This document shows, piece after piece, positions 1-64,000 of a DNA stretch of 64,000 nt (the first letter of the stretch is position 1; every line of letters starts with the position of its first letter). The stretch is from Vulcanimicrobiaceae bacterium (GTDB taxonomy: Bacteria > Vulcanimicrobiota > Vulcanimicrobiia > Vulcanimicrobiales > Vulcanimicrobiaceae): contig JBKQHO010000007.1 in assembly GCA_052267165.1 (NCBI GenBank), positions 50,180 through 114,179 of the forward strand. The letters run 5' to 3'. Position numbers and translations under genes: made by a program. Below the pieces are notes generated by a model. That model was given only the letters and a program-made list of their open reading frames with translations, was not told the origin of the DNA and ran no database searches.

Positions 1-1461
1 TTCAGCCGTCACGACGTGCGCGTGCGGCAGGCCGACGGCGGTTGCGTTTGGGTCGAGAGCTGGGCGCGCGCGACCCGCGACGCGAACGGGGCGGTTTGCG
101 GCGTCACTGGAACGCTTCGCGACATCACCGAGCGCAAGGCGATCGAGACGGCCCAGTGGGAAGCGCAGGAGCTGCTCGAACGCGGAATCTCGCAGTCGCC
201 GGTCGGTTTCTTCGCCGTCGATTGCACCGGCCGCATCACTTGCGCCAACGCAGCGGGAGCGAAGATGCTGGGCCGCGACGTCGCAGCCCTCGTCGGACGA
301 AAATGGCAAGAGCTCGTTCACGCTGACGACCTGCCGGATTTCTTGACGCGTGCGCGCCGGATGCTGGCAGGCCGACATGAAACCGCCACGCGTATGCTCA
401 GCCTCATCCGTGGCGACGGCGCCACCATCTACACGCGTCTGCACGCTTCGATACTGCGCGACCCCGAAGGCGTTCCGGTCGAGTTCTTCTGTCAGCTCGA
501 GGACGTCACGGCCGAACAGCTCGCCGAGCGCCGGCTGCGCGCAGCCGAGGAGCGCTTCCGCATCATCTTTCAGGAATCGCCGACCGCGATGTGCACGGCA
601 CAGGTCGACGGACGGCTCATCCAGCTCAATTCGGCCCTGGTTCACGACCTGGGCAAGCACGCCTCGGACGCGATCGGCAGGGACGCGCGCTTTGCCGAGC
701 TCGTGCACCCGCACGACCGCGCTCGCGAAGACGCGCTTTTCGACGACCTCGTCGCTGGGCGATGCGACTCGTACGAGTGCGACGTGCGCGTCCTGTTTTC
801 ACGCAACTCGTGGCGCTGGTGCGAAGTGCGCGTGAAGTTGCTCGACGGAGGCGTCGGCTCTCCCTCGTACGTGCTGCGAACGCTGGTCGACGTCTCGAAA
901 CGCAAACGCTCCGAAGAGAATCTGCGGCGCCAAGCGGAGTCGGACTCGTTGACGGGCATCCCCAATCGCCGCGCGCTCGAACGGCTCGTCACCGATCGGA
1001 TCGCGAAGCTGCGCGCCAACGGTGGCCGCGGAGCGCTGTTCGTCATCGACCTCGACGGCTTCAAGGCCGTCAACGACACCTTCGGGCATAACGCCGGCGA
1101 CGAATTGCTGGCCGCGATCGCCAAGGCGCTCGTCGCCCGGCTGCGCTCGAGCGACGTCGTCGCGCGCCTCGGCGGCGACGAGTTCGCGGTCTTGACGCCG
1201 AACGGCGGCGAGCGCGAGATGCGCGCCGTGGCCAACGCGATCGTCCACACGATCGAAAGGACCGCGCGCGGCTTTTTGCAGGCCGACCTGCCCGCGATTT
1301 CAGCCAGCGTTGGCGCGGCGCGGGTCCTTGCCGACTCGGAATACGAGTCGCTCATCGGCGCGGCCGATGCGGCGATGTACCGGGCCAAGCGCAGCGGGGG
1401 CGGCCGGATCGCCTTCGAGCACGGGACCGACGGCATGGTCTGGGGCGTCTCGCGAGAATAG
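1..1461 (+). CDS. PAS-domain sensor diguanylate cyclase (GGDEF), 5' end cut by window edge
   Basis: Frame 1 is open from nt 1; the ORF track begins at an internal Met at 16. PAS-like segments are followed by a GGDEF domain (SLTGIPNRRALE...). Active site reads RLGGDEFAV, with an RxxD I-site (RSSD) 5 aa upstream. Confidence 0.85.
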   Translation, partial: FSRHDVRVRQADGGCVWVESWARATRDANGAVCGVTGTLRDITERKAIETAQWEAQELLERGISQSPVGFFAVDCTGRITCANAAGAKMLGRDVAALVGRKWQELVHADDLPDFLTRARRMLAGRHETATRMLSLIRGDGATIYTRLHASILRDPEGVPVEFFCQLEDVTAEQLAERRLRAAEERFRIIFQESPTAMCTAQVDGRLIQLNSALVHDLGKHASDAIGRDARFAELVHPHDRAREDALFDDLVAGRCDSYECDVRVLFSRNSWRWCEVRVKLLDGGVGSPSYVLRTLVDVSKRKRSEENLRRQAESDSLTGIPNRRALERLVTDRIAKLRANGGRGALFVIDLDGFKAVNDTFGHNAGDELLAAIAKALVARLRSSDVVARLGGDEFAVLTPNGGEREMRAVANAIVHTIERTARGFLQADLPAISASVGAARVLADSEYESLIGAADAAMYRAKRSGGGRIAFEHGTDGMVWGVSRE

Positions 1462-1492
1462 CTGAATTTCTCAGAAAAGGGCCGTTGCCACG

Positions 1493-1879
1493 ATGAAGAT
1501 TCCCGTCCAAGTAACGTTTCGCGGTCTGGACGCCTCGCCCGCGCTCCGCGAGCTCGTCGAAGAAGAGGCCGCTAAGCTCGAGCGCTTTTACGGCGACGCG
1601 ATCAGCTGCCGCGTCACGATCGAACTCGCTTCGGGGCATCACCAAAAGGGCAATCCGTTCCACGTCCGCGTCGAACTGGGCGTCCCCGGCGACCGGCTGG
1701 TGGCCGACAACAAACCGGCCTCGCTGGTCGACGCCGAGAACGGCCGGCGCAAAGCGACCGAGATCCACCCCGAGCAGAAGGATGCGGCGCTCGCGGTCCG
1801 CGACAGCTTCCGGACAATGGGCCGGCTCCTCGAGGATTTTGCGCAACGCCAGCGCGACGTCGCGAAAACCCACGACTAG
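1493..1879 (+). CDS. hpf: ribosome hibernation promoting factor / RaiA (S30AE) family protein
   Basis: 128 aa. MKIPVQVTFRGLDASPALRELVEEEAAKLERFY...VRVEL pattern is typical of the S30AE/HPF family. The stop TAG is embedded in the repeat motif at 1883. Confidence 0.7.
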   Translation: MKIPVQVTFRGLDASPALRELVEEEAAKLERFYGDAISCRVTIELASGHHQKGNPFHVRVELGVPGDRLVADNKPASLVDAENGRRKATEIHPEQKDAALAVRDSFRTMGRLLEDFAQRQRDVAKTHD

Positions 1880-1882
1880 CGT

Positions 1883-1898
1883 ACCGTCTCCGACGTAG
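1883..1898 (+). repeat. solo copy of 16-nt motif ACCGTCTCCGACGTAG, flanked by ACTAGCG boxes
   Basis: Exact 16-mer also found at 31865-31880 (+) and as reverse complement at 32024-32041. Local context: gACTAGCGTACC-GTCTCCGACGTAG-ACTAGCtagcg, directly after the hpf stop. Confidence 0.8.
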
Positions 1899-2027
1899 AC
1901 TAGCTAGCGTCGCGAAGGCCGGGCTCGCCCTAAGCGCGGTTCTCGCGAGGGGATAAATGTCGCAAGCCCGGCGCCGAGCGGAAGCTCGACGCCGGGCTCG
2001 CGAGGCTTCCGTGCTCGCGCTCGACGG

Positions 2028-5000
2028 TTAGGTGGCGAGGCGCTCCGAGGGCGGATGGAAGCGGCTGCCCTCACGGCCGGCTAGTTCTTCGTACTGCCGG
2101 TACTTCTCGTCGACGACGCTCTGGGCCATCTCCGCCAAGGTCTCGGCAACCTCGGGCTTGCTCGCCGTCAGCGCCGTGTAGCGGATCTCGTTGTACGCAT
2201 ATTCCTTGAACGGAATGCTCGGACGCGGAGAGTCGAGCCGGAATGGATTCGCGCCGACCGTTCGCAACGCCGGATTGTAGCGGAGCAGCGGCCAGTAACC
2301 GCTCTTGACCGCCAGTTCCTGCTGCAGCATGCCCTTGCGCATGTTGATGCCGTGCGCGATGCAGTGGCTGTACGCCAGGATCAGCGAAGGACCGTCGTAG
2401 GCCTCCGCCTCGCGGAAGGCTTGCAGCGTCTGCTGCGGGTTGGCGCCCATCGCGACTTGCGCGACGTAGACGTTGCCGTAGGCGATCGCCTGCAAGGCGA
2501 GGTCCTTGCGCGCCGTCCGTTTGCCGCCCGCGGCGAATTTCGCGACCGCGCCGAGCGGCGTCGCCTTCGACGACTGTCCGCCGGTGTTCGAGTAGACCTC
2601 GGTGTCGAGCACCAGCACGTTCACGTTGCGGCCCGAGGCCAACACGTGATCGAGCCCACCGTAACCGATGTCGTAGGCCCAGCCGTCCCCGCCGATCAGC
2701 CAGACGCTGCGGCGCACGAGGTGGTCGACTACCGAGATCAGGTCCTTCGCCCGCTCGTCCTCGAGCTTGAGCAGCTTGACCTTCAGCTCGGCGACCCGGA
2801 TCCGCTGCGCCCGGATCTCGGATTCCTGGGTTTGCGGCGCACTCACGATCGATTCGACGAGCGACTCGCCGACCAACGGCGAGAGCTGCCGCAAGAACGA
2901 GTGTGCCATGCTCACGTGATCGTCCGCAGCGAGACGGAAGCCTAACCCGAATTCCGCATTGTCTTCGAAGAGCGAATTGGACCAGGCCGGACCGCGCCCC
3001 TCATCGTTCTTGGTCCACGGCGTGACCGGCAGGTTCGCGCCGTAGATGGATGAGCAGCCGGTGGCGTTGGCAACCTGGAGACGGTCGCCGAACAACTGCG
3101 AGAGCAGCTTGATGTAGGGCGTCTCGCCGCAGCCCGCGCAGGCGCCGGGGAACTCGAAGAGCGGCTGCAGGAACTGCACGCCGCGCACGTTGGCGAAGTC
3201 GACGTGCGCCCGTTCGTTGGTGGGCAGATGCTCGAAGAACTCGATGTTCTTGCGCTCGTCCTCGAGCATCGGCGCCTTGTCGGCCAAGTTGATGGCTTTG
3301 AAGGTCGGATCGCTCGGACTTTGCGCCGGGCAGGCTTCGATGCACAGCCCGCAGCTGGTGCAGTCTTCCACGTAGAACTGCAGACTGAAGCGCGCTTCCG
3401 GATAGCCGCGCGCGTTGACTTGGGCCGATTTGAACGAGGCCGGCGCGCCGGCGAGCTTGTCCTCGTTGTAGTAGCGCGCGCGGATGACCGCGTGCGGGCA
3501 GACGAAGCCGCACTGGCCGCACTGAATGCACAGGTCAGGTTCCCACTTCGGGACGAGGTCGCCGATGTTGCGCTTCTCGAACGCCGCCGTCCCCGAAGGG
3601 AAGGTGCCGTCGACCGGCATCAGGCTGACCGGAATCTCGTCGCCGCGGCCCTCCATCATCACGGCCGTCACGTTGCGCACGAATTCCGGCGCGTCGAGCG
3701 GCACGATCGGCGGACGGTCGAAGCTGCTGCTGACCTTGTCCGGAACCGTGACCTCGCCCAGCCGCGCGATCGTTCCGTCGACGGCCGCGAAGTTCTGGCG
3801 AATGACGATCTCGCCCTTACGCGCGTAGGTCTTCTTGATGGCCTTCTTGATCTGCTCGATCGCCTCGTCGCGCGGCAAAACGCCGGAGATCGCGAAGAAG
3901 CACGTCTGCAGAATCGTGTTGGTGTACGCGCCGAGGCCGAGGTCGCGCGCCGTCTTGGTCGCATCGATCACGTAGAAGCGCAGCTTCTTGTCGATGATCA
4001 CCTGCTGCACCGAACGCGGCAGGTGGTCCCAGACCTCGTCCGGTCCGTAAGGGCTGTTCAGCAGGAAGACCGCGCCCGGCGCGGCGAGGCGCAGCACGTC
4101 CTGCCGCAAGAGGAACTCGAACTGATGGCAGGCCACGAAGCCGGCCGACGCGATCAAGTACGGCGCCTTGATCGGATCGGGACCGAAGCGCAAGTGCGAG
4201 ATCGTCACCGCGCCCGACTTGTGTGAGTCGTAGACGAAGTAGCCTTGCGCGAACAGGCCGGCGTCCTCGCCGATGATCTTGACGCTGTTCTTGTTCGCTC
4301 CGACGGTGCCGTCCGCGCCCAGGCCGTAGAAGACGCAGCGCGTCACCGTGTCGCGCTCGATGGTGAAGTTCGGATCGAGGGTGAGGCTCTTGTGGGTGAG
4401 GTCGTCGTTGATGCCGATCGTGAAGCTGTTCATCGGCTCGGGCTTGAGCAGCTCGTCGTAGACCGCTTTGACGCCGGCCGGCGTGAAGTCTTTGGACGAG
4501 ATGCCGTAACGGCCGCCGATGATCTTCGGCAGCGCGCGCTTCGAGCCGTTCGTGCCGGCTTGCGCCAGCGTGGTGACCACGTCGAGGTAGAGCGGCTCGC
4601 CGGTCGCGCCGGGCTCCTTCGTCTCTTCCAGCACCGCGATCGCCTTGACCGAGGGCGGGATCGCGTCCAGGAAATCCTTGGCCGAGAACGGGCGGTAGAG
4701 CCGCACTTGCAGCACGCCTACCTTCTCGCCGGCCGCGGTCAAGGCCCGGGCGGTCGCGCGCGCCGTCTCCGTGCCGGAGCCCATCAGGATGACGATGCGC
4801 TCGGCGTCGGGCGCGCCTTCGTACTCGAAGAGGTGGTATTGACGGCCCGTCAGCGCCGCGAACTTGTCCATCTGCGCCTGCACGATGCCGGGGACGCGCG
4901 TGTAGTACGCGTTGGCCGCCTCGCGCGCCTGAAAGTACGTATCGGGGTTGTGCGCCGTGCCGCGGATGTAGGGATGCTCGGGACTGAGCGAACGGCCGCG

Positions 5001-5606
5001 ATGCTCGCGGACGAGCTCGTCGTCGATCATCGTGCGGATGTCTTCGTCGTCGACGAGCTCGAGGGTGTTGAGCTCGTGCGAGGTCCGGAAGCCGTCGAAA
5101 AAGTGAAGGAACGGAATGCGCGACTCGAGCGTCGCGGCGTGCGCGATCAGCGCCGAGTCGTGCGCCTCCTGCACCGAGCCCGACGAGAAGAGCGCGAAGC
5201 CGGTCGAGCGCACCGCCATCACGTCCGAGTGATCGCCGAAGATCGAGAGCGCCGAGGTGGCCAGGGCGCGGGCCGCAACGTGGAACACCGTCGGCGTCAG
5301 TTCGCCCGCGATCTTGAACATGTTGGGGATCATTAGGAGCAGGCCTTGCGAGGCCGTGAAGGTCGTCGTCAGCGAGCCGGACTGCAGGGCGCCGTGCAGC
5401 GCGCCCGCGGCGCCACCTTCGCTCTGCATCTCCTGCACGACGGGGATCCGTCCCCAAATGTTGGTTTTGCCCTGCGAAGACCATTCGTCGGCCAGCTCCG
5501 CCATCGTCGAGGACGGCGTGATCGGATAGATCGCGCAGATCTCGTTGACGCGGTAGGCGATGTGTGCGACGGCGGTGTTGCCGTCCATCGTGGTTCGCTT
5601 GCCCAT
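2028..5606 (-). CDS. nifJ: pyruvate:ferredoxin (flavodoxin) oxidoreductase, single-polypeptide type
   Basis: About 1192 aa. Ferredoxin-domain motifs CIQCGQCGFVCPHAV and CTSCGLCIEACP; TPP-binding motif GGDGWAYDIGYGGLDHV. Start set at MGKRTTMDG (ATG 5606), which overlaps the upstream TGA as ATGA. The ORF-track start at 5669 is an upstream extension. Confidence 0.95.
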   Translation of the reverse strand: MGKRTTMDGNTAVAHIAYRVNEICAIYPITPSSTMAELADEWSSQGKTNIWGRIPVVQEMQSEGGAAGALHGALQSGSLTTTFTASQGLLLMIPNMFKIAGELTPTVFHVAARALATSALSIFGDHSDVMAVRSTGFALFSSGSVQEAHDSALIAHAATLESRIPFLHFFDGFRTSHELNTLELVDDEDIRTMIDDELVREHRGRSLSPEHPYIRGTAHNPDTYFQAREAANAYYTRVPGIVQAQMDKFAALTGRQYHLFEYEGAPDAERIVILMGSGTETARATARALTAAGEKVGVLQVRLYRPFSAKDFLDAIPPSVKAIAVLEETKEPGATGEPLYLDVVTTLAQAGTNGSKRALPKIIGGRYGISSKDFTPAGVKAVYDELLKPEPMNSFTIGINDDLTHKSLTLDPNFTIERDTVTRCVFYGLGADGTVGANKNSVKIIGEDAGLFAQGYFVYDSHKSGAVTISHLRFGPDPIKAPYLIASAGFVACHQFEFLLRQDVLRLAAPGAVFLLNSPYGPDEVWDHLPRSVQQVIIDKKLRFYVIDATKTARDLGLGAYTNTILQTCFFAISGVLPRDEAIEQIKKAIKKTYARKGEIVIRQNFAAVDGTIARLGEVTVPDKVSSSFDRPPIVPLDAPEFVRNVTAVMMEGRGDEIPVSLMPVDGTFPSGTAAFEKRNIGDLVPKWEPDLCIQCGQCGFVCPHAVIRARYYNEDKLAGAPASFKSAQVNARGYPEARFSLQFYVEDCTSCGLCIEACPAQSPSDPTFKAINLADKAPMLEDERKNIEFFEHLPTNERAHVDFANVRGVQFLQPLFEFPGACAGCGETPYIKLLSQLFGDRLQVANATGCSSIYGANLPVTPWTKNDEGRGPAWSNSLFEDNAEFGLGFRLAADDHVSMAHSFLRQLSPLVGESLVESIVSAPQTQESEIRAQRIRVAELKVKLLKLEDERAKDLISVVDHLVRRSVWLIGGDGWAYDIGYGGLDHVLASGRNVNVLVLDTEVYSNTGGQSSKATPLGAVAKFAAGGKRTARKDLALQAIAYGNVYVAQVAMGANPQQTLQAFREAEAYDGPSLILAYSHCIAHGINMRKGMLQQELAVKSGYWPLLRYNPALRTVGANPFRLDSPRPSIPFKEYAYNEIRYTALTASKPEVAETLAEMAQSVVDEKYRQYEELAGREGSRFHPPSERLAT

Positions 5607-7237
5607 CAGGCCGGCTCCGGAATCATCTCGATCGCGTGGCATGGGCACTGATCGAAGCAAGTGGCGCACCCCGTGCAGCGCGTGTAATCGTAGCGGTAGC
5701 GGTTACCGGCTCCAAGCTTGACGATCGCGTCCTCGGGACAGGCCGCGTAGCAGTTGTCGCACTCGAAGCAGTTCCCGCACGAGAGGCAGCGTTTGGCCTC
5801 GTGCAGCGCTTCGCGCTGGCTGAGGCCCGCGACGACCTCCTCGAAGCCGAGGGTGCGTTCCTCGACCGGCAACTCGCGCTGTCCGGAGGGAAGCGCGTCG
5901 GTGTAGATCGGCAGATTGAGGCTGGCGAAGTCGACGACCGGATGTTTGGGATCCCCGTGATAGGACGAGCCGCGCAGCCAGGCGTCGATATGTCGCGCGG
6001 CTTTCTTGCCGTGCCCGACGGCGATGGTCACGGTCTTCTCCGACGGCACCAGGTCGCCGCCGGCGAAGATGCCCTCGCGCCCCGTCATCATGTTGGGTGC
6101 GACGATGACCGTGCCGTCGCGCTGGAACGAGATGCCCGGGATCTTGCGCAGAAAGCCGCTGTCGGACTCCTGTCCGAGCGCCAGAACCACCGCGTCGGCT
6201 TTGAGCGTCTCGTACTCGCCGGTCGGCTCGGGAAAGCCCTTGTCGTTGAGGCGCATGATCTCGACCGTGAGGTCGGAGCCGTCGATCTCCTTGATCGTCG
6301 TGAGCCACTTGATCTTCACGCCCTCGGCGAGCGCCTCGTCGGCCTCGAACTCGTGGGCCGGCATGTGCGCCCGGTCGCGCCGGTAGACGATCAGCGCTTC
6401 TTCGGCGCCGAGCCGCTTGGCGGTGCGGGCCGCGTCCATGGCGGTGTTGCCGCCGCCGTAGACGATGACGCGCCGTCCCAGTTGGGGCGGCTCCTCGGTC
6501 TCGAGGCCGCGCAGCAGCGCGACCGCGTCGTAAATCTTCCCGGCATCGCGCGCCGGGATGTCGACGTGCTTGGCCAGGTGCGCGCCGATCGCGATGAAGA
6601 CCGCGTCGAACTTCCCTTCGTCGCGTTCCGCGAGTATGTCGGTCACCTTGTGGTCGAGCGTGATCTTGACGCCCAGCGCCTGGATCCGCGCGATCTCTTG
6701 TTCGAGCACGGCGCGCGGCATGCGATAGGACGGGATGCCGAAGTGCAGCATGCCGCCCGGCAACGGGCCCGCGTCGCGGATCTCGACGTGGTGGCCGAGC
6801 CGGCGCAGGTGATACCCGGCGGAGAGCCCGCTCGGGCCCGCGCCGACGATCAGCACGCGCTTCCCCGACGAGGCCGCCGGCGGCGGGACCGGCCAGTTCT
6901 CCTTGACGGCCATGTCACCCAAGAAGCGCTCGACGGCGTGGATGCTGACCGCCTGGTCGAGATCCTTGCGGTTGCAGTTCGATTCGCAGGGGTGGTAGCA
7001 GACGCGTCCGTGCACTGCCGGCAGCGGGTTGTCGCGAATCAGGTGTTCCCAGGCTTCGCGGAAGCGCCCGGCCTGCGCCAGATCCAGCCAGCCTTGAATA
7101 TCCTCACCGGCTGGGCAGGCGTTGTTGCAAGGGGGCAGCAGATCGACGTAGATGGGTCGCTGGTGGCGAACAGGTCCGGTCACCTGTTCCCGCGTGAGGT
7201 CCACGACGGGCGTCATATCCCGCGCGCGTTCAGACAT
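5606..7237 (-). CDS. GltD-like NAD(P)H-dependent FAD oxidoreductase with C-terminal 2x[4Fe-4S] ferredoxin domain
   Basis: 543 aa. N-terminal Cys cluster (CNNACPAGEDI, CYHPCESNC). Dinucleotide folds VLIVGAGPSGLSAGY and VIVYGGGNTAMDAAR. C-terminal CLSCGNCFECDNCYAACP and CTGCATCFDQCPCHAI. GGAG lies 6 nt before the ATG. Confidence 0.85.
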   Translation of the reverse strand: MSERARDMTPVVDLTREQVTGPVRHQRPIYVDLLPPCNNACPAGEDIQGWLDLAQAGRFREAWEHLIRDNPLPAVHGRVCYHPCESNCNRKDLDQAVSIHAVERFLGDMAVKENWPVPPPAASSGKRVLIVGAGPSGLSAGYHLRRLGHHVEIRDAGPLPGGMLHFGIPSYRMPRAVLEQEIARIQALGVKITLDHKVTDILAERDEGKFDAVFIAIGAHLAKHVDIPARDAGKIYDAVALLRGLETEEPPQLGRRVIVYGGGNTAMDAARTAKRLGAEEALIVYRRDRAHMPAHEFEADEALAEGVKIKWLTTIKEIDGSDLTVEIMRLNDKGFPEPTGEYETLKADAVVLALGQESDSGFLRKIPGISFQRDGTVIVAPNMMTGREGIFAGGDLVPSEKTVTIAVGHGKKAARHIDAWLRGSSYHGDPKHPVVDFASLNLPIYTDALPSGQRELPVEERTLGFEEVVAGLSQREALHEAKRCLSCGNCFECDNCYAACPEDAIVKLGAGNRYRYDYTRCTGCATCFDQCPCHAIEMIPEPA

Positions 7238-7328
7238 TCGTCGCTCCTATCTCGGGGGCGAAGATCGATTCTCGATGCGATGCGAACGACCTTGGGGGAG
7301 CTTGACCGCCGACCCCCTGTCGCTTCGC

Positions 7329-8075
7329 TTACGAGCTCTGTAGAGCTTGAGCGTCCGTCGGCAGGGCTCCGTTCACGCCCGACGAGGGCGTGACGGAAGC
7401 CGGCTGAACCTTCGAGCGCTCCGCCAGCTCCTTGATGGTGCGCATCATGCGCGTCTCCATCAGGAAGTGCGCGGGTTCCCAAAAAGCAAAGTCCAAGAGC
7501 CGCCGGGCGGTCGAATCCCACTCGCCGGAGCGCGTTCGCATCACCAGGCGCGTGCGATTCTCGTCGATCGGATCGAGGATGAACGCCCAGGTGCCGTAGA
7601 GCGCCCGGCCTTCGCCGATGAACGTCTCCGCGTCGTTCGGATAGACCAGCACCATCGCGTGCGGCGCCTCGAGCTTGGCGATCAGCATGCGCGCGCGTCC
7701 GCCGTACGCTTTGCGCGCAGCGAGCCAAACCGTGTCGCCGACTTTGCGCTTCTGAAGGTCCGCTTCGAGCGATTCCTTGTTCGTGATCTGCGCACCGAAC
7801 AGGTTCTCGAGCAAGGTGTAGCTGTAGAATCCGCCGCGGTCTTGACCGATCTGCAGGATCCACGGCCAAATGTCCGCCGGCGCCGCGTCGATCTCGATGG
7901 CGCGCGTCGCAATCGAATGCGGAACAGGCGTGAAGGCGTCTCCCGGCCATTCGCGATCGAGGTCCCGCGGGTCCGAGCCCCACGTGAGCAGCTTCGGCCT
8001 CACGACGAAACGATACGCCGAGGTTGCCAGCCCGACGGCGGCTGCGGCAGCAGAGGCTTTAGCAGATGACTTCAT
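7329..8075 (-). CDS. SRPBCC (START/polyketide-cyclase-like) family protein
   Basis: 248 aa. Hydrophobic N-terminus, then the ...IWPWILQIGQDRGGFYSY..LEN... pattern seen in SRPBCC-fold proteins. Function unknown. Confidence 0.6.
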   Translation of the reverse strand: MKSSAKASAAAAAVGLATSAYRFVVRPKLLTWGSDPRDLDREWPGDAFTPVPHSIATRAIEIDAAPADIWPWILQIGQDRGGFYSYTLLENLFGAQITNKESLEADLQKRKVGDTVWLAARKAYGGRARMLIAKLEAPHAMVLVYPNDAETFIGEGRALYGTWAFILDPIDENRTRLVMRTRSGEWDSTARRLLDFAFWEPAHFLMETRMMRTIKELAERSKVQPASVTPSSGVNGALPTDAQALQSS

Positions 8076-8148
8076 ACACCCATCCCTGACCGGGATCTCA
8101 ACGCGCGATATTGCGGCTTTCTGTATTAGTCTATTTGGCGAGCGACGC

Positions 8149-9192
8149 CTATGCTCTCGCTTCTGTCGCCCGCAACCTGGCTGCCGCCGCGGCGTGACCG
8201 AGCCGCACGACCAGTTCGTGCGGGCCGCATCGCGCGGCCGCGGCCAGCCGATCGAGATCGGTCGTCTCGTCGATCAACGCGAGGGAACGCTCCTCGGGCG
8301 GAAGGCTGCGGTGGACGACGGCATACTGCATGCCGACCGCGAGGATGCCGAGGCCGCGCTCGGCGACGCGCGGCAAACCGTCGGCGTAGCCGCAGCGCAC
8401 CACCACCAGCCAGCCGCCCTCCGGCGCAAGGGCGGTGCCGTAGCTCATCAGCTGCCCGGCGGCCGGGACGACGCGAACGATATCGGCCCGCACCCGCAAG
8501 GCCGAGGCAACGGCCGGCAACGGCGCGCCGAAACGGAATCCGAACAGCCCGATCCCCAGGCGCACGCCCGCGCCGTCGGCGCCTTCCGCCAGCGGCACGG
8601 TGCTGGCGACGTCGGTCGCAACCACCGAGACTCCGGCGCGGCGCAAGGCCGCAACGGCCTTCTCGAAGCGCTCGCGCTGCGCGGCCGCCAGGCTCGGGTC
8701 GGTCAGATGGGTCCAGACCTCGACGTCGAGCGGCAGGGTCGCGATCACGCGCGCCAGGACCGCAACGGCGTCCGGGTCGACCCCGCCCCAGCTCGCGGCG
8801 TTGCGCACGCCCAGACGCACCCGCGCCCGCCGTCCGTGCGCGAGCGCCCACCCGCCGGCCGCGCCGAAGGCGGCGGCCTCGGCCAGGCTCGGAATACCCT
8901 CGCGCTCGAGCACGACGCGCACGTCGTCGGCGGCGACGTCGGCCAGGGTCGCGATTGGCCGTTGCGTGTACCCGCGAGCGCGCTCGAACTCGGCGATGTC
9001 GGCTACGAGATAGCCGTCGACGGCAGGGTCGACCGCGTCGATCATGCGCGCCAAACCCCAGCCGTAACCGTCGGCTTTGACGACGGCGCGCAATTCCGCG
9101 CCAGCGCGGGCCCGCCAGGCCGCCGCGTTGGCGCGCAGCGCCTGGCCGTCAAGTTCGATCCGGGGGCCGCCCGGCCCCGATGTTGCGTTCAC
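8149..9192 (-). CDS. alr: alanine racemase
   Basis: 347 aa. PLP-lysine motif AVVKADGYGWG; C-terminal MSYG...VVRCGYADGLPR. The GTG start overlaps the upstream stop as GTGA. Confidence 0.9.
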   Translation of the reverse strand: MNATSGPGGPRIELDGQALRANAAAWRARAGAELRAVVKADGYGWGLARMIDAVDPAVDGYLVADIAEFERARGYTQRPIATLADVAADDVRVVLEREGIPSLAEAAAFGAAGGWALAHGRRARVRLGVRNAASWGGVDPDAVAVLARVIATLPLDVEVWTHLTDPSLAAAQRERFEKAVAALRRAGVSVVATDVASTVPLAEGADGAGVRLGIGLFGFRFGAPLPAVASALRVRADIVRVVPAAGQLMSYGTALAPEGGWLVVVRCGYADGLPRVAERGLGILAVGMQYAVVHRSLPPEERSLALIDETTDLDRLAAAARCGPHELVVRLGHAAAAARLRATEARA

Positions 9193-9854
9193 CGCTGAGC
9201 GGTTCGCGGCGCGAGCGGCACCCCCGCCGAGACCAGGAAATCCCGCAGGCCGGCCAGATCGATCGCGGTCGTCGGCGCGCCGACCTCAGCGCTCGAAGCC
9301 AAACCGACGACCGAGCCGGTCGCGTCGACGACCGCGGCGGACGGGCCGCCGCGCGAACCGCGCGCGAGCGTGAAGGTGGAACTCGCCGGCGCAACCGCAT
9401 CGACGGTCGCCGTTTCGACGCGCACGTGCACGCGCGAGCCGGTCGAAAGCGTGGCCAGCGCGACCGGCTGGCCGGGCGCCACGCGGCCGAGCGCCGCGGA
9501 GAGCGGCGGCAGGCGCGGTTCATCGACCGTGATCAGCGCGGCGTTGAGGTTCGACGGCGCGCGAGCCGCGACGCGTCCGACCAGCGCCGGCGCATGCGCT
9601 CCGCCGACGAACACGTCGACGCTGGCCGCGGTTCCCAGCGGATCCTTCGGTACCAAAATATATGAGCCGTGCGGATCGGAGGCGACCACGACACCGGTGA
9701 GCGAGGTCACGACCATGCCGCTGCGGACTAACACCAATGCAAGCGACGGGAGGTCACGTGCCGCCGCCGCGCTCGAATCGGCGAAAGCGCGTGCGGGCAT
9801 CGACCAAGCCAGGGCGATCGTAAGGACCGCCAGGGCATGCCGCAATCTCAGCAT
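9189..9854 (-). CDS. secreted trypsin-like (S1C-like) domain protein, divergent and possibly non-catalytic
   Basis: Signal peptide MLRLRHALAVLTIALAWSMPARAFA; an alternative start is at 9878. It has GSRGGP where S1C proteases carry GNSGGP. The ORF-track start at 10103 is an unlikely extension that overlaps the divergent gene. Confidence 0.5.
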   Translation of the reverse strand: MLRLRHALAVLTIALAWSMPARAFADSSAAAARDLPSLALVLVRSGMVVTSLTGVVVASDPHGSYILVPKDPLGTAASVDVFVGGAHAPALVGRVAARAPSNLNAALITVDEPRLPPLSAALGRVAPGQPVALATLSTGSRVHVRVETATVDAVAPASSTFTLARGSRGGPSAAVVDATGSVVGLASSAEVGAPTTAIDLAGLRDFLVSAGVPLAPRTAQR

Positions 9855-9884
9855 ATCCAAAGGATCGGCCGCTACCATGGACAC

Positions 9885-10442
9885 ATGAAGTACGCCCTGG
9901 GACTCTTGAGTCTCGCATTCCTCCTCCCGCCGGCCGCCGCGCTGGCGGACGATACCCAGCCCCCACCGCCCCCACCCGGTGCCAGCGCACCGGCCGGCGA
10001 CCAGCACGCATTCTTTAATCGCATGCGTGAGGACCACGCGCAGATCGCCAAGATCATGCTGCAAGCGCGCTCGCAGATGCTCGGCGCCCTGACGCCCGAG
10101 CATCGCGCGCTGCTCGCCAAGGTGGTCGGCCAGCTCGCCGTCTCGACGAACCCCGACCCCGAGGCGGCTGCCCGTCAGCTCGATGCGGCCCTGTCGCCGT
10201 CGGAGGGCAAAGCGGTCTTAGCCGCTGAAGAGAACGCCCACACGCAGATGCGCAGCCTAATGCAGGGCGCGCGCGAGCACGGCGCTCGGCCCGGCGGCAA
10301 TATGGGACCCGGCCGCGGAGGACCGGGGGGACCCGGCGGACCGCCGCCCGACGGCAAGCGGCACGAGCACCGGACGCCTGACGCCGGCCGCATTCTGCTG
10401 CGCATGGCGAGCTTCGCTCCGATGGAGCGCGGCCCGCGCTAA
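9885..10442 (+). CDS. secreted hypothetical protein (helical, Pro/Gly-rich tail)
   Basis: Internal start MKYALGLLSLAFLLPPAAALA gives a signal peptide. A helical core follows (MREDHAQIAKIMLQARSQMLGALTPEHRALL), then GPGRGGPGGPGGPPP. It loosely resembles Spy/CpxP-type periplasmic proteins, but I could not confirm that. Confidence 0.5.
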   Translation: MKYALGLLSLAFLLPPAAALADDTQPPPPPPGASAPAGDQHAFFNRMREDHAQIAKIMLQARSQMLGALTPEHRALLAKVVGQLAVSTNPDPEAAARQLDAALSPSEGKAVLAAEENAHTQMRSLMQGAREHGARPGGNMGPGRGGPGGPGGPPPDGKRHEHRTPDAGRILLRMASFAPMERGPR

Positions 10443-10584
10443 CGCTGTCTAAGTCTAACGGTCCCCTTCGCGGAATCTCCGTCGAGGCGGCGGCGCAGCC
10501 GCTGCGCTTCCGCTTCGACACGACGGCCGAACCCGGTAACGTTCGCGATACGTCGAGTTCACGAGCGCGTGGCACGATGCGGGG

Positions 10585-11169
10585 ATGTCTTCGGTCGTCG
10601 ATTCGAGTGCCATCCTCATTCGCGGCGGTTCGGCCGCGATCGCAGCGGCGATCGGTGAAGCGTTAGCGCGCTTCGGTGAGCCAGCGCTTGCCTTCGCCGC
10701 CGCGCACGGCATCGCGATCGTTCCGCTCGACGGCGCGCAACGCTATCGCGAAGCGTCCGCGTCCCTGCGCCGCCTCGGCGTCGACGTCGACGCGTGGCCC
10801 GTTCCGCCGGCCGGACTGTTCGTCGTCGAAGAGCGCACGGTGTATCTTCGCCAGCCGAGCCCGATGACGGTCGCGCACGAGTTCGGCCACGCGCTGGATT
10901 GCGCGCTCGGCGGCGGGGTCTACCGCAGCGGCTACGATCTGCGCGTCCGCCGCGCGTTCGCGCGGGCCCGCGAGTTCGTGACACCCTACGCTGCGACGGG
11001 CCTTGACGAGTATTTCGCCGAGTCGCTGCGCGCGTACGTGGAAGTCAACGATCCGCACTCGCCGTGGCCCAAAGCGACCCGCGTGCGCCTGGCCGCCGTC
11101 GACCGGCCGATGCACGACTTCGTCGCCGAGCTGTTCGCCCAGACGCTCGGCGCGCGCAGCGCCGGCTAG
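10585..11169 (+). CDS. small HExxH zinc metallopeptidase, anthrax-lethal-factor-like (ATLF/M34-like) motif set
   Basis: 194 aa, no signal peptide. HEFGHALD is followed about 40 aa later by DEYFAESLRAY. This is the same HEFGHAxD...E[FY]FAE arrangement I recall from the lethal factor catalytic domain. Confidence 0.6.
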   Translation: MSSVVDSSAILIRGGSAAIAAAIGEALARFGEPALAFAAAHGIAIVPLDGAQRYREASASLRRLGVDVDAWPVPPAGLFVVEERTVYLRQPSPMTVAHEFGHALDCALGGGVYRSGYDLRVRRAFARAREFVTPYAATGLDEYFAESLRAYVEVNDPHSPWPKATRVRLAAVDRPMHDFVAELFAQTLGARSAG

Positions 11170-11199
11170 CGCTAGCGCGGCTACCGGGACCCGCGAACG

Positions 11200-12432
11200 T
11201 CAGGCCGCTTGTGCGGCCGAGGGCTCGATCTTGACGCGCCGGCGCTCGCTGCCCGCGGCCCAAATCAAGGCGACCAGCAAGAAGTTCGCGACCAGCGAGC
11301 TTCCGCCGTACGACACGAACGGCAGCGTGATGCCGGTGAGCGGGAACAGGCCGAGCACGCCGCCCACGATGATCGCAACCTGAAAGCCGAGCGTCGCCGC
11401 GAGTCCGGTCGCCAACAGCTTCGCGTAGAGGTCGGGCTGCGACTGCGCTACGGCCAGCGCGCGCAGGAGCAAGACGAGAAAGGCCACGACCAACACGATG
11501 CCGCCAAGCGCGCCGAACTCTTCGCTGAGCGCGGCATAGATGTAATCGGTGCTGACGGCGGGTATGTAATCGGGGTGCCCGAGGCCGTATCCCGTTCCGA
11601 ACAGACCGCCGGCGGCCAGCGAAAAGAGCCCTTGCAGCGCTTGATAACCGCGTCCCAGCGGATCGGCGAAGGGATCGCGCCAGACCGCGAAGCGCGCGTC
11701 GACGTAGCTGTAATGCCGCACGGCCCACCAGACCGCCAGCGCGAAGAGTCCGAAGCCTCCGGCGATCAAGTCGACGCGCCGGGTCGCGACGTAGAGCATC
11801 GCCGCGAACGTCGCGAGCAGCAGCGTCGCCATGCCGATGTCGCGTTCAAACACGAGGATCGCCATCGACGCGCCCCAGCCCAGGAACAGCGGGCCCAAAT
11901 ATTTCGCGTTGGCGCGGAACGACCACGGCTTGGCGGCCGCGATCACGTCGGCGGTCTCCGCCAAATACGCCGCCATGAAGAGCACGATGAAGAGCTTGAT
12001 CAACTCGATCGGCTCGTATTGGATCGGGCCGATCCGAATCCAGAGCTTCGCGCCGTTGACCTCCTGGCCGAAGAGCGCGACCAACACGAACAGCACGATC
12101 GAGCCCAAGACCCAGATATACTTGTAGGCCGCGAACCGGCGAAAGCGATCGAACACGAAACCGGCCGCGAGCGCGAGCGCGAGCGAGAGCCCGAGCCACT
12201 GCTCCTGCCGTTGCGCGAGCACGCTCGAAAGACGCGCCACCATCGTCAGCCCTAAGCACGAGATCAAGACCGCGAGCGCCGGCAGCACGTCGTCGCGGCG
12301 CACGTCGAGCGGAGAGCGAAGGACCCAGGCGAACGCGCCGGCCGCCAGCAGCGCCAGCACCCACGACGGCCCGAGCGCACTGCGCGGAGCCAACGACAAC
12401 GCGAAACCACCGACGGCGAGCGCCGCCGCCAT
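11200..12432 (-). CDS. rodA: SEDS-family peptidoglycan glycosyltransferase (RodA/FtsW)
   Basis: 410 aa polytopic membrane protein. SEDS signatures GPIQYEPIELIKLFIVLFMAAYL and GLGHPDYIPAVSTDYIYA. It follows fhaA-fhaB-PP2C, as in actinobacterial rodA loci. Confidence 0.85.
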   Translation of the reverse strand: MAAALAVGGFALSLAPRSALGPSWVLALLAAGAFAWVLRSPLDVRRDDVLPALAVLISCLGLTMVARLSSVLAQRQEQWLGLSLALALAAGFVFDRFRRFAAYKYIWVLGSIVLFVLVALFGQEVNGAKLWIRIGPIQYEPIELIKLFIVLFMAAYLAETADVIAAAKPWSFRANAKYLGPLFLGWGASMAILVFERDIGMATLLLATFAAMLYVATRRVDLIAGGFGLFALAVWWAVRHYSYVDARFAVWRDPFADPLGRGYQALQGLFSLAAGGLFGTGYGLGHPDYIPAVSTDYIYAALSEEFGALGGIVLVVAFLVLLLRALAVAQSQPDLYAKLLATGLAATLGFQVAIIVGGVLGLFPLTGITLPFVSYGGSSLVANFLLVALIWAAGSERRRVKIEPSAAQAA

Positions 12433-12445
12433 CGGGGCGACGCGC

Positions 12446-13375
12446 TTAAGAACGATCGGAATTAACGATGACCGGCGGATGATCGATCAAACCGAAGCGG
12501 AACACGTAGATGCCGACCGAGATCGCCGCGACCAGCAACAAGACGACCGCGACGAGCGTCCGAATGCGGCGTTCGAAACGCGCGCCCGCGGTGGCCGCCG
12601 GGAAAGAGGCGACGAGCAATTCGCGGGCGACGATCAGCGTGCCGTTGTCGACGCTTCCCCGAGAGCGCGTGGTCGCGAGGATGCGCGTCACGGCCTCCGA
12701 GGCGCTGTCGCAGTGCAGCAGGGCGTCGCCGATCTCCTCGCCGTCGACGCAACGGTGCACGCCGTCCGTGCAGAGCACCAGCTGATCGCCTGCGAGCAAC
12801 TCGACGTGCGCGATGCTCGCCTCCAGCTTGGCCTGCGTGCCCAGGCTGCGCCACAGCACGCCGCGCGTGCGCGGACGGGCCGGCAACGACGTCTTGGCAC
12901 TGGTCACGGCGGCGTCGGCAAACAGCGCGTCGTCCACCGTCAGCGGCTCGAGATGACCCAAGCGCAACAGATACGCGCGCGCGTCGCCGACGTGGCCTAC
13001 GAAGGCGTGCCGGCCGACCACCAGCACCGCCGTCAGCGACGAGCCGCTGGCGACGAAATCCTCATGGCTGCCGCTCTGCGCGAAGAGGCGCGCGTTGGCA
13101 TGATCGAGCGCGGAGAGCAGCAAGGCGCGCAGGTTCGCCGGTGAGCTTTGCCGTCCCCCGAAGGCGCCGAGGCGATGGCGGCGGCGCAGATAGTCACGCA
13201 CCGTCGAGACCGCGAGCGAGGCGGTCGTGCCGCGTCCGAGCGACCCGAACCCGTCCGCGATTCCGAGGAAGGTGACGTTGGGCGCGATCGACTCGCTCGC
13301 GTACGCGTCGCTCTGCTGCCGCTGCCACAGCCCTAGTTCGGAACCGACTGCTACTTCCACGGCCCCACCCCGCAA
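12446..13375 (-). CDS. PP2C-family Ser/Thr protein phosphatase with C-terminal TM anchor
   Basis: IADGFGS, GHVGDARAY and LVLCTDGV motifs; C-terminal hydrophobic helix LVAVVLLLVAAISVGIYVF. Start uncertain: TTG at 13375 or GTG at 13360, and both overlap the fhaB-like stop. Confidence 0.85.
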   Translation of the reverse strand: MRGGAVEVAVGSELGLWQRQQSDAYASESIAPNVTFLGIADGFGSLGRGTTASLAVSTVRDYLRRRHRLGAFGGRQSSPANLRALLLSALDHANARLFAQSGSHEDFVASGSSLTAVLVVGRHAFVGHVGDARAYLLRLGHLEPLTVDDALFADAAVTSAKTSLPARPRTRGVLWRSLGTQAKLEASIAHVELLAGDQLVLCTDGVHRCVDGEEIGDALLHCDSASEAVTRILATTRSRGSVDNGTLIVARELLVASFPAATAGARFERRIRTLVAVVLLLVAAISVGIYVFRFGLIDHPPVIVNSDRS

Positions 13376-13767
13376 AAGACGATTCGTGTCGTGCCGATGT
13401 CGATCTCGTCACCGTCGTGCAGCGGAACGGGTTCGTCGATCGGCCGCGCGTTCACCAGCGTTCCGTTGCGACTGTCGAGGTCGCGGATACTCAGGGCTCC
13501 GTCGGTGAGGTCGATTCGTGCGTGTAGCCGGCTCACTTGCGCGTCGGGGATGACCAGCGTTGCGGACGGGGCGCGCCCGATCGTAATCGGAGGCGGAACG
13601 CACACCGTTCGCGTGCGAGCATCTTCCTCCACGCGCAGCACAACCGCCTGCATCGCCGTCATGGCATCTTCGCGCTGGCGGTGCCGGCGCGGTAAGGCGA
13701 GGAGTAAGAAGAGCGACGCGGCCGCGACGACTTCCAGGCTTGCCAAGCGAGCATCGCCCGCGTTCAC
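13351..13767 (-). CDS. FHA-domain protein with N-terminal TM segment (FhaB/FipA-like)
   Basis: 138 aa. TM segment LEVVAAASLFLLLAL, then FHA core ITIGRAPSATLVIPDAQVSRLHARI...SRNGTLVN. GTGA overlap with the upstream gene. Confidence 0.85.
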   Translation of the reverse strand: MNAGDARLASLEVVAAASLFLLLALPRRHRQREDAMTAMQAVVLRVEEDARTRTVCVPPPITIGRAPSATLVIPDAQVSRLHARIDLTDGALSIRDLDSRNGTLVNARPIDEPVPLHDGDEIDIGTTRIVFCGVGPWK

Positions 13768-14429
13768 GGCGCGGCCTCCTCATCGGCTTGGACCACGAGC
13801 TCGCTGTCGCCGAGCACGACGACGTCGCCGCAGCGCAGCGTTCCGTCAGAGACGCGGCGTCCGTTCACATAGGTGCCGTTCGACGAGCCCAGATCGCTGA
13901 ACCGCACCGCGCCCTCGTTCGTCATCTCGAGCGCGAGATGGCGGCGCGAGACGCGCGGGTCGAGCAACGCGAGCTCGCACGTCGCGTCGCGCCCGACGAC
14001 GAGCGGCGCGCGCAGCGCGACCTGGGCGCCCGGCGGCACGCCGCGCCGCAGGCGCAGCGAAAGCCGGGTCGGCTCGGGCAACGGCTCGACGGCAATGCCG
14101 ACGGTGCCCGCGGCAACCGAGGGATCGGCGTGCATCGTCACCTCGGGCGCGCGTTGCGGAAAACCCGAGCGTTCGGCCAGCCGCGCCAGCATCGCGGACC
14201 ACTGCCGCTCGAGGTAAGCGCGATTGCGTTCGAAGCGCACCAGATCGCCCGGCGCGAGCAGAACGGTGAAGCGACGCCCGCCGCGCCCGTCGGGCGCGCC
14301 GCCGGCCTCGAACGCCGCGACCAGCTTACGCGCGATCTGCACCGGCTCGAGCGCGCTCGGAAAGGCCAGCGCGAAGGCTCGCTCGACGGCGCTCGCGCAG
14401 GCGGCCTCGAGCCGCGCGAACACGCTCAT
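13764..14429 (-). CDS. FhaA-like protein (DUF3662 N-terminal domain + C-terminal FHA)
   Basis: 221 aa. MSVFARLEAACASAVERAFA...PVQIARKL is the DUF3662 pattern. C-terminal FHA: LVVGRDATCELALLDPRVSRRHL...SSNGTYVNG. Confidence 0.85.
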   Translation of the reverse strand: MSVFARLEAACASAVERAFALAFPSALEPVQIARKLVAAFEAGGAPDGRGGRRFTVLLAPGDLVRFERNRAYLERQWSAMLARLAERSGFPQRAPEVTMHADPSVAAGTVGIAVEPLPEPTRLSLRLRRGVPPGAQVALRAPLVVGRDATCELALLDPRVSRRHLALEMTNEGAVRFSDLGSSNGTYVNGRRVSDGTLRCGDVVVLGDSELVVQADEEAAP

Positions 14430-14452
14430 CGCGCCCAGCGGCCCATCCGGCG

Positions 14453-14471
14453 CACTAGCGTACCACTAGCG
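14453..14471. repeat. ACTAGCG-TACC-ACTAGCG box pair (core-less relative of the 1883 motif context)
   Basis: The 17 nt ACTAGCGTACC+ACTAGC are identical to the flanks of the copy at 1875-1904, minus the 13-nt core GTCTCCGACGTAG. The rsmB stop lies inside the second box. Confidence 0.6.
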
Positions 14472-15800
14472 TTTGCCGAGGACGGCGATGTAGAAGCCGT
14501 CGCGGCCTTCGATGCCCGGCGGAACGACGACGTCGCCCGCGCTCGCGAAGGGAGCGTAGCGCGGCGGCAACTCGGCGCGCGCGAACTCCGGCGCGCCCGC
14601 CAAGAACGCTTCGACCCGGTCGCGACCTTCGCGCGGGTCGGTCGAGCAGACGCTGTACACGAGCCGCCCGCCGGGGCGCGTGCGCTCTGCCGCGGCTGCG
14701 AGCAGCGCGGCCTGGACCTCCGCCAGTCGCGCTCCGTCGTCGGGCGATTTGCGCCAGCGTGCCTCCGGATGCCGTCCGAGAACCCCGAGCCCAGAGCACG
14801 GCGCATCGAGCAGTACGGCGTCGGCACGCAGCTCGGGCGCGGCGCTGCGCGCGTCGCCCTGCACGACCGCGACCCCGCTCGCGCCGGCGCGCGCCAGCGC
14901 TTCCTCGAGCCGACGCGCGCGACGCGTCTCCAACTCGACGCAGACCAGCGAACCGCTCGCGCCTAGGCGCGCCGCCAGCTGAACGCTCTTGTTCCCGCGG
15001 CCGCTGCAGAGCTCGAGCACGCTCTCCCCCGGCTGCGGCGCCAGCAGATCGACCGGCATCGCGGCCGACTCGCCTTGCACCGTCCAGCGGCCGCCGGGGT
15101 CGTCGGCGACGCTCGAGCCTTCCGCCAGCCAAATCTCGCGCACGAACGGCGAGGGCCGCACGCTCGTGCCGGCCTGCGCCAGAGCAGCGCGCACCTCGTC
15201 GAGCGAGGCGCGCAGCGTGTTGACGCGGACCGCGTGCTGCGGCGCCGCATTGATCCCGGCGAGCGCCGCGTCCCGCGCGCCGTTGAGGGCCTCGTGCCAC
15301 TGCGCGGCGATCCAGGTCGGCACCGAATAGGCGGTGCCCGCGAAGTCGTCTTCACTCGGAAAGTCGTCGGCCTGGGGCGCGGCGGGAGCGTCGGCGATGA
15401 AACGGCGCAGGACGGCGTTGACGAGCCCGCCCGTCCCGCGGTGACCGTGGCACAAGGCGAGCTTCACCGTCTCGAAGACCGCCGCGTGAACGTCGACGCC
15501 GCCCATGAAACGCAGCTGATAGATCCCCAAGCGCAGCACTTCGACGATCGTCGGGGGCAAGGGGCGCGCGCGGCCGGCGAGATAGGGCGCCAAGTACCAA
15601 TCGAGCAGCCGCCGTTGTTTGATCGAGCCGTAGGCCAGCTCGGCCGCAAAGGCGCGGTCGCGAAGGTCGAGGCCGGCGCGGCGGGTGCGCACGTCGAACG
15701 CCGCTTGCGCGCCGCGATGCTCGGGCCCGAAGACGTCGCGCACGACCGTCAGCGCAACCTCGCGCGCCGAGCTGCGCGCGACGGGTCCAGCGGTCTTCAT
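14466..15800 (-). CDS. rsmB: 16S rRNA (cytosine967-C5)-methyltransferase
   Basis: NusB-like N-terminus followed by a SAM methyltransferase domain with DAPCSGLGVLGRHPEARW. Start taken at MKTAGP (ATG 15800), which overlaps the fmt stop as ATGA. Confidence 0.9.
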   Translation of the reverse strand: MKTAGPVARSSAREVALTVVRDVFGPEHRGAQAAFDVRTRRAGLDLRDRAFAAELAYGSIKQRRLLDWYLAPYLAGRARPLPPTIVEVLRLGIYQLRFMGGVDVHAAVFETVKLALCHGHRGTGGLVNAVLRRFIADAPAAPQADDFPSEDDFAGTAYSVPTWIAAQWHEALNGARDAALAGINAAPQHAVRVNTLRASLDEVRAALAQAGTSVRPSPFVREIWLAEGSSVADDPGGRWTVQGESAAMPVDLLAPQPGESVLELCSGRGNKSVQLAARLGASGSLVCVELETRRARRLEEALARAGASGVAVVQGDARSAAPELRADAVLLDAPCSGLGVLGRHPEARWRKSPDDGARLAEVQAALLAAAAERTRPGGRLVYSVCSTDPREGRDRVEAFLAGAPEFARAELPPRYAPFASAGDVVVPPGIEGRDGFYIAVLGKR

Positions 15801-16828
15801 CGTGCCGCCGCCGCGACGCCGAGCAGCGCGCCGCGTTCGTTCCACCAACGTTCGAGCTCGGCGGCTTCCGCCACGTCGGCCGGCGCCGGCCGCGAGCCGG
15901 CCGCGAACTCGGCGCCGCTCATCGCTTTGCGTCCCGGCGGGACGAGCCGGTCGACGACGACCCAGCCGTCCGACGCGCGCAGCAGCGGCCCCGCGCGGGT
16001 TAACAGTGCCTCGCCCGGCTCGCGCTTCACGGCCGGCCCCTCGCCGTGCAGCGCGTGCGCGAGCAGAATCTTCGTGCTGCCGACACCCGGAAGCTCCGCG
16101 CGCGCCCCCGGTTCGGCCGAGAGCGAACGAACCAAGTTCACGATGCCGGCCGCCGTCACGCGGCCGCGGTCCCCTTTCGGGCCGGCGACGCGCAGGTCGT
16201 CCTTCGTCAGGGGACGCGTGAGGGTGCGCGCGATCTCCACCTCGGAGGCGAGTCCCGCTTGCGGCGTTCGGGTCAGCGTCCCGGCTGCGGCCTGTGCGCA
16301 GGCTTGCGCCAGCAGCTCAGCGCCGAGCCGCGCGAACCGGTCGTGCAGTTCCCCGTACGTTTCGGCCGGACCGATCGGGCTGCGCTTTTGCAGCACGATG
16401 TCGCCCGTATCCATGCCGGCGTCCATCACTATGATCGTAACGCCGCTTTGGCTGACGCCGTCGCGCAGCTGCGACTGCAGGGGCGTCGCACCGCGGTAGA
16501 GCGGCAGCAGACTGGGATGGACGTTGAGCGCGCCGCGCGCGGGTAGAGCGAGGATCGCCTGCGGCACGATCTTGCCGTACGACGCGACCGCGTAGAGGTC
16601 GGCGCCCGTCGCGCGCAGCGGCTCCAGCGCCTCGCGCAAGCGCTCGGGCGTAAGCGTTGCGATGCCGAGCTCTTGTGCCGCCAGCGCCACCGGAGTGGGC
16701 TGCAGCTTGTGCCCGCGCCCCGCCGGCCGCGCCGGCTGCGTAACGACCAGCGCGCAATCCAACGCGCCCGCAAACGCGCGCAACGCCGGAACGGCAAACT
16801 CGCTCGTGCCGAAAAAGACTCCGCGCAG
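15797..16828 (-). CDS. fmt: methionyl-tRNA formyltransferase
   Basis: VVTQPARPAGRG and NVHPSLLPLYRG motifs. The conserved N-terminus (L)RGVFFGTSEFAVPAL lies upstream of the ORF-track TTG start at 16783. The only plausible initiator there is CTG at 16828, so the start is uncertain. Confidence 0.85.
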   Translation of the reverse strand: MRGVFFGTSEFAVPALRAFAGALDCALVVTQPARPAGRGHKLQPTPVALAAQELGIATLTPERLREALEPLRATGADLYAVASYGKIVPQAILALPARGALNVHPSLLPLYRGATPLQSQLRDGVSQSGVTIIVMDAGMDTGDIVLQKRSPIGPAETYGELHDRFARLGAELLAQACAQAAAGTLTRTPQAGLASEVEIARTLTRPLTKDDLRVAGPKGDRGRVTAAGIVNLVRSLSAEPGARAELPGVGSTKILLAHALHGEGPAVKREPGEALLTRAGPLLRASDGWVVVDRLVPPGRKAMSGAEFAAGSRPAPADVAEAAELERWWNERGALLGVAAAAR

Positions 16829-16842
16829 CTGTGACGTCTTTC

Positions 16843-17412
16843 TTAAGCCGAGGCGGTGCTGGGGGCGTTGCTGCGCTCGACCGCGTCGCCTTCGGCCCGC
16901 GCCGCTTCCAGCACGGCCTTCTCTTCTTCCGTGACCGCGGGACGAATGTTCTTGGCCTTGTCGATGTACAGGATGCCGTCGAGATGGTCCATCTCGTGCT
17001 GCAAGCAGCGCCCGAAGAGGCCCGTCCCTTCCAGCTCGATCTTGCGGCCGCGCCGGTCGAGGCCGGTGCAGACGACGCGTTCGAAGCGCGTGAGGTCGCC
17101 GATCATTCCGGGGACCGAGAGGCAGCCCTCGATCGACTCGATCTCGCCCTCGGTCACGGTGAACTTCGGGTTGACGACCACGAGCGGCCCGTGCTTATGC
17201 TCGTCGTCCTGCAAGTCGACCACGAAGACGCGCTTCGAGACGTTGATCTGCGGCGCGGCCAGCCCGATCCCCGGCGCGTCGTACATCGTCTCGAACATGT
17301 CGTCGAGGAGCTGCTGGAAGAGCCGATCGAGAATTTCGCTCGGTTCGACCCGTTTCGCGACCTTGCGCAAGGTCGGATGGCCGTCGGTGATGATCTCGCG
17401 GAGGTACGCCAC
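16843..17412 (-). CDS. def: peptide deformylase
   Basis: All three deformylase motifs are present: GIGLAAPQI, EGCLSVPG, QHEMDHLDG. Confidence 0.95.
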   Translation of the reverse strand: MAYLREIITDGHPTLRKVAKRVEPSEILDRLFQQLLDDMFETMYDAPGIGLAAPQINVSKRVFVVDLQDDEHKHGPLVVVNPKFTVTEGEIESIEGCLSVPGMIGDLTRFERVVCTGLDRRGRKIELEGTGLFGRCLQHEMDHLDGILYIDKAKNIRPAVTEEEKAVLEAARAEGDAVERSNAPSTASA

Positions 17413-17466
17413 GAGAAAAGTATACCAAAGCGGGCCGCAACTGGTTGCGACCCTTCCCGTGAGCTT

Positions 17467-18675
17467 TCAGAGCCAGCGCAGCCGGATGGTGCTGCGCGGG
17501 CGCTCGAGGACCAGGTCGCCGGCGAGGCCCGGAGCTCGCTCGAACGCGACGGTGACCTGCATGCGCCCGAGCGGAGGGCGCCCCGCGGCGTTCCAGCCGT
17601 CGAGGTCGGCACACAGCCTGGCCGCCGGATCGCTTGCTCCGTATCCGCGAATCCGGACTTCGCCGAGCGGGCCCAGCACGAAGAGGCCAAGGCCCCGCGG
17701 GGCCGCGTACCCAAACGTCATCGCGCTCTCCGCGGGCTCGTCTCCCCAGCCGATCACGCTCGGGACGATCCCGGACTCGAAGGCGCTTCCGAAAGCCGTC
17801 AGCACGGAAAACTCGGGCCGGCGAACGTCGACCCAGTGAGCCGCGTCGTCGAGCTCCGCCAGGCTGACCGAGGCGACTCGGTCGCTCGTCGGCCCGGCGC
17901 GCAGGAAGCGCCACGCCTCGCCCGCGCTCAGGCCGCCGGCGGACGCGGTGCGAACGAAGAACGGCGCATCGCTCAAGCGGGAGCTGCAAGTGGCGTGCTG
18001 CGCCGCGCCGCGCAGGGGGATAAAGGCGGTGCCGGCGCACGAGCTGCTGAGCAAGGTCTCGCCGCGGCGTTCGAAGCCGACGCACAGCTGAAGCGCGCCG
18101 AGCTCGAGCGGGACGACCAGCCGCCCCCCCTCGCGCAGCGAGGCAAACCACTGCGGGCTCACTTCGGACGCCGAGACGGTCACCATGATTCGGTCGAACG
18201 ACTCGACCAGCTCGTCGAGCCGCTCGGCATCGGCGGCGAGCAGCGTCAGGGCCCCGTCGCGACCGGCCAGCCGCGCGCGGGCAGCTTCGACGAGCTCGGG
18301 GTCGATGTCGAGCGAGGTCACGGAGCCGTACCGGCCGGTCAGCGTCGCCAGCAGCGCGGCGTTGTAGCCGCTTCCCGTCCCGATCTCCAGGACGCGGTCG
18401 CCTTCGCGCACCGCGAGCTGCTCGAACATGATCGCCATCATCGACGGCTGCGACGACGTGCTGAGCACCTCGTCGCCGAACGTCTTGATCACGACGCTGC
18501 GGTCCGCGTACACCTCGGCGAGCGGCAGACCGGGGAGGAACAGCTCGCGCGGCACGGCCATGAAAGCCGCTTCGACGCGCCGCGAACGCAAGACGCCGCG
18601 CCGGCGCATCGCGTCGACGAGCCGGCGACGGCGGGCGGACCCTTCTAACTCCGGCACGGCGCCTCGCCCGCTCAC
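17467..18675 (-). CDS. protein-L-isoaspartate O-methyltransferase-like enzyme with ~190-aa C-terminal extension
   Basis: 402 aa. N-terminal PIMT pattern: ...VPRELFLP...SQPSMMAIMFE...VLEIGTGSGYNAALLA. The C-terminal half has no motif I recognise. Confidence 0.8.
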   Translation of the reverse strand: MSGRGAVPELEGSARRRRLVDAMRRRGVLRSRRVEAAFMAVPRELFLPGLPLAEVYADRSVVIKTFGDEVLSTSSQPSMMAIMFEQLAVREGDRVLEIGTGSGYNAALLATLTGRYGSVTSLDIDPELVEAARARLAGRDGALTLLAADAERLDELVESFDRIMVTVSASEVSPQWFASLREGGRLVVPLELGALQLCVGFERRGETLLSSSCAGTAFIPLRGAAQHATCSSRLSDAPFFVRTASAGGLSAGEAWRFLRAGPTSDRVASVSLAELDDAAHWVDVRRPEFSVLTAFGSAFESGIVPSVIGWGDEPAESAMTFGYAAPRGLGLFVLGPLGEVRIRGYGASDPAARLCADLDGWNAAGRPPLGRMQVTVAFERAPGLAGDLVLERPRSTIRLRWL

Positions 18676-18691
18676 GTAACCCGGCGGATCG

Positions 18692-20131
18692 CTACAGAAT
18701 GTACGTGCTCAGATTCGCGTTCTGCACGATCTCGGCCAGCCGCGTCTTGACGTACTCCGCATCGACGACGACGCGTCCGGCCTCTTCGGGCGCGGCAAAC
18801 GCGACGTCTTCGAGCAGCCGCTCGAGCACCGTGTGCAGCCGGCGCGCGCCGATGTTCTCGCTTTGCTCGTTGACGCGCATCGCGTACATCGCGAGCTGCT
18901 CGATGCCGTCGGGGCTGAACTCGAGCTCGACGCCTTCGACTGCGAGCAGCTGGCGATACTGTTCGGTCAGCGCGTTCTTCGGCTGGGTGAGGATCGTCTT
19001 GAAGTCGTCGATCGAAAGCGAGTCGAGCTCGACCCGGATCGGGAAGCGCCCTTGCAGCTCCGGAATGAGATCCGAGGGTTTGCTCATGTGAAACGCGCCG
19101 GCCGCGATGAACAGAATGTGATCGGTCTTGATCGGACCGTACTTGGTGGTGACGTTGCTGCCCTCGACGATCGGCAGGATGTCGCGTTGCACGCCCTCGC
19201 GCGAGACGTCGGGCCCGCGACCGCCTTCGCGTCCCGCGACCTTGTCGATCTCGTCGATGAAGATGATGCCGTTCTCGCCGGCGCGGCGCAGCGCTTCGCG
19301 CTTGATCGCGTCCATGTCGATCAGCTTGTTGGCTTCTTCTTGCGCGAAAATGCGGCGCGCTTCGGCGACCGTCACGCGCTTTGAGCTGCGCTTCTTGGGC
19401 AACAGGCCTCCGAGCATCTCGCCCATGTCGACGCCGCCGCCCATCGACGGATCCATCCCGCCGCCCATCATGCCGAGCGGCAACGAGGGCGCTTCTTCGA
19501 TCTCGACGTCGACCAGGCGCACGTCGTAGAAGCCACGCAACACGTCCTCGCGCGCCTGATCGCGAATGGCGCGCGCGTTCTCGGGCAACGTCGCGGTCTG
19601 CGCCGACTGCGGCTGCGCGGCGGGCTGCTGTGGAAAAGCGTTGCCGAAGATCGAGCCGAGCGTTGCGCTGAACGCGTTCATCGGCGCTTGCGCCGACGGT
19701 GGCCGCGTCTCGGGAAAGAGCAGGTCGATGACGCGCTCGACCGCCGCCGCGTCGGCCGCCTCGCGCACTTCGGCGCGGCGCTCTTCCTGTAACATACGCA
19801 CCGCGGCCTCGACCAGATCGCGAACCATCGACTCGACGTCGCGCCCGACGTAGCCGACCTCGGTGTACTTCGTCGCCTCGACCTTCACGAAGGGAGCGCC
19901 CGTGAGTGCAGCCAGCCGGCGCGCGATCTCGGTCTTGCCGACGCCGGTCGGCCCGATCATCAGGATGTTCTTGGGGATGATCTCGCCGCGCATCTCCGGG
20001 CCCAAGCGGTCGCGCCGGTAGCGGTTGCGCATCGCGATCGCCACCGAGCGCTTCGCCTTGGCCTGTCCGACGATGTAGCGATCGAGCTCCGCGACGATCT
20101 GCCGCGGCGTCAGCTCCACTGCGGTCATCAT
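18692..20131 (-). CDS. hslU: ATP-dependent protease ATPase subunit HslU
   Basis: IVGQAKAKRSVAIAMRNRYRR; Walker A GPTGVGKTEIARRLA; Walker B GIIFIDEIDK. True start is MMTAVEL (ATG 20131), overlapping the M20 stop as ATGA. The 737-aa ORF-track version carries a spurious Arg-rich extension. Confidence 0.95.
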   Translation of the reverse strand: MMTAVELTPRQIVAELDRYIVGQAKAKRSVAIAMRNRYRRDRLGPEMRGEIIPKNILMIGPTGVGKTEIARRLAALTGAPFVKVEATKYTEVGYVGRDVESMVRDLVEAAVRMLQEERRAEVREAADAAAVERVIDLLFPETRPPSAQAPMNAFSATLGSIFGNAFPQQPAAQPQSAQTATLPENARAIRDQAREDVLRGFYDVRLVDVEIEEAPSLPLGMMGGGMDPSMGGGVDMGEMLGGLLPKKRSSKRVTVAEARRIFAQEEANKLIDMDAIKREALRRAGENGIIFIDEIDKVAGREGGRGPDVSREGVQRDILPIVEGSNVTTKYGPIKTDHILFIAAGAFHMSKPSDLIPELQGRFPIRVELDSLSIDDFKTILTQPKNALTEQYRQLLAVEGVELEFSPDGIEQLAMYAMRVNEQSENIGARRLHTVLERLLEDVAFAAPEEAGRVVVDAEYVKTRLAEIVQNANLSTYIL

Positions 20132-21513
20132 GCCAGAGCCTCCGCCAACTCGTCGTACAGGTACGCCATCGTTTCGATCCCGCCGAAGAACTGCGAGAGG
20201 TCGAACTTCTCGTTCGGCGCGTGAATTGCGTCGTCGGGAAGGCCGACGCCGATCAGCACTTGCGGCAGGTGCAGGATCCGGTCGAACGACGAGACCGGGC
20301 CGATCGTGCCGCCGTTGCCGATGAAGACGGGCGGCTTGCCGAAGCCGCGCTGCATCGCGCGAGCCGCGGCCATGACCGCGGGGTGTTCGCGCGAGGTGGT
20401 CACCGCGCGCACGTCGCCGTGCGACTCGACCGTCACGCTGACGCCGGGCGGAGCGACGCGTTCGAGGTGCTCGCTCACGACGCGCTTGACGTGCTCGGGA
20501 TCTTGGCCTTCGACCAGCCGCGCCGACAGCTTTGCCTTGGCGTAACTCGGCACGATCGTCTTCGAACCGGGGCCTTGGTAACCGCCCCAGATGCCGTTGC
20601 ACTCGAGCGTCGGGCGAAACCAGGCGCGTTCGAGCGGCGGCCGCTCGCGTTCGCCGCCGGCCAGCTCGCGCACGCCGAGCGCGTGCGCTTCGCGCGCGGC
20701 ATCGTAGGGCAGCCACGAGAGCTCGGCGCGCTCGCGCGCGCTCAGCTCGCCGAGGCCGTCGTAAAAACCGGCGACGGCGATCTGCCCGCGCTCGCCTCGC
20801 AAGGTTGCGAGCATCTTGGCCAGCGCCTCGATGGGATTGGTGACCAGCCCCCCGAAGTAACCGGAGTGCAGGTCGGTCGCGGGTCCGCGCACCGTCACTT
20901 CCCATCCGACCAGGCCGCGCAACGAGACGGTCAGCGAAGGAACGTCTTCAGCGAAGACGGCGGTGTCGGAGACGACGACGACGTCACACGCGAGCCGCTC
21001 GCGCTCCTTGGCGAGAAACGACTCGAAGTTCGGCGAGCCGACCTCTTCTTCGCCTTCGATGACGACCTTGACGTTGATCGGGAGCTTGCCGCGCACGCGC
21101 AGGTGCGCTTCGATGGCGGCGAGATGCATCAGCACTTGGCCCTTGTCGTCGACCGCGCCGCGGCCGAAGAGCTTGCCGTCGCGCACGGTTCCCACGAAGG
21201 GCGGTGACTCCCAAAGCTCGAGCGGATCCTCGGGCTGCACGTCGTGATGGCCGTAGATCAACACGGTCGGCGCGCCCGGCGCTTTGAGCCACGAACCGTA
21301 GGCAACCGGCAGCCCGTCGGTTTCGAGCACCTGGGCCTCGTCGAGTCCGGCCGCGCGCATCCGTGCCGCTGCGGTCTCGGCGGAACGCCGAACCTCGGCG
21401 TGCCGCGCGGGATCGTTCGAGACCGAAGGACATGCGATCCAGGCCGTCAGCTCGTTGAGGTAGCGGTCACGGTTTGCCCGGAGAAACTCGATGAGACGGT
21501 CGCTGACGATCAT
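20128..21513 (-). CDS. M20-family metallopeptidase (dipeptidase/ArgE-DapE-like)
   Basis: 461 aa. IYGHHDVQP, GRGAVDDKG and EGEEEVGS metal-ligand motifs. Confidence 0.85.
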   Translation of the reverse strand: MIVSDRLIEFLRANRDRYLNELTAWIACPSVSNDPARHAEVRRSAETAAARMRAAGLDEAQVLETDGLPVAYGSWLKAPGAPTVLIYGHHDVQPEDPLELWESPPFVGTVRDGKLFGRGAVDDKGQVLMHLAAIEAHLRVRGKLPINVKVVIEGEEEVGSPNFESFLAKERERLACDVVVVSDTAVFAEDVPSLTVSLRGLVGWEVTVRGPATDLHSGYFGGLVTNPIEALAKMLATLRGERGQIAVAGFYDGLGELSARERAELSWLPYDAAREAHALGVRELAGGERERPPLERAWFRPTLECNGIWGGYQGPGSKTIVPSYAKAKLSARLVEGQDPEHVKRVVSEHLERVAPPGVSVTVESHGDVRAVTTSREHPAVMAAARAMQRGFGKPPVFIGNGGTIGPVSSFDRILHLPQVLIGVGLPDDAIHAPNEKFDLSQFFGGIETMAYLYDELAEALA

Positions 21514-21597
21514 ACGCCCGAGGCTTCGGCGGACGGCGGAAATGTCCGCGACTCGCGCAGGCCTGCTTGCTTCATGCCGTCGGACGCGCGCATGCCG

Positions 21598-22128
21598 TCA
21601 CACCACTTCCACGACGATGTCGTCGTTGGTGTAGATGTCGATCTTCGAGGCGATCCGCAGCGCCTCGCGAGCGATCGTCTCGGCGTCGAGCGAACTGAAG
21701 CGGAGCAACGCCGTCGCCGCAGCCTGCGCGTAGGGGCCGCCGCTGCCGATCGCGGCGATGCCCTCGTCGGGTTCGAGCACGTCACCGTTTCCGCTGATGA
21801 CGAAGAGGTGGTCGGTGTTGCCCACGATCAGCAGCGCCTCGAGGCGGCGCAGCGCGCGATCTTGACGCCAATCCTTGGCCAGCTCGACGGCGGCGCGAAC
21901 CACGTTCGACTTGTACTCGGAGAGCTTGTTCTCGAACTTCTCGAGCAGCGTGATGCCGTCCGCCGCGGAGCCGGCGAACCCCGCCAGCACGCTGCCTCCG
22001 GCGATGCGCCGCACCTTGTGAGCGCTGTGCTTCATGATCGTCTTGTCGAACGTGACTTGGCCGTCGCCCGCGATCGCGAGCCGCCCGTCGCGGCGCACGG
22101 CCAGAATCGTCGTCGAGTGAGTCAGCAT
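21598..22128 (-). CDS. hslV: ATP-dependent protease peptidase subunit HslV
   Basis: [26 protein letters not shown]; N-terminal Thr nucleophile after a short propeptide. Start taken at the internal Met (22128). Confidence 0.9.
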
Positions 22129-22198
22129 GCGTCTTGGTATCCCACGCGTGCCTCGAGGTTCCATCCCAGCCGCGCGCTCGCGGCGCCTAGCTCCTCGT

Positions 22199-23605
22199 TT
22201 AGCGTGCCGCCGCGTGCGGTTCAGCCGGCGTCTCGAACGCGCTGCGCCAGGCTTCCAGCTTCGCCAGCGCGCGTTCGGCCATCAACCGGCGCCGCTCGCG
22301 TTTGTCGCGCGGGGCGCCTGGCAAGGCCGGGAAATAGGCCCAGGTCACGTTGGCCGGTTGGAAGTCGCCGGTCTGCTGGTTTTGCAAGTGCGCGATCAGC
22401 GCGCCGAGCGCCGTTTCTTCCGGCACGGAAAGCGGCGGGAGCCCGGCAAGCACACGGACCGCGGCCAGCGCAGCCAGTGCACCGCAGCCCGCAGCCTCGA
22501 CGTAACCTTCCGCGCCCGTAATCTGCCCCGCCAGCCATAGCCGCTCGGTGCCGCGCACCCGCAGATCCGGCAGCAGGCAGCGCGGCGAATCGACGAACGC
22601 GTTGCGGTGCATGACGCCCAAGCGAAGCCACTCGGCCTGCGCGAACCCCGGAAGCTTGCCGAACGCTTCCTTTTGCGCGGGCCACGTCAGCCGCGTCTGA
22701 AAGCCGACGAGGTTGTACGCGCTCCCGGCCAGGTTCTCTTTGCGCAGTTGGACGACGGCGTAGGGTAGCTTGCCGGTCCGCGGATCGCGCAATCCGACTG
22801 GCTTGAGGGGACCGTAGCGCAACACGTCGTCGCCGCGCGCCGCCATCTCCTCGATCGGCAGACACCCCTCGAAATAGGGCACGCGTCCGGCGGCCGCGTC
22901 CGTCTCGAACTCCTTGGGCTGGTGCTTGGGAAGCTCGCGCAGATCGCGCACTAGCGTCGCGTACTGCTCGCGGTCGAGCGGCACGTTGAGGTAGTCGGCG
23001 CCGTCGCCCTTGTCGTAGCGCGACTTGGCATACATTTGATTGCGGTCGAGCGACTCGGTCGCGACGATCGGAGAAGCGGCGTCATAGTAATGAAGCCGTG
23101 GACCGCGGCGCTCGCGCGCGTCGCAGGGCACGGCCGCCAGCGCAGCATCGAGCGCCGAAGAGAGCGGCTCCGAAGGCAGCGGGCCGCACGCGACGACCGT
23201 CGCCTGCTCGAGATCGAGCGCCGTCACCTCTTCCCGCCGCAGCTGCACGCGCGGGTGCGCACGCAGGCGCGCTTCGATCAGCGCCGAGAACCGCTCGCGA
23301 TCGACCGCGAGCGCGCCGCCGGCCGGAACCGCGCTTTCGCGAGCTGCCGAGATGACGAGCGACCCCAAACGCGCCAGCTCTTCTTTGAGCAAGCCGACCG
23401 CGTTCTCGAGCGACGCCCCGCGTAGCGAGTTGCTGCACACCAGTTCGGCCAGCGCGTCGGTCTTGTGCGCGGGCCCGCGCTTGTGGGGGCGCATCTCGTA
23501 GAGCTCGACGTCGAGCCCGCGCTCGGCCGCCTGCCACGCCGCCTCACACCCCGCCAGCCCCCCACCGACGACGCGCAAGGATGCGCTAGTGCCGGGCGGG
23601 GTCAC
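22199..23605 (-). CDS. trmFO: methylenetetrahydrofolate--tRNA-(uracil54-C5)-methyltransferase TrmFO
   Basis: FAD fold [16 protein letters not shown] plus TrmFO-typical ...CSNSLR... and ...[16 protein letters not shown] at 23605 chosen; the ORF-track start at 23680 would overlap topA. Confidence 0.9.
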
Positions 23606-23645
23606 GACGACCCTCCAGCCCGGCCGACGCGCAAGGCCATGCCCT

Positions 23646-25811
23646 TCAGACCTCGACCGGATCAGGCTCCCGCTCGGCATCGGCCGCGCCCGATGCGCCG
23701 AGCGACGAGACGTCGTGCGTGCGGTCGGCCGCGCATTCGAGGGTCTTCACGCCGCGCTTCGACTTCGCGACCACGTACGAGCCGCAGACCGGGCAAGGCT
23801 CCGGAACGACCCGGTCCCACGAGACGAAGTCGCAGGCCGGATAGTTGGCGCAGCCGTAGAAGGTGCGGCCGCGCCGCGACTTGCGCTCGACAACCTTGCC
23901 GCCGTCCTTGGGGCAGAGCGCTCCGGTATCTTTGAGGATTGGTTTGGTCGTCTTGCACTCGGGATAGCCCGAGCACGAGATGAAGCGCCCGAAGCGGCCC
24001 GTCTTGATGACCATCGGACGCCCGCACTTCTCGCAGATCTCGTCGGTCGGCTCGTCTTTGAGCTCGAGCTTGGGCAAGAGCCGCTCCGCCTGCTCGAGAT
24101 CGCGCTCGAAGGCGCCGTAGAATCGGCGCAGGACTTCGACCCAGTCTTCCTTGTGTTCGGCTACTCCGTCGAGCTCGCTCTCCATTTTCGCCGTGTACTG
24201 CAAGTTCATGATGTCCTTGAAGTGCTCGGCGAGCAGATCGTTGACCGCGGTGCCGATCTCGGTCGGTCGAAAGCGGCGCTCGATCTGCTGGACGTAGTGC
24301 CTGGCCTGAATCGTCTCGACGATCGAGCTGTAGGTCGACGGGCGGCCGATGCCGTTCTCCTCGAGCGCGCGCACCAGGGTCGCTTCCGTGTAGCGCGGCG
24401 GCGGTTCGGTGAAGTGCTGCTTGGGATCGATCGAGCGCTTCTCGAGCGCATTGCCCCGTTCGAGCGGCGGCAGCAGCAACCGCGCCTTCTCATTCTTGCC
24501 GCTGGGCGCTTCGGCCACGGCGTCGTCGTCGCGGCCCTCCACGTATACTTTCGTGTAGCCCGCGAACTTGAGCACGCTGCCGGTCGCGCGGAACAGGTAG
24601 CGCGCGGTTCCCCGGATCGGCTTCGCCGCGATGTCGACCGAGGTTTGATCGAAGATCGCCGCCGCCATCTGCGAGGCGATGAAGCGCTCCCAGATGAGCT
24701 GATAGAGCTTGAGCTCGTCGCGCTTGAGGATTCCGGCGAGCGACTGCGGCGTGCGCATCACAGAGGTCGGGCGAATCGCCTCGTGCGCATCCTGCGCACC
24801 CTCGCGCAACTTGAACTGGCGCCCGACGTCTGCGTACTGCTCGCCGTAGGTCTCCACGACGTAGGCCTTGGCGCCCTCCCGGGCCGTCTCCGAGATGCGG
24901 GTCGAGTCGGTGCGCATGTAGGTGATGAGCCCTTGCGTGCCCTCGGCGCCGAGGTCGACGCCTTCGTACAGAGCTTGAGCGAGCTGCATCGTCTTGCGCA
25001 CGCGGAAGCGGAGTTTGCGGGACGCCTCTTGTTGCAGGGTCGAGGTGGTGAACGGCGCGGCCGGGTTGCGCCGAACCTCGCGCTGCTTGACCGCGACGAC
25101 CGAGAAGGCCGCGTCCTGCAGATCGGCCACGATTTGGTCGGCCCGGCCGCCGTTGGTGACCTCGGCCTTTTCGCCGTCTATCTCGCTCAGTTCCGCCGGA
25201 AAGACGATGCTGTCGCCGGCCTTGTGGAGCTGCGCCGCAATCGTCCAGTACTCGCGCGGAACGAAGCGCTCGATCTCGCGCTCGCGATCGACGATCAGCT
25301 TGACGGCGACGGACTGCACGCGCCCGGCGGATAGCCCGCCGCGCACCTTGGCCCAGAGCAGCGGCGAGATCTTGTACCCGACGAGCCGGTCGAGGATGCG
25401 TCGCGCCTGTTGCGCGTTGACGCGATCCATGTCGATCTCGTGCGGGTCGGCGAGCGCCTTGAGCGCCGCCTCCTTGGTGATCTCGTGCAGTTCGATGCGC
25501 TTGGGATGGTCGAGCTTGAGGAGCTCCGCCAGATGCCAGGCGATCGCCTCGCCTTCCCGATCGGGGTCGGTCGCCAGGAACACATCGCTCGCCGACTTCG
25601 TCGCATTCTTGAGGTCCTTGATGATGTCGCCCTTGCCCTTGATCGTGAGGTACTTGGGCTGGAACCCGTGCTCGACGTCGACGCCGAGGGTACTCTTGGG
25701 CAGGTCCCGGACGTGCCCCACCGAGGCTTTGACGACAAAACGAGGCGGCAAGAACTTCTTGATCGTGCGCGCTTTCGTCGGCGACTCGACGATGATCAGC
25801 GGCTTCTTCAA
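23646..25811 (-). CDS. topA: DNA topoisomerase I
   Basis: 721 aa. Toprim N-terminus IIVESPTKARTIKKFL. C-terminal Zn-ribbons CEKCGRPMV...CSGYPEC and CPKDGG...CANYPAC. TTG start preceded by GAGGGAG. Confidence 0.95.
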   Translation of the reverse strand: MKKPLIIVESPTKARTIKKFLPPRFVVKASVGHVRDLPKSTLGVDVEHGFQPKYLTIKGKGDIIKDLKNATKSASDVFLATDPDREGEAIAWHLAELLKLDHPKRIELHEITKEAALKALADPHEIDMDRVNAQQARRILDRLVGYKISPLLWAKVRGGLSAGRVQSVAVKLIVDREREIERFVPREYWTIAAQLHKAGDSIVFPAELSEIDGEKAEVTNGGRADQIVADLQDAAFSVVAVKQREVRRNPAAPFTTSTLQQEASRKLRFRVRKTMQLAQALYEGVDLGAEGTQGLITYMRTDSTRISETAREGAKAYVVETYGEQYADVGRQFKLREGAQDAHEAIRPTSVMRTPQSLAGILKRDELKLYQLIWERFIASQMAAAIFDQTSVDIAAKPIRGTARYLFRATGSVLKFAGYTKVYVEGRDDDAVAEAPSGKNEKARLLLPPLERGNALEKRSIDPKQHFTEPPPRYTEATLVRALEENGIGRPSTYSSIVETIQARHYVQQIERRFRPTEIGTAVNDLLAEHFKDIMNLQYTAKMESELDGVAEHKEDWVEVLRRFYGAFERDLEQAERLLPKLELKDEPTDEICEKCGRPMVIKTGRFGRFISCSGYPECKTTKPILKDTGALCPKDGGKVVERKSRRGRTFYGCANYPACDFVSWDRVVPEPCPVCGSYVVAKSKRGVKTLECAADRTHDVSSLGASGAADAEREPDPVEV

Positions 25812-25862
25812 ACTCCCTCGTCCCTTGGGCCCATGGTCCCGGCGGCTGGCGAAAACGCCCTA

Positions 25863-25892
25863 AGTATAGCGCCGCCGTCAAGCCGGGCGCAA
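25863..25892 (-). promoter_or_regulatory. candidate sigma70-type promoter of topA
   Basis: Minus strand reads TTGCGC-18 nt-TATACT, about 45 nt upstream of the topA start. Motif match only. Confidence 0.3.
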
Positions 25893-25932
25893 AGACCGGG
25901 CCCCGGACGGAGACCAGAACGAGCGCTCGGGC

Positions 25933-25980
25933 GCGCTCCCGGATGCGCTCCCGGATGCGCTCCCGGAGACACTCCCGGAG
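25933..25980. repeat. 12-nt tandem direct repeat x4 (GCGCTCCCGGAT/G), with degenerate copies on both sides
   Basis: GCGCTCCCGGAT GCGCTCCCGGAT GCGCTCCCGGAG ACACTCCCGGAG. It sits in the divergent intergenic region between topA and the H1-like gene. Confidence 0.85.
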
Positions 25981-26112
25981 GCGCTCGGAATGCTTCCGCG
26001 CGTGCCGTTGCGCGCCCGCGCGCGAGCGCAAAGACGATGCGCGCACTCGCAACGTTTCAGTCCTCGCGACGCAACGCGCGGGCGGCGACCGATCACAAAA
26101 AATAGCGCCAAT

Positions 26113-26140
26113 CTTGCATAATCTCGCGTTGCAGTATAAG
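26113..26140 (+). promoter_or_regulatory. candidate promoter of the H1-like gene
   Basis: CTTGCA-16 nt-TATAAG inside an AT-rich island. GAGGAGG lies 7 nt before the GTG start at 26221. Confidence 0.3.
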
Positions 26141-26220
26141 ATGCAGCAAAAGGCGTTGACACGGATTGTTTACGCCTCACACGCGCGATCGTCCCAATTG
26201 CGGACGAGGAGGCATACTGG

Positions 26221-26523
26221 GTGACTGAACTGTTAGATCAGAGCGGCGATGCGACGAGCGCCGAGGCGCCGGCCACCGAACCCCGCCGCAAGGCCACGCG
26301 CAAGAAAGCCACGCGCAAAAAGGCCGCCGCCAAGAAGGCGCCCGGGCGCAAGAAGGCCGCCGCCAAGAAGACCACCCGTAAGAAGGCCGCAGCCAAAAAG
26401 GCACCCGCTCGCAAGAAGGCCGCCGCCAAGAAGACCACCCGCAAGAAGGCGACCGGCGGACGCAAGAAGGCCGCCGCCAAGAAGACCACCCGCAAGAAGG
26501 CCACGCGCAAGAAGAAAGTCTAG
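26221..26523 (+). CDS. histone H1-like Lys/Ala-rich nucleoid protein
   Basis: 100 aa. Acidic N-terminus, then RKKAAAKK(APG/TT) repeats to the end. Strong SD. The coding DNA is itself tandemly repetitive. Confidence 0.75.
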   Translation: MTELLDQSGDATSAEAPATEPRRKATRKKATRKKAAAKKAPGRKKAAAKKTTRKKAAAKKAPARKKAAAKKTTRKKATGGRKKAAAKKTTRKKATRKKKV

Positions 26524-26550
26524 CGCCCCACGTTTCGCCGGTTCGGCAAA

Positions 26551-26585
26551 AGAAGAGCGATCGTCAACGATCGCTCTTCTTTTTC
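26551..26585. terminator. bidirectional rho-independent terminator
   Basis: Perfect 13-bp stem AGAAGAGCGATCG-tcaa-CGATCGCTCTTCT, flanked by AAAA on the 5' side and TTTTT on the 3' side. It lies between convergent genes. Confidence 0.8.
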
Positions 26586-27628
26586 TATGCGACCGCGGCC
26601 GAGCCTGAGGTCAGTTCGGGGGCGGCGCCGCCGTGCTCTTCGACCCAGTGGCACGCGGCGACGTGATGGTTCGAGCCGTACGTCAGCGAGGCGGGCACCT
26701 CGGTTCTGCAGCGGTCGAACGCGAGCGGACAGCGCGTGTGAAAGCGGCAGCCCGAGGGCGGGTTGACCGGCGAGGGAACGTCGCCCGTCAAAATGATCCG
26801 CTTGCGGCGCGCCTCGACCGAGGGGTCGGGGATCGGGATCGCCGAGAGCAGCGCCTGCGTGTACGGGTGCAGCGGGTTCTCGTAGAGCTCGTTGCGATCG
26901 GCGATCTCCACGATCTTGCCGACGTACATCACCGCCACCCGGGTCGAGATGTGGCGCACGACCGACAGGTCGTGCGCGATGAAGAGGTACGTCAGCCCGA
27001 ACTGCGACTGGAGATCTTGCAGCAGGTTGATGACCTGCGCTTGAATCGAGACGTCGAGGGCCGAGACCGGCTCGTCGGCGACGATGAACTTGGGGCTGAC
27101 CGCGAGCGCGCGCGCGATCCCGATGCGCTGACGCTGGCCGCCCGAAAACTCGTGCGGGTAGCGGTTGGCGTGGTATGGCTGCAGGCCGACGAGGCGCAAC
27201 AGCTCCCGCACGCGCGCCTCGGCCTCTTTCCCCTTGGCGAGCCCGTGGATGAGCAGCGGCTCGGCGACGATATCGCCCACGGTCATGCGCGGATTGAGCG
27301 ACGCGTAGGGATCTTGAAAGATGATTTGCATCTCCTTGCGGAGCTTGCGCACCTCTTCACGGCCGAGTTCCCCGACGTTGCGCCCCTCGAAGAGAACCTC
27401 GCCTTTGGTCGCGGGCAAGAGCCGCAGGACGACCCGGCCGGCCGTCGTCTTGCCCGAGCCCGACTCGCCCACGAGGCCAAGCGTTTCGCCGTTGCGGATT
27501 GCGAAGTCGATCCCGTCGACCGCCTTCACGTCGCCCACGTGACGCGACAGAATCCCGGCGTGGATCGGAAAGTACTTGTAGAGGTCGCGGACCACGAGCA
27601 GCTCGCCGGCCGGTTTTCCGTCCTGCAC
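26585..27628 (-). CDS. oligopeptide/dipeptide ABC transporter ATP-binding protein (OppF/DppF type)
   Basis: Walker [10 protein letters not shown], signature FSGGQRQRI, Walker [13 protein letters not shown], and the Opp C-terminal Cys/His tail. Confidence 0.9.
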
Positions 27629-27630
27629 GT

Positions 27631-28674
<1,044 letters not shown>

Positions 28675-28687
28675 GGCTAGTGCACCG

Positions 28688-29098
28688 TCAGATTCCCGTC
28701 AGGCTGACGAGAACCCCGAAGAACACCATCGCCAGCGCCACGAAGCTCGTGATGCGCGCCAGCTGCTGATCGAAGCCCAAGCGCGGCCGGTAGGCCGATT
28801 CGACCTTGCCGCCGATCGTTCCCGAAAGCCCTTCCTGCTTCGTCGTTTGGACCGCCAGCAGGACCACGAGCGAAACCGCCAAGATTAGGAAGATGCCGGC
28901 GAACGTGTGAGTGAGCCAGGGCGCCTTGATCGCCAGCGGCGACTTATGCGCGTTGAACGAATACTGCTGCAACTGCTGCAGCAATTGCGGCGAGAGGGTC
29001 GCAAGCGCGCTCGGCGCCGTCTTGGGAACCGCGCCCCCATGGGCCGGCGGCGCGGCCGTCGCGGCCGCAAGGAACTGGGTTGCCAAGAAGTTGGTCAC
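28688..29098 (-). CDS. secG: preprotein translocase subunit SecG, with N-terminal extension or a misplaced start
   Basis: The C-terminal ~75 aa match the SecG pattern: [20 protein letters not shown], then a second TM at the C-terminus. The first ~60 aa (from GTG 29098) are uncertain. Confidence 0.6.
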
Positions 29099-29164
29099 GA
29101 TTCGGGGGTACGCACTCCTCTGGAAGCGCCGTCCCAGTCCTTCGATTCGACTGGCAAACGGCGA

Positions 29165-29186
29165 GCTCCCGGGATTTCCCGGGAGC
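29165..29186. other. GC hairpin between dxs and secG
   Basis: GCTCCCGGG-attt-CCCGGGAGC: 9-bp perfect stem, no clear U-tract. Possibly an attenuator or processing site. Confidence 0.35.
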
Positions 29187-29226
29187 CCTCTGTTTCAACC
29201 TTTTCGACGCCGCTGCAGCTTTACTT

Positions 29227-31125
29227 CTACCGTGCCGAAGCGGGGGCTGCGACCCGCACCCGGGCCGCCAGGCTCTCGCCCGCGATCCCGATGGCGGCGC
29301 GTTGCTTGGTTTGTTTGTCGTGCTGGATCAGGACGTTGGGCACGCCGATCCGCTCGGTGGTCAGTGCGATTCCCCGGTCGCTGAGAAACTCAATCACGGC
29401 CGAGCCGAAGCCGCCCGCCAGCGAGTGTTCTTCCAGCGTGATGAACTTGTGGTGCGTCTGGGCCAGCTCGACCAGCAGCGCCTCGTCGAGGGGCCGTACG
29501 AAACGCATGTTGACCACGGTCGGCAGCGGGCCGCCCTCGGCTAGCAGCAGGTCGTAGCCGTCGAGCGCGGCGTCGCAGGTGTTGCCGAGCGCGAGGATCG
29601 CGACGCCCGAGCCGCGGCGCAGCACCTCGGCGCGGGCGTGCACGATCGGCGCGGGCGCGTCGAGATGGTTGCCTTGCGAGTTGCCGCGCGGATAGCGCAG
29701 CGCGACCGGCGTGCCGAGCGAGAGCGCGTGTTCGAGCATCGGGCCGACCTCGTCCTCGACGCGCGGCGCCATGATCGTCATGAACGGCAACGTGCGCAGG
29801 AAGGCGATGTCGTACAGGCCCATGTGCGTCGGCCCGTCGTCGCCGGCCATGCCGCCCCGGTCCATTGCGAAGACGACGGGCAAGTTCTGGATGACGACGT
29901 CGTGCACGACCTGATCGTACGCTCGCTGCATGAAGGTCGAGTAGATCGCGACGACCGGCTTGAGCCCGGCAGCCGCGGCTCCAGCCGCGAAGCAGACCGC
30001 GTGCGCTTCGGCGATGCCCACGTCGAAATAGCGCTCGGGATGCTTCTTCGCGAACTTCGAGAGCTTCGTGCCGTCGGGCATGGCGGCGGTGATGCCGATG
30101 ACCTTCTTGTCGACGTCGGCGATGCGCGTCAGCGCGTCGCCGAACGCTTCCGAGAACGTCGGGCGCGCGGTCGCTTTGAATTCGATCTTGCCGTTCTCCA
30201 GATCGAACGGCCCGCAGCCGTGGAAGGTGCGCTTGTCGAGCTCGGCCGGCTCGAAGCCCTTGCCTTTGACCGTGCGCACGTGCAGCAGCACCGGGCCCGG
30301 AATCTTTCGCGCGTTCGAGATGACATCGACGAGCGTGTCGTAGTCGTGGCCGTCGATCGGTCCCACGTAACGAAAGCCCATCTCCTCGAAGATGACCGCG
30401 GCCTTCGGCTCGCTGAGCACGAACCGCATGCCCGCTTCTTCCGCCGTCGAGAGCGCCTTGCGTGCGGTCTCGCCGAACGGGATGTGGCCCAAGATGTCCT
30501 TGGCCTTCTCGCGCGCCGCGTTGAAGAGCGGTTTGCTGCGCAACGAGCCGAGATACTTGTCGATCGCGCCGACGTTTGGCGCGATCGACATCTCGTTGTC
30601 GTTGAGGATCACGATGAAGTTGGACTTGGAGTGACCAGCGTTGTTGATCGCCTCGAACGCTAAGCCTCCCGTCAACGCGCCGTCGCCGATGATCGCCACG
30701 ACCGTCTCGCTCGTGCCTGCGAGATCGCGCGCTTGCGCCATGCCGAGTGCGGCGGAGATCGACGTCGAAGCGTGACCGGCGCCGAACACGTCGTACTCCG
30801 ACTCCGAACGCATCGCGAAGCCCGAGAGGCCGCCGCCCGTGCGGATCGTGAGAATCCGATCGTAACGCCCCGTCAACATCTTGTGGACGTAGATCTGGTG
30901 GCTGACGTCCCAAACGATCTTGTCCTTGGGGGCGTCGAGAACTTTGTGCAACGCCATCGTCAGTTCGACCACGCCCAAATTGGGCGCGAGATGTCCGCCG
31001 TTCTTCGAACACGCCTGCACGAGCGTCTCGCGGATCTCGCGTGCCAAGACGTCGATCTCGGGACGCGTGAGCCGTTTGAAGTCGCGGGGCGAGCCGACTC
31101 GCTCGATTACCATAGCGCCGTCCAT
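29227..31125 (-). CDS. dxs: 1-deoxy-D-xylulose-5-phosphate synthase
   Basis: 632 aa. GGHLAPNLGVVELT, GHASTSISAALGMA and IIGDGALTGG (TPP) motifs. Confidence 0.95.
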   Translation of the reverse strand: MDGAMVIERVGSPRDFKRLTRPEIDVLAREIRETLVQACSKNGGHLAPNLGVVELTMALHKVLDAPKDKIVWDVSHQIYVHKMLTGRYDRILTIRTGGGLSGFAMRSESEYDVFGAGHASTSISAALGMAQARDLAGTSETVVAIIGDGALTGGLAFEAINNAGHSKSNFIVILNDNEMSIAPNVGAIDKYLGSLRSKPLFNAAREKAKDILGHIPFGETARKALSTAEEAGMRFVLSEPKAAVIFEEMGFRYVGPIDGHDYDTLVDVISNARKIPGPVLLHVRTVKGKGFEPAELDKRTFHGCGPFDLENGKIEFKATARPTFSEAFGDALTRIADVDKKVIGITAAMPDGTKLSKFAKKHPERYFDVGIAEAHAVCFAAGAAAAGLKPVVAIYSTFMQRAYDQVVHDVVIQNLPVVFAMDRGGMAGDDGPTHMGLYDIAFLRTLPFMTIMAPRVEDEVGPMLEHALSLGTPVALRYPRGNSQGNHLDAPAPIVHARAEVLRRGSGVAILALGNTCDAALDGYDLLLAEGGPLPTVVNMRFVRPLDEALLVELAQTHHKFITLEEHSLAGGFGSAVIEFLSDRGIALTTERIGVPNVLIQHDKQTKQRAAIGIAGESLAARVRVAAPASAR

Positions 31126-31210
31126 TAGACGGGCGCGCCACCATGCCCCGCCCGGCGGCTCGGCCCGGCGACAAAAGGGGCACTCAACCGCCGTGCAGCA
31201 CTCCCCGCTG

Positions 31211-31861
31211 ATGCAGCCCCAGGGCGTTCATCCGCGACCGCGCCCGACAGCGCTTCGCCAGAACCGGCAACGTCGCGTCCTGACGGACTTGGCGCGCATC
31301 TTCTCGACCGTCTGCAACCCGTTTCTGACCTCGTTCGCGCTGTTCGTCGTGCTGGCGCACGTGAAAGCGCACGACTTACCGAGCTTCTGGTTTCTCCTGT
31401 TCGACAGCGCGTTCTTCACGTCGATCGGGCCGATGCTCTACGTGCTGTGGCTGTACAGCACCGACCGCATCGCGGACCTGGATATGTCGGTGCGCAGCGA
31501 GCGCGAATCGGTCTTCGGGGTCTTCGTCATCTTCTACGCGCTGGGCACGGTTGCGTTGTGGCTCGTACATGCGCCGACGCTGATCACCGCATCGATGGCC
31601 GGCTATGCGGCCGCTTCCCTCGTGACCCAGTACATCACCCGCTACTGGAAGATCTCGACGCACGCCATCGGCATCACCGCGCCGCTGGTCGTCCTCATTT
31701 ACCTGTTCGGGCCGCAGCCCTTGCCGTTTCTCGTGCTGATCCCGATCGTGGGCTGGTCGCGCATCTATCTCGGCGCGCACACGCTCCTCCAGGTCATCGC
31801 CGGGACGGTGCTCGGCGCCACCTCGGTGCTCTTGTTCTTCCGCTGCTTCCACCTGATTTAG
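31211..31861 (+). CDS. PAP2-family membrane phosphatase
   Basis: Polytopic membrane protein; KISTH and SRIYLGAHTLLQVIAG phosphatase motifs. ATG at 31211 chosen; the ORF-track start at 30920 overlaps dxs. Confidence 0.7.
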   Translation: MQPQGVHPRPRPTALRQNRQRRVLTDLARIFSTVCNPFLTSFALFVVLAHVKAHDLPSFWFLLFDSAFFTSIGPMLYVLWLYSTDRIADLDMSVRSERESVFGVFVIFYALGTVALWLVHAPTLITASMAGYAAASLVTQYITRYWKISTHAIGITAPLVVLIYLFGPQPLPFLVLIPIVGWSRIYLGAHTLLQVIAGTVLGATSVLLFFRCFHLI

Positions 31862-32045
31862 TGGACCGTCTCCGACGTAGGTACACACCAAGCGAGAGCG
31901 ATTTTTCGTCGCCGCAAGGAGCGAGCAGCAAAGAATGGCAGCGCCATTTGCCTGTCCCCGAAGCGAAGCGGAGGGGGAGCGACGAGCGACGCGGCGGCGG
32001 AAAAGCGCCGAGCGACTGCATAGCTACGTCGGAGACGGTACACTA
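31862..32045. repeat. inverted-repeat-flanked intergenic element (MITE-like or structured-RNA locus)
   Basis: 23-nt terminal inverted repeats TTAGTG(G/T)ACCGTCTCCGACGTAG with 1 mismatch (16-nt core perfect), at 31865-31880 and 32024-32041. They enclose 143 nt of purine-rich sequence with many AGCGA repeats. No ORF inside. Confidence 0.7.
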
Positions 32046-32059
32046 ACCGCCGCCAGGCT

Positions 32060-32869
32060 TCAGGCGCGCTCGGCCTGCGCCGCGCGCGCGAACGAGCCGG
32101 CCGCGATCTCGTCTTCCGCGCCGGGCGGTCCGACGAGCGCGCGCAGCGCCTCCCGGAACGGTTCGAGCGGGCCGGTCGTCACGTAACGCGTGCGGCCGCT
32201 CTCGCGCGCGTGCCCGGCGCCGCGCGACGCAACGAACGCGACGGCGCGCTCGCTCTGAGCGAGCGCCGGATCGATGCGCAGCACCTCGCTTCCGAGGACG
32301 TCGCCGAAGACCGGGTCGAGCAACGGATAGTGCGTGCAGGCCAGCACCAGCGCCTCGAGCGGCTGCGTGAAACGAGCGCAAGCCGAAGCGACCGCCGCGC
32401 GGGCGATCGGACCGGCCAGCACGCCCGCTTCCACCAGCGGGACCAGTGCGGGCGCCGCGACTTCCTCGACGACCGTCTGCGGCGCGCGGGCCCGGATCGC
32501 GTCTCCGTAGGCGCCGGAACGCGCGGTCGCCGTGGTCGCCACCACGCCGACGCAGCGCGCGCCCGAGCTCGCGACCGCGCCCGCAGCCGCCTCGATCAGG
32601 TCGAAGATCGGCACCCGGCTCGCGGGCCAGCCATAGCGCGCCGCGACCGAGCACGACGTGTTGCAGCCCATGACGACCGCATCCACGCAGGCTCGCTCGA
32701 GGAAGGCGACGTTGTCCGCGAGCAGCCGCCGGAGCTCCGAGGCCGGCCGGTCGCCGTACGGCACGTGGGCCTGATCGGCGAGATAAACAAGATTCTCGTG
32801 GGGCAGGCGCGCGCGGATCGCGCGCAACACCGTGAGCCCGCCGAGGCCTGAGTCGAAGATGCCGAGGAT
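32060..32869 (-). CDS. murI: glutamate racemase
   Basis: ...VYLADQAHVPYGDRP..., MGCNTSC and LACTHYPLL motifs. The conserved ILGIFDSGLGGLTV N-terminus lies upstream of the ORF-track GTG at 32830. The start is therefore non-canonical (ATC 32869 or ACG 32872). Confidence 0.85.
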   Translation of the reverse strand: MLGIFDSGLGGLTVLRAIRARLPHENLVYLADQAHVPYGDRPASELRRLLADNVAFLERACVDAVVMGCNTSCSVAARYGWPASRVPIFDLIEAAAGAVASSGARCVGVVATTATARSGAYGDAIRARAPQTVVEEVAAPALVPLVEAGVLAGPIARAAVASACARFTQPLEALVLACTHYPLLDPVFGDVLGSEVLRIDPALAQSERAVAFVASRGAGHARESGRTRYVTTGPLEPFREALRALVGPPGAEDEIAAGSFARAAQAERA

Positions 32870-32872
32870 CGT

Positions 32873-34960
32873 TTAGTACCCGTTGTCAGTGTCGTCGCTC
32901 GCCGAACCGAGTGCCGGCGGCCCCGGCGGCGCGTATTTGCCGACGCCGTCGGCGATCCCGGCCGCTATCTTCTGCAGGAACGCCGGCGAGCGCAGATAGG
33001 ACGCGTCGGTCGGGTTCGAGAGAAAAGCCGTTTCGACCAGAATCGCCGGCATCGTCGTGTGGTGGATGACGTAGAAGTTCGCCTTCTGAATCCCATCGTC
33101 ATTGGTCGGCAGGGTCGTGGCCAATCTTTCGTGGACCACCCGAGCGAGGCCGTAGTCCGAGCTCTTGTAGTAGTAGACCGTGGTCCCGTTGAGACTGCTC
33201 GTCGTGAAACTGTTGACGTGGACGCTGATGAAGAGCCGCGCTCCGTTGTTGTTCGCGACGTCGCAGCGAGCTTGCAGCTCGTCGTGCGCGGAGTCGTTGG
33301 GAGCGTAGACATCGACGTCGCTCTCGCGCGTCAACTTCACTTGCCAGCCCCGCGACTGCAACACGGCCTTGAGGCGCTCCGATATGTCGAGCGTCAGGTT
33401 CTTCTCGACCAGTCCGTTGTGCATAGCGCCGGTGTCGCTGCCGCCGTGGCCGGGGTCGATCACGATCAGCCGGGGATTCTGCCGGACCGACGGATTGGGC
33501 GAGAATTTCCAGGTCGAGTCGTTGACCGGCGGCGCTTGCTCGAGCGGCGGCGGCGTCGGGGTCGCGGCCGAGGCCACGAGTGCGCCGCCCGTCAGCGTCC
33601 CGCTTCCGGTTCGGGCGGCGGCCAGCTCGTCGAGCGCATCGACGTGGACGGTGATGCCGCCTTTGTCTGCGCTCACGTCGATCTGGCGCGGCGAGGGCAA
33701 GGTGAGCGCGAGCCGGACGACCGGCGCGTCCCCGGTTCCAACCTGCTTGAGGCGCAGCGAGCGGACCGCAGGGCTGTCGACGGGCTCGTCGAGCGGCGGC
33801 GTGGCGAGTTGCGCGTTCTTGAAGTCCACGTACCAGCGGTCGTCGGGCAAGCGGTGCCACTCGAAGTCGACGTCGCCCGTGATGCCGAGTTGTACGTCGA
33901 GTGCCTCGTCGACCGGGTTGGTCGTGAGCGAAACGATCTGCGCCGCCGGCGTGGCGGAGGGCGCCGGCGATTCGAGCGGCGCCGGCGACTCGAGATCGGA
34001 GGCACTGGCGCTCGGCAGCGGCGTCGGCGCCGCGGTCCGCTGGGCGACGGCGACGGGCGGTGCTACGGGTGTCGGAGCGACGGGAGGCGGCGGAGCGGCC
34101 CACGAGCGATGCACGGAGGGCGGCTTCATCGCGGCGCCGACGGCTAGCGGCGCGAGCCCGAGCGTCGCCTCGCCGGCGGCCGGAACGCGTGTTCCACCCA
34201 GGACGACGCCCGGCGGCGCAAAGGCGAACGAGATCACGCTCGGGGCGTCGCTCGGACCCAGCACGCGGACGGTCCCCGGCGCGAGGTCGAAATCGATGAC
34301 CGTGCGCGGGCTGCGGGTCGAACCGTCTAAACCGATCGAGATGTGACGCAGCACCCCTGAGCCGACGGCGCGCTCCGGGTCGAGGGTCGTAGCCGTGCCG
34401 TTGAAGGCGATCTCGAACTTGTCGTCGGCGGGGCCCGAGAGTCGCGTGAAGCGCAGCTTGGTCGCGCCGTGGAAGGTCGCGATGGTCGCGCGGCCCTCGG
34501 TGCGCACGTCGAGCCCGCCGATCTGCGGCTGCAAGACGGTCTCCTCGCCGTCGTCGACCGGCGTGACGTAGAGCGCCTTGGCCAGCGTCAGCAGCGGCAG
34601 GTAGACGGCGCTGCCCTCAGTGTACGCGGCGAACGGCGCCGTCTCGGTCGTTCCGTCGACTTCGAGGTGCGTGTCGCCGAGCGCGAACGAGATGGTGCGG
34701 TGATCGGCGCTGGTGACGACCGCGTATTTCTGACCCGGCGCGAAGGAGAGCGTCGCGCCGAGCTTCGCGAGAAAACGAATGAGCCCCGGATCGTCGCTGC
34801 CCACCGCGACGTCGCCCGCTTTCGGCTCCGGGTGCGCGAAGATCAGCTTCGTTCCCGAGAACCAGAAGCTGGGCGGCGCGAGGTCGGCGCGGGCCGGAAG
34901 GCACCAGGCGGCGAGCACGGCAAGCAGAGCGGCGAGACAGAGCACGCCGCGAGCTTTCAT
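32873..34960 (-). CDS. N-acetylmuramoyl-L-alanine amidase (Amidase_3) with N-terminal AMIN-type domains
   Basis: Signal peptide MKARGVLCLAALLAVLAAWCLPARA. A Pro/Ala-rich linker separates AMIN-like segments (WYVDFKNAQL). C-terminal IVIDPGHGGSDTGA...SVHVNSF. Confidence 0.85.
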   Translation of the reverse strand: MKARGVLCLAALLAVLAAWCLPARADLAPPSFWFSGTKLIFAHPEPKAGDVAVGSDDPGLIRFLAKLGATLSFAPGQKYAVVTSADHRTISFALGDTHLEVDGTTETAPFAAYTEGSAVYLPLLTLAKALYVTPVDDGEETVLQPQIGGLDVRTEGRATIATFHGATKLRFTRLSGPADDKFEIAFNGTATTLDPERAVGSGVLRHISIGLDGSTRSPRTVIDFDLAPGTVRVLGPSDAPSVISFAFAPPGVVLGGTRVPAAGEATLGLAPLAVGAAMKPPSVHRSWAAPPPPVAPTPVAPPVAVAQRTAAPTPLPSASASDLESPAPLESPAPSATPAAQIVSLTTNPVDEALDVQLGITGDVDFEWHRLPDDRWYVDFKNAQLATPPLDEPVDSPAVRSLRLKQVGTGDAPVVRLALTLPSPRQIDVSADKGGITVHVDALDELAAARTGSGTLTGGALVASAATPTPPPLEQAPPVNDSTWKFSPNPSVRQNPRLIVIDPGHGGSDTGAMHNGLVEKNLTLDISERLKAVLQSRGWQVKLTRESDVDVYAPNDSAHDELQARCDVANNNGARLFISVHVNSFTTSSLNGTTVYYYKSSDYGLARVVHERLATTLPTNDDGIQKANFYVIHHTTMPAILVETAFLSNPTDASYLRSPAFLQKIAAGIADGVGKYAPPGPPALGSASDDTDNGY

Positions 34961-34961
34961 G

Positions 34962-35462
34962 TTACCAGCTCTGGCGCGTGAGCGGCTCATCAAGCTCAAG
35001 GTGACCTCCCGGAAGGGTTGGGACGCGTCCGCCGTCGACGGTGACTTGAACCGACGAGATGCCCGGCAACGCCGTCATCGTCCACACCAGCGACTTGAAC
35101 TCGCCGTCTTCGGCGAAGCTTCCGCCGCTGGGTTGGGTGATGTTGCCGCCGAGGTCGATCGTCGCCGTCGAGCCTGAAACGTCGACGGCGCGGGCGATCG
35201 TTCCGGTTGGGAAACGGATCGCATCCGTCCCGGATGGCGGCCCCGCGATCGCCTGCGTCGCTGCGTAGAATGCGACGCTCTTACGGTCGCGGGGCGCGCC
35301 AAGCGAGACCTGCCACGGCACGAGCGTCGTGCCGTCGGTCTTGCAATAGTAAACGGTGATCGTGCTCCCGGCGACGTTGCTCTGCCGATGGACGAAATAT
35401 CGGTATCCGGCGAGTGCGGCAACGAAAAGGAGCGCGGCTAAGGCGAGGGCGCGCAACCTCAT
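34962..35462 (-). CDS. GerMN-domain protein
   Basis: 166 aa. N-terminal anchor, then ITVYYCKTDG...LVPWQV...AIRFPTGT...SVQVTVDG, typical of GerM/LpqB GerMN domains. Confidence 0.65.
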   Translation of the reverse strand: MRLRALALAALLFVAALAGYRYFVHRQSNVAGSTITVYYCKTDGTTLVPWQVSLGAPRDRKSVAFYAATQAIAGPPSGTDAIRFPTGTIARAVDVSGSTATIDLGGNITQPSGGSFAEDGEFKSLVWTMTALPGISSVQVTVDGGRVPTLPGGHLELDEPLTRQSW

Positions 35463-35509
35463 TGGGGCTCATCCTTCGTCGCACGCCGGACGAACCCCCG
35501 CGTTTACTG

Positions 35510-36055
35510 CTAGGCTTTCGCCGCCTTTGCGGCTGCGGCCAAGGTTGCGTCGTAATCCGGTTCTTCGGCGACCTCCGGAACGACGTGCGCGTACGCGAGC
35601 GTCATGTCTTTCCCGATCACGAACTCCGAGCGCGCCAACAGCCCGAGCTCTTTGATGAGGACTCCGTACGAAGCGCCGAAATCGTGCTCGCGATACGCCG
35701 AGAGAAACACGAGGCCTTCGACGCCGTGCTCGGCCGCCCAGCGCGCTTGAGCGAATGGGAGATCGAGGCTGACGACGGCGGCGACCACGCCCGCCGGCAA
35801 TTCGCCCAGGCGGCGGTAGAACGTGTCGGTTTCCTTCGAGCAGACGCCGGTGTCGAGCGACGGGACGACGATCAGCAGCACGGCGCGCTTGCCGCCGTCG
35901 GTCGCCGTCTCCAGCGTGTAGGGCTCGAGGCTCGTCGTCGAGAGGGTGAACGCCGGTGCCGGATCGCCGGCGCGCAGCTCGGACCCGACCAGGGTCATCG
36001 GGCTGCCGCGGAACGTGACCGCGGCGGCCCGCTCGGGGATCGATTGAGTTGCCAT
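35510..36055 (-). CDS. tpx: thiol peroxidase (atypical 2-Cys peroxiredoxin)
   Basis: VVPSLDTGVCSKE peroxidatic Cys motif; length 181 aa. Confidence 0.9.
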   Translation of the reverse strand: MATQSIPERAAAVTFRGSPMTLVGSELRAGDPAPAFTLSTTSLEPYTLETATDGGKRAVLLIVVPSLDTGVCSKETDTFYRRLGELPAGVVAAVVSLDLPFAQARWAAEHGVEGLVFLSAYREHDFGASYGVLIKELGLLARSEFVIGKDMTLAYAHVVPEVAEEPDYDATLAAAAKAAKA

Positions 36056-36088
36056 CCCGTACCTTTCGCTTGAAATTATTGCAGGTAG

Positions 36089-36331
36089 CTATTGCAGGTA
36101 GCGCTCGACGGTCTCCGCCGGGCGCAGCTTGGCGGAATCCGGATCCTGTCCGAACTCCTCGCGCGCGCGACGTTGCCGGAGCAAGTCGTAATAGCGGTCC
36201 AGTTGAACCTGGACCTCCTCCAAGCGCTTCTGTTCTTCCTGGGCGAGCAACTTCGTCTCGAGCGCTTCGAGCAGGCGCTGCTCCTCGGCGACGAGCGCTT
36301 CGATGTGGCCTTGGATGTCGCGGTCGTTCAT
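36089..36331 (-). CDS. DUF2630-family small protein
   Basis: MNDRDIQGHIEALVAEEQRLLE...LLRQRRAREEFGQDPD matches my memory of the DUF2630 pattern. Confidence 0.55.
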   Translation of the reverse strand: MNDRDIQGHIEALVAEEQRLLEALETKLLAQEEQKRLEEVQVQLDRYYDLLRQRRAREEFGQDPDSAKLRPAETVERYLQ

Positions 36332-36501
36332 GCGGTCCGCTTCGCCCAAGCCGGGGCGCGCTACTGCGGCTCGAGCGGCCCCTCGACGGGCGACGAGCCG
36401 CGCGTTTGATTACAGGCCGATGGCTTGTGATCCGGCGCGAACGCCCTCGCGCCATGTCGCCTTCCGAGTTCTACCTCGGGCAAGCGTTCCCGTCCGCCCT
36501 G

Positions 36502-37710
36502 TTAAGAACTTAAGCTCCGTTCGACAGCGAGCCCGGGCGCGGCTCGGCGCAAGATCGGCGCGAGCAGCCAGCCCGCGACGACGAGCGTGAGGAACACGAT
36601 CGCGAAGACCGCATCGATGAGCGCAGGCCGCGAGGGGAAGCCGGCTGGCAACTGCAGCGCCATCGCGAGCGACAGGCCGCCGCGCAATCCGGCCAGCGCG
36701 ATCGCATGTTTCCAACCCGCAGCTTCCGGGCCGCGCACGGGCGGCCGAGCGATGAGGTACGCCAGCAGAAAACGGGCTGCAACGACGCCGAGGAGCGTCA
36801 GCGCGATGAGCGCCGGCTCGTTGAAGATTCGCTCGAGCCGCAGCGTCAAGCCGACCAGCAGAAAGACGACCGCGTTGGCAAGCAGCGCGCTGCGGTCCCA
36901 GAAGCGGTCGATCCGCTCCGACGATGCCGCCCCGACCGAACCGCGGGTCAGGGAACGAAGCGCGATGCCGGCCGATGCGACGGCGAAGAGTCCCGAAGCG
37001 CTCACGGTCGTGGCCGCGGCGTAACTGCCGTACGCGACGACGATCGTCAGCGGGATGGCGCCGAGCGCATTGCCGAGGAGCGCGGCGGCGCGCGAGGCGA
37101 CGTACGCGAACGCGATCCCGACGGCGACGCCGGCGCAGGCCACATACACGAACTTCAGCGCCGCCAAGCCGGCCGCGCTCCAGTCGACGCCGACGGCTGC
37201 GAGCGGCACGAGCGTCTGAACCAGCACGAGCGCGACGGCGTCGTTCCCGATCGACTCGCCCTCGACGATCGTCAGCAGATCGCCCGGCAGCGAGAGCCGC
37301 CGAAACAGGCCGAGCACCGCGATCGGATCGGTCGCCGCCAAGATCGCGCCCAGCGTGAGCGCCGCGGCCCAGCCGACGCCGCCGGCACCGCGCGCGCAGA
37401 GCGCGATCGACGCGGCGGTCAACAGCACTCCCGGAAACGCAAGCGCCGCGACGGTGCCGCGAACACGCCACAGCGCGGCCGCGTCCATGTCCCACGTCGA
37501 CTCGAAGATCAGCGCGGGCAGGAACAGACCGAAGAGCAGCGGGCCGAGCTCGATCTGACGCGAGAACGGAAGAATGCCGCCGGCCGCTATTCCGACCAGC
37601 GTCACCGCGACAGGCGCCGGCAGGCCCGCGCTCGCCGTCACGCGCGCGAATAGAAACGCGACCCCGAGCAACACGACGACCAGAAGCACGTCGGACACGG
37701 GCGCCGGCAT
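36502..37710 (-). CDS. CPA1-family Na+/H+ (cation:proton) antiporter, NhaP-like
   Basis: 402 aa, about 11-12 TM. ATDPIAVLGLF and EGESIGNDAVALV motifs. Confidence 0.85.
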   Translation of the reverse strand: MPAPVSDVLLVVVLLGVAFLFARVTASAGLPAPVAVTLVGIAAGGILPFSRQIELGPLLFGLFLPALIFESTWDMDAAALWRVRGTVAALAFPGVLLTAASIALCARGAGGVGWAAALTLGAILAATDPIAVLGLFRRLSLPGDLLTIVEGESIGNDAVALVLVQTLVPLAAVGVDWSAAGLAALKFVYVACAGVAVGIAFAYVASRAAALLGNALGAIPLTIVVAYGSYAAATTVSASGLFAVASAGIALRSLTRGSVGAASSERIDRFWDRSALLANAVVFLLVGLTLRLERIFNEPALIALTLLGVVAARFLLAYLIARPPVRGPEAAGWKHAIALAGLRGGLSLAMALQLPAGFPSRPALIDAVFAIVFLTLVVAGWLLAPILRRAAPGLAVERSLSS

Positions 37711-37746
37711 TTCAGCTCGCGGCCGCGCGGACGCGGCCTCCTTTGC

Positions 37747-38409
37747 TTACGGGCGCTCGACCAGCGCGCGCAAGCCGTCGAGGTCGTACGAGAGCTCGCC
37801 GCGCCGGTAGCGCTCCAGCTTGACGCGTTCGGCCTCGACGCGCGCCGCGGCCGCGGCGAGGACTTCGTGGACGCGGGCGGCCGGTATCGCGACCGCGCCG
37901 TCGGCATCCATCACGACCAAGTCGCCGGAGCAGACCGTCGTTCCGCCGATCTCGAGCGGAGCGTCGAGCGCGCCGACGATCTTCTTCCCCGCGCTGCGCG
38001 CCCGCACGTAGCGCGTCCACACCGGCAGGCCAAGCGCGCGGATCTCGGCGACGTCGCGCACGGCCGCGTCGACCAGCACGCTCGCCACCCCGCGAGCGAC
38101 GCACTGTTCGGCTAACAGTCCGCCGATCATCGAGACGGGCCGGCTCTCGGGCATGCGCACGACCAATATCTCGCCGGGCCGAACGTGAGCGATCGCAGCG
38201 GGGACCATCAGGTTGTCGTCCTGCCCGCACAGTACGGTGCGCGCGCGCCCGGCGACCTTCGCATCGGGAATGATCGCGATCAAAGCGATATCGACCAGCC
38301 CGCTGCGTCCGGCGGCTTCGTAGACGGTCGAGACGCCGTACGCCTCGGCGGCGCTTTCGGGAGAATCGAAGGACGTGCGTTCGTTCATGAGTCCGCTTTC
38401 CACGCGCAC
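37747..38409 (-). CDS. RraA-family protein, long form (HMG/CHA aldolase / oxaloacetate decarboxylase-like)
   Basis: 220 aa. ...VYEAAGRSGLVD..., GGLLAEQCVARGVASVLVDAAVRD. The C-terminal helical extension is typical of the aldolase subgroup rather than the 160-aa RraA. Confidence 0.75.
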   Translation of the reverse strand: MRVESGLMNERTSFDSPESAAEAYGVSTVYEAAGRSGLVDIALIAIIPDAKVAGRARTVLCGQDDNLMVPAAIAHVRPGEILVVRMPESRPVSMIGGLLAEQCVARGVASVLVDAAVRDVAEIRALGLPVWTRYVRARSAGKKIVGALDAPLEIGGTTVCSGDLVVMDADGAVAIPAARVHEVLAAAAARVEAERVKLERYRRGELSYDLDGLRALVERP

Positions 38410-38431
38410 CGCAGTATTCTTTGAAGCGCCG

Positions 38432-39256
38432 TCAGTTGCCGATCACCTGGCGCAGCAAGCGCGCGGCGTTGTCGCGCAGGATCGCGTTCTCGGCGGTCGA
38501 GCCGAGCGCGAGCGCCTGCAACCCGCGCCGTTCGCTGTCGTAGGGATAGGGGGCGTTGGGAAAATCGGTTCCATACAGAACGTTACGGGCGTGAACGCGC
38601 AGCAGCGCGCGGTCGTGAAAAGCCTCGTGCCGTAAGGGCGATGGCGGCGCGAACACCATCGTCGTGTCGAGGTAGAGTTGCGGGTGGCGCGTCATCAGTT
38701 CGAAGTAGCCCGCCGTGTCGGGCCTGCCGAGATGCGCGACCACGAAGGCGAGCGAGGGGTGCCGCTCGAGCACGCGTGAGACGCGCGTCAGACCGTGGAG
38801 CGGCTGATATTGCCAAGGGATCGGTCCAACGTGCGCGAGCACGAAGCCGCGCCGCTCCGCCAGCAGCTCGTAGATCGGATCGAAGCGCGGGTCGTCGACC
38901 GCGACGCGCTGTACATCTTCGTGGATCTTGAGCCCGACGCAGCCGTCGTCGAGCGCGTCGCGCACGTCCCCGAAGGGATCCTTGTCGTCGAGGTGAGCCG
39001 TCGCGAGCGGCAGGCCGTAGCGGCCCAAGCTGCGCGAGACCTGGGCGAGCCAGCCGTTGAGCTCACGAGCGAGGCCCGGCTTGTGCGCGTAACTGCAAAA
39101 GACGAAACGCTCCACTCCGGCGGCACGCAGCGTCGCCGCGACCTCGTGTGGCTCCGTCGGCTGCTCGCTCAAGTCCCACGAGCTCCGCTCGGCGAACCAG
39201 CGCCGGATCGCGCCGAACAACTTGGGCGGATGGAGGTGCGTGTGAACGTCGATCAC
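38432..39256 (-). CDS. amidohydrolase_2-family metal-dependent hydrolase/decarboxylase/hydratase
   Basis: Start taken at VIDVHTHLHPP (GTG overlapping the upstream TGA as GTGA; coordinates from ORF-track frame). Metal motifs HxH...H...D (DTTMVF). The upstream 96 aa of the ORF-track version are Arg-rich noise. Confidence 0.75.
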   Translation of the reverse strand: MIDVHTHLHPPKLFGAIRRWFAERSSWDLSEQPTEPHEVAATLRAAGVERFVFCSYAHKPGLARELNGWLAQVSRSLGRYGLPLATAHLDDKDPFGDVRDALDDGCVGLKIHEDVQRVAVDDPRFDPIYELLAERRGFVLAHVGPIPWQYQPLHGLTRVSRVLERHPSLAFVVAHLGRPDTAGYFELMTRHPQLYLDTTMVFAPPSPLRHEAFHDRALLRVHARNVLYGTDFPNAPYPYDSERRGLQALALGSTAENAILRDNAARLLRQVIGN

Positions 39257-40107
39257 GCGAGGCGCACCGCAACGACTCGCAAGCGCCGGTAGTCGGCGTA
39301 CCACGCTCCGTCGCGAAAGAGCGCGGGCCGCAGCAATTCGGCGGCACGCGCCACGACGGTCTCGCGCCGCTGCTCGTCGAGCTCGTTCAAGCCCGAGCCC
39401 GCCGCGAACATCGAGACCCAGGCGGCGAAACCCTGCTCGCCGTTCTCGAGCCGCGTCGGACGGTCGAACAGCACCGCGAATCGCACCTCGAGGCCCGCGC
39501 CTTCCAGCACCGCCGCGTACGCGCCGACCGTCGGGAAATACCATGGATTGACGACGCCGCGGCCTGCCAGCTCGCGCGAGGCCGTGCCGAGCGCGGCGAG
39601 AATGGCCGCGACGTTTCCACTTCCGCCGAGCTCCGCGACGAAGCGGCCTCCCGGCCGCAGGTGCGCGGCGACGCGAGCCGCGACCGCCTCAGGCGGCACG
39701 ATCCAGTGTAGGACGGCGTTCGAAAAGATCGCATCGAAGGCCGGCGCCAGCGCAAACGCGCGCGCGTCCGCTTCGACGAACGTCAGGCCCGGATGCTCGC
39801 GGCGCGCGCGTTCGATCATCTCCGCCGACGCATCGACCCCCACGACGTCCGCACCCGCGTCGGCGATCGAACGCGTGAGGTGCCCGGTCCCGCAGCCGAG
39901 GTCGAGGATGCGCTCGCCAGGCTTTGGATCGAGCAGCGCCGCAAGCTCGCGACCGTACTCGTAGACGAACGCATGCCGCCCGTCGTACAGCGCCGCATCC
40001 CATCGCTGTTGCACGCCTTCTGGTTCGGCTCCAGGAGGCGGCCGGCCTGGCCTCGCGGACGCGCTGCGGGCGACCGCTTCGATCCCAAGAAGGCCCGTGC
40101 GCGCCAT
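39253..40107 (-). CDS. class I SAM-dependent methyltransferase (trans-aconitate methyltransferase-like)
   Basis: ILDLGCGTGHLT motif I, VVGVDASAEMI, FSNAVLHW. Start at the internal Met (40107) is approximate. Confidence 0.8.
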   Translation of the reverse strand: MARTGLLGIEAVARSASARPGRPPPGAEPEGVQQRWDAALYDGRHAFVYEYGRELAALLDPKPGERILDLGCGTGHLTRSIADAGADVVGVDASAEMIERARREHPGLTFVEADARAFALAPAFDAIFSNAVLHWIVPPEAVAARVAAHLRPGGRFVAELGGSGNVAAILAALGTASRELAGRGVVNPWYFPTVGAYAAVLEGAGLEVRFAVLFDRPTRLENGEQGFAAWVSMFAAGSGLNELDEQRRETVVARAAELLRPALFRDGAWYADYRRLRVVAVRLA

Positions 40108-40432
40108 GACGCACAATCGGCTCGCGGTCGTGGCCGGCACGCTCGAGGAAGTTGCCGGCCGGGCTCGGGCGGCGCTTTCGGAGGCCGGCGCGGTCGAACT
40201 CGAGCGCGGCCGGGTCGCGCGCGTCGACCGCGAGAAGTTGACGCGCTTCGTAAGCCTTTCGTAAAGTGGGCGTAACGATTGTCGAGTTTGCGACCCTTCG
40301 TGTTGCCTCAGAGTGGACCCAAGAGCGATCATCGTGCGAGGTGGGTCCCCCGTTTCGGGAACCGGAAGGAGAGCGATGGGCTCGGGCCGCCGCGCGGTTC
40401 GCACTGAACCGTGTCGCACGGCGGAGGATGGA

Positions 40433-40600
40433 ATGTCGAATTGTGAAGCAGAGACCGAAGCACTCACTAAGCTGCTGAACGATGCTCGGTCGGAGCTCGA
40501 GCGCGCGAAGGACGAGCGCGAGCGGCACACGCTCGGGCTGTACTGCGAATACCTCGAAGCAAGGCTCGCGCGTCTAAGAACGCAGCCGAACCTTTGCTGA
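40433..40600 (+). CDS. small hypothetical coiled-coil protein (55 aa)
   Basis: ATG preceded by GGAGGA at 4-5 nt; helical, charged sequence. No family recognised. Confidence 0.35.
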   Translation: MSNCEAETEALTKLLNDARSELERAKDERERHTLGLYCEYLEARLARLRTQPNLC

Positions 40601-40782
40601 GGACGGCCTTCACCAGTCTCGGACGGTAAAGTCGAGGCTCGGCTTCGCGCCCGGCGGAGCCGCCCCGGCGACGCGCACGTCGGCGCGCCACGTTCCCTTC
40701 ATCGAGGGCCGCCCTTCGGCAATCCGGTAGACGCCCGGTACACTGTTCGCGCCGCCGCTAGGCTAAGCCGCGACCCTTCGTT

Positions 40783-41103
40783 TCAGCCTACGGCGCGGAG
40801 GGCAACTTTGGCGGGACCCTCTCGCTCGCGGTTGCGGCCGGCCGCGAGCGAGAGATGGCGCAGGCGACAGACTCGCAGGAACGACGTGAAGTTACCCGTC
40901 TCTCCGCGATATTCGGTCAGTTCGTCGTGGAGCTTGACGATGAGCTGGTTCGTGCTCGAGCCTTCCCGCGCGGCCATCTCCGCGAGCACGTCCCAGAACA
41001 GGTTCTCCAGGCGCAACGTCGTGAGCACGCCGTGGATGCGCAACGAGCGCGTGCGCGATTCATATTGGATTGGATCGGATCGGCTCGGACGTAGAGCTGA
41101 CAC
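40783..41103 (-). CDS. ribbon-helix-helix (RHH_4-like) domain protein
   Basis: SLRIHGVLTTLRLENLFWDVLAEMAAREGSSTNQLIVKL...NFTSFLRVCRL fits the RHH_4 pattern. It lies 21 nt downstream of the GMC gene. Confidence 0.6.
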   Translation of the reverse strand: MSALRPSRSDPIQYESRTRSLRIHGVLTTLRLENLFWDVLAEMAAREGSSTNQLIVKLHDELTEYRGETGNFTSFLRVCRLRHLSLAAGRNREREGPAKVALRAVG

Positions 41104-41124
41104 GGCGCGGCTCCCTCGTTGCGT

Positions 41125-42693
41125 TCAGACGGCCTGTTTGCTCATTTGGTCCGCGATGTAGTCGGCTTGACGGATCGCGAGCGTGACGATCGTGAGCGTC
41201 GGGTTCTCGGCCGCGCCCGTCGTGAACTGGCTTCCGTCGGAGACGAACAGGTTGGCCATGTCGTGCGTCTGGCCGTGCGCGTTGACGACGCCGAGCTTGG
41301 GATCGGCGCTCATCCGGCACGTGCCCAAATTGTGCGTGGACGGGTAGGGCGGCGTGCGGAACGTCGTGACCGCGCCGGCGGCCTGGTAGACGAGCTCGCC
41401 CTGCTTGAACGCGTGCTCGCGCATCGCCAAGTCGTTGGGATGATCGTCGTAGTGCACGTTGGGCACGGGCAGGCCGAACTGGTCCTTCACGCCCTTGTTG
41501 AGCGTGACGCGGTTGGTTTCGCTGGGCATGTCCTCGCCGACCAGCCACATCCCGGCGACGTTGCTGTAGTTGTCCATGAAGTGCGTGAAGTCCGAGCCCC
41601 AGGCGCCCGGATCGAGGAACGCCGCGAAGAACGGGAGCCCGAGCGAGATCGTCTCCATCTCGTAGCCGCCCGCGAAGCCGCGGCTGGGGTCGAAGCGGTT
41701 CTCGTCGAGGATGATGCCGGCCATGGTCGTGCCGCGATACATGTGCACCGGCTTCTCGAAGGTCGCGTAGACCGAGCCGGTCAGGTGCCGCATGTAGTTC
41801 TTGCCGACTTGGCCCGAGCTGTTCGCCAGACCGTCGGGGAACTTGTTGGAAGCCGAGAGCAGCAGCAAGCGCGCGGTCTCGATCGAGTTCGCAGCGACCG
41901 CGACGACCCGAGCCTTCTGCCGCTGTTGATTGCCGCTCGCATCGGCGTAGACGACGCCGGTCGCCTTGCCCGCGGCGTTGTGCTCGATCTGCAACGCGTG
42001 CGCCTCGGTGCGCAGCTCGAGGTGCCCGGTCGCTTCGGCCTTGGGGATCTCGGTGTAGAGCGTCGACCACTTGGCTCCGGACTTACAGCCCTGGAAGCAG
42101 AAGCCGAGCTGCAGGCAGCTGGAGCGCTGCGCCCGCGGACGGCTGTTGATCGCCATCCGGCCGGTGTGGCACTCCTTGTAACCGAGCTTGGTCGCGCCCG
42201 CGTACATGACTTTGAAATTGTTGTTGCCGGGCAATCCCGGGATCCCGTTGGTGCGGGTGACGCCTAGCTTGTCCTCGGCCTTGGCGTAGTACGGCTCGAG
42301 ATCGCTCAGCCCGATCGGCCAGTCCAACAGGTTCGCGCCGGCGATATCGCCGTACGTCGTCTTGGCCTTGAACTCGTGCTCTTGGATGCGCAGCGACGCG
42401 CCGGCCCAGTGCGTCGTCGTCCCGCCGACGGTCTTGCACGTCCAGGCCGGGAGATTCGGAAAGTCGGTGGCGACGCGCCAGTTTCCCGACGTCGTGCGTT
42501 TGTCGAGCCAGGCGAGTTGGCCGAACGAATCCCACTCGTTGTTGACGAAACTCGCGTTGGACTGCCGTTTGCCGGCTTCGAGCAGCACCACGTTCACGCC
42601 GCGCTGCGCGAGCTCGTTGGCGAGCGTGCCGCCGCCCGCGCCCGAGCCGATGATGACGACGACGGAGCCGTCGTTGTGGTCGAAGGTAGCCAT
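41125..42693 (-). CDS. GMC-family FAD oxidoreductase (gluconate 2-dehydrogenase flavoprotein-like)
   Basis: VVIIGSGAGGGTLANELAQRGVNVVLLEAG ADP-binding fold. C-terminal GMC His/Asn region (HNLGTCRM...). Confidence 0.9.
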   Translation of the reverse strand: MATFDHNDGSVVVIIGSGAGGGTLANELAQRGVNVVLLEAGKRQSNASFVNNEWDSFGQLAWLDKRTTSGNWRVATDFPNLPAWTCKTVGGTTTHWAGASLRIQEHEFKAKTTYGDIAGANLLDWPIGLSDLEPYYAKAEDKLGVTRTNGIPGLPGNNNFKVMYAGATKLGYKECHTGRMAINSRPRAQRSSCLQLGFCFQGCKSGAKWSTLYTEIPKAEATGHLELRTEAHALQIEHNAAGKATGVVYADASGNQQRQKARVVAVAANSIETARLLLLSASNKFPDGLANSSGQVGKNYMRHLTGSVYATFEKPVHMYRGTTMAGIILDENRFDPSRGFAGGYEMETISLGLPFFAAFLDPGAWGSDFTHFMDNYSNVAGMWLVGEDMPSETNRVTLNKGVKDQFGLPVPNVHYDDHPNDLAMREHAFKQGELVYQAAGAVTTFRTPPYPSTHNLGTCRMSADPKLGVVNAHGQTHDMANLFVSDGSQFTTGAAENPTLTIVTLAIRQADYIADQMSKQAV

Positions 42694-42725
42694 GCGTTGC
42701 TCCTCGCTCTACGAATACGTGCGCG

Positions 42726-43301
42726 TCAGAGGGCGGCTTGATTGGCCGAGTATGGCGGCGGACTCGCCGCCTCGGGCGGGTTGGGCAGCCACGCCAAATC
42801 GTTGAAGCCGCGGTGCAGGTAGCCGCGCGGCCACGACGGGCCTTCGTAGCCGAAGTGCGCCCAAGCCATCTCGTTGTTGTAGAGCGAGGTGATGCATTTC
42901 GAGCGGACGGCCGCGAAGAACGGCGTGCCCGAGAGCGACTTGGCTGCGGCCAGCCGCTTCTCGGGGCTCGCGTTCGCGAAGTTTCCGCCGGCCGCCGAGT
43001 TGAGCGAAGCACAGCCCTGGTGCAGCAGCGCCGCGGTCTTCGGATCCTTGGCCGCTTCGGCGTCGAGGTCTTTGACCAGCAGCGCGTAGACGGCCGTCGG
43101 CAGGTCTTTGTGCGGATAGAGCGTTTGGCCGAACGCCAGGATCGTCTCGCCGTCGGGCTGCGACAACGCGTTCATCTCGAGCGCCCACACCCGGCTCGGC
43201 GCCAGCGTCGCCAGCACCGACGTGGCGGCGATGCTGCCGATCAACACCCCCGTGCCCTTCAGCAACTCGCGGCGGCTCAACAGGCCCGGATCGCTTGGCA
43301 T
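42726..43301 (-). CDS. gluconate 2-dehydrogenase subunit-3 (gamma) family protein with Tat signal
   Basis: Twin-arginine signal SRRELLKGTGVLIGS. The ATG at 43301 is preceded by GGAGGA; the ORF-track start at 43313 is less likely. Confidence 0.8.
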   Translation of the reverse strand: MPSDPGLLSRRELLKGTGVLIGSIAATSVLATLAPSRVWALEMNALSQPDGETILAFGQTLYPHKDLPTAVYALLVKDLDAEAAKDPKTAALLHQGCASLNSAAGGNFANASPEKRLAAAKSLSGTPFFAAVRSKCITSLYNNEMAWAHFGYEGPSWPRGYLHRGFNDLAWLPNPPEAASPPPYSANQAAL

Positions 43302-43496
43302 CTTCTCCTCCATCTGTCCGCGGAAAAATCCGCGGCACTCTCGTGAGAGGGCGCGTGAGAAACGAAACAGAGGACAGCAAGAAATCTCTTGCGCGCTCTT
43401 ATTAAGAAGATACTTTATTGTACGGAGCTTGACTACGGGTAATATCCCGCTAAATGCTTCCCCTAACTACGAGCCCCGCACGCCGCGCGGAACCGT

Positions 43497-44567
43497 TCAA
43501 AAGACCGGGACGAACGCGCTCAGGTCTAAATGGCGGATATCCAGACCCGAGATGCCGATCTCGGGGATCGCCGGAAATGGAACGTCGTAGCGGTCAAGCA
43601 CGTCCTTGAACCTGAGCATCGCACTGCGCCAGTTCTCCTTTTTAAGGTCGAAGCGCGGGACGCCGAAGCCCGCGGCTCGCGCGATCTCCTCGCAGTGGCG
43701 CTGGACCCCGATGAAGTCGCCCGGCAGATCCCAAAAGTCCTCCGGCGGCTCGAAGAGCACGGCGGACAGGAAGAGGTAGCCGGCCCGCACTTGCTTCGTG
43801 ATCTGCAGCTTGTCGTCGGACGAGAGCGTCGGATAGTCCCGCTCGATCAGCGAGGTGCAGAGGGCGATGTGACGCTCTTCGTCCCGTCCCACGTTGCGAA
43901 ACGCCTCTTTGAAGACCGGCTCGTTACAGCCGCGAACCATCTGCCGGTAGATCGTGGCGGCCGCCAGCTCGCCCATCAAGAACGAGCTGAAGAGCACCGT
44001 CAAGCTGTACTTCGAAATGGCTTTGCGGAAGCCGCTCCAGTAGCGCGCGCCGTTGTAGTAGAGCCAGCGCACGTTGCGCTGCGCCTTCTCGCCGAGCTCG
44101 GTCTTCGGCTCGTAGACGAGCGGACTGCCCGATTCCAGCAGCCGCGCGATCGCCATCCCGCAGAGTTGCTCGTGATTCTGCTCGTCGCGCACCAGTGAGA
44201 AGAACGCGCGGCGCACCGGATCCTCCTCGTGCACCTCGTACGCCTTGATCAAGGCTTCCGCGAAAACCGGCGGAGCCGATCCGTCGAAGACCGAGAGCAG
44301 CGACCACCAGTAAGCGATTGCCTCGCGTTCTTCCCACGTGTAGCGCGTGGGCTCGAACGTCTCCCAAGGAAGCTTGGCCGGATCCCAATAGTCGCGCTGC
44401 GAGGCGTCCCAGATCGCTTCGAATTGCGGCGTGCGTCGTTCCCAGCTCAGCGGAAAGACGTTGGGCTGCGCTATATCCGGCGGCAGCTCCATCGCATCTG
44501 CAAACCGGTCGTGCATCGCCCGCATCGTCTTGCCCCCGTGTACATGAAGAAACTTTCCACCGCGCAT
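43497..44567 (-). CDS. ferritin-like di-iron carboxylate protein (putative oxygenase/oxidase)
   Basis: 356 aa. Two ExxH motifs (DEQNHEQ, DEERHIA), each preceded by a helix with a Glu (FAEAL, MGELAA). Subfamily not identifiable by eye. Start could be 44567, 44525 or 44516. Confidence 0.65.
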   Translation of the reverse strand: MRGGKFLHVHGGKTMRAMHDRFADAMELPPDIAQPNVFPLSWERRTPQFEAIWDASQRDYWDPAKLPWETFEPTRYTWEEREAIAYWWSLLSVFDGSAPPVFAEALIKAYEVHEEDPVRRAFFSLVRDEQNHEQLCGMAIARLLESGSPLVYEPKTELGEKAQRNVRWLYYNGARYWSGFRKAISKYSLTVLFSSFLMGELAAATIYRQMVRGCNEPVFKEAFRNVGRDEERHIALCTSLIERDYPTLSSDDKLQITKQVRAGYLFLSAVLFEPPEDFWDLPGDFIGVQRHCEEIARAAGFGVPRFDLKKENWRSAMLRFKDVLDRYDVPFPAIPEIGISGLDIRHLDLSAFVPVF

Positions 44568-44708
44568 CGTAGGACCGCGATGTGAGGAAGTTGAGAAGGT
44601 CCCATGAGGCTGCCTATAATGAGGAGCATCGTTAGCCGAACGCCTGCCTTGCCAGGCGTCGAGCGAGAGCGGTCGGCTCTCTTGGCGGGAGAGACGCGCG
44701 AGAAGAGA

Positions 44709-44734
44709 CTATCATATTCAAATAATGAGATATG
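44709..44734. promoter_or_regulatory. AT-rich imperfect palindrome overlapping the arsR-family start (candidate operator)
   Basis: CATAT-N12-ATATG within ctATCATATTCAAATAATGAGATATG. It is the only AT-rich island upstream of the hydrogenase operon. I saw no SD before the ATG at 44725. Confidence 0.3.
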
Positions 44735-45045
44735 TCTTCAAAGCCGAGTTCTTCAAGGCTTTGGCGCACCCGCTACGGATCCAGGTCCTCGACGAACTGC
44801 GCGGCGGCCCGCTGAACGTCACCGAGCTGCGCGACCGTCTGGGAGTCGAGCAGTCGACGCTCTCGCAGCAGCTCGCGGTGCTGCGCTCCAGAAATCTGGT
44901 CGCTACGGCTCGCCAGGGCAACACGATCCGTTACGAGGTGCGCGACCCCGCGATCTGGCTACTGCTCGACTCGGCCCGCACGATCTTCGACAACCAGCTC
45001 GTCTCCGTGCAGAGCGTGCTCGAAGAGCTGCGCGGCGGGGCGTAG
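44725..45045 (+). CDS. ArsR/SmtB-family transcriptional regulator
   Basis: FKALAHPLRIQVLDEL...LNVTELRDRLGVEQSTLSQQLAVLRSRNLV winged-HTH. No Cys and a single His in the whole protein. The stop TAG abuts the next ATG. Confidence 0.9.
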   Translation: MRYVFKAEFFKALAHPLRIQVLDELRGGPLNVTELRDRLGVEQSTLSQQLAVLRSRNLVATARQGNTIRYEVRDPAIWLLLDSARTIFDNQLVSVQSVLEELRGGA

Positions 45046-46905
45046 ATGCGCGCGTTCGGAGTGGCGGCGACGGCGGCCGTCGCGCTGGCGGCCGCCGTGC
45101 TGGGAGCCTTCGCCCTCGTCCACGGCGGCACGCTGCCGGTCGAGTACGAAGGGCCGGTCCCGGCGTTGGCCCTCACGTTCGGCGTAACGCCGCTGGGCGG
45201 GGTCTTTTGCGTGCTGCTCGCGCTCCTCGATACGGCCGTCGCGCTGTGGAGCGTGCTGCGCGGGAGCGCGCTCGACGCGCTCCTGATCGCTGCTTTCAGC
45301 GCGTCGATGCTGCTCGTGCTGTGCGCGCAGAGCGTGGCGGTCTTCTTCTTCGCTTGGGAGACGATGGCGCTGCTCTCGGCCTTCCTGATCGCGGCGCATC
45401 ACGAGCGGCGCAGCGTGCGGCGCGCGACCGCGCTCTATCTGCTCGTCTCGCAGACGGGCGCGGCTTGCGTGTTGGTCTCCCTCGTGCTGCTCGCGTATCA
45501 GGCCGGCTCGCCGTCGTTCTACGTCATCGCGCAGGGCGCGCCGCTGCTCCCCGCCGGGATCCGCAACGCCGCGATCGCCTTCGCGCTGGTCGGCTTTGGT
45601 TCGAAAGCGGGCTTCGTGCCGCTCCACTTCTGGCTGCCGCGCGCGCACCCGGTCGCCCCGCCGCACGCCTCGGCGTTGCTCTCGGGAGTGATGCTCAAGG
45701 TCGCGCTCTACGGACTGGCGACCGCGACCCTGACGCTGGCAGCTCCGGTGCCGCTGGCCTGGGGGATCGCGATCGTCGCGATCGGAACGGCCAGCGCGGT
45801 CGCGGGCGTGCTCTATGCGGTCGTCGACCGCGACCTCAAACGGCTGCTGGCTTATTCGTCGGTCGAGAACGCGGGGATCGTCGCGATCGGACTCGGCGCA
45901 GCGCTGGTCGCCGGCGCCGAAGGGCTGCCGGCGGTCGCAGCGCTCGCGCTGACCGCCGCGCTCTTTCACGCCTTCAATCACGGGCTCTTCAAAGGGCTGC
46001 TCTTCTTGGGCGCGGGCGCCGTCGCGGACAGCGAAGGAACGGTCGACCTCGAGAAGCTCGGCGGTCTGCGCGAGCACATGGTCTGGACCGCGCCGGCCTT
46101 CTTGGTCGGCTGCGCCGCGATCGCGGGCCTGCCGCCGTTCAACGGCTTCGCCTCGGAATGGCTGACGTTCCAGAGCTTGGCGGCGGAGCTGATCGCGCGC
46201 GACGCCGCAGCCAAGGTCGCGACGCTCGGTGCGCTCGCCGGTCTCGCGCTCGCCGGCGGACTTGCGGTAGCCTGCTTCGCGCGCGTCTACGGGATCGCGT
46301 TCTTGGGCAAGCCGCGCCGCGCGTACGCCAAACCGCCCGTGCGGGAACGCGCCGATGCGCCGGCGGCCGCGCTCGTTATGCTGGCCGCGCTGTGCGCGCT
46401 CTTCGGCGTGCTGCCGGGGCTCGCGCTCGGGCCGCTCGGGCGCGTCGCGGCGTCCGTCCTCGACGTGCCGGCGCCGTCGTTTCCCTCGCTGCCGATCCTG
46501 CCCGCGACGCTCGCGTTGCTGCCGTTGCTCGGCGCGCTCGCGGCCGTCTCGCTGGCCGCGCGGCGCGGCGTGCGCAGCGTTCCGACCTGGACCTGCGGGT
46601 CGCCCGTCACGCCCGCGGCGGCCTACACCGCGACCGCCTTCGCGAAGCCCTTGCGGCGCATCTTCGCCTTCGTGCTTGCCCCCGAATCGCTGCGCACACT
46701 CGAAGGCGGCGACTCGCCTTGGTTTCCGCAGCGCATCGTCTATCAAACCGACAGCCGCTATCTGATCGACGAGACGGCGCGGCGCTTCGCGGCGCTCGCC
46801 TTCCGCGTCGTGCGCCGTTCTAAATTGGTGCAGAGTGGCAGCCTGCGGCTCTACCTAGCCTACGCCGTCGGCGCGCTGATCCTGACCGTGGTGGCCGCGC
46901 GATGA
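45046..46905 (+). CDS. group-4 hydrogenase antiporter-like membrane subunit (HyfB/HycC/NuoL-like)
   Basis: 619 aa polytopic. ...GFGSKAGFVPLHFWLPRAHPVAPPHASALLSGVMLK... proton-pump signature. Confidence 0.85.
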   Translation: MRAFGVAATAAVALAAAVLGAFALVHGGTLPVEYEGPVPALALTFGVTPLGGVFCVLLALLDTAVALWSVLRGSALDALLIAAFSASMLLVLCAQSVAVFFFAWETMALLSAFLIAAHHERRSVRRATALYLLVSQTGAACVLVSLVLLAYQAGSPSFYVIAQGAPLLPAGIRNAAIAFALVGFGSKAGFVPLHFWLPRAHPVAPPHASALLSGVMLKVALYGLATATLTLAAPVPLAWGIAIVAIGTASAVAGVLYAVVDRDLKRLLAYSSVENAGIVAIGLGAALVAGAEGLPAVAALALTAALFHAFNHGLFKGLLFLGAGAVADSEGTVDLEKLGGLREHMVWTAPAFLVGCAAIAGLPPFNGFASEWLTFQSLAAELIARDAAAKVATLGALAGLALAGGLAVACFARVYGIAFLGKPRRAYAKPPVRERADAPAAALVMLAALCALFGVLPGLALGPLGRVAASVLDVPAPSFPSLPILPATLALLPLLGALAAVSLAARRGVRSVPTWTCGSPVTPAAAYTATAFAKPLRRIFAFVLAPESLRTLEGGDSPWFPQRIVYQTDSRYLIDETARRFAALAFRVVRRSKLVQSGSLRLYLAYAVGALILTVVAAR

Positions 46906-47792
46906 GCGCGATTTCGATCGCGGCGATGCTGCTCCAAGTCGTCGCGATCGTCGCGCTCGCACCGCTGGTACAAGGAACGATGAAGCTCCTGCGCGCGCGG
47001 TTGCAAGGCCGCCCCGGAGCTTCGCCTCTCCAGCCGTACCGCGATCTCGCCAAGCTCTGGCAGAAAGAGGCGCTGCTGCCCGCGGGCGTCTCGTTCGTCA
47101 CGCTGGCCGCGCCGGGCGTGGTGCTCGGCGTCGCGCTCACCTTCGTCGCCGCGTTGCCGCTCGGCCCGCGCGGCGGCATCGCTTCGTTCGCCGACGCGGT
47201 CGCGCTCGTTCTGTTGCTGGCGCTGGGCCGGTTTGCGCTGATCCTGGCCGCGCTGGACACGCGCAGCTCCTTCAGCGGCATGGCGGCGAGCCGCGAGGCG
47301 ACCTTCGGCGCCCTGGTCGAGCCGGCGCTGCTGCTTTCGCTGCTCGGCGCCGCGGCGATGGGCGGCGGCACGAAGCTGTCGGCCCTCGCCGCGCTGCCGC
47401 TCACGCCGGCCTCGGTGCTGGCCTTCGCGGCCTTCTTTCTCGTCTCGCTGGCCGAGACGGCCCGCGTGCCGATCGACAACCAGGAGACGCACTACGAGCT
47501 GACCATGATCCACGAAGGTTTGGTCCTCGAGTATTCCGGCTGGCAGCTGGCGCTGTTGCAGGGCGCAGCCTATGTCAAGCAGGTCGGCTTTCTGTTGCTG
47601 GCCGGAATGCTGCTGCCGGGGCCGGCCTGGTGGGCGCACGCGGGCTGGGCGCTGGCGATCGCCTGCGGCATCACGCTGGTCGAGACCGCGCTCGCGAAGC
47701 TGCGTTTGTTCGAGGTGCCGCAGGTACTGGGGACGGCCTTCATTCTCGCCGCGACCAGCATCGGGCTGCGCTTCTTCGGGGGGATGCCGTGA
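46902..47792 (+). CDS. group-4 hydrogenase NuoH-like membrane subunit (HyfC/HycD-like)
   Basis: 296 aa. AETARVPIDNQETHYELTMIHEG motif. ATGA overlap upstream. Confidence 0.85.
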   Translation: MSAISIAAMLLQVVAIVALAPLVQGTMKLLRARLQGRPGASPLQPYRDLAKLWQKEALLPAGVSFVTLAAPGVVLGVALTFVAALPLGPRGGIASFADAVALVLLLALGRFALILAALDTRSSFSGMAASREATFGALVEPALLLSLLGAAAMGGGTKLSALAALPLTPASVLAFAAFFLVSLAETARVPIDNQETHYELTMIHEGLVLEYSGWQLALLQGAAYVKQVGFLLLAGMLLPGPAWWAHAGWALAIACGITLVETALAKLRLFEVPQVLGTAFILAATSIGLRFFGGMP

Positions 47793-48400
47793 GCGTCGAG
47801 CTCCTCGTGCTGCTGGCAGGCGCCGTCCTGATCGTCAGCGCGCGCACCCTCTTCGTCCTGGCCGCCTACGTCGTGCTGGCGGTGACGGCCAGCGTCCTAA
47901 TCTTTCCCTCGGTGCTCGCCTCGCCGGTCGCGCTCGCATTCTTCGTGGTCACCACGCTGATGAAAGTGGTCGTCGCTCCGCTCGGGGTGATCCTGTTCTT
48001 GCGCGGCAACCCGACGGCGGCGGACCTGCGCCCCTCGCTCACGCTGCCCATGCGCCTGCTGCTGGCGATCGGCTTCGCGCTCATCTCGGCAGCGGTCTCG
48101 CACATTCCCGCGCTCAGTGCGATCCCGCTACAACGGCTCGTCGCCTACGTCGTGCTGTGCGGCGTGGGGACCCTCGTGGTGCACCGCAACGTTCTCTCGA
48201 ACATCCTGGGCCTGCTGGCGCTGGGCGCCGGGGTCACGCTGGCCGGCGCCGCGCTTGCACCCCAGCTGCCGGAATCGGTCGAGCTCGGCGCGACCTTCGA
48301 CGCGCTCGTCGGCACCTTCATCGGGCTCGCGCTGATCCGCGAGTTCGCGGCCCACCATCCCGCGCTCGACGTCGAGTCGTTACGGCGATTGCGCGGATGA
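47789..48400 (+). CDS. HyfE-like small membrane subunit
   Basis: 203 aa, about 6 TM. HRNVLSNILGLLALGAGVTL...ELGATFDALVG resembles hydrogenase-4 component E. GTGA overlap upstream. Confidence 0.7.
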   Translation: MSVELLVLLAGAVLIVSARTLFVLAAYVVLAVTASVLIFPSVLASPVALAFFVVTTLMKVVVAPLGVILFLRGNPTAADLRPSLTLPMRLLLAIGFALISAAVSHIPALSAIPLQRLVAYVVLCGVGTLVVHRNVLSNILGLLALGAGVTLAGAALAPQLPESVELGATFDALVGTFIGLALIREFAAHHPALDVESLRRLRG

Positions 48401-49857
48401 TACTGCAAGCCAACGCGATCCTCGCGCCGCTGCTTGCGTCGCTGCTCCCGCTGTTCTTCCGGCCCGGCGGCCCGCGGCGCAACGCGCGCCTGACCCTCAG
48501 CACCGTCGCCGCGCTGCTGCCGGTGACGTTGGTCGGCCGCGTCGACGGACTCTCGCTCGGCTTCGCCGCGCTGGTCTCGATCATCGCGCTGCTGGCGACA
48601 TGGTTCTCTTCGGGCGGCGCGGCCTTCGCCCATCGCGTCGGCGACATCGTCGGCGACCCGCTCGAGGCCGCGGCCTGGTCGCGCGTCTCAGTCTACTTCG
48701 CGCTGCTGGGCGCGTTTTGGAGCGCGATGCTGCTCGTCGTGCTCGCGACCAATTTCACGGTGCTGTGGCTGGGCATCTCGGCGACGACGCTGGCGACCGC
48801 GTTTCTGGTCGGCTTCGCAAGCGAGTCGGCATCGCTCGAAGCGGCCTGGAAATATCTGGTGCTCTGCAGCGTCGGCATCGCCTTCGCGCTGCTCGGCATG
48901 CTGGTGCTGGCGCACGTCTCGCTGGCAGCCGGAATCGCGCCCGCGGACGCCCTCTCGTGGAACGCGATCGCGACCCATGCGCCCGCCGATCCGCCGCCGC
49001 TCGCCCGGCTCGCCGTCGCACTCATGCTGATCGGCTTCGCCACCAAGGCGGGTCTCGTTCCGATGCACTCGTGGCTCCCCGACGCGCACTCCAAGGCGCC
49101 CGCGCCGGTCAGCGGCCTGCTTTCGGGCGTGCTCGTCTCGTGCGCGCTCTATGCGATCATTCGCACGCTCGAAGTCGCCAAGGTGCTCGGCGCCGAGCCG
49201 CTCGCGCACACGATCCTGTTGACCGTCGGCGCGCTCTCGACGGTCTTCGCGGGCACCCTGATGCTGGGACAGACCGAGCTCAAACGTCTGCTGGCCTATT
49301 CGACGATCGAACACGCGGGGATCGTCGCCCTCGCGCTCGGCTTCGGCGGACCGTTCGGCCGGCTCGCGGCGCTCGTGCACATCATCGCGCACGCCTTCGC
49401 GAAATCGGCCGCCTTCTTCACGGCGGGCCTGGTGCTCCGCCGCGAAGGGACGACGTCGCTCAACGAGCTGCACGGTCTGTGGCGCTCGGGCACGGGCGGA
49501 CGAATGCTGCTCGCGACGATGACGGCGCTGGGCGGAATGCCGCCGTTCGGAATCTTCGTCAGCGAGCTGCTGGTGGTGATGGCGGGCGTGATCGCGCGCC
49601 AGTGGCTTCCGCTGGCGGCCGGACTCGTCGGCGTGGCGCTGGCCTTCACCGCGCTTTCGCGCGCCGCGATCGAGATCGAGTCGGGCAACCCGCACCCGCG
49701 CAAGAGCGCCCAAAGCGGACCGCTACGAACGCCGCTTTCGACCGGTGCGGCCGCGGTCGCGCTCGCGGGCGCATTCGCAGCCGCCTTCGTGCCCTGGACC
49801 GCGCTCGGCAGCGTGCTCCTCTCGGCGGCGACCGCGGTCGCGGGACAGGCGCCGTGA
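48397..49857 (+). CDS. group-4 hydrogenase antiporter-like membrane subunit (HyfF/HyfD/NuoN-M-like)
   Basis: 486 aa. GFATKAGLVPMHSWLPDAHSKAPAPVSGLLSGVL signature. ATGA overlap upstream. Confidence 0.85.
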   Translation: MILQANAILAPLLASLLPLFFRPGGPRRNARLTLSTVAALLPVTLVGRVDGLSLGFAALVSIIALLATWFSSGGAAFAHRVGDIVGDPLEAAAWSRVSVYFALLGAFWSAMLLVVLATNFTVLWLGISATTLATAFLVGFASESASLEAAWKYLVLCSVGIAFALLGMLVLAHVSLAAGIAPADALSWNAIATHAPADPPPLARLAVALMLIGFATKAGLVPMHSWLPDAHSKAPAPVSGLLSGVLVSCALYAIIRTLEVAKVLGAEPLAHTILLTVGALSTVFAGTLMLGQTELKRLLAYSTIEHAGIVALALGFGGPFGRLAALVHIIAHAFAKSAAFFTAGLVLRREGTTSLNELHGLWRSGTGGRMLLATMTALGGMPPFGIFVSELLVVMAGVIARQWLPLAAGLVGVALAFTALSRAAIEIESGNPHPRKSAQSGPLRTPLSTGAAAVALAGAFAAAFVPWTALGSVLLSAATAVAGQAP

Positions 49858-51311
49858 GCGGCATCTTTTCGAGCAAGCCGGAGGCCGAGGCGCTCGGGGT
49901 GTCGACGCAAGCCCGCCGCCAGGCGCACACGGCCGGCGAGGACGCGATCGAGATTCGCTGTCGCGAAGGCATGCCGCTGGGCGCCTACGCCGCGGCCGGC
50001 GTCGCGCGCTACGTGTTCCTCGAGCCCGGCGGAGCGTTCGCGGTCTCGCTGCCGCTCGAATTCGGCGCTCCGCTGCACTCGTTCGCCAACACCGTGCCGC
50101 TCTTCGCGTGGGACGAACGCGAGATGGCCGACGAGCGCGGGGTGCGCTTCACCGACTTGCCTGACGCTCGTCCGTTTCGCGCGCACGGCGGCGTGATGCC
50201 GCCCGCCGTCGTGGCCAGCGGTACGGGTTTGATGCACTTCGTCGTCGGTCCGGTGCACGCCGGGATCATCGAGCCCGGCCGCTTCACCTTCAGCTCGGGC
50301 GGCGAGAGCGTCGTCTATCTCGACGCGCAGCTCGGCTACGGTCACCGCGGCGTCGAACGTGCGCTCGAAGGCCAGCCCGCGCTCGCTGCCGCGCGGCGCG
50401 TCGGGCGAATCTGCGGCGGCTGCAGCGCAGCCCGCTCGCACGCCTATGCGCTCGCTCTCGAGAATCTCGCTCGGGTCACGCTTGCACCCGAGGTCGAGCT
50501 GGGACGGCTCGTCATCTGCGAGCTCGAGCGGATCTACAACCACCTCGCCGACCTCGCCGCCTCCGCCTCGGCGGCCGGCTGGGCGCCCGGCTTCGCAAAC
50601 GGTATGGCACTGAAGGAACGCGCGATGCGCGCCTGCGCGAACGCTTCGGGACACCGCTTGCTGTTCGATGCGATCGTCCCGGGCGGACTCGGCCCAGGGG
50701 TATTGGCGGCGCCGGAAGCGCTGCGCCGCGAGCTGGGCCTGCTCGCCGACGACGTGGAACGGTACGTCGGCGGCCTGTTCGGAAACGGTTCGGTCGTCTC
50801 GCGTTGGCTGCACGCGGGCGTCGTGACGCACGAGATCGCGCGCGCGTTCGGTGCGGTCGGCCCGGCGCATCGCGGCTCGCACGGCGAACGCGACGTGCGG
50901 CGCTTCGCGCCGTACGGCGCGTACCGGCGACTGCCGGTTACGGTCGCAACCCACGCGGGCGGTGACGTCTTCTCGCGCTGTTCGGTCAAGCGCGACGAGC
51001 TACACGAGTCGTTTCGGCTCGTCGAGGAGGCGCTCTCGCTGCTCGGCGACGCGCTCCCCGGCAGCGCGAACGTCACGCGGGAAGTCGCGCCCCGCAGCGG
51101 CGCCGTGCTCTCGGTGGTCGAAGGTCCGCGCGGCGCGGAGTTGCTCGCCGTCCACGTCGACGAAGGCGCACGGCTCGAGCGGCTGCACGCGATCTCGGCC
51201 TCGTACCGCAACTGGCCGCTCGTCGTGCGTGCCATGGAGGGCAATATCGTGCCGGATTTCCCGCTGGTCAACAAGAGCTTCAACCTCTGCTACGCGTGCG
51301 TGGACCGATGA
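49854..51311 (+). CDS. [NiFe]-hydrogenase group-4 large subunit, NuoC-NuoD fusion type (HycE/HyfG-like)
   Basis: 485 aa. NuoC-like WDEREMADERGVRF. NuoD-like GPVHAGIIEPGRFTF. N-terminal Ni-ligand pair RICGGCSAARSH. C-terminal pair in NLCYACVDR, followed immediately by the stop. GTGA overlap upstream. Confidence 0.85.
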   Translation: MSGIFSSKPEAEALGVSTQARRQAHTAGEDAIEIRCREGMPLGAYAAAGVARYVFLEPGGAFAVSLPLEFGAPLHSFANTVPLFAWDEREMADERGVRFTDLPDARPFRAHGGVMPPAVVASGTGLMHFVVGPVHAGIIEPGRFTFSSGGESVVYLDAQLGYGHRGVERALEGQPALAAARRVGRICGGCSAARSHAYALALENLARVTLAPEVELGRLVICELERIYNHLADLAASASAAGWAPGFANGMALKERAMRACANASGHRLLFDAIVPGGLGPGVLAAPEALRRELGLLADDVERYVGGLFGNGSVVSRWLHAGVVTHEIARAFGAVGPAHRGSHGERDVRRFAPYGAYRRLPVTVATHAGGDVFSRCSVKRDELHESFRLVEEALSLLGDALPGSANVTREVAPRSGAVLSVVEGPRGAELLAVHVDEGARLERLHAISASYRNWPLVVRAMEGNIVPDFPLVNKSFNLCYACVDR

Positions 51312-51712
51312 GCGCCTACCGCCGTTCGCTCGGCATCCGGCACCTCGTCTGCGGCAGCTGTAACGGTTGCGAGCACGAGATGAACGCGCTCAACAACGCC
51401 TTCTACGACATCACGCAAGAGGGTTGGGACATCGTCGCCTCGCCCCGTCATGCCGACGTGGTGACCGTGACCGGCCCGCAGACGCAGGCGATGCGCGAGC
51501 CCGCGCGAGAGACGCTCGCAGCGACGCCGCGCCCGTACGTCGTCGTCGCCGTCGGCGACTGCGCGGCCGGCGAAGGACCGTGGAGCGACGCGCCGGAGGC
51601 CGGCCGGGGCGCGGTGCTCGAGCTCGGCGCGCAGGTCGTCGTGAGCGGCTGTCCGCCCGAGCCGCAAGCGATCATCGCCGGCCTGCGCGAAGCCGCCGAG
51701 CGCCTCGGTTAA
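51308..51712 (+). CDS. [NiFe]-hydrogenase group-4 small subunit (NuoB/HycG/HyfI-like)
   Basis: 134 aa. CGSCNGCEHE, SPRHADVVTVTGP, VGDCA and SGCPPEP motifs ([4Fe-4S] ligands). ATGA overlap upstream. Confidence 0.85.
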   Translation: MSAYRRSLGIRHLVCGSCNGCEHEMNALNNAFYDITQEGWDIVASPRHADVVTVTGPQTQAMREPARETLAATPRPYVVVAVGDCAAGEGPWSDAPEAGRGAVLELGAQVVVSGCPPEPQAIIAGLREAAERLG

Positions 51713-51725
51713 GCTTTCGCGCCGT

Positions 51726-52418
51726 TCAGGGAGTGCTGCAGCCCGAAGCGCCGGGCAGATTCACGACCGAACCGGCGACCACCGCGCCCGACGGGAACCA
51801 GAACTCGAGCCCGCCGCCCGGCTCGTCAAACGCCGGCGCGACGACGCCCATGTACGCGCGCACGCCGTCGTGAACGCTCGCGGCATACGCCATGCAGAGC
51901 GGCGTATCCGTCAACGCGAGCTTGGCGCGAATCGCGTCGCCGTTCATCAGCCGCGAGCCGTCGCTGACCGTCGCGAGGGTCGTCCACCACGAGCCGCTCT
52001 GCGCCGTTACGGCCCGGGTCGAGACGCGCACGAGCCCCGTCGCGCCGTGGAAGGTTCGGTCGAAGCGCTGTGTGACGAAATGGACGACCTCGGTCCCCGG
52101 CAAGAACGCGGGATAAAGCACGCCGCCTAATTCGCCGTTGAGGCGCCGCGCCGATTCGAGCTCGATCTCGGTCGCGCCGCCCTCGAACAGCTGCTGGTAG
52201 ACCGCGCACAGCAGCGAGCCATAGTCCGTCGTCCCGCCGGTCTTGATATCGGGATCGGCAAGACAGCCTGGAATAGGCGGCCACGGCCAAGCCGGCGCGG
52301 GCGAGGTCGCGGCGGGAGCCGTCTGCGCCGTCGCGTTTCCGGCACACGCAAACGCGAACGCGGCTACGGCTACAGCTACGGCGAGCGGAACGACGCGCAG
52401 CCTCTCCATGCTTGTCAC
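51726..52418 (-). CDS. secreted hypothetical protein
   Basis: 230 aa. Signal peptide ...VPLAVAVAVAAFAFACAGNATA; 4 further Cys in the mature part. No family recognised. Convergent with the hydrogenase operon (13-nt gap). Confidence 0.55.
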   Translation of the reverse strand: MTSMERLRVVPLAVAVAVAAFAFACAGNATAQTAPAATSPAPAWPWPPIPGCLADPDIKTGGTTDYGSLLCAVYQQLFEGGATEIELESARRLNGELGGVLYPAFLPGTEVVHFVTQRFDRTFHGATGLVRVSTRAVTAQSGSWWTTLATVSDGSRLMNGDAIRAKLALTDTPLCMAYAASVHDGVRAYMGVVAPAFDEPGGGLEFWFPSGAVVAGSVVNLPGASGCSTP

Positions 52419-52554
52419 CTCCGGCCGTGCTTAACTCGCGGCGGATTCGCGCGAGCCTTACGCGTTACCTAGCGCCCCGACTTTGGTCTCCTGCGCTATT
52501 TGCCCGTAGCGCAAAACACTCGCTCTCGCTTTCCATCACCCGATCTCTCGGGGC

Positions 52555-54060
52555 TTATTTTGTCGGCACGCCGGGAGGCACCGGGTTTCCGTTCGTCAGA
52601 ATGTGCGGCGTGACGATGATGTAGAGGTTCGTCAGCTTGCTCTGGTCGTGCCGCACGCGGAAGAGCCAGCCGATCAGGGGTATATCGCCGATCCCCGGGA
52701 CCTTCGAGAGCGAGCTCAGTTCGTCGTTCTGCAAGAGACCGCCAATCACGAACGACTCTCCGTCTTTGACCGTGGCCGTCGTGGTCGCCTCGCGCTGGCT
52801 CAGCGTAGGATAACCTTGCTGGTAGCCGGTGACGCTCGAGACTTCCGAGAAGACGTGCGAGGTGACGTAACCGTCGCTGCTGATCCGCGGCTCGATCTGC
52901 AGATTGACGCCGACGTTGACGTACTGCACCTGCTGCGACACCGCGTTGACGCCCGAGACGGCGATCGAGGTGACGATCGGCAACGCGTCGCCGGTCAAGA
53001 TCTGAGCCGAGCTGCCGTTCTGTGCAACGATGCGCGGGCGCGCGATCGTCGTCCCTTCCCCCTTCGAGATCTGGGCGTAGACGGCCGCCTGGAGATTGAG
53101 AACGCCAGTGCTGCCGTTCTGATTTTGGAGCTGGTAGGTCGCGGAAGCGACCTCACCGTTTCCGTTGGTGAAATCGATGCCGATGTCGTGCGCTGCCGAG
53201 TCGGTGAGCTCGACGATCTGCGTCTCGAGGACGACGCTGGGCAAGGGAATGTCGATCTTCTCGATCTTCTCTTTGAGGCTCGCGATCAGATCCGGCGGCC
53301 CGGTCAGCACGATCGCATTGAGCCGCCGGTCGATGCCGATGTTGTCGTTGACGAGCTGTCCCACCGCCGTGCCCGCGCCGCCGCTCTGCGCCAGCGTTTG
53401 CGTCGTGAGCGGCGAACTGAGCCCGTTCAGGCCTCCGAAGCCCCCGAAGCCCGACGCGCCCGCTGCTCCAAAGCTTTGCTGTTGTGGGGTGAACGAGTCG
53501 TTCGAGGGGAGCTGCTGTCCCGACACGAGCAGGCCGACGACCTCGCTCACGTCGGCGTATTTCAGCGGCACGACCTCCATGTCGGCGCCGCTCGCGAGCG
53601 CCGGCGCTGCCTGCGGCGAGGGCGACGCCAGCGCAGCCGCGCCGAACGGTGCCGGCGCATTGCCCGCCGCCTGCAAGTTCGCCACCAGGCTCTGGCCGCT
53701 TCCGGTCGTTAGATTGAGATTCGTCGGTTCGCTGAGGTGGAACACGACGCTGGTGCTGTCGCCGAGCGCCTCGAGGGTGATGCTGCGCAGCGAGTTCTTG
53801 CCCGCGATCGAGGTCGCCGCGTTGGGCGCCCGCGTCGTGCCGACCAGGACGACCGAGATCTCGTTCGTCCCGTTGCCGTAGATGCGATACTGCGGGACGC
53901 CATTGTCGAAGACGAGCGTCGCTTTCGCGGGCTGGCCCGCCGCAAGCTCGGCGCGCACGCTGACCAGCGCCGTCGCCTGCGCCCGCCCGGCGACGCTCGA
54001 GAGCAACGACAGCGCCGCCGTCAGCGCGGCCGCGCACGATCTGATCGCGAGTCGGTTCAT
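52555..54060 (-). CDS. secretin (PilQ/GspD family) with N-terminal AMIN-like domain
   Basis: Signal peptide MNRLAIRSCAAALTAALSLLSSVAGRAQA. Secretin C-domain ends ...LSKVPGIGDIPLIGWLFR...LYIIVTPHIL. Start at the internal Met (54060). Confidence 0.85.
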   Translation of the reverse strand: MNRLAIRSCAAALTAALSLLSSVAGRAQATALVSVRAELAAGQPAKATLVFDNGVPQYRIYGNGTNEISVVLVGTTRAPNAATSIAGKNSLRSITLEALGDSTSVVFHLSEPTNLNLTTGSGQSLVANLQAAGNAPAPFGAAALASPSPQAAPALASGADMEVVPLKYADVSEVVGLLVSGQQLPSNDSFTPQQQSFGAAGASGFGGFGGLNGLSSPLTTQTLAQSGGAGTAVGQLVNDNIGIDRRLNAIVLTGPPDLIASLKEKIEKIDIPLPSVVLETQIVELTDSAAHDIGIDFTNGNGEVASATYQLQNQNGSTGVLNLQAAVYAQISKGEGTTIARPRIVAQNGSSAQILTGDALPIVTSIAVSGVNAVSQQVQYVNVGVNLQIEPRISSDGYVTSHVFSEVSSVTGYQQGYPTLSQREATTTATVKDGESFVIGGLLQNDELSSLSKVPGIGDIPLIGWLFRVRHDQSKLTNLYIIVTPHILTNGNPVPPGVPTK

Positions 54061-54161
54061 CTGGCGTTCTTTCACTGGGGTGAATGCAAAAAGGTACCCG
54101 AGGCGCGCAACGCAGCGCACGCCTCGGGCACCCGGTCTGTTATCGGGGAGGCTTCAGGACG

Positions 54162-57161
54162 TTAGTTGCGTGCGGTGCTGCTCGCGACCGACGTTCCTTC
54201 GCCCTTGATGCCGAGGTAGAGCAGCTGATTGAAGGCGTCGCTGTCGACCGCATCGGGTCGCGAGAAGTCGAAGCCCACGCTGTGCTGCGTCCACCACGCG
54301 CCGTCATGAAGTTCGGTCACGCCGGCCGTGACGCGAGGTCCCGAGCAGGCCGTCGGATCGGCGCTAGCTCCGAGCAGATCGGTACTCACCGGAGTGGACG
54401 GCACGGGGGGAAGCGTCGGATTCGGCGGCGCGTCGTCGGGCTTGCCGCACAGGATGCCCGGCACGTAGGGATCGTAGGCCGACACGTCGCGCGCCGGCGT
54501 GAAGATGTCGGCCATCGGAAGCGCGTTCGCGTCGTGGAAGCTGAGCGGCCGGATGCCGAGCAGCGATTCGATCGTCGCGAGCACGTTCTCGGTCGTGTAG
54601 GGCGTGTGCGAGATCACGCCGCGGTGCACGTAGGGCGAGATGACGAACGCAGTCGAGCGATGGCTGTCGACGTGATCGGGGCCGTTCTGCGAATCGTCCT
54701 CGACGATGAAGATCGCCGTGCTGTCCCAGTAGGGCGAGTGCGAAACCGCGCTGACCAGCTGCGCGAGGGCGTAGTCGTTGTCGGCGAACTCGCGCGACGG
54801 CGTGACCAGCCCTTCGATCGCCGTGCCGAAGCTGCCGAAGTGGTCGTGCGGAACGGTCAGCGTCTCGAGGTTGGGCAGGTTCTTGTTGGCGACGTAGTTG
54901 TTGAACTCGCGCGTCCACTCTTCGATGCGGAACAGGTCGGGATAGGCCTGGTCGAAACCGCGATAGTATTCGTCGGTGTTGGCGTTGAGCGCGGCGTCCT
55001 GCGGCGGCGACTGCAAGACGTGGTTCTCGTAGGGGTGCCGGACTAGCGCGGGATAGAGCGGACTCGTCGGCGGCAAGCTGTACGCGGTCTGATCGATCTG
55101 CCAACCGTAGTTGCGGACCGTCAGCCCGGCGCGCAGCGCCGAGTCGAAGATGTAGCCGCCGATCGCGGCCGGATACTCGTTGTTCGCGTTATAGGGTGCG
55201 CCGATGTCCTTGGTTCCCGGTAGGATCGTCGATTTGCCCGTCGGATCCAAGACCGTCGTAAGCCGCTCACCGTATTGGTTGGCCGGTGCGCCGGAAATGG
55301 GCAACGCGACGTTGAGGTTGCGGTTGGTTCCCTGATAGTCGTACGTCATGTTGCGGTCGCCGCCGTTGCCGTAGTCGACCGACTGGTTCCGCTCGACGAA
55401 GTCGGTGTCAAACCCCTCCATCGACCAGTTCCAGCCCACGCCGCTCGACTCGCCCGGATCGTAGAAGTTGTCGAGGGTGGCGAAGTCCATCGCGAAGCGG
55501 TGGTGATTCGGGGAGACTTTATACGGAAAGAGGTTGAGCGCCGGATCGGCATTGGTACCGGGGAGATCTCCGAGCACTTGATCGTAGGTGCGGTTCTCGT
55601 TGACGATGTAGATCACGTGCTTGATCTTGCCGCGCAGGTACGCGAGCGGGTCGGAGTGGTGGAAGAACCCGTCGTTCTTGTCGACCTGGTACGAAAGGTC
55701 GGCGAGCTCGCTCGGCCCGATCGGCAGCGGAATCTGCAGCAGGCCGGCCTTTTCGAGCGCCCAGCCGTATTCGTTCTTCGCCGTCGTGTTGGTCGCGAGA
55801 CCGGCGGCCGTGTTGCGCGCGTCCGCGTTGCCCGGGTTGGGACCGGCCGGCGCTTTCGCATTGACGACCCACAGGCGTTTGCCGTCAAGGCTGATGGAGA
55901 CGGAGTTCGGCTGCCAGCCGGTCGGGATGCGGCCCAGCACCGCGCCGGTCTGCGCGTTCACGACGGCCACAGCATTCTCGCCGCCGAGCGTGACGTACAG
56001 CGTCTTGCCGTCGGGCGAGAGCGCGAGCCAGTTGGGGTTGGAGCCGTAGTACGGGAAGCCCGGCCGGTGCAGCGTCACCGAGCCGATGACCGTCTCGGAG
56101 CGCGTATCGATCGCCGTCAGCGAGTCGGTGTTGCCGTTGCTGACCCATAGGACGCGCTGGTCGTGCGTGAGCAGCAGTTTGTTCGGGCCGTCACCGACCG
56201 GAATCACGTTGGTGATCCCCTTCTTGGCGCTCACCACGACGATCTGCGCGTCGCGCTGACTCGAGACGAAGACCTTCTCGGCCTTGCCGGCGCTATCACT
56301 CTTGACCGCGATGTCGTAAGGATACTCGCCGCGTGCCAGGCCGGAACCCGGGAGCGTGAAGTGCGTTTCGCCAACAACCTTGCGGGTCGCCGTATCGATG
56401 TAGCTCATCGAGTCGTTCGAAAGGTTGGCGACGAAGAGCTGCGAGCCGCCCTTGCTGATTCCGAGGCCGGCAACCATCGCGCCGGTGACCAGTGCCGGCG
56501 CGGCCAAGCCCGCCGGCGTGCCCTTGAGGATGCCTCCGTCGGGCGTCGGAATGGGCGAGGTCGTACTCAGGTCGTCGTGGCCGAGCAGCACGAACGGCGC
56601 GTCGGCCACATATTTTCCGCCCGATTTCTTGAATGCGTAGACGCGGTCGTCGCCGCCGCCCGAAACGTAGAAGCGACCGCCGCTCGGGTCCCAGACGAGC
56701 CCGACGTAGGTGTCGGGAATGTTGATCTCCTGGATCTTCGTGGGCGTCGCTCCGGTGACGTCGAACACGAAGACCCACTCCGCCTTCGACGTCAGCGTGG
56801 CCGTCGGCAGTCCGGTCTTCGGGTCGAGCACCGGCCAGGCGATCGGCGTGCCCGATTCCGTCGAGAACCCGAGATTGTAGCCGCTGGTCAGCACCAGCAG
56901 CGTCTTCCCGTCGGGGCTCAACGCGCTGTTGACGGCTTCCGCACCATCGGCCGTGCCGTCGGCCCGCAAGCCCGTGGTCAGCCGCTGGAAGGTCGAGCCG
57001 GGAGCCTTGGTCGCCGTGATGACGAGGCCCGTCGGGACGAGCGCGGGACCTTGCGGCGGACCTCCGACGGTGATGAATGCCGACGCCGGTAACGAAATGC
57101 CGGAAACGAGCATAGCCAACATCGCACACGATGCGGCTAACGCTCGCGGAGAAACGGGCAT
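54162..57161 (-). CDS. secreted bifunctional beta-propeller (YncE/YVTN-like) / phosphoesterase (PlcN-AcpA family) protein
   Basis: 999 aa. Signal peptide, then repeated ...LSPDGKTLYV.../...FVSN... propeller blades in the N-terminal half. C-terminal half starts KIKHVIYIVNENRTYDQVLGDL, the phosphoesterase family pattern. Confidence 0.8.
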   Translation of the reverse strand: MPVSPRALAASCAMLAMLVSGISLPASAFITVGGPPQGPALVPTGLVITATKAPGSTFQRLTTGLRADGTADGAEAVNSALSPDGKTLLVLTSGYNLGFSTESGTPIAWPVLDPKTGLPTATLTSKAEWVFVFDVTGATPTKIQEINIPDTYVGLVWDPSGGRFYVSGGGDDRVYAFKKSGGKYVADAPFVLLGHDDLSTTSPIPTPDGGILKGTPAGLAAPALVTGAMVAGLGISKGGSQLFVANLSNDSMSYIDTATRKVVGETHFTLPGSGLARGEYPYDIAVKSDSAGKAEKVFVSSQRDAQIVVVSAKKGITNVIPVGDGPNKLLLTHDQRVLWVSNGNTDSLTAIDTRSETVIGSVTLHRPGFPYYGSNPNWLALSPDGKTLYVTLGGENAVAVVNAQTGAVLGRIPTGWQPNSVSISLDGKRLWVVNAKAPAGPNPGNADARNTAAGLATNTTAKNEYGWALEKAGLLQIPLPIGPSELADLSYQVDKNDGFFHHSDPLAYLRGKIKHVIYIVNENRTYDQVLGDLPGTNADPALNLFPYKVSPNHHRFAMDFATLDNFYDPGESSGVGWNWSMEGFDTDFVERNQSVDYGNGGDRNMTYDYQGTNRNLNVALPISGAPANQYGERLTTVLDPTGKSTILPGTKDIGAPYNANNEYPAAIGGYIFDSALRAGLTVRNYGWQIDQTAYSLPPTSPLYPALVRHPYENHVLQSPPQDAALNANTDEYYRGFDQAYPDLFRIEEWTREFNNYVANKNLPNLETLTVPHDHFGSFGTAIEGLVTPSREFADNDYALAQLVSAVSHSPYWDSTAIFIVEDDSQNGPDHVDSHRSTAFVISPYVHRGVISHTPYTTENVLATIESLLGIRPLSFHDANALPMADIFTPARDVSAYDPYVPGILCGKPDDAPPNPTLPPVPSTPVSTDLLGASADPTACSGPRVTAGVTELHDGAWWTQHSVGFDFSRPDAVDSDAFNQLLYLGIKGEGTSVASSTARN

Positions 57162-57255
57162 GGACGACCTCCTCCTTACAATCGCGAGTGTCCGTCGCCC
57201 ACGCTAGCGCACCAGCATTAAGGGTTCGTTAGAAGCGGACTAACCTCGCTTAACC

Positions 57256-58338
57256 CTAGATCGAGTCGCCGTTCCGCGCCAAGCGCCGCCGGCGAACCGC
57301 GTCGGCGAGCACTTCGAGGACGCCGACCGACGCATCCCAGGCCAGACACGCATCGGTCACGCTCTGCCCGTAGGTCAACGGTTTGCCCGGAATCCGGTCT
57401 TGCCGCCCGCCGACGAGGTGCGACTCGAACATGACGCCCACGATGCGTTCGTCGCCGCCGGCGATCTGCGCGGCAACGTCGGCGCTCGCCGCAACTTGGT
57501 TCTCGGGAACCTTGCGGCTGTTGCCGTGGCTCGCGTCGATCATCAGCCGGGCCGCCAAGCCGGCGCGTCCGATCTCGGCGCAGACGTCAGACACGCTCTG
57601 CGCATCGTAGTTGGGCTGCTTGCCGCCGCGCAGGATGAGATGGCAGTCTTCGTTGCCCGCGGTCCGCACGATCGCCGAACGGCCGCTCTTGGTGACGGAG
57701 AGGAAATGGTGCGGCTGGCTCGCCGCCTTGATGGCATCGAGCGCAATCCGGATGTTTCCGTCGGTCCCGTTCTTGAAACCGACCGGACAGGAAAGGCCCG
57801 AAGCGAGCTCGCGGTGGACCTGCGATTCGGTCGTTCGCGCGCCGATCGCACCCCACGAGATGAGGTCGGCGAGGTACTGCGGCGTGATCGTGTCCAAGTA
57901 CTCGGTGCCGGCCGGCAGCTCGAGCTCGTTGATCTCGAGCAGCAGCTTGCGGGCCATGCGCAGCCCGTCGTTGATCTTGAAGCTGTTGTCGAGATAGGGG
58001 TCGTTGATGAGACCCTTCCAGCCGACCGTCGTGCGCGGCTTCTCGAAGTAGACCCGCATCACGATCTCGAGCTCGTCGGCAAAGCGTCTGCGCTGCTCGA
58101 CCAGGCGCTGCGCGTATTCCAGCGCCGAGATGGGGTCGTGAATCGAGCACGGCCCCACGATCACGATCGACCGGTCGTCCATGCCGTGCAGGATGCGGTG
58201 GCATGCGGCGCGCGCGGCGAACACGACTTCGGAAGCCCGGTCCGTACACGGGTATTCGCTGATGAGCTCGGCTGGGGCGGTCAGCTCCTTGAGCTCGCGA
58301 ATGCGAAGGTCGTCAGTGTTCTTGGGAATGGCGATCAC
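57256..58338 (-). CDS. 3-deoxy-7-phosphoheptulonate (DAHP) synthase, class I
   Basis: 360 aa. DDLRIRELKEL..P.ELI N-terminus, IVGPCSIHD, KPRTTVGWKGLINDP, DASHGNS. The isozyme (aroF/G/H) cannot be assigned. Confidence 0.9.
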   Translation of the reverse strand: MIAIPKNTDDLRIRELKELTAPAELISEYPCTDRASEVVFAARAACHRILHGMDDRSIVIVGPCSIHDPISALEYAQRLVEQRRRFADELEIVMRVYFEKPRTTVGWKGLINDPYLDNSFKINDGLRMARKLLLEINELELPAGTEYLDTITPQYLADLISWGAIGARTTESQVHRELASGLSCPVGFKNGTDGNIRIALDAIKAASQPHHFLSVTKSGRSAIVRTAGNEDCHLILRGGKQPNYDAQSVSDVCAEIGRAGLAARLMIDASHGNSRKVPENQVAASADVAAQIAGGDERIVGVMFESHLVGGRQDRIPGKPLTYGQSVTDACLAWDASVGVLEVLADAVRRRRLARNGDSI

Positions 58339-58403
58339 CCGTGGACAGTCTCCCGCTTGACGAAGTAGTCCGTCCTCGCTTCGCTGCGGACAGATACCTG
58401 CTG

Positions 58404-59960
58404 CTAGCGGACGAGCACCGCCGCCCCGTTCCGAGCCGGGGCGCCTTCCTCCTTGCCGGGCCTCGTGGCTCGGGGGTTCATCGTGCCGTATTTCATAAGG
58501 TCCAAGTGCCAGGCGAAAGCCTCTTCCAACAGGTGCGGGGTCTGGCCGCCGCGCCGCAGCGCTCGCTCGTAATAGTCGGCCAGCCGGTCGCGGTAGCTGG
58601 CGTGGACGCAGTTCTCGATGACCGAACGCGCGCGTTCACGCGGCGCCAGCCCGCGCAGGTCGGCAAGGCCCACCTCGGTGATCAGGACGTCGACGTCGTG
58701 CTCGTTGTGGTCGACGTGCGTGACGATCGGCACGACGCTGCTGATCGCTCCACCTTTCGCCAACGACTTGGTCACGAACACGGCCAGCGACGCGTTGCGC
58801 GCGAAGTCGCCCGAGCCGCCGACCCCGTTCATCATGTGGGTTCCGTTGACGTGGGTCGAGTTGACGTTGCCGTAGATGTCGCACTCGAGCGCCGTGTTGA
58901 TGCAGATCAAGCCGAGGCGGCGAATCACCTCGGGATGGTTGCTGATCTCCTGTGGCCTCAAAATGACCCGGCTCTTGTACTTCGCGATTTGTGGAATGAC
59001 TTCGTCGTACTTCTGCTCTGAGAGCGTGATCGACGAGCCCGACGCGAACACGAGCTTGCCGCTGTCCAGCAGCTCGAAGGTGCTGTCCTGAAGCACTTCG
59101 GAGTACATCTTCAGATCGTGGTAGGGACTGTCGATCAGTCCCTGCAGCACCGCGTTGGCGACGGAACCGATGCCGGCTTGCAGCGGTTGGAGCCGGCGGT
59201 TCAGGCGGCCCGCCCGGACTTCGTGGTCGAGGAAATCGATCAGGTGGCCCGCGATCTGCTGCGTCCCCACGTCGGCCGGCTGGAGCGTGGCGCACGAGTC
59301 GACCTTCTGCGTGATCACGACCGCCACGATCTTGCTCGGATCGATCGGGATATAGTGCAACCCGACGCGGCTCTCCGGCTCGAGGATCGGAATCGGCCCA
59401 CGGAAGGGGCGCCGCGTCGGGATGTAGATGTCGTGGATGCCTTCGAGATCGGTCGGCTGCGTGAGGTTGATCTCGACGATGAGCTTCTCGGCGAGGATCG
59501 CGAACGTCGCCGAATTGCCGACCGACGTCGTCGGCACGATGCCTCCGTCCTCGGTGATCGCGACTGCTTCGATGACGGCGACGTCGATCGGTCCCATCTG
59601 CCGGCTGCGCAGCAATTCGACCGTCTCGCTCAGGTGCTGGTCGACGAACATCACCTGGCCCGCGTTGATCGCGTTACGCAGCACGGGGTCCGCTTGAAAC
59701 GGCAGACGGCGCTCGAGGACGCCCGCCTCGGTCAAGATCCGGTCGACGTCGTTGCCGAGCGAGGCGCCCGTCATCAGCGTGATCCTCAGCTCCTCGTGGG
59801 CCGCCCGTTCGGCCAGGGCCAGCGGCACGGCCTTGGCGTCGCCGCTCTTGGTGAAGCCGCTGATGCCGATGGTCATGCCGTTCTTGATGAACTGGGCCGC
59901 TTCGTCGGCGCTGGTGACTTTGCCCCAAAGCGATTTCAAGCGAATCCGATCGAGATACAT
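58404..59960 (-). CDS. acetyl-CoA hydrolase/transferase family protein (succinyl-CoA:acetate CoA-transferase-like)
   Basis: KVTSADEAAQFIKNGMTIGISGFT N-terminus and ...SEVLQDS...GGSGDF... core. Start at MYLDRI (59960). Confidence 0.85.
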   Translation of the reverse strand: MYLDRIRLKSLWGKVTSADEAAQFIKNGMTIGISGFTKSGDAKAVPLALAERAAHEELRITLMTGASLGNDVDRILTEAGVLERRLPFQADPVLRNAINAGQVMFVDQHLSETVELLRSRQMGPIDVAVIEAVAITEDGGIVPTTSVGNSATFAILAEKLIVEINLTQPTDLEGIHDIYIPTRRPFRGPIPILEPESRVGLHYIPIDPSKIVAVVITQKVDSCATLQPADVGTQQIAGHLIDFLDHEVRAGRLNRRLQPLQAGIGSVANAVLQGLIDSPYHDLKMYSEVLQDSTFELLDSGKLVFASGSSITLSEQKYDEVIPQIAKYKSRVILRPQEISNHPEVIRRLGLICINTALECDIYGNVNSTHVNGTHMMNGVGGSGDFARNASLAVFVTKSLAKGGAISSVVPIVTHVDHNEHDVDVLITEVGLADLRGLAPRERARSVIENCVHASYRDRLADYYERALRRGGQTPHLLEEAFAWHLDLMKYGTMNPRATRPGKEEGAPARNGAAVLVR

Positions 59961-60061
59961 GCGCGCCAAACCCCGCTCCACGCCCCAAAGAAGTTCTCGC
60001 CGCATCCGGTGCGACGAACCATGCGCGGTAAAAATATCTTCGGCTCAAAAAGGTGCGTTAC

Positions 60062-60090
60062 ATTGACTCGCCTGGTTTGTCAGCTAGTAA
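60062..60090 (+). promoter_or_regulatory. candidate promoter with ~245-nt leader for the MORN-like gene
   Basis: TTGACT-16 nt-TAGTAA(AT) in an AT-rich island. Motif match only. Confidence 0.3.
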
Positions 60091-60341
60091 ATCGCTTTAC
60101 GGAATCGAGGTTCACTCGGTGCGAAACGCTTGCCGGAGTGAGTCGAGTCGGTGCCTGGTCGTGGGTGCGTCGCAGAGAGCTCGCGGGGACGCCCCGGCAC
60201 CCCCTGCGCCACCCAAACAGCCAGGCAACGACGCCAACCACGGTGTCGGCGAAACCGACGGAACGAAGGCCTCCACTTGCCGGCGAACAAACGAAGGTGT
60301 ATTAGTGAGCTCTTAGGCGGGTACGGCTTTTTGGAGGCAGC

Positions 60342-61769
60342 ATGAGATCTGGGGCGGGTCGTTTTGTTTTGGGTTCGTTCGCGCTTGCGGCGCTCGCGCT
60401 CGGACCGCGAGTGGCACTCGCGCAGGCAGCGCCGGCCGCATCCGCGGCACCGGCTGCGGCGGCTACGGCCGCTCCCGAAGACGTCAACATCCATTTCAAG
60501 AACGGCACGACCTACAGCGGCGACGCGACGGTCGGTTACCCGAAAGGCGGCAGCGTGAGCCCGGCCAGCTCGACGAGCTCGGTGCAATTCGTCAACGGCA
60601 AGCCGCCTTCGCGCGGCTACTCGCTGACCATGAACGGGCAGGGTAAAATCACGTACGCCGACGGCTCGACGCTGAGCGGCACCTTCGTCAACGGCGTCCT
60701 CGACGGGCCCGACGGCGAGTACGTCAAGCCCGGCTCGTTCGACTACAAGGGCGCTTTCAGCCAAGGTCAGCCGACGCAGGGCACCGTCTCGTTCGACGGC
60801 GGGCCGACGTACGAAGGCACGTTCGGCCCGGACGGGCTTCCCGGCGGCCAGGGCACGCTCACGGCGACCGGACCGGTCACCGAAGTAACCGGCACCTGGA
60901 GCAAAGGCGTGCTGACCAACGGCTACGAGATCCTCGCCGGCGGGTCGCGCTTCGACGGCAGCTTCGGCAGCGACGGCAAGCCCAACGGAAACGGAACGTC
61001 GCGTTCCGCGGGCGGCACGACCCTCGCGGGCACCTGGCAAGACGGGTTGCTCTCGGGACCGATGGTCGAGACCTATCGCGATGGAACGGTGCTGAGGGTG
61101 GACGTCTCGCCGCCGAGCCCAACGTTGCAGGGGAAGTCCACGGTCGTCTTCCCCAACCGCGACAAGGCTGCCGGGACGCTCATCTCAGCTGGCGTCTTTC
61201 AGGGACCGGGCAGCTACACGTTCCGCGATGGCACGCAGCTGCGGGGCACCTACCGTAACGGCCTGATGGGCGGGGCGGTCACCCGCGTTACGCCGGGAGG
61301 CCACACGGAAACAGGCCGGATCGCGCAAGGTCCCGTCAAAGGCGAGCGTCAGTTCGTGGCAGCCGCAGTCCCCGGCGTCTTCGTCGGCCCGCACGGCCCC
61401 GAATACTTCGGCTCGAACCGCGGTCACGAGGAAGCGGCCGACCTGCGAAATTTCAACGGACCGGTCGACGCCTTGGGGCGTCCGAACGGGAGTGGCTCGT
61501 ACACGTTGGCCGGCGGTGGAAAGCTGAGCGGCAAGTGGCTTCACGGGCAATTGCAAGCACCGGCGACGTTCACGTTTGCCAACGGCGACCGCGCCTCGGC
61601 GAAGCTGCAGCACGGTTCGCTTCGCGGCCCGGGGACCTACGTATACGCTTCGACCGGTTTTCGCATCGATGGCACGTTCGACGACGGTCGATTGAAGGGA
61701 CCGGCGACGCTGACGACGCCCGACGGCGACCGCTACGTCGGCAGAATGGTCAACGGCACGGTTCAATAG
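60342..61769 (+). CDS. secreted MORN-like repeat protein
   Basis: 475 aa. Signal peptide ...ALAALALGPRVALAQA, then about 15 repeats of the Y.DG....G.F..G...GPG.Y type. Confidence 0.7.
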   Translation: MRSGAGRFVLGSFALAALALGPRVALAQAAPAASAAPAAAATAAPEDVNIHFKNGTTYSGDATVGYPKGGSVSPASSTSSVQFVNGKPPSRGYSLTMNGQGKITYADGSTLSGTFVNGVLDGPDGEYVKPGSFDYKGAFSQGQPTQGTVSFDGGPTYEGTFGPDGLPGGQGTLTATGPVTEVTGTWSKGVLTNGYEILAGGSRFDGSFGSDGKPNGNGTSRSAGGTTLAGTWQDGLLSGPMVETYRDGTVLRVDVSPPSPTLQGKSTVVFPNRDKAAGTLISAGVFQGPGSYTFRDGTQLRGTYRNGLMGGAVTRVTPGGHTETGRIAQGPVKGERQFVAAAVPGVFVGPHGPEYFGSNRGHEEAADLRNFNGPVDALGRPNGSGSYTLAGGGKLSGKWLHGQLQAPATFTFANGDRASAKLQHGSLRGPGTYVYASTGFRIDGTFDDGRLKGPATLTTPDGDRYVGRMVNGTVQ

Positions 61770-61785
61770 CCCGGCCGAACGCATA

Positions 61786-61826
61786 AAAAGAGCTCGCCGG
61801 TACAGTCCGTACCGGCGAGCTCTTTT
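61786..61826. terminator. bidirectional rho-independent terminator
   Basis: 18-bp perfect stem AAAAGAGCTCGCCGGTAC-agtcc-GTACCGGCGAGCTCTTTT, with A-run and T-run flanks. It lies between convergent genes. Confidence 0.85.
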
Positions 61827-61844
61827 ATGTCAGTCAGTCGGGAA

Positions 61845-63029
61845 TTAAATGCGTTCGAAGATCCCGGCGATGCCTTGACCGCCGCCGATGCACATCGTGA
61901 CCAATGCGTAACGGCCGCCGATCCGCTCCAACTCGTAGAGCGCTTTGACCGTGATCAGTGCGCCGGTCGCCGAGATCGGGTGACCGAGCGCGATTCCGCC
62001 GCCGTTGGGGTTGGCCTTGGCAGGATCGAAGTGAAGCTCATTCGAGACCGCGCACGCCTGCGCCGCAAAGGCTTCGTTGGCCTCGACGACGTCCATCTGC
62101 TCGATGGTGAGCCCGGCCTTCGCGAGCGCGCGCTGCACGGCTGGGACCGGCCCCATGCCCATGATCTTCGGATCGACGCCCGAGTGGCCGTAGGAGACCA
62201 CGCGCGCCAGCGGCTTGAGCCCTTGCTTCTTGGCGAAGCCTTCTTCAGCCAGCACTAGCGCTGCAGCCGCGTCGTTGACGCCCGAGGCGTTCCCGGCGGT
62301 TACCGAGCCCTCTTTCGCGAACGCCGGGCGCAGCTTCGCGAGCGTGTCGACCGTCGTCTCGGAGCGCACGTGCTCGTCGGTGTCGAAGACCGTCGTTCCC
62401 TTGCGCGTCTTCAGCTCGACTGGGACGATCTGCTCCTTGAAATAGCCCTTGGCGATCGCGTTGGCGGCGCGCTTGTGGCTCTCGGCCGCGAACTCGTCTT
62501 GCACCTGGCGCGTGATGCCGAACTTCCCCGCGACGTTTTCGGCCGTGATGCCCATGTGCACGGCGTCGAACGGATCGCTCAACCCGGCGACCATCCAGTC
62601 GAGAGCTTCGGTGTTCCCCATGCGCACGCCCCAGCGCAGCCCGGTGAGCCCGTAAATCGCGCGGCTCATGGACTCGGCACCGCCGGAGACGACGACGTCG
62701 GTGTCGCCGAGTAAAATCGCTTGAGTTCCGGACACAATCGCCTGGAAGCCGCTGCCGCACAGACGGTTGAGCGTAAGCGCCGGCGTGTCGATCGGCAAGC
62801 CGCCTTCGATGCCCACCACGCGCGCTAAATACATGTCTCTCGGTTCGGTGTGGATGACGTGACCGAAAAATACCTGACCGATTTGCGCCGGTTCCAGCTT
62901 CGAACGCTTCACCGCTTCGGCCAACGCCAACGCACCCAACTTCGTCGGCGGTACATCCTTCAGTGCCCCCCCGTAATCTCCGATCGCCGTCCGCGTACCG
63001 CTCAGGACAACAACGCTGCGCTCTGCCAT
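61845..63029 (-). CDS. acetyl-CoA C-acetyltransferase (thiolase II)
   Basis: VVVLSGTRTAIGDYGG, active-site LNRLCGSGFQA, NPNGGGIALGHP, CIGGGQGIA. ATG at 63029 preferred over TTG at 63044. Confidence 0.95.
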   Translation of the reverse strand: MAERSVVVLSGTRTAIGDYGGALKDVPPTKLGALALAEAVKRSKLEPAQIGQVFFGHVIHTEPRDMYLARVVGIEGGLPIDTPALTLNRLCGSGFQAIVSGTQAILLGDTDVVVSGGAESMSRAIYGLTGLRWGVRMGNTEALDWMVAGLSDPFDAVHMGITAENVAGKFGITRQVQDEFAAESHKRAANAIAKGYFKEQIVPVELKTRKGTTVFDTDEHVRSETTVDTLAKLRPAFAKEGSVTAGNASGVNDAAAALVLAEEGFAKKQGLKPLARVVSYGHSGVDPKIMGMGPVPAVQRALAKAGLTIEQMDVVEANEAFAAQACAVSNELHFDPAKANPNGGGIALGHPISATGALITVKALYELERIGGRYALVTMCIGGGQGIAGIFERI

Positions 63030-63550
63030 GACCTCGCCCTTCAAAGAAACAAGAATGTTCGATCCTTTTCCGCGGACGGCAACGACGCTCCCCTGACGAA
63101 CGAGCTAGCCTCGTGGAGCGACTAAGAGCGAACTGAGGATACATGCAAACGACCTGCCCTTCGTTCACACGCTAAGGAATACGAAGACGCCAAGCGCCGT
63201 GCCCGATTGCCGCATTCGCTCAGTGGGCGGCTTCGTCGAAAGCGTGCGTTGCCTGTGCGCGGCAATCCGACCGTGGACACATGGGCGACCAGGCGGACAT
63301 CGTTCCGCCAAGCAAGACCCGCACTTCGAACGGCGCCACGCACCAAGGACGGCCTCGACCTAGAGCAGCTCGCGCGGTGGAGCCGAGCAAGCGTCCGGCC
63401 TGGCCTGCGCTCGTTCGCTTTCCGGCTGCTGGGCCGTTCGCTACGAGCCTCTCCACGCGGCCGAGTCGAAAGGCGCGCACTCGCTCGCTCGTTCATTGAG
63501 CCGACCGAGCCGTGGACCTGGCGTTGCGAGGCCGTATGACCATTGCCGCA

Positions 63551-63579
63551 TTGACCTTTGTCGATTGGCCAAATATAGT
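63551..63579 (+). promoter_or_regulatory. near-consensus sigma70-type promoter
   Basis: TTGACC-17 nt-TATAGT, 25-55 nt upstream of the candidate starts of the 63605 ORF. Confidence 0.45.
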
Positions 63580-63604
63580 ATGAAGAAGATACTTCATTGT
63601 CCCA

Positions 63605-63976
63605 ATGGACAAGCCACCCAGAGGTTGTCACCCAATGGCCAGAAAGAACGGCGTCACGCACGCCCCTGCAAGCGACCCGCTAGCGAACCTTCGCGAGCAG
63701 TATGCCCAGATTCGACACGCGGCCGATTCGGCCGTCCGATTCGAAATCGAACGGGTCCGCGAGCGGCATCCCTATGCGAGCGAACCGGAGTTGCAGCGCA
63801 TCGTCGCCAGCGCATGCCGGCCGTACCGCGCGAAAGAGAGCGCAGCGCTGCAGCAGCTCGTTGCCAAGCTCGACGAATGCGCTCGTGAGCTGCTCTTCAA
63901 GGAGACGCTCGACACGCACTTCATGCCGCGCCAGGTCGCGGAGCGCGTGCCGGCCGAGCTGGCCGGGGTCCTCTAG
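63605..63976 (+). CDS. hypothetical protein
   Basis: 123 aa (or 113 aa from MARKNG at 63635). Protein-like composition and GC3 bias, unlike the overlapping frames. No family recognised. Confidence 0.5.
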   Translation: MDKPPRGCHPMARKNGVTHAPASDPLANLREQYAQIRHAADSAVRFEIERVRERHPYASEPELQRIVASACRPYRAKESAALQQLVAKLDECARELLFKETLDTHFMPRQVAERVPAELAGVL

Positions 63977-64000
63977 CGCGCGGGCGCACTGCTCGCGGCG

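Follow-up and report, generated by a model that had tools for sequence, protein, structure and literature searches.

Does a [NiFe]-hydrogenase-like operon without a NuoI/HycF-type subunit represent a new architecture, the core of a larger enzyme, or a member of a known family that works without this subunit? The question is raised by a seven-gene operon (44725–51712, all genes on the plus strand) from a Vulcanimicrobiaceae bacterium (Eremiobacterota), which lies within the 64-kb stretch of DNA analyzed here (the window). The reading that we favor, with moderate confidence and judging from sequence comparisons, is that the genes form a self-contained operon, that its product is a six-subunit complex-I-like membrane oxidoreductase, and that this enzyme is a Cys-retaining, working hydrogenase of the Ehr/“group 4f” lineage, a placement based on the tree, gene content, and homology.

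The ORF coordinates (Table 1) and the junctions between the seven genes (in order, TAG followed directly by ATG, then ATGA, GTGA, ATGA, GTGA, and ATGA) confirm the overlap-coupled operon proposed in the initial annotation, and its end at 51712 is indeed separated by 13 nt from the end of a convergent ORF at 51726. The products are an ArsR regulator; HyfB-, NuoH/HyfC-, HyfE-, and HyfF-like membrane subunits; a NuoC–NuoD-type large subunit; and a NuoB-like small subunit. These identities, as first proposed, were borne out by Pfam and NCBIfam profile searches, which agreed with each other, the NuoC part being seen only by profile alignment and in homologues. The ArsR gene precedes the six structural genes and is probably co-transcribed with them. 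The 485-aa and 134-aa products are identical in independent gene calls from other assemblies, and the large subunit is 100% identical to the NCBI MAG protein ACLPYS_09170 (Vulcanimicrobiaceae bacterium).

Table 1. Coordinates of the operon, its candidate upstream sites, and the two window proteins with 2x[4Fe-4S] domains
Feature	Position	Strand	Length (aa)	Basis or remark
Candidate sigma-70-type promoter	44591..44620	+		TTGAGA-18 nt-TATAAT; consensus scan, pattern match only
Candidate operator ATATTCAAATA	44714..44724	+		Abuts ArsR start codon; putative operator role
ArsR/SmtB-family regulator, Rv0081 type	44725..45045	+	106	Pfam HTH_20/HTH_5; NCBIfam HTH_metalloreg
HyfB/NuoL-like antiporter-type membrane subunit, Rv0083 counterpart	45046..46905	+	619	Proton_antipo_M
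NuoH/HycD/HyfC-like membrane subunit, Rv0084 counterpart	46902..47792	+	296	Pfam NADHdh, E 1.4e-33
HyfE-like small membrane subunit, Rv0085 counterpart	47789..48400	+	203	NCBIfam and Pfam Oxidored_q2
HyfF/NuoN-like antiporter-type membrane subunit, Rv0086 counterpart	48397..49857	+	486	Proton_antipo_M
Large (catalytic) subunit	49854..51311	+	485	Complex1_49kDa and weak NiFeSe_Hases match
NuoB-like small subunit, Rv0082 counterpart	51308..51712	+	134	Pfam Oxidored_q6, E 9e-22
PFOR	2028..5669	-		CxxCxxCxxxC in internal ferredoxin domain
GltD-like flavoprotein	5606..7237	-	543	CxxCxxCxxxC at C-terminus

The membrane arm is Hyf-like, as had been suggested. Its HyfB-like subunit (NCBIfam “hydrogenase 4 subunit B,” 499 bits) is 34% identical to Escherichia coli HyfB over 636 aa and 38% to Rv0083 of Mycobacterium tuberculosis (Mtb), and it retains equivalents of NuoM E144, K234, K265, and E407, the Glu/Lys/Lys/Glu proton-channel residues. 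The NuoH-like subunit shares 33–37% identity with HycD/HyfC and 42% with Rv0084. The HyfE-like subunit (NCBIfam “hydrogenase 4 membrane subunit,” E 9.6e-11) has a NuoK-like C-terminal half and shares 36% identity with HyfE across 81 aa, and the HyfF-like subunit (NCBIfam “hydrogenase 4 subunit F,” 315 bits) is 40% identical to HyfF and 39% to Rv0086. In the HyfF-like subunit, Ser takes the place of the TM5 Glu, a change (to Ser, Thr, or Ala) that is specific to the Eremiobacterota clade; this missing Glu was counted against the reading that we favor. HyfD is absent from the operon.

In the large subunit, a shortened NuoC-like N-terminus is fused to a NuoD/HycE-like domain; the NuoC-like region emerged from a profile alignment with HycE and from Pfam matches in homologues, with Pfam detecting no NuoC domain in the window's own protein. 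The motifs RICGGCS and CYACVDR provide two CxxC pairs (C187/C190 and C479/C482), and the proton-relay Glu (E140) is retained. All four Cys are invariant across the clade, in the members recovered among 77 related loci and in a 15-sequence alignment, and the two canonical active-site His (EPG-H-F and CxxCxxx-H) are replaced by Arg throughout the clade. The top PDB match is HycE (7z0s; 157 bits, E 8.8e-45), compared with 113 bits for MbhL, and the protein is NuoC-fused and HycE-like, not of the Ech/Coo type as first suggested. Its sole resemblance to the Ech/Coo type is the missing C-terminal extension. The small subunit carries CGSCNGC, GDCA, and GCPP, the ligands for one [4Fe–4S] cluster, all of them preserved in 65 of 71 related loci; its best PDB matches are MbhJ (6cfw; closest, 84 bits) and HycG (7z0s), and it is 45% identical to Rv0082.

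The window contains no HycF/NuoI-type subunit, formate dehydrogenase (FDH), CO dehydrogenase (CODH), hyp genes, or HycI within its 64 kb, and on this earlier claim a motif scan, Pfam, and tblastn all agree. A six-frame CxxCxxCxxxC scan matched only the PFOR and the GltD-like flavoprotein, the two window proteins with 2x[4Fe–4S] domains, neither of which is a NuoI-type subunit. Pfam searches of 47 of the 57 gene calls gave no FDH, CODH, Hyp, or HycI family, the housekeeping genes 20–30 being read by eye outside this run, and tblastn of E. coli HycF, HyfH, HycB, HyfA, HycI, HycH, HypA–E, and NuoI against the window returned the two ferredoxin domains only. The PFOR lies 39 kb from the operon, and synteny between the two was seen in no relative; linkage thus lends no support to the suggestion that ferredoxin reduced by this PFOR is the electron donor. 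The absence of HycI, correctly reported, is not a gap: an hhalign alignment with HycE covers residues 19–536 and stops at the processing-site Arg, and since the large subunit, having no C-terminal extension, already ends at the Arg where HycI cuts HycE, HycI is not needed.

The order HyfB–NuoH–HyfE–HyfF–large subunit–small subunit is kept in 77 related loci, from Eremiobacterota, Eisenbacteria, Melainabacteria, one cyanobacterium, and others. Neither a two-ferredoxin-motif ORF nor a HycF/HyfH homologue was found within 10 kb in 76 of these 77 loci; the exception, a distant locus (L068), encodes a HycF homologue between its large and its small subunit. The lack of a NuoI/HycF-type subunit, initially remarked on in the single operon, is a conserved family trait rather than an artifact of assembly or a peculiarity of this one locus. 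The 10-kb flanks of all 77 loci are free of hyp maturation genes, and no flanking gene family is conserved across them or linked to the operon. In the large-subunit tree, the Eremiobacterota clade (100% support) is sister to a clade of Mtb and proteobacterial Ehr proteins (93% bootstrap), with E. coli HycE and HyfG falling outside (98% bootstrap). The sister clade (Mtb, Azospirillum, and Variovorax) has lost the CxxC pairs, and with them the [NiFe] ligands, while keeping the six genes, whereas the Eremiobacterota clade retains all [NiFe] and [4Fe–4S] ligands.

The closest described counterpart is Mtb Rv0081–Rv0087 (the “Hyc”/Ehr complex), which has been described as an Ehr complex (PMC6728331). 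It is likewise headed by an ArsR-family gene, shares the six structural families (with matching Pfam content and no Fer4), and also lacks NuoI/HycF, HycB, FDH, hyp, and HycI. Sizes are near-identical (640/316/220/488/491 aa in Mtb versus 619/296/203/486/485 aa), and all seven products are homologous, those that can be aligned sharing 37–47% identity (structural proteins, 37–45%). The Mtb large subunit, sister to the window's clade in the tree, has RISGDTS... and ...SYAGNDL in place of both CxxC pairs and retains the canonical His, the reverse of the window protein, with its Cys and its Arg for His. Further differences are that the small-subunit gene comes next after the regulator in Mtb but last in the window operon, and that Rv0086 keeps the TM5 Glu.

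Six-gene clusters assigned to HydDB group 4f (PMC13019369; bioRxiv 10.1101/2025.08.29.672306) provide a second parallel. These “Ehf” or proteobacterial clusters (Methylocystis ehfA–F, Thermus brevis, Azospirillum, and Variovorax) comprise hyfB-, nuoH-, hyfE-, and hyfF-like genes, a fused NuoC/D large subunit, and a NuoB-like small subunit, again without NuoI. Identity between the window proteins and the proteobacterial clusters is only 34–37%, ArsR is missing from the two proteobacterial loci inspected, and none of the proteobacterial or Thermus examples, whether inspected or known by description, has the Ni-binding Cys of the window clade. Geobacter sulfurreducens Ehr, for which EhrA (NuoL-like), EhrC (HyfE-like), EhrL, and EhrS are named, is similar by description in that no NuoI-type subunit is listed; the Ehr (Ech-hydrogenase-related) family is, however, defined by missing Ni ligands, which the window large subunit keeps. 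Because the Mtb operon and the published group 4f clusters share the NuoI-less six-gene unit, ArsR-led in Mtb, the window protein belongs to a subgroup that routinely lacks the ferredoxin subunit, one that is catalogued though not well described biochemically, and the suggestion of an undescribed architecture falls.

E. coli formate hydrogenlyase (FHL) Hyd-3 (HycBCDEFG, PDB 7z0s), to which the large subunit is closest among solved structures, and Hyd-4 (Hyf), both of group 4a, share the NuoC–NuoD fusion, the CxxC pairs, the NuoB-like small subunit, and HyfB/C/E/F-like membrane subunits, but they have the FeS subunits HycF/HyfH and HycB/HyfA, FdhF, HycH, and HycI, none of which the window operon encodes; a 32-residue C-terminal extension on the large subunit; and regulation by FhlA/HyfR. 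The large subunits of Ech (group 4e) and Mbh (group 4d) end at the L2 motif without an extension, as in the window, and these complexes share the predicted energy-conversion role. NuoC, however, is a separate protein in both, and Ech contains one antiporter-like subunit and Mbh an Mrp-type module, compared with two antiporter-type subunits in the window operon. In Mbh, the NuoI-like MbhN is the ferredoxin site. The corresponding subunit in Ech is the NuoI-like EchF (PMC3578206).

The regulator also resembles that of Mtb: its top PDB match is Rv0081 (6jmi, E 4.6e-18, full length), to which it is 47% identical, and rv0081 is described as the autoregulating first gene of its operon. Of 61 loci, 39 have an ArsR homologue immediately upstream in the same orientation. 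The window protein has no Cys and a single His, and hence no canonical metal-sensing site. The candidate promoter, about 105 nt 5' of the regulator gene, matches 11 of 12 consensus positions (3 sites in the region versus 0.2 expected). In relatives, the candidate operator belongs to a palindrome resembling (G)AATATTC(G)AATAT. The motif ATATT[CT][GA]AATA occurs once in the window; 16 of 39 loci have it within the 66 nt preceding the ArsR start, compared with 23 matches across 2.6 Mb of locus sequence searched on both strands, and related palindromes were found in Melainabacteria loci. By analogy with Rv0081 in Mtb, the ArsR protein, devoid of metal-sensing residues, may repress the operon at this AT-rich palindromic site by its own start.

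The main alternative is that the complex is not a hydrogenase but a complex-I-like ion pump or redox module, whose Cys bind no NiFe center or a different metal site. We regard this as unlikely. The sister clade keeps the same six genes without CxxC pairs, which makes loss or change of hydrogenase chemistry in the lineage plausible; Arg replaces both canonical His; and hyp genes are absent from the window and all flanks. These same three observations were counted against a working hydrogenase. On the other side, the four Cys are conserved in every Arg-signature member, which would be difficult to account for if no metal site were there, and E140 and the [4Fe–4S] ligands are retained. An Arg could also serve as hydrogen-bond donor in place of the L1 His. 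Moreover, other [NiFe]-hydrogenases, which imply hyp genes, are common in Eremiobacterota (PMC9758169).

It is less probable still that the operon is the core of a larger FHL-like enzyme, with a NuoI/HycF-like subunit, a HycB-like ferredoxin, and a formate or other dehydrogenase encoded elsewhere and assembling onto it. Formate does recur around the family: HydDB labels group 4f as of “undetermined role” and “formate-coupled (putative),” in Methylocystis the induction of group 4f/Ehr genes goes together with that of formate dehydrogenases (bioRxiv 10.1101/2025.08.29.672306), Geobacter Ehr is abundant on formate, and the distant locus L068 retains its HycF homologue. Yet the gene is absent in and beside the operon at 76 of 77 loci as well as in Mtb, Azospirillum, and Variovorax, the flanking families are not conserved, and it would be unusual for a structural subunit to be encoded separately every time when the other genes are overlap-coupled. 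An undescribed hybrid of a Hyf membrane arm with an Ech/Coo-type large subunit, to which the Hyf-like arm and the missing C-terminal extension lend some appeal, is very improbable, since the large subunit is NuoC-fused and nearest HycE, the architecture already occurs in Mtb, proteobacteria, and other phyla under the names Ehr and group 4f, and the gene order in 77 loci, the Mtb Pfam content and identities, and the tree contradict it.

Under the favored reading of a Cys-retaining hydrogenase, the enzyme would still be a working [NiFe]-hydrogenase, unlike its Cys-less Mtb and proteobacterial sister clade. The NiFe site would exchange electrons with a partner via the single small-subunit cluster; a low-potential ferredoxin or flavodoxin would be the simplest such partner, and the partner may dock directly on the surface covered by NuoI in FHL, Ech, and Mbh, and the reaction would be coupled to ion translocation via the NuoH/HyfE/HyfB(/HyfF)-like arm. 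The window protein is a new, probably catalytically competent member of the known and widespread Ehr/group 4f family.

Seven co-oriented ORFs make up the operon (see the table), joined by TAG/ATG, ATGA, GTGA, ATGA, GTGA, and ATGA junctions and separated by 13 nt from a convergent ORF, in agreement with the initial annotation. Pfam, NCBIfam, and comparison with E. coli sequences indicated that NuoH-like and antiporter-like membrane subunits are both present. The description of the operon made from the DNA alone held overall, with a qualification for the large subunit, in which the NuoC portion is shortened and was detectable solely through profile alignment to HycE and through Pfam matches in homologues. 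A protein 100% identical to the large subunit is encoded in an NCBI MAG (locus-tag prefix ACLPYS) listed as a Vulcanimicrobiaceae bacterium (phylum Eremiobacterota). The G+C content of the window is 64-74%. No Rfam families or tRNAs were found in it, and there is no convincing intrinsic terminator 3' of the operon.

Table. Features of the window and the genes of the M. tuberculosis operon used for comparison
Feature	Length (aa)	Position	Strand	Assigned by
PFOR	1213	2028-5669	-	
PFOR and GltD/SudA-like flavoprotein gene pair		2028-7237	-	
FhaA-like, FHA-domain, PP2C phosphatase, FtsW/RodA gene cluster		11200-14429	-	
Tandem 15/30/63-nt repeat		26301-26514		
Protein encoded divergently from the operon	356	43497-44567	-	
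Sigma-70-like match		44591-44620		
Candidate operator motif		44714-44724		
Operon, seven genes		44725-51712	+	
ArsR/SmtB regulator	106		+	Pfam + NCBIfam
HyfB/NuoL-like subunit	619		+	Pfam + NCBIfam
NuoH/HycD-like subunit	296		+	Pfam + NCBIfam
HyfE-like subunit	203		+	Pfam + NCBIfam
HyfF/NuoN-like subunit	486	48397-49857	+	Pfam + NCBIfam
NuoD/HycE-like large subunit	485	49854-51311	+	Pfam + NCBIfam
NuoB-like small subunit	134		+	Pfam + NCBIfam
M. tuberculosis gene 1, ArsR				
M. tuberculosis gene 2, Oxidored_q6 (Rv0082)				
M. tuberculosis gene 3, Proton_antipo_M (Rv0083)	640			
M. tuberculosis gene 4, NADHdh (HycD)	316			
M. tuberculosis gene 5 (HycP)	220			
M. tuberculosis gene 6, Proton_antipo_M (HycQ)	488			
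M. tuberculosis gene 7, Complex1_30kDa/NiFeSe_Hases/Complex1_49kDa (HycE)	491			

The reported absence from the window of a NuoI/HycF-type subunit, formate and CO dehydrogenases, Hyp proteins, and HycI was borne out by a motif scan, Pfam, and tblastn. A six-frame scan of the window for CxxCxxCxxxC gave two matches, namely the internal ferredoxin domain of the PFOR and the C terminus of a 543-aa GltD/SudA-like flavoprotein. Formate or CO dehydrogenase, Hyp, and HycI had no Pfam match, and the genes have housekeeping functions only (47 of the 57 gene calls in the window; the rest by eye); nor did Pfam detect a molybdopterin enzyme in the window. Searching the window by tblastn with E. coli HycF, HyfH, HycB, HyfA, HycI, HycH, HypA-E, FocB, and NuoI added nothing.

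A hyp cluster was suspected at 23.6-29 kb from gene sizes of 721, 90, 347, and 347 aa and was rejected on reading the translations, which correspond to topoisomerase I, a spurious ORF in a Lys/Ala-coding repeat, and two ABC ATPases. On the + strand, this tandem repeat (CAAGAAGGCCGCCGC) would encode a Lys/Ala-rich segment resembling a histone-H1/HupB tail, and the ORF was called in the antisense frame. Elsewhere in the window, the PFOR gene overlaps by 64 nt the adjacent gene for the flavoprotein, which carries Fer4_20, Pyr_redox_2, and a C-terminal 2x[4Fe-4S] domain, and the pair may form a pyruvate-to-NAD(P)H electron route. The clustered FhaA-like, FHA-domain, PP2C phosphatase, and FtsW/RodA genes resemble the actinobacterial fhaA-fhaB-pstP-rodA cell-division cluster.

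To our knowledge, a NuoI-like 2x[4Fe-4S] subunit is present in all characterised group-4 members. Relatives of the large subunit, sampled from one genome per species, are encoded at 77 loci, mostly from Eremiobacterota but also from Eisenbacteria, Melainabacteria, a cyanobacterium, Dormibacterota, Limnocylindria, and single Acidimicrobiaceae and alphaproteobacterial MAGs. At every locus long enough to show it, the gene order is HyfB-like, NuoH-like, HyfE-like, HyfF-like, large, and small subunit. Complete Eremiobacterota genomes that carry the operon include OY968762.1, OY970278.1, and OY969579.1. The initial annotation raised the possibility that the missing NuoI/HycF subunit marks a reduced or undescribed architecture. 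Its absence is not peculiar to the window: within 10 kb, 76 of the 77 loci likewise contain neither an ORF with two ferredoxin motifs nor a HycF/HyfH homologue. The sole locus with such an ORF (9408-9836, 142 aa) is a distant one, L068 (35% identity). Its HycF-like 2x[4Fe-4S] gene sits between the large and small subunit genes, its product is 42% identical to E. coli HycF, and the arrangement may be transitional or ancestral.

The flanks of the 77 loci (within 10 kb) contain no hyp, hycI, hycH, focB, or formate dehydrogenase genes. When the 1283 flank ORFs were clustered, they yielded lineage-local housekeeping genes only and no conserved family that would hint at a partner such as formate dehydrogenase, ferredoxin, Hyp proteins, or a formate channel. 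With its constant gene order and no conserved flanking family, the operon thus behaves as a self-contained module. Synteny outside it is confined to the nearest relative, L042, which is also the only locus that conserves the 356-aa protein encoded divergently from the operon; this protein has weak ferritin-like/rubrerythrin/AurF/EncB matches. One Eremiobacterota genome (L009) carries two divergent copies of the operon, at 261-5163 (-) and 5253-11793 (+).

With the Rv0081 sequence, taken from the alignment to PDB entry 6jmi, as query, an M. tuberculosis-complex contig and a locus from M. riyadhense were retrieved. No Fer4 protein is encoded in the M. tuberculosis locus, and its Pfam content is the same as that of the window operon. 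The regulators are 47% identical; identities are then 38%, 42%, and 39%, and 37% and 45% for the large and small subunits, giving a range of 37-45% for the five alignable structural products. The sole difference in gene position is that the small-subunit gene follows the ArsR gene in M. tuberculosis and comes last in the window. According to the literature, this operon begins with rv0081, which regulates its own expression, and rv0082-rv0087 are listed as two "probable oxidoreductases" together with HycD, HycP, HycQ, and HycE. In the M. tuberculosis-complex read assembly (L085), the Rv0081 ORF at 6582-7004 is called as 140 aa and leaves the PDB sequence after "...RVAV," which looks like a frameshift or a variant joining it towards Rv0082.

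The window operon shares this composition with the Ehr complexes of M. tuberculosis (Rv0082-87) and Geobacter, which have six subunits (two antiporter-like, NuoH-like, HyfE-like, NuoC/D-like large, and NuoB-like small) and no NuoI. The named Geobacter subunits EhrA, EhrC, EhrL, and EhrS match those of the window in a comparison by subunit name. Homologues on Azospirillum and Variovorax megaplasmids (34-37% identity) comprise the same six genes, again without NuoI. Six-gene clusters have been assigned to HydDB group 4f in Thermus brevis (PMC13019369) and, as ehfA-F, in Methylocystis (bioRxiv 10.1101/2025.08.29.672306); the window operon has the gene composition by which these papers assign 4f, a correspondence at the level of gene content. 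The suggestion of a possibly undescribed architecture therefore falls away: the same unit in M. tuberculosis, the proteobacterial megaplasmids, and the published Thermus, Methylocystis, and Geobacter clusters means that it is already catalogued as Ehr or group 4f.

HydDB describes group 4f in one line as "formate-coupled (putative), undetermined role." The formate dehydrogenase association on which this label is based was found neither in the window nor within 10 kb of the 77 loci. Eremiobacterota are not treated in the group 4f literature searched, and the published account of the one cultured member considers group 1-2 hydrogenases only (PMC9758169). The window operon differs from formate hydrogenlyase and Hyf (group 4a), which have HycF/HyfH, HycB/HyfA, and an FdhF partner, none of them with homologues in the window.

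The large subunit sets the window operon apart from its M. tuberculosis counterpart. Ehr is defined by a large subunit without the Ni/Fe-binding cysteines, and the window protein departs from this definition. Its L1 and L2 motifs, RICGGCS (C187/C190) and CYACVDR (C479/C482), contain both CxxC pairs, which are invariant in the clade formed by the window protein and its Eremiobacterota-type relatives. Both pairs are lost in the large subunits of M. tuberculosis, Azospirillum, and Variovorax (RISGD..., ...SY[AS]G[NH]DL). The Methylocystis 4f motif (PLHQIPVGP / ANGExVVRL / AARVS) maps onto this Cys-less, Azospirillum-type sister clade; equating its AARVS with CSAARS of the window was considered and rejected, since AARVS matches AARIS(GDS) of the Azospirillum type. 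The window L1 also departs from the HydDB motif, with G in place of I/L/V and R in place of H. Across the Eremiobacterota clade (loci L001-L055), two canonical His residues are replaced by Arg, with the four Cys ligands all in place; the sites are R143 (EPG-R-F versus EPG-H-F) and R194 (CxxCSxx-R versus CxxCxxx-H). The canonical His residues are kept in Eisenbacteria, Melainabacteria, L068, and E. coli.

A neighbour-joining tree was computed for 34 large subunits, with E. coli NuoCD as the root and 100 bootstrap replicates; in it, the Eremiobacterota clade received 100% support and was sister to the Cys-less M. tuberculosis and proteobacterial clade with 93% support. Eisenbacteria, L068, and the Melainabacteria/cyanobacterial clade branched more deeply. 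The group 4a proteins of E. coli, HycE and HyfG, did not group with the window protein and fell outside a clade, supported at 98%, of all NuoI-less clusters. Profile alignment to HycE (residues 19-536) places the final Arg of the window protein opposite R536, the processing-site residue after which HycI cleaves HycE. Hence, the window protein lacks the C-terminal extension that HycI removes from group 4a large subunits, and the absence of a HycI-type protease is to be expected. Its absence is likewise expected in Ech-, Coo-, and Mbh-type enzymes.

The small subunit contains CGSCNGC, GDCA, and GCPP, which supply the four Cys for a single [4Fe-4S] cluster. All of these ligands are retained in 65 of 71 loci; in the Melainabacteria/cyanobacterial clade, they are partly lost. 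Five loci of the latter (L065, L072, L073, L076, and L077) keep both CxxC pairs in the large subunit and have lost the ligands in the small subunit at approximately 11.2-11.9 kb (GSCNAEE, GDGAC, PGDPP), the reverse of the pattern in M. tuberculosis and Proteobacteria. In the membrane arm, the HyfB-like subunit keeps the equivalents of NuoM E144, K234, K265, and E407. In the HyfF-like subunit (motif WLGISATT), the TM5 Glu equivalent to NuoM E144 is replaced by Ser, Thr, or Ala, solely in the Eremiobacterota clade; this Glu is kept in E. coli HyfF, M. tuberculosis Rv0086, Eisenbacteria, and Melainabacteria.

The link to M. tuberculosis extends to the regulator, for which Rv0081 is the closest of all solved structures (6jmi; E 4.6e-18, full length). 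The window regulator, whose gene is joined to the next at the TAG/ATG junction, has no Cys and a single His and so cannot sense metals canonically; Rv0081 is likewise described as lacking metal sites. An ArsR homologue immediately precedes the operon in the same orientation in 39 of the 61 loci with enough upstream sequence, Melainabacteria included. At L025, L027, and L030, an ArsR homologue is encoded on the opposite strand just 3' of the small-subunit gene, as a second copy in the first two and as the sole copy in L030.

Upstream of the regulator gene is a strong sigma-70-like match, TTGAGA-18-TATAAT, and ATATTCAAATA adjoins the start codon. The pattern ATATT[CT][GA]AATA occurs once in the window. 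Among the relatives, it is found in the 66 nt 5' of the ArsR gene in 16 of 39 loci, compared with a total of 23 on both strands of 2.6 Mb of locus sequence, and related palindromes (GCGAATATTCGC) precede the Melainabacteria regulators. The AT-rich, palindrome-like ATATTCAAATA is a candidate operator; it was not obviously matched in the region upstream of M. tuberculosis Rv0081.

These features allow a mechanism to be proposed, in which the complex would be a [NiFe]-hydrogenase whose NiFe site communicates via the single [4Fe-4S] cluster of the small subunit. An electron partner would dock at the position that NuoI occupies in FHL, Ech, and Mbh, with ion movement through the NuoH/HyfE/HyfB-like arm coupled to the reaction. 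No partner gene is genetically linked to the operon, and none of the relatives shows synteny for the PFOR at 2-5.6 kb. The main rival explanation is that the Eremiobacterota clade, like its Cys-less sister, no longer performs hydrogenase chemistry. In its favour are the two Arg substitutions for His, the degeneration of the HyfF-like subunit, and the absence of hyp genes nearby; against it is the clade-wide invariance of the four Cys, of the relay Glu, and of the FeS ligands. The most far-reaching reading, possible but short of probable, is that the clade comprises working [NiFe]-hydrogenases with one FeS cluster and no NuoI-type wire, which exchange electrons directly with a soluble carrier. 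They would be the catalytically intact sister of the M. tuberculosis and proteobacterial Ehr complexes, with the Arg-for-His site and the degenerate second antiporter marking an intermediate on the way from hydrogenase to Ehr. If true, this would provide a means of establishing the role of Ehr/4f complexes.

The absence of NuoI is real and conserved, and it is the defining trait of a known, biochemically uncharacterised family rather than a new architecture, so that the finding alone leaves the catalogue of hydrogenase architectures unchanged. What is new is the Cys-retaining, Arg-substituted Eremiobacterota member, sister to the M. tuberculosis Ehr complex. The NuoI-less Ehr/4f family includes the M. 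tuberculosis operon behind the hypoxia/dormancy-linked regulator Rv0081, and a large clade, drawn mainly from Eremiobacterota of soil and peat, has retained this seven-gene unit with intact NiFe and FeS ligands. This ligand-intact clade thus points to an H2-linked ancestry of the M. tuberculosis-type complexes. It also provides comparative material (Cys-retaining versus Cys-less, His versus Arg, with versus without HycF) for the question of how a complex-I-like module works without the NuoI wire.
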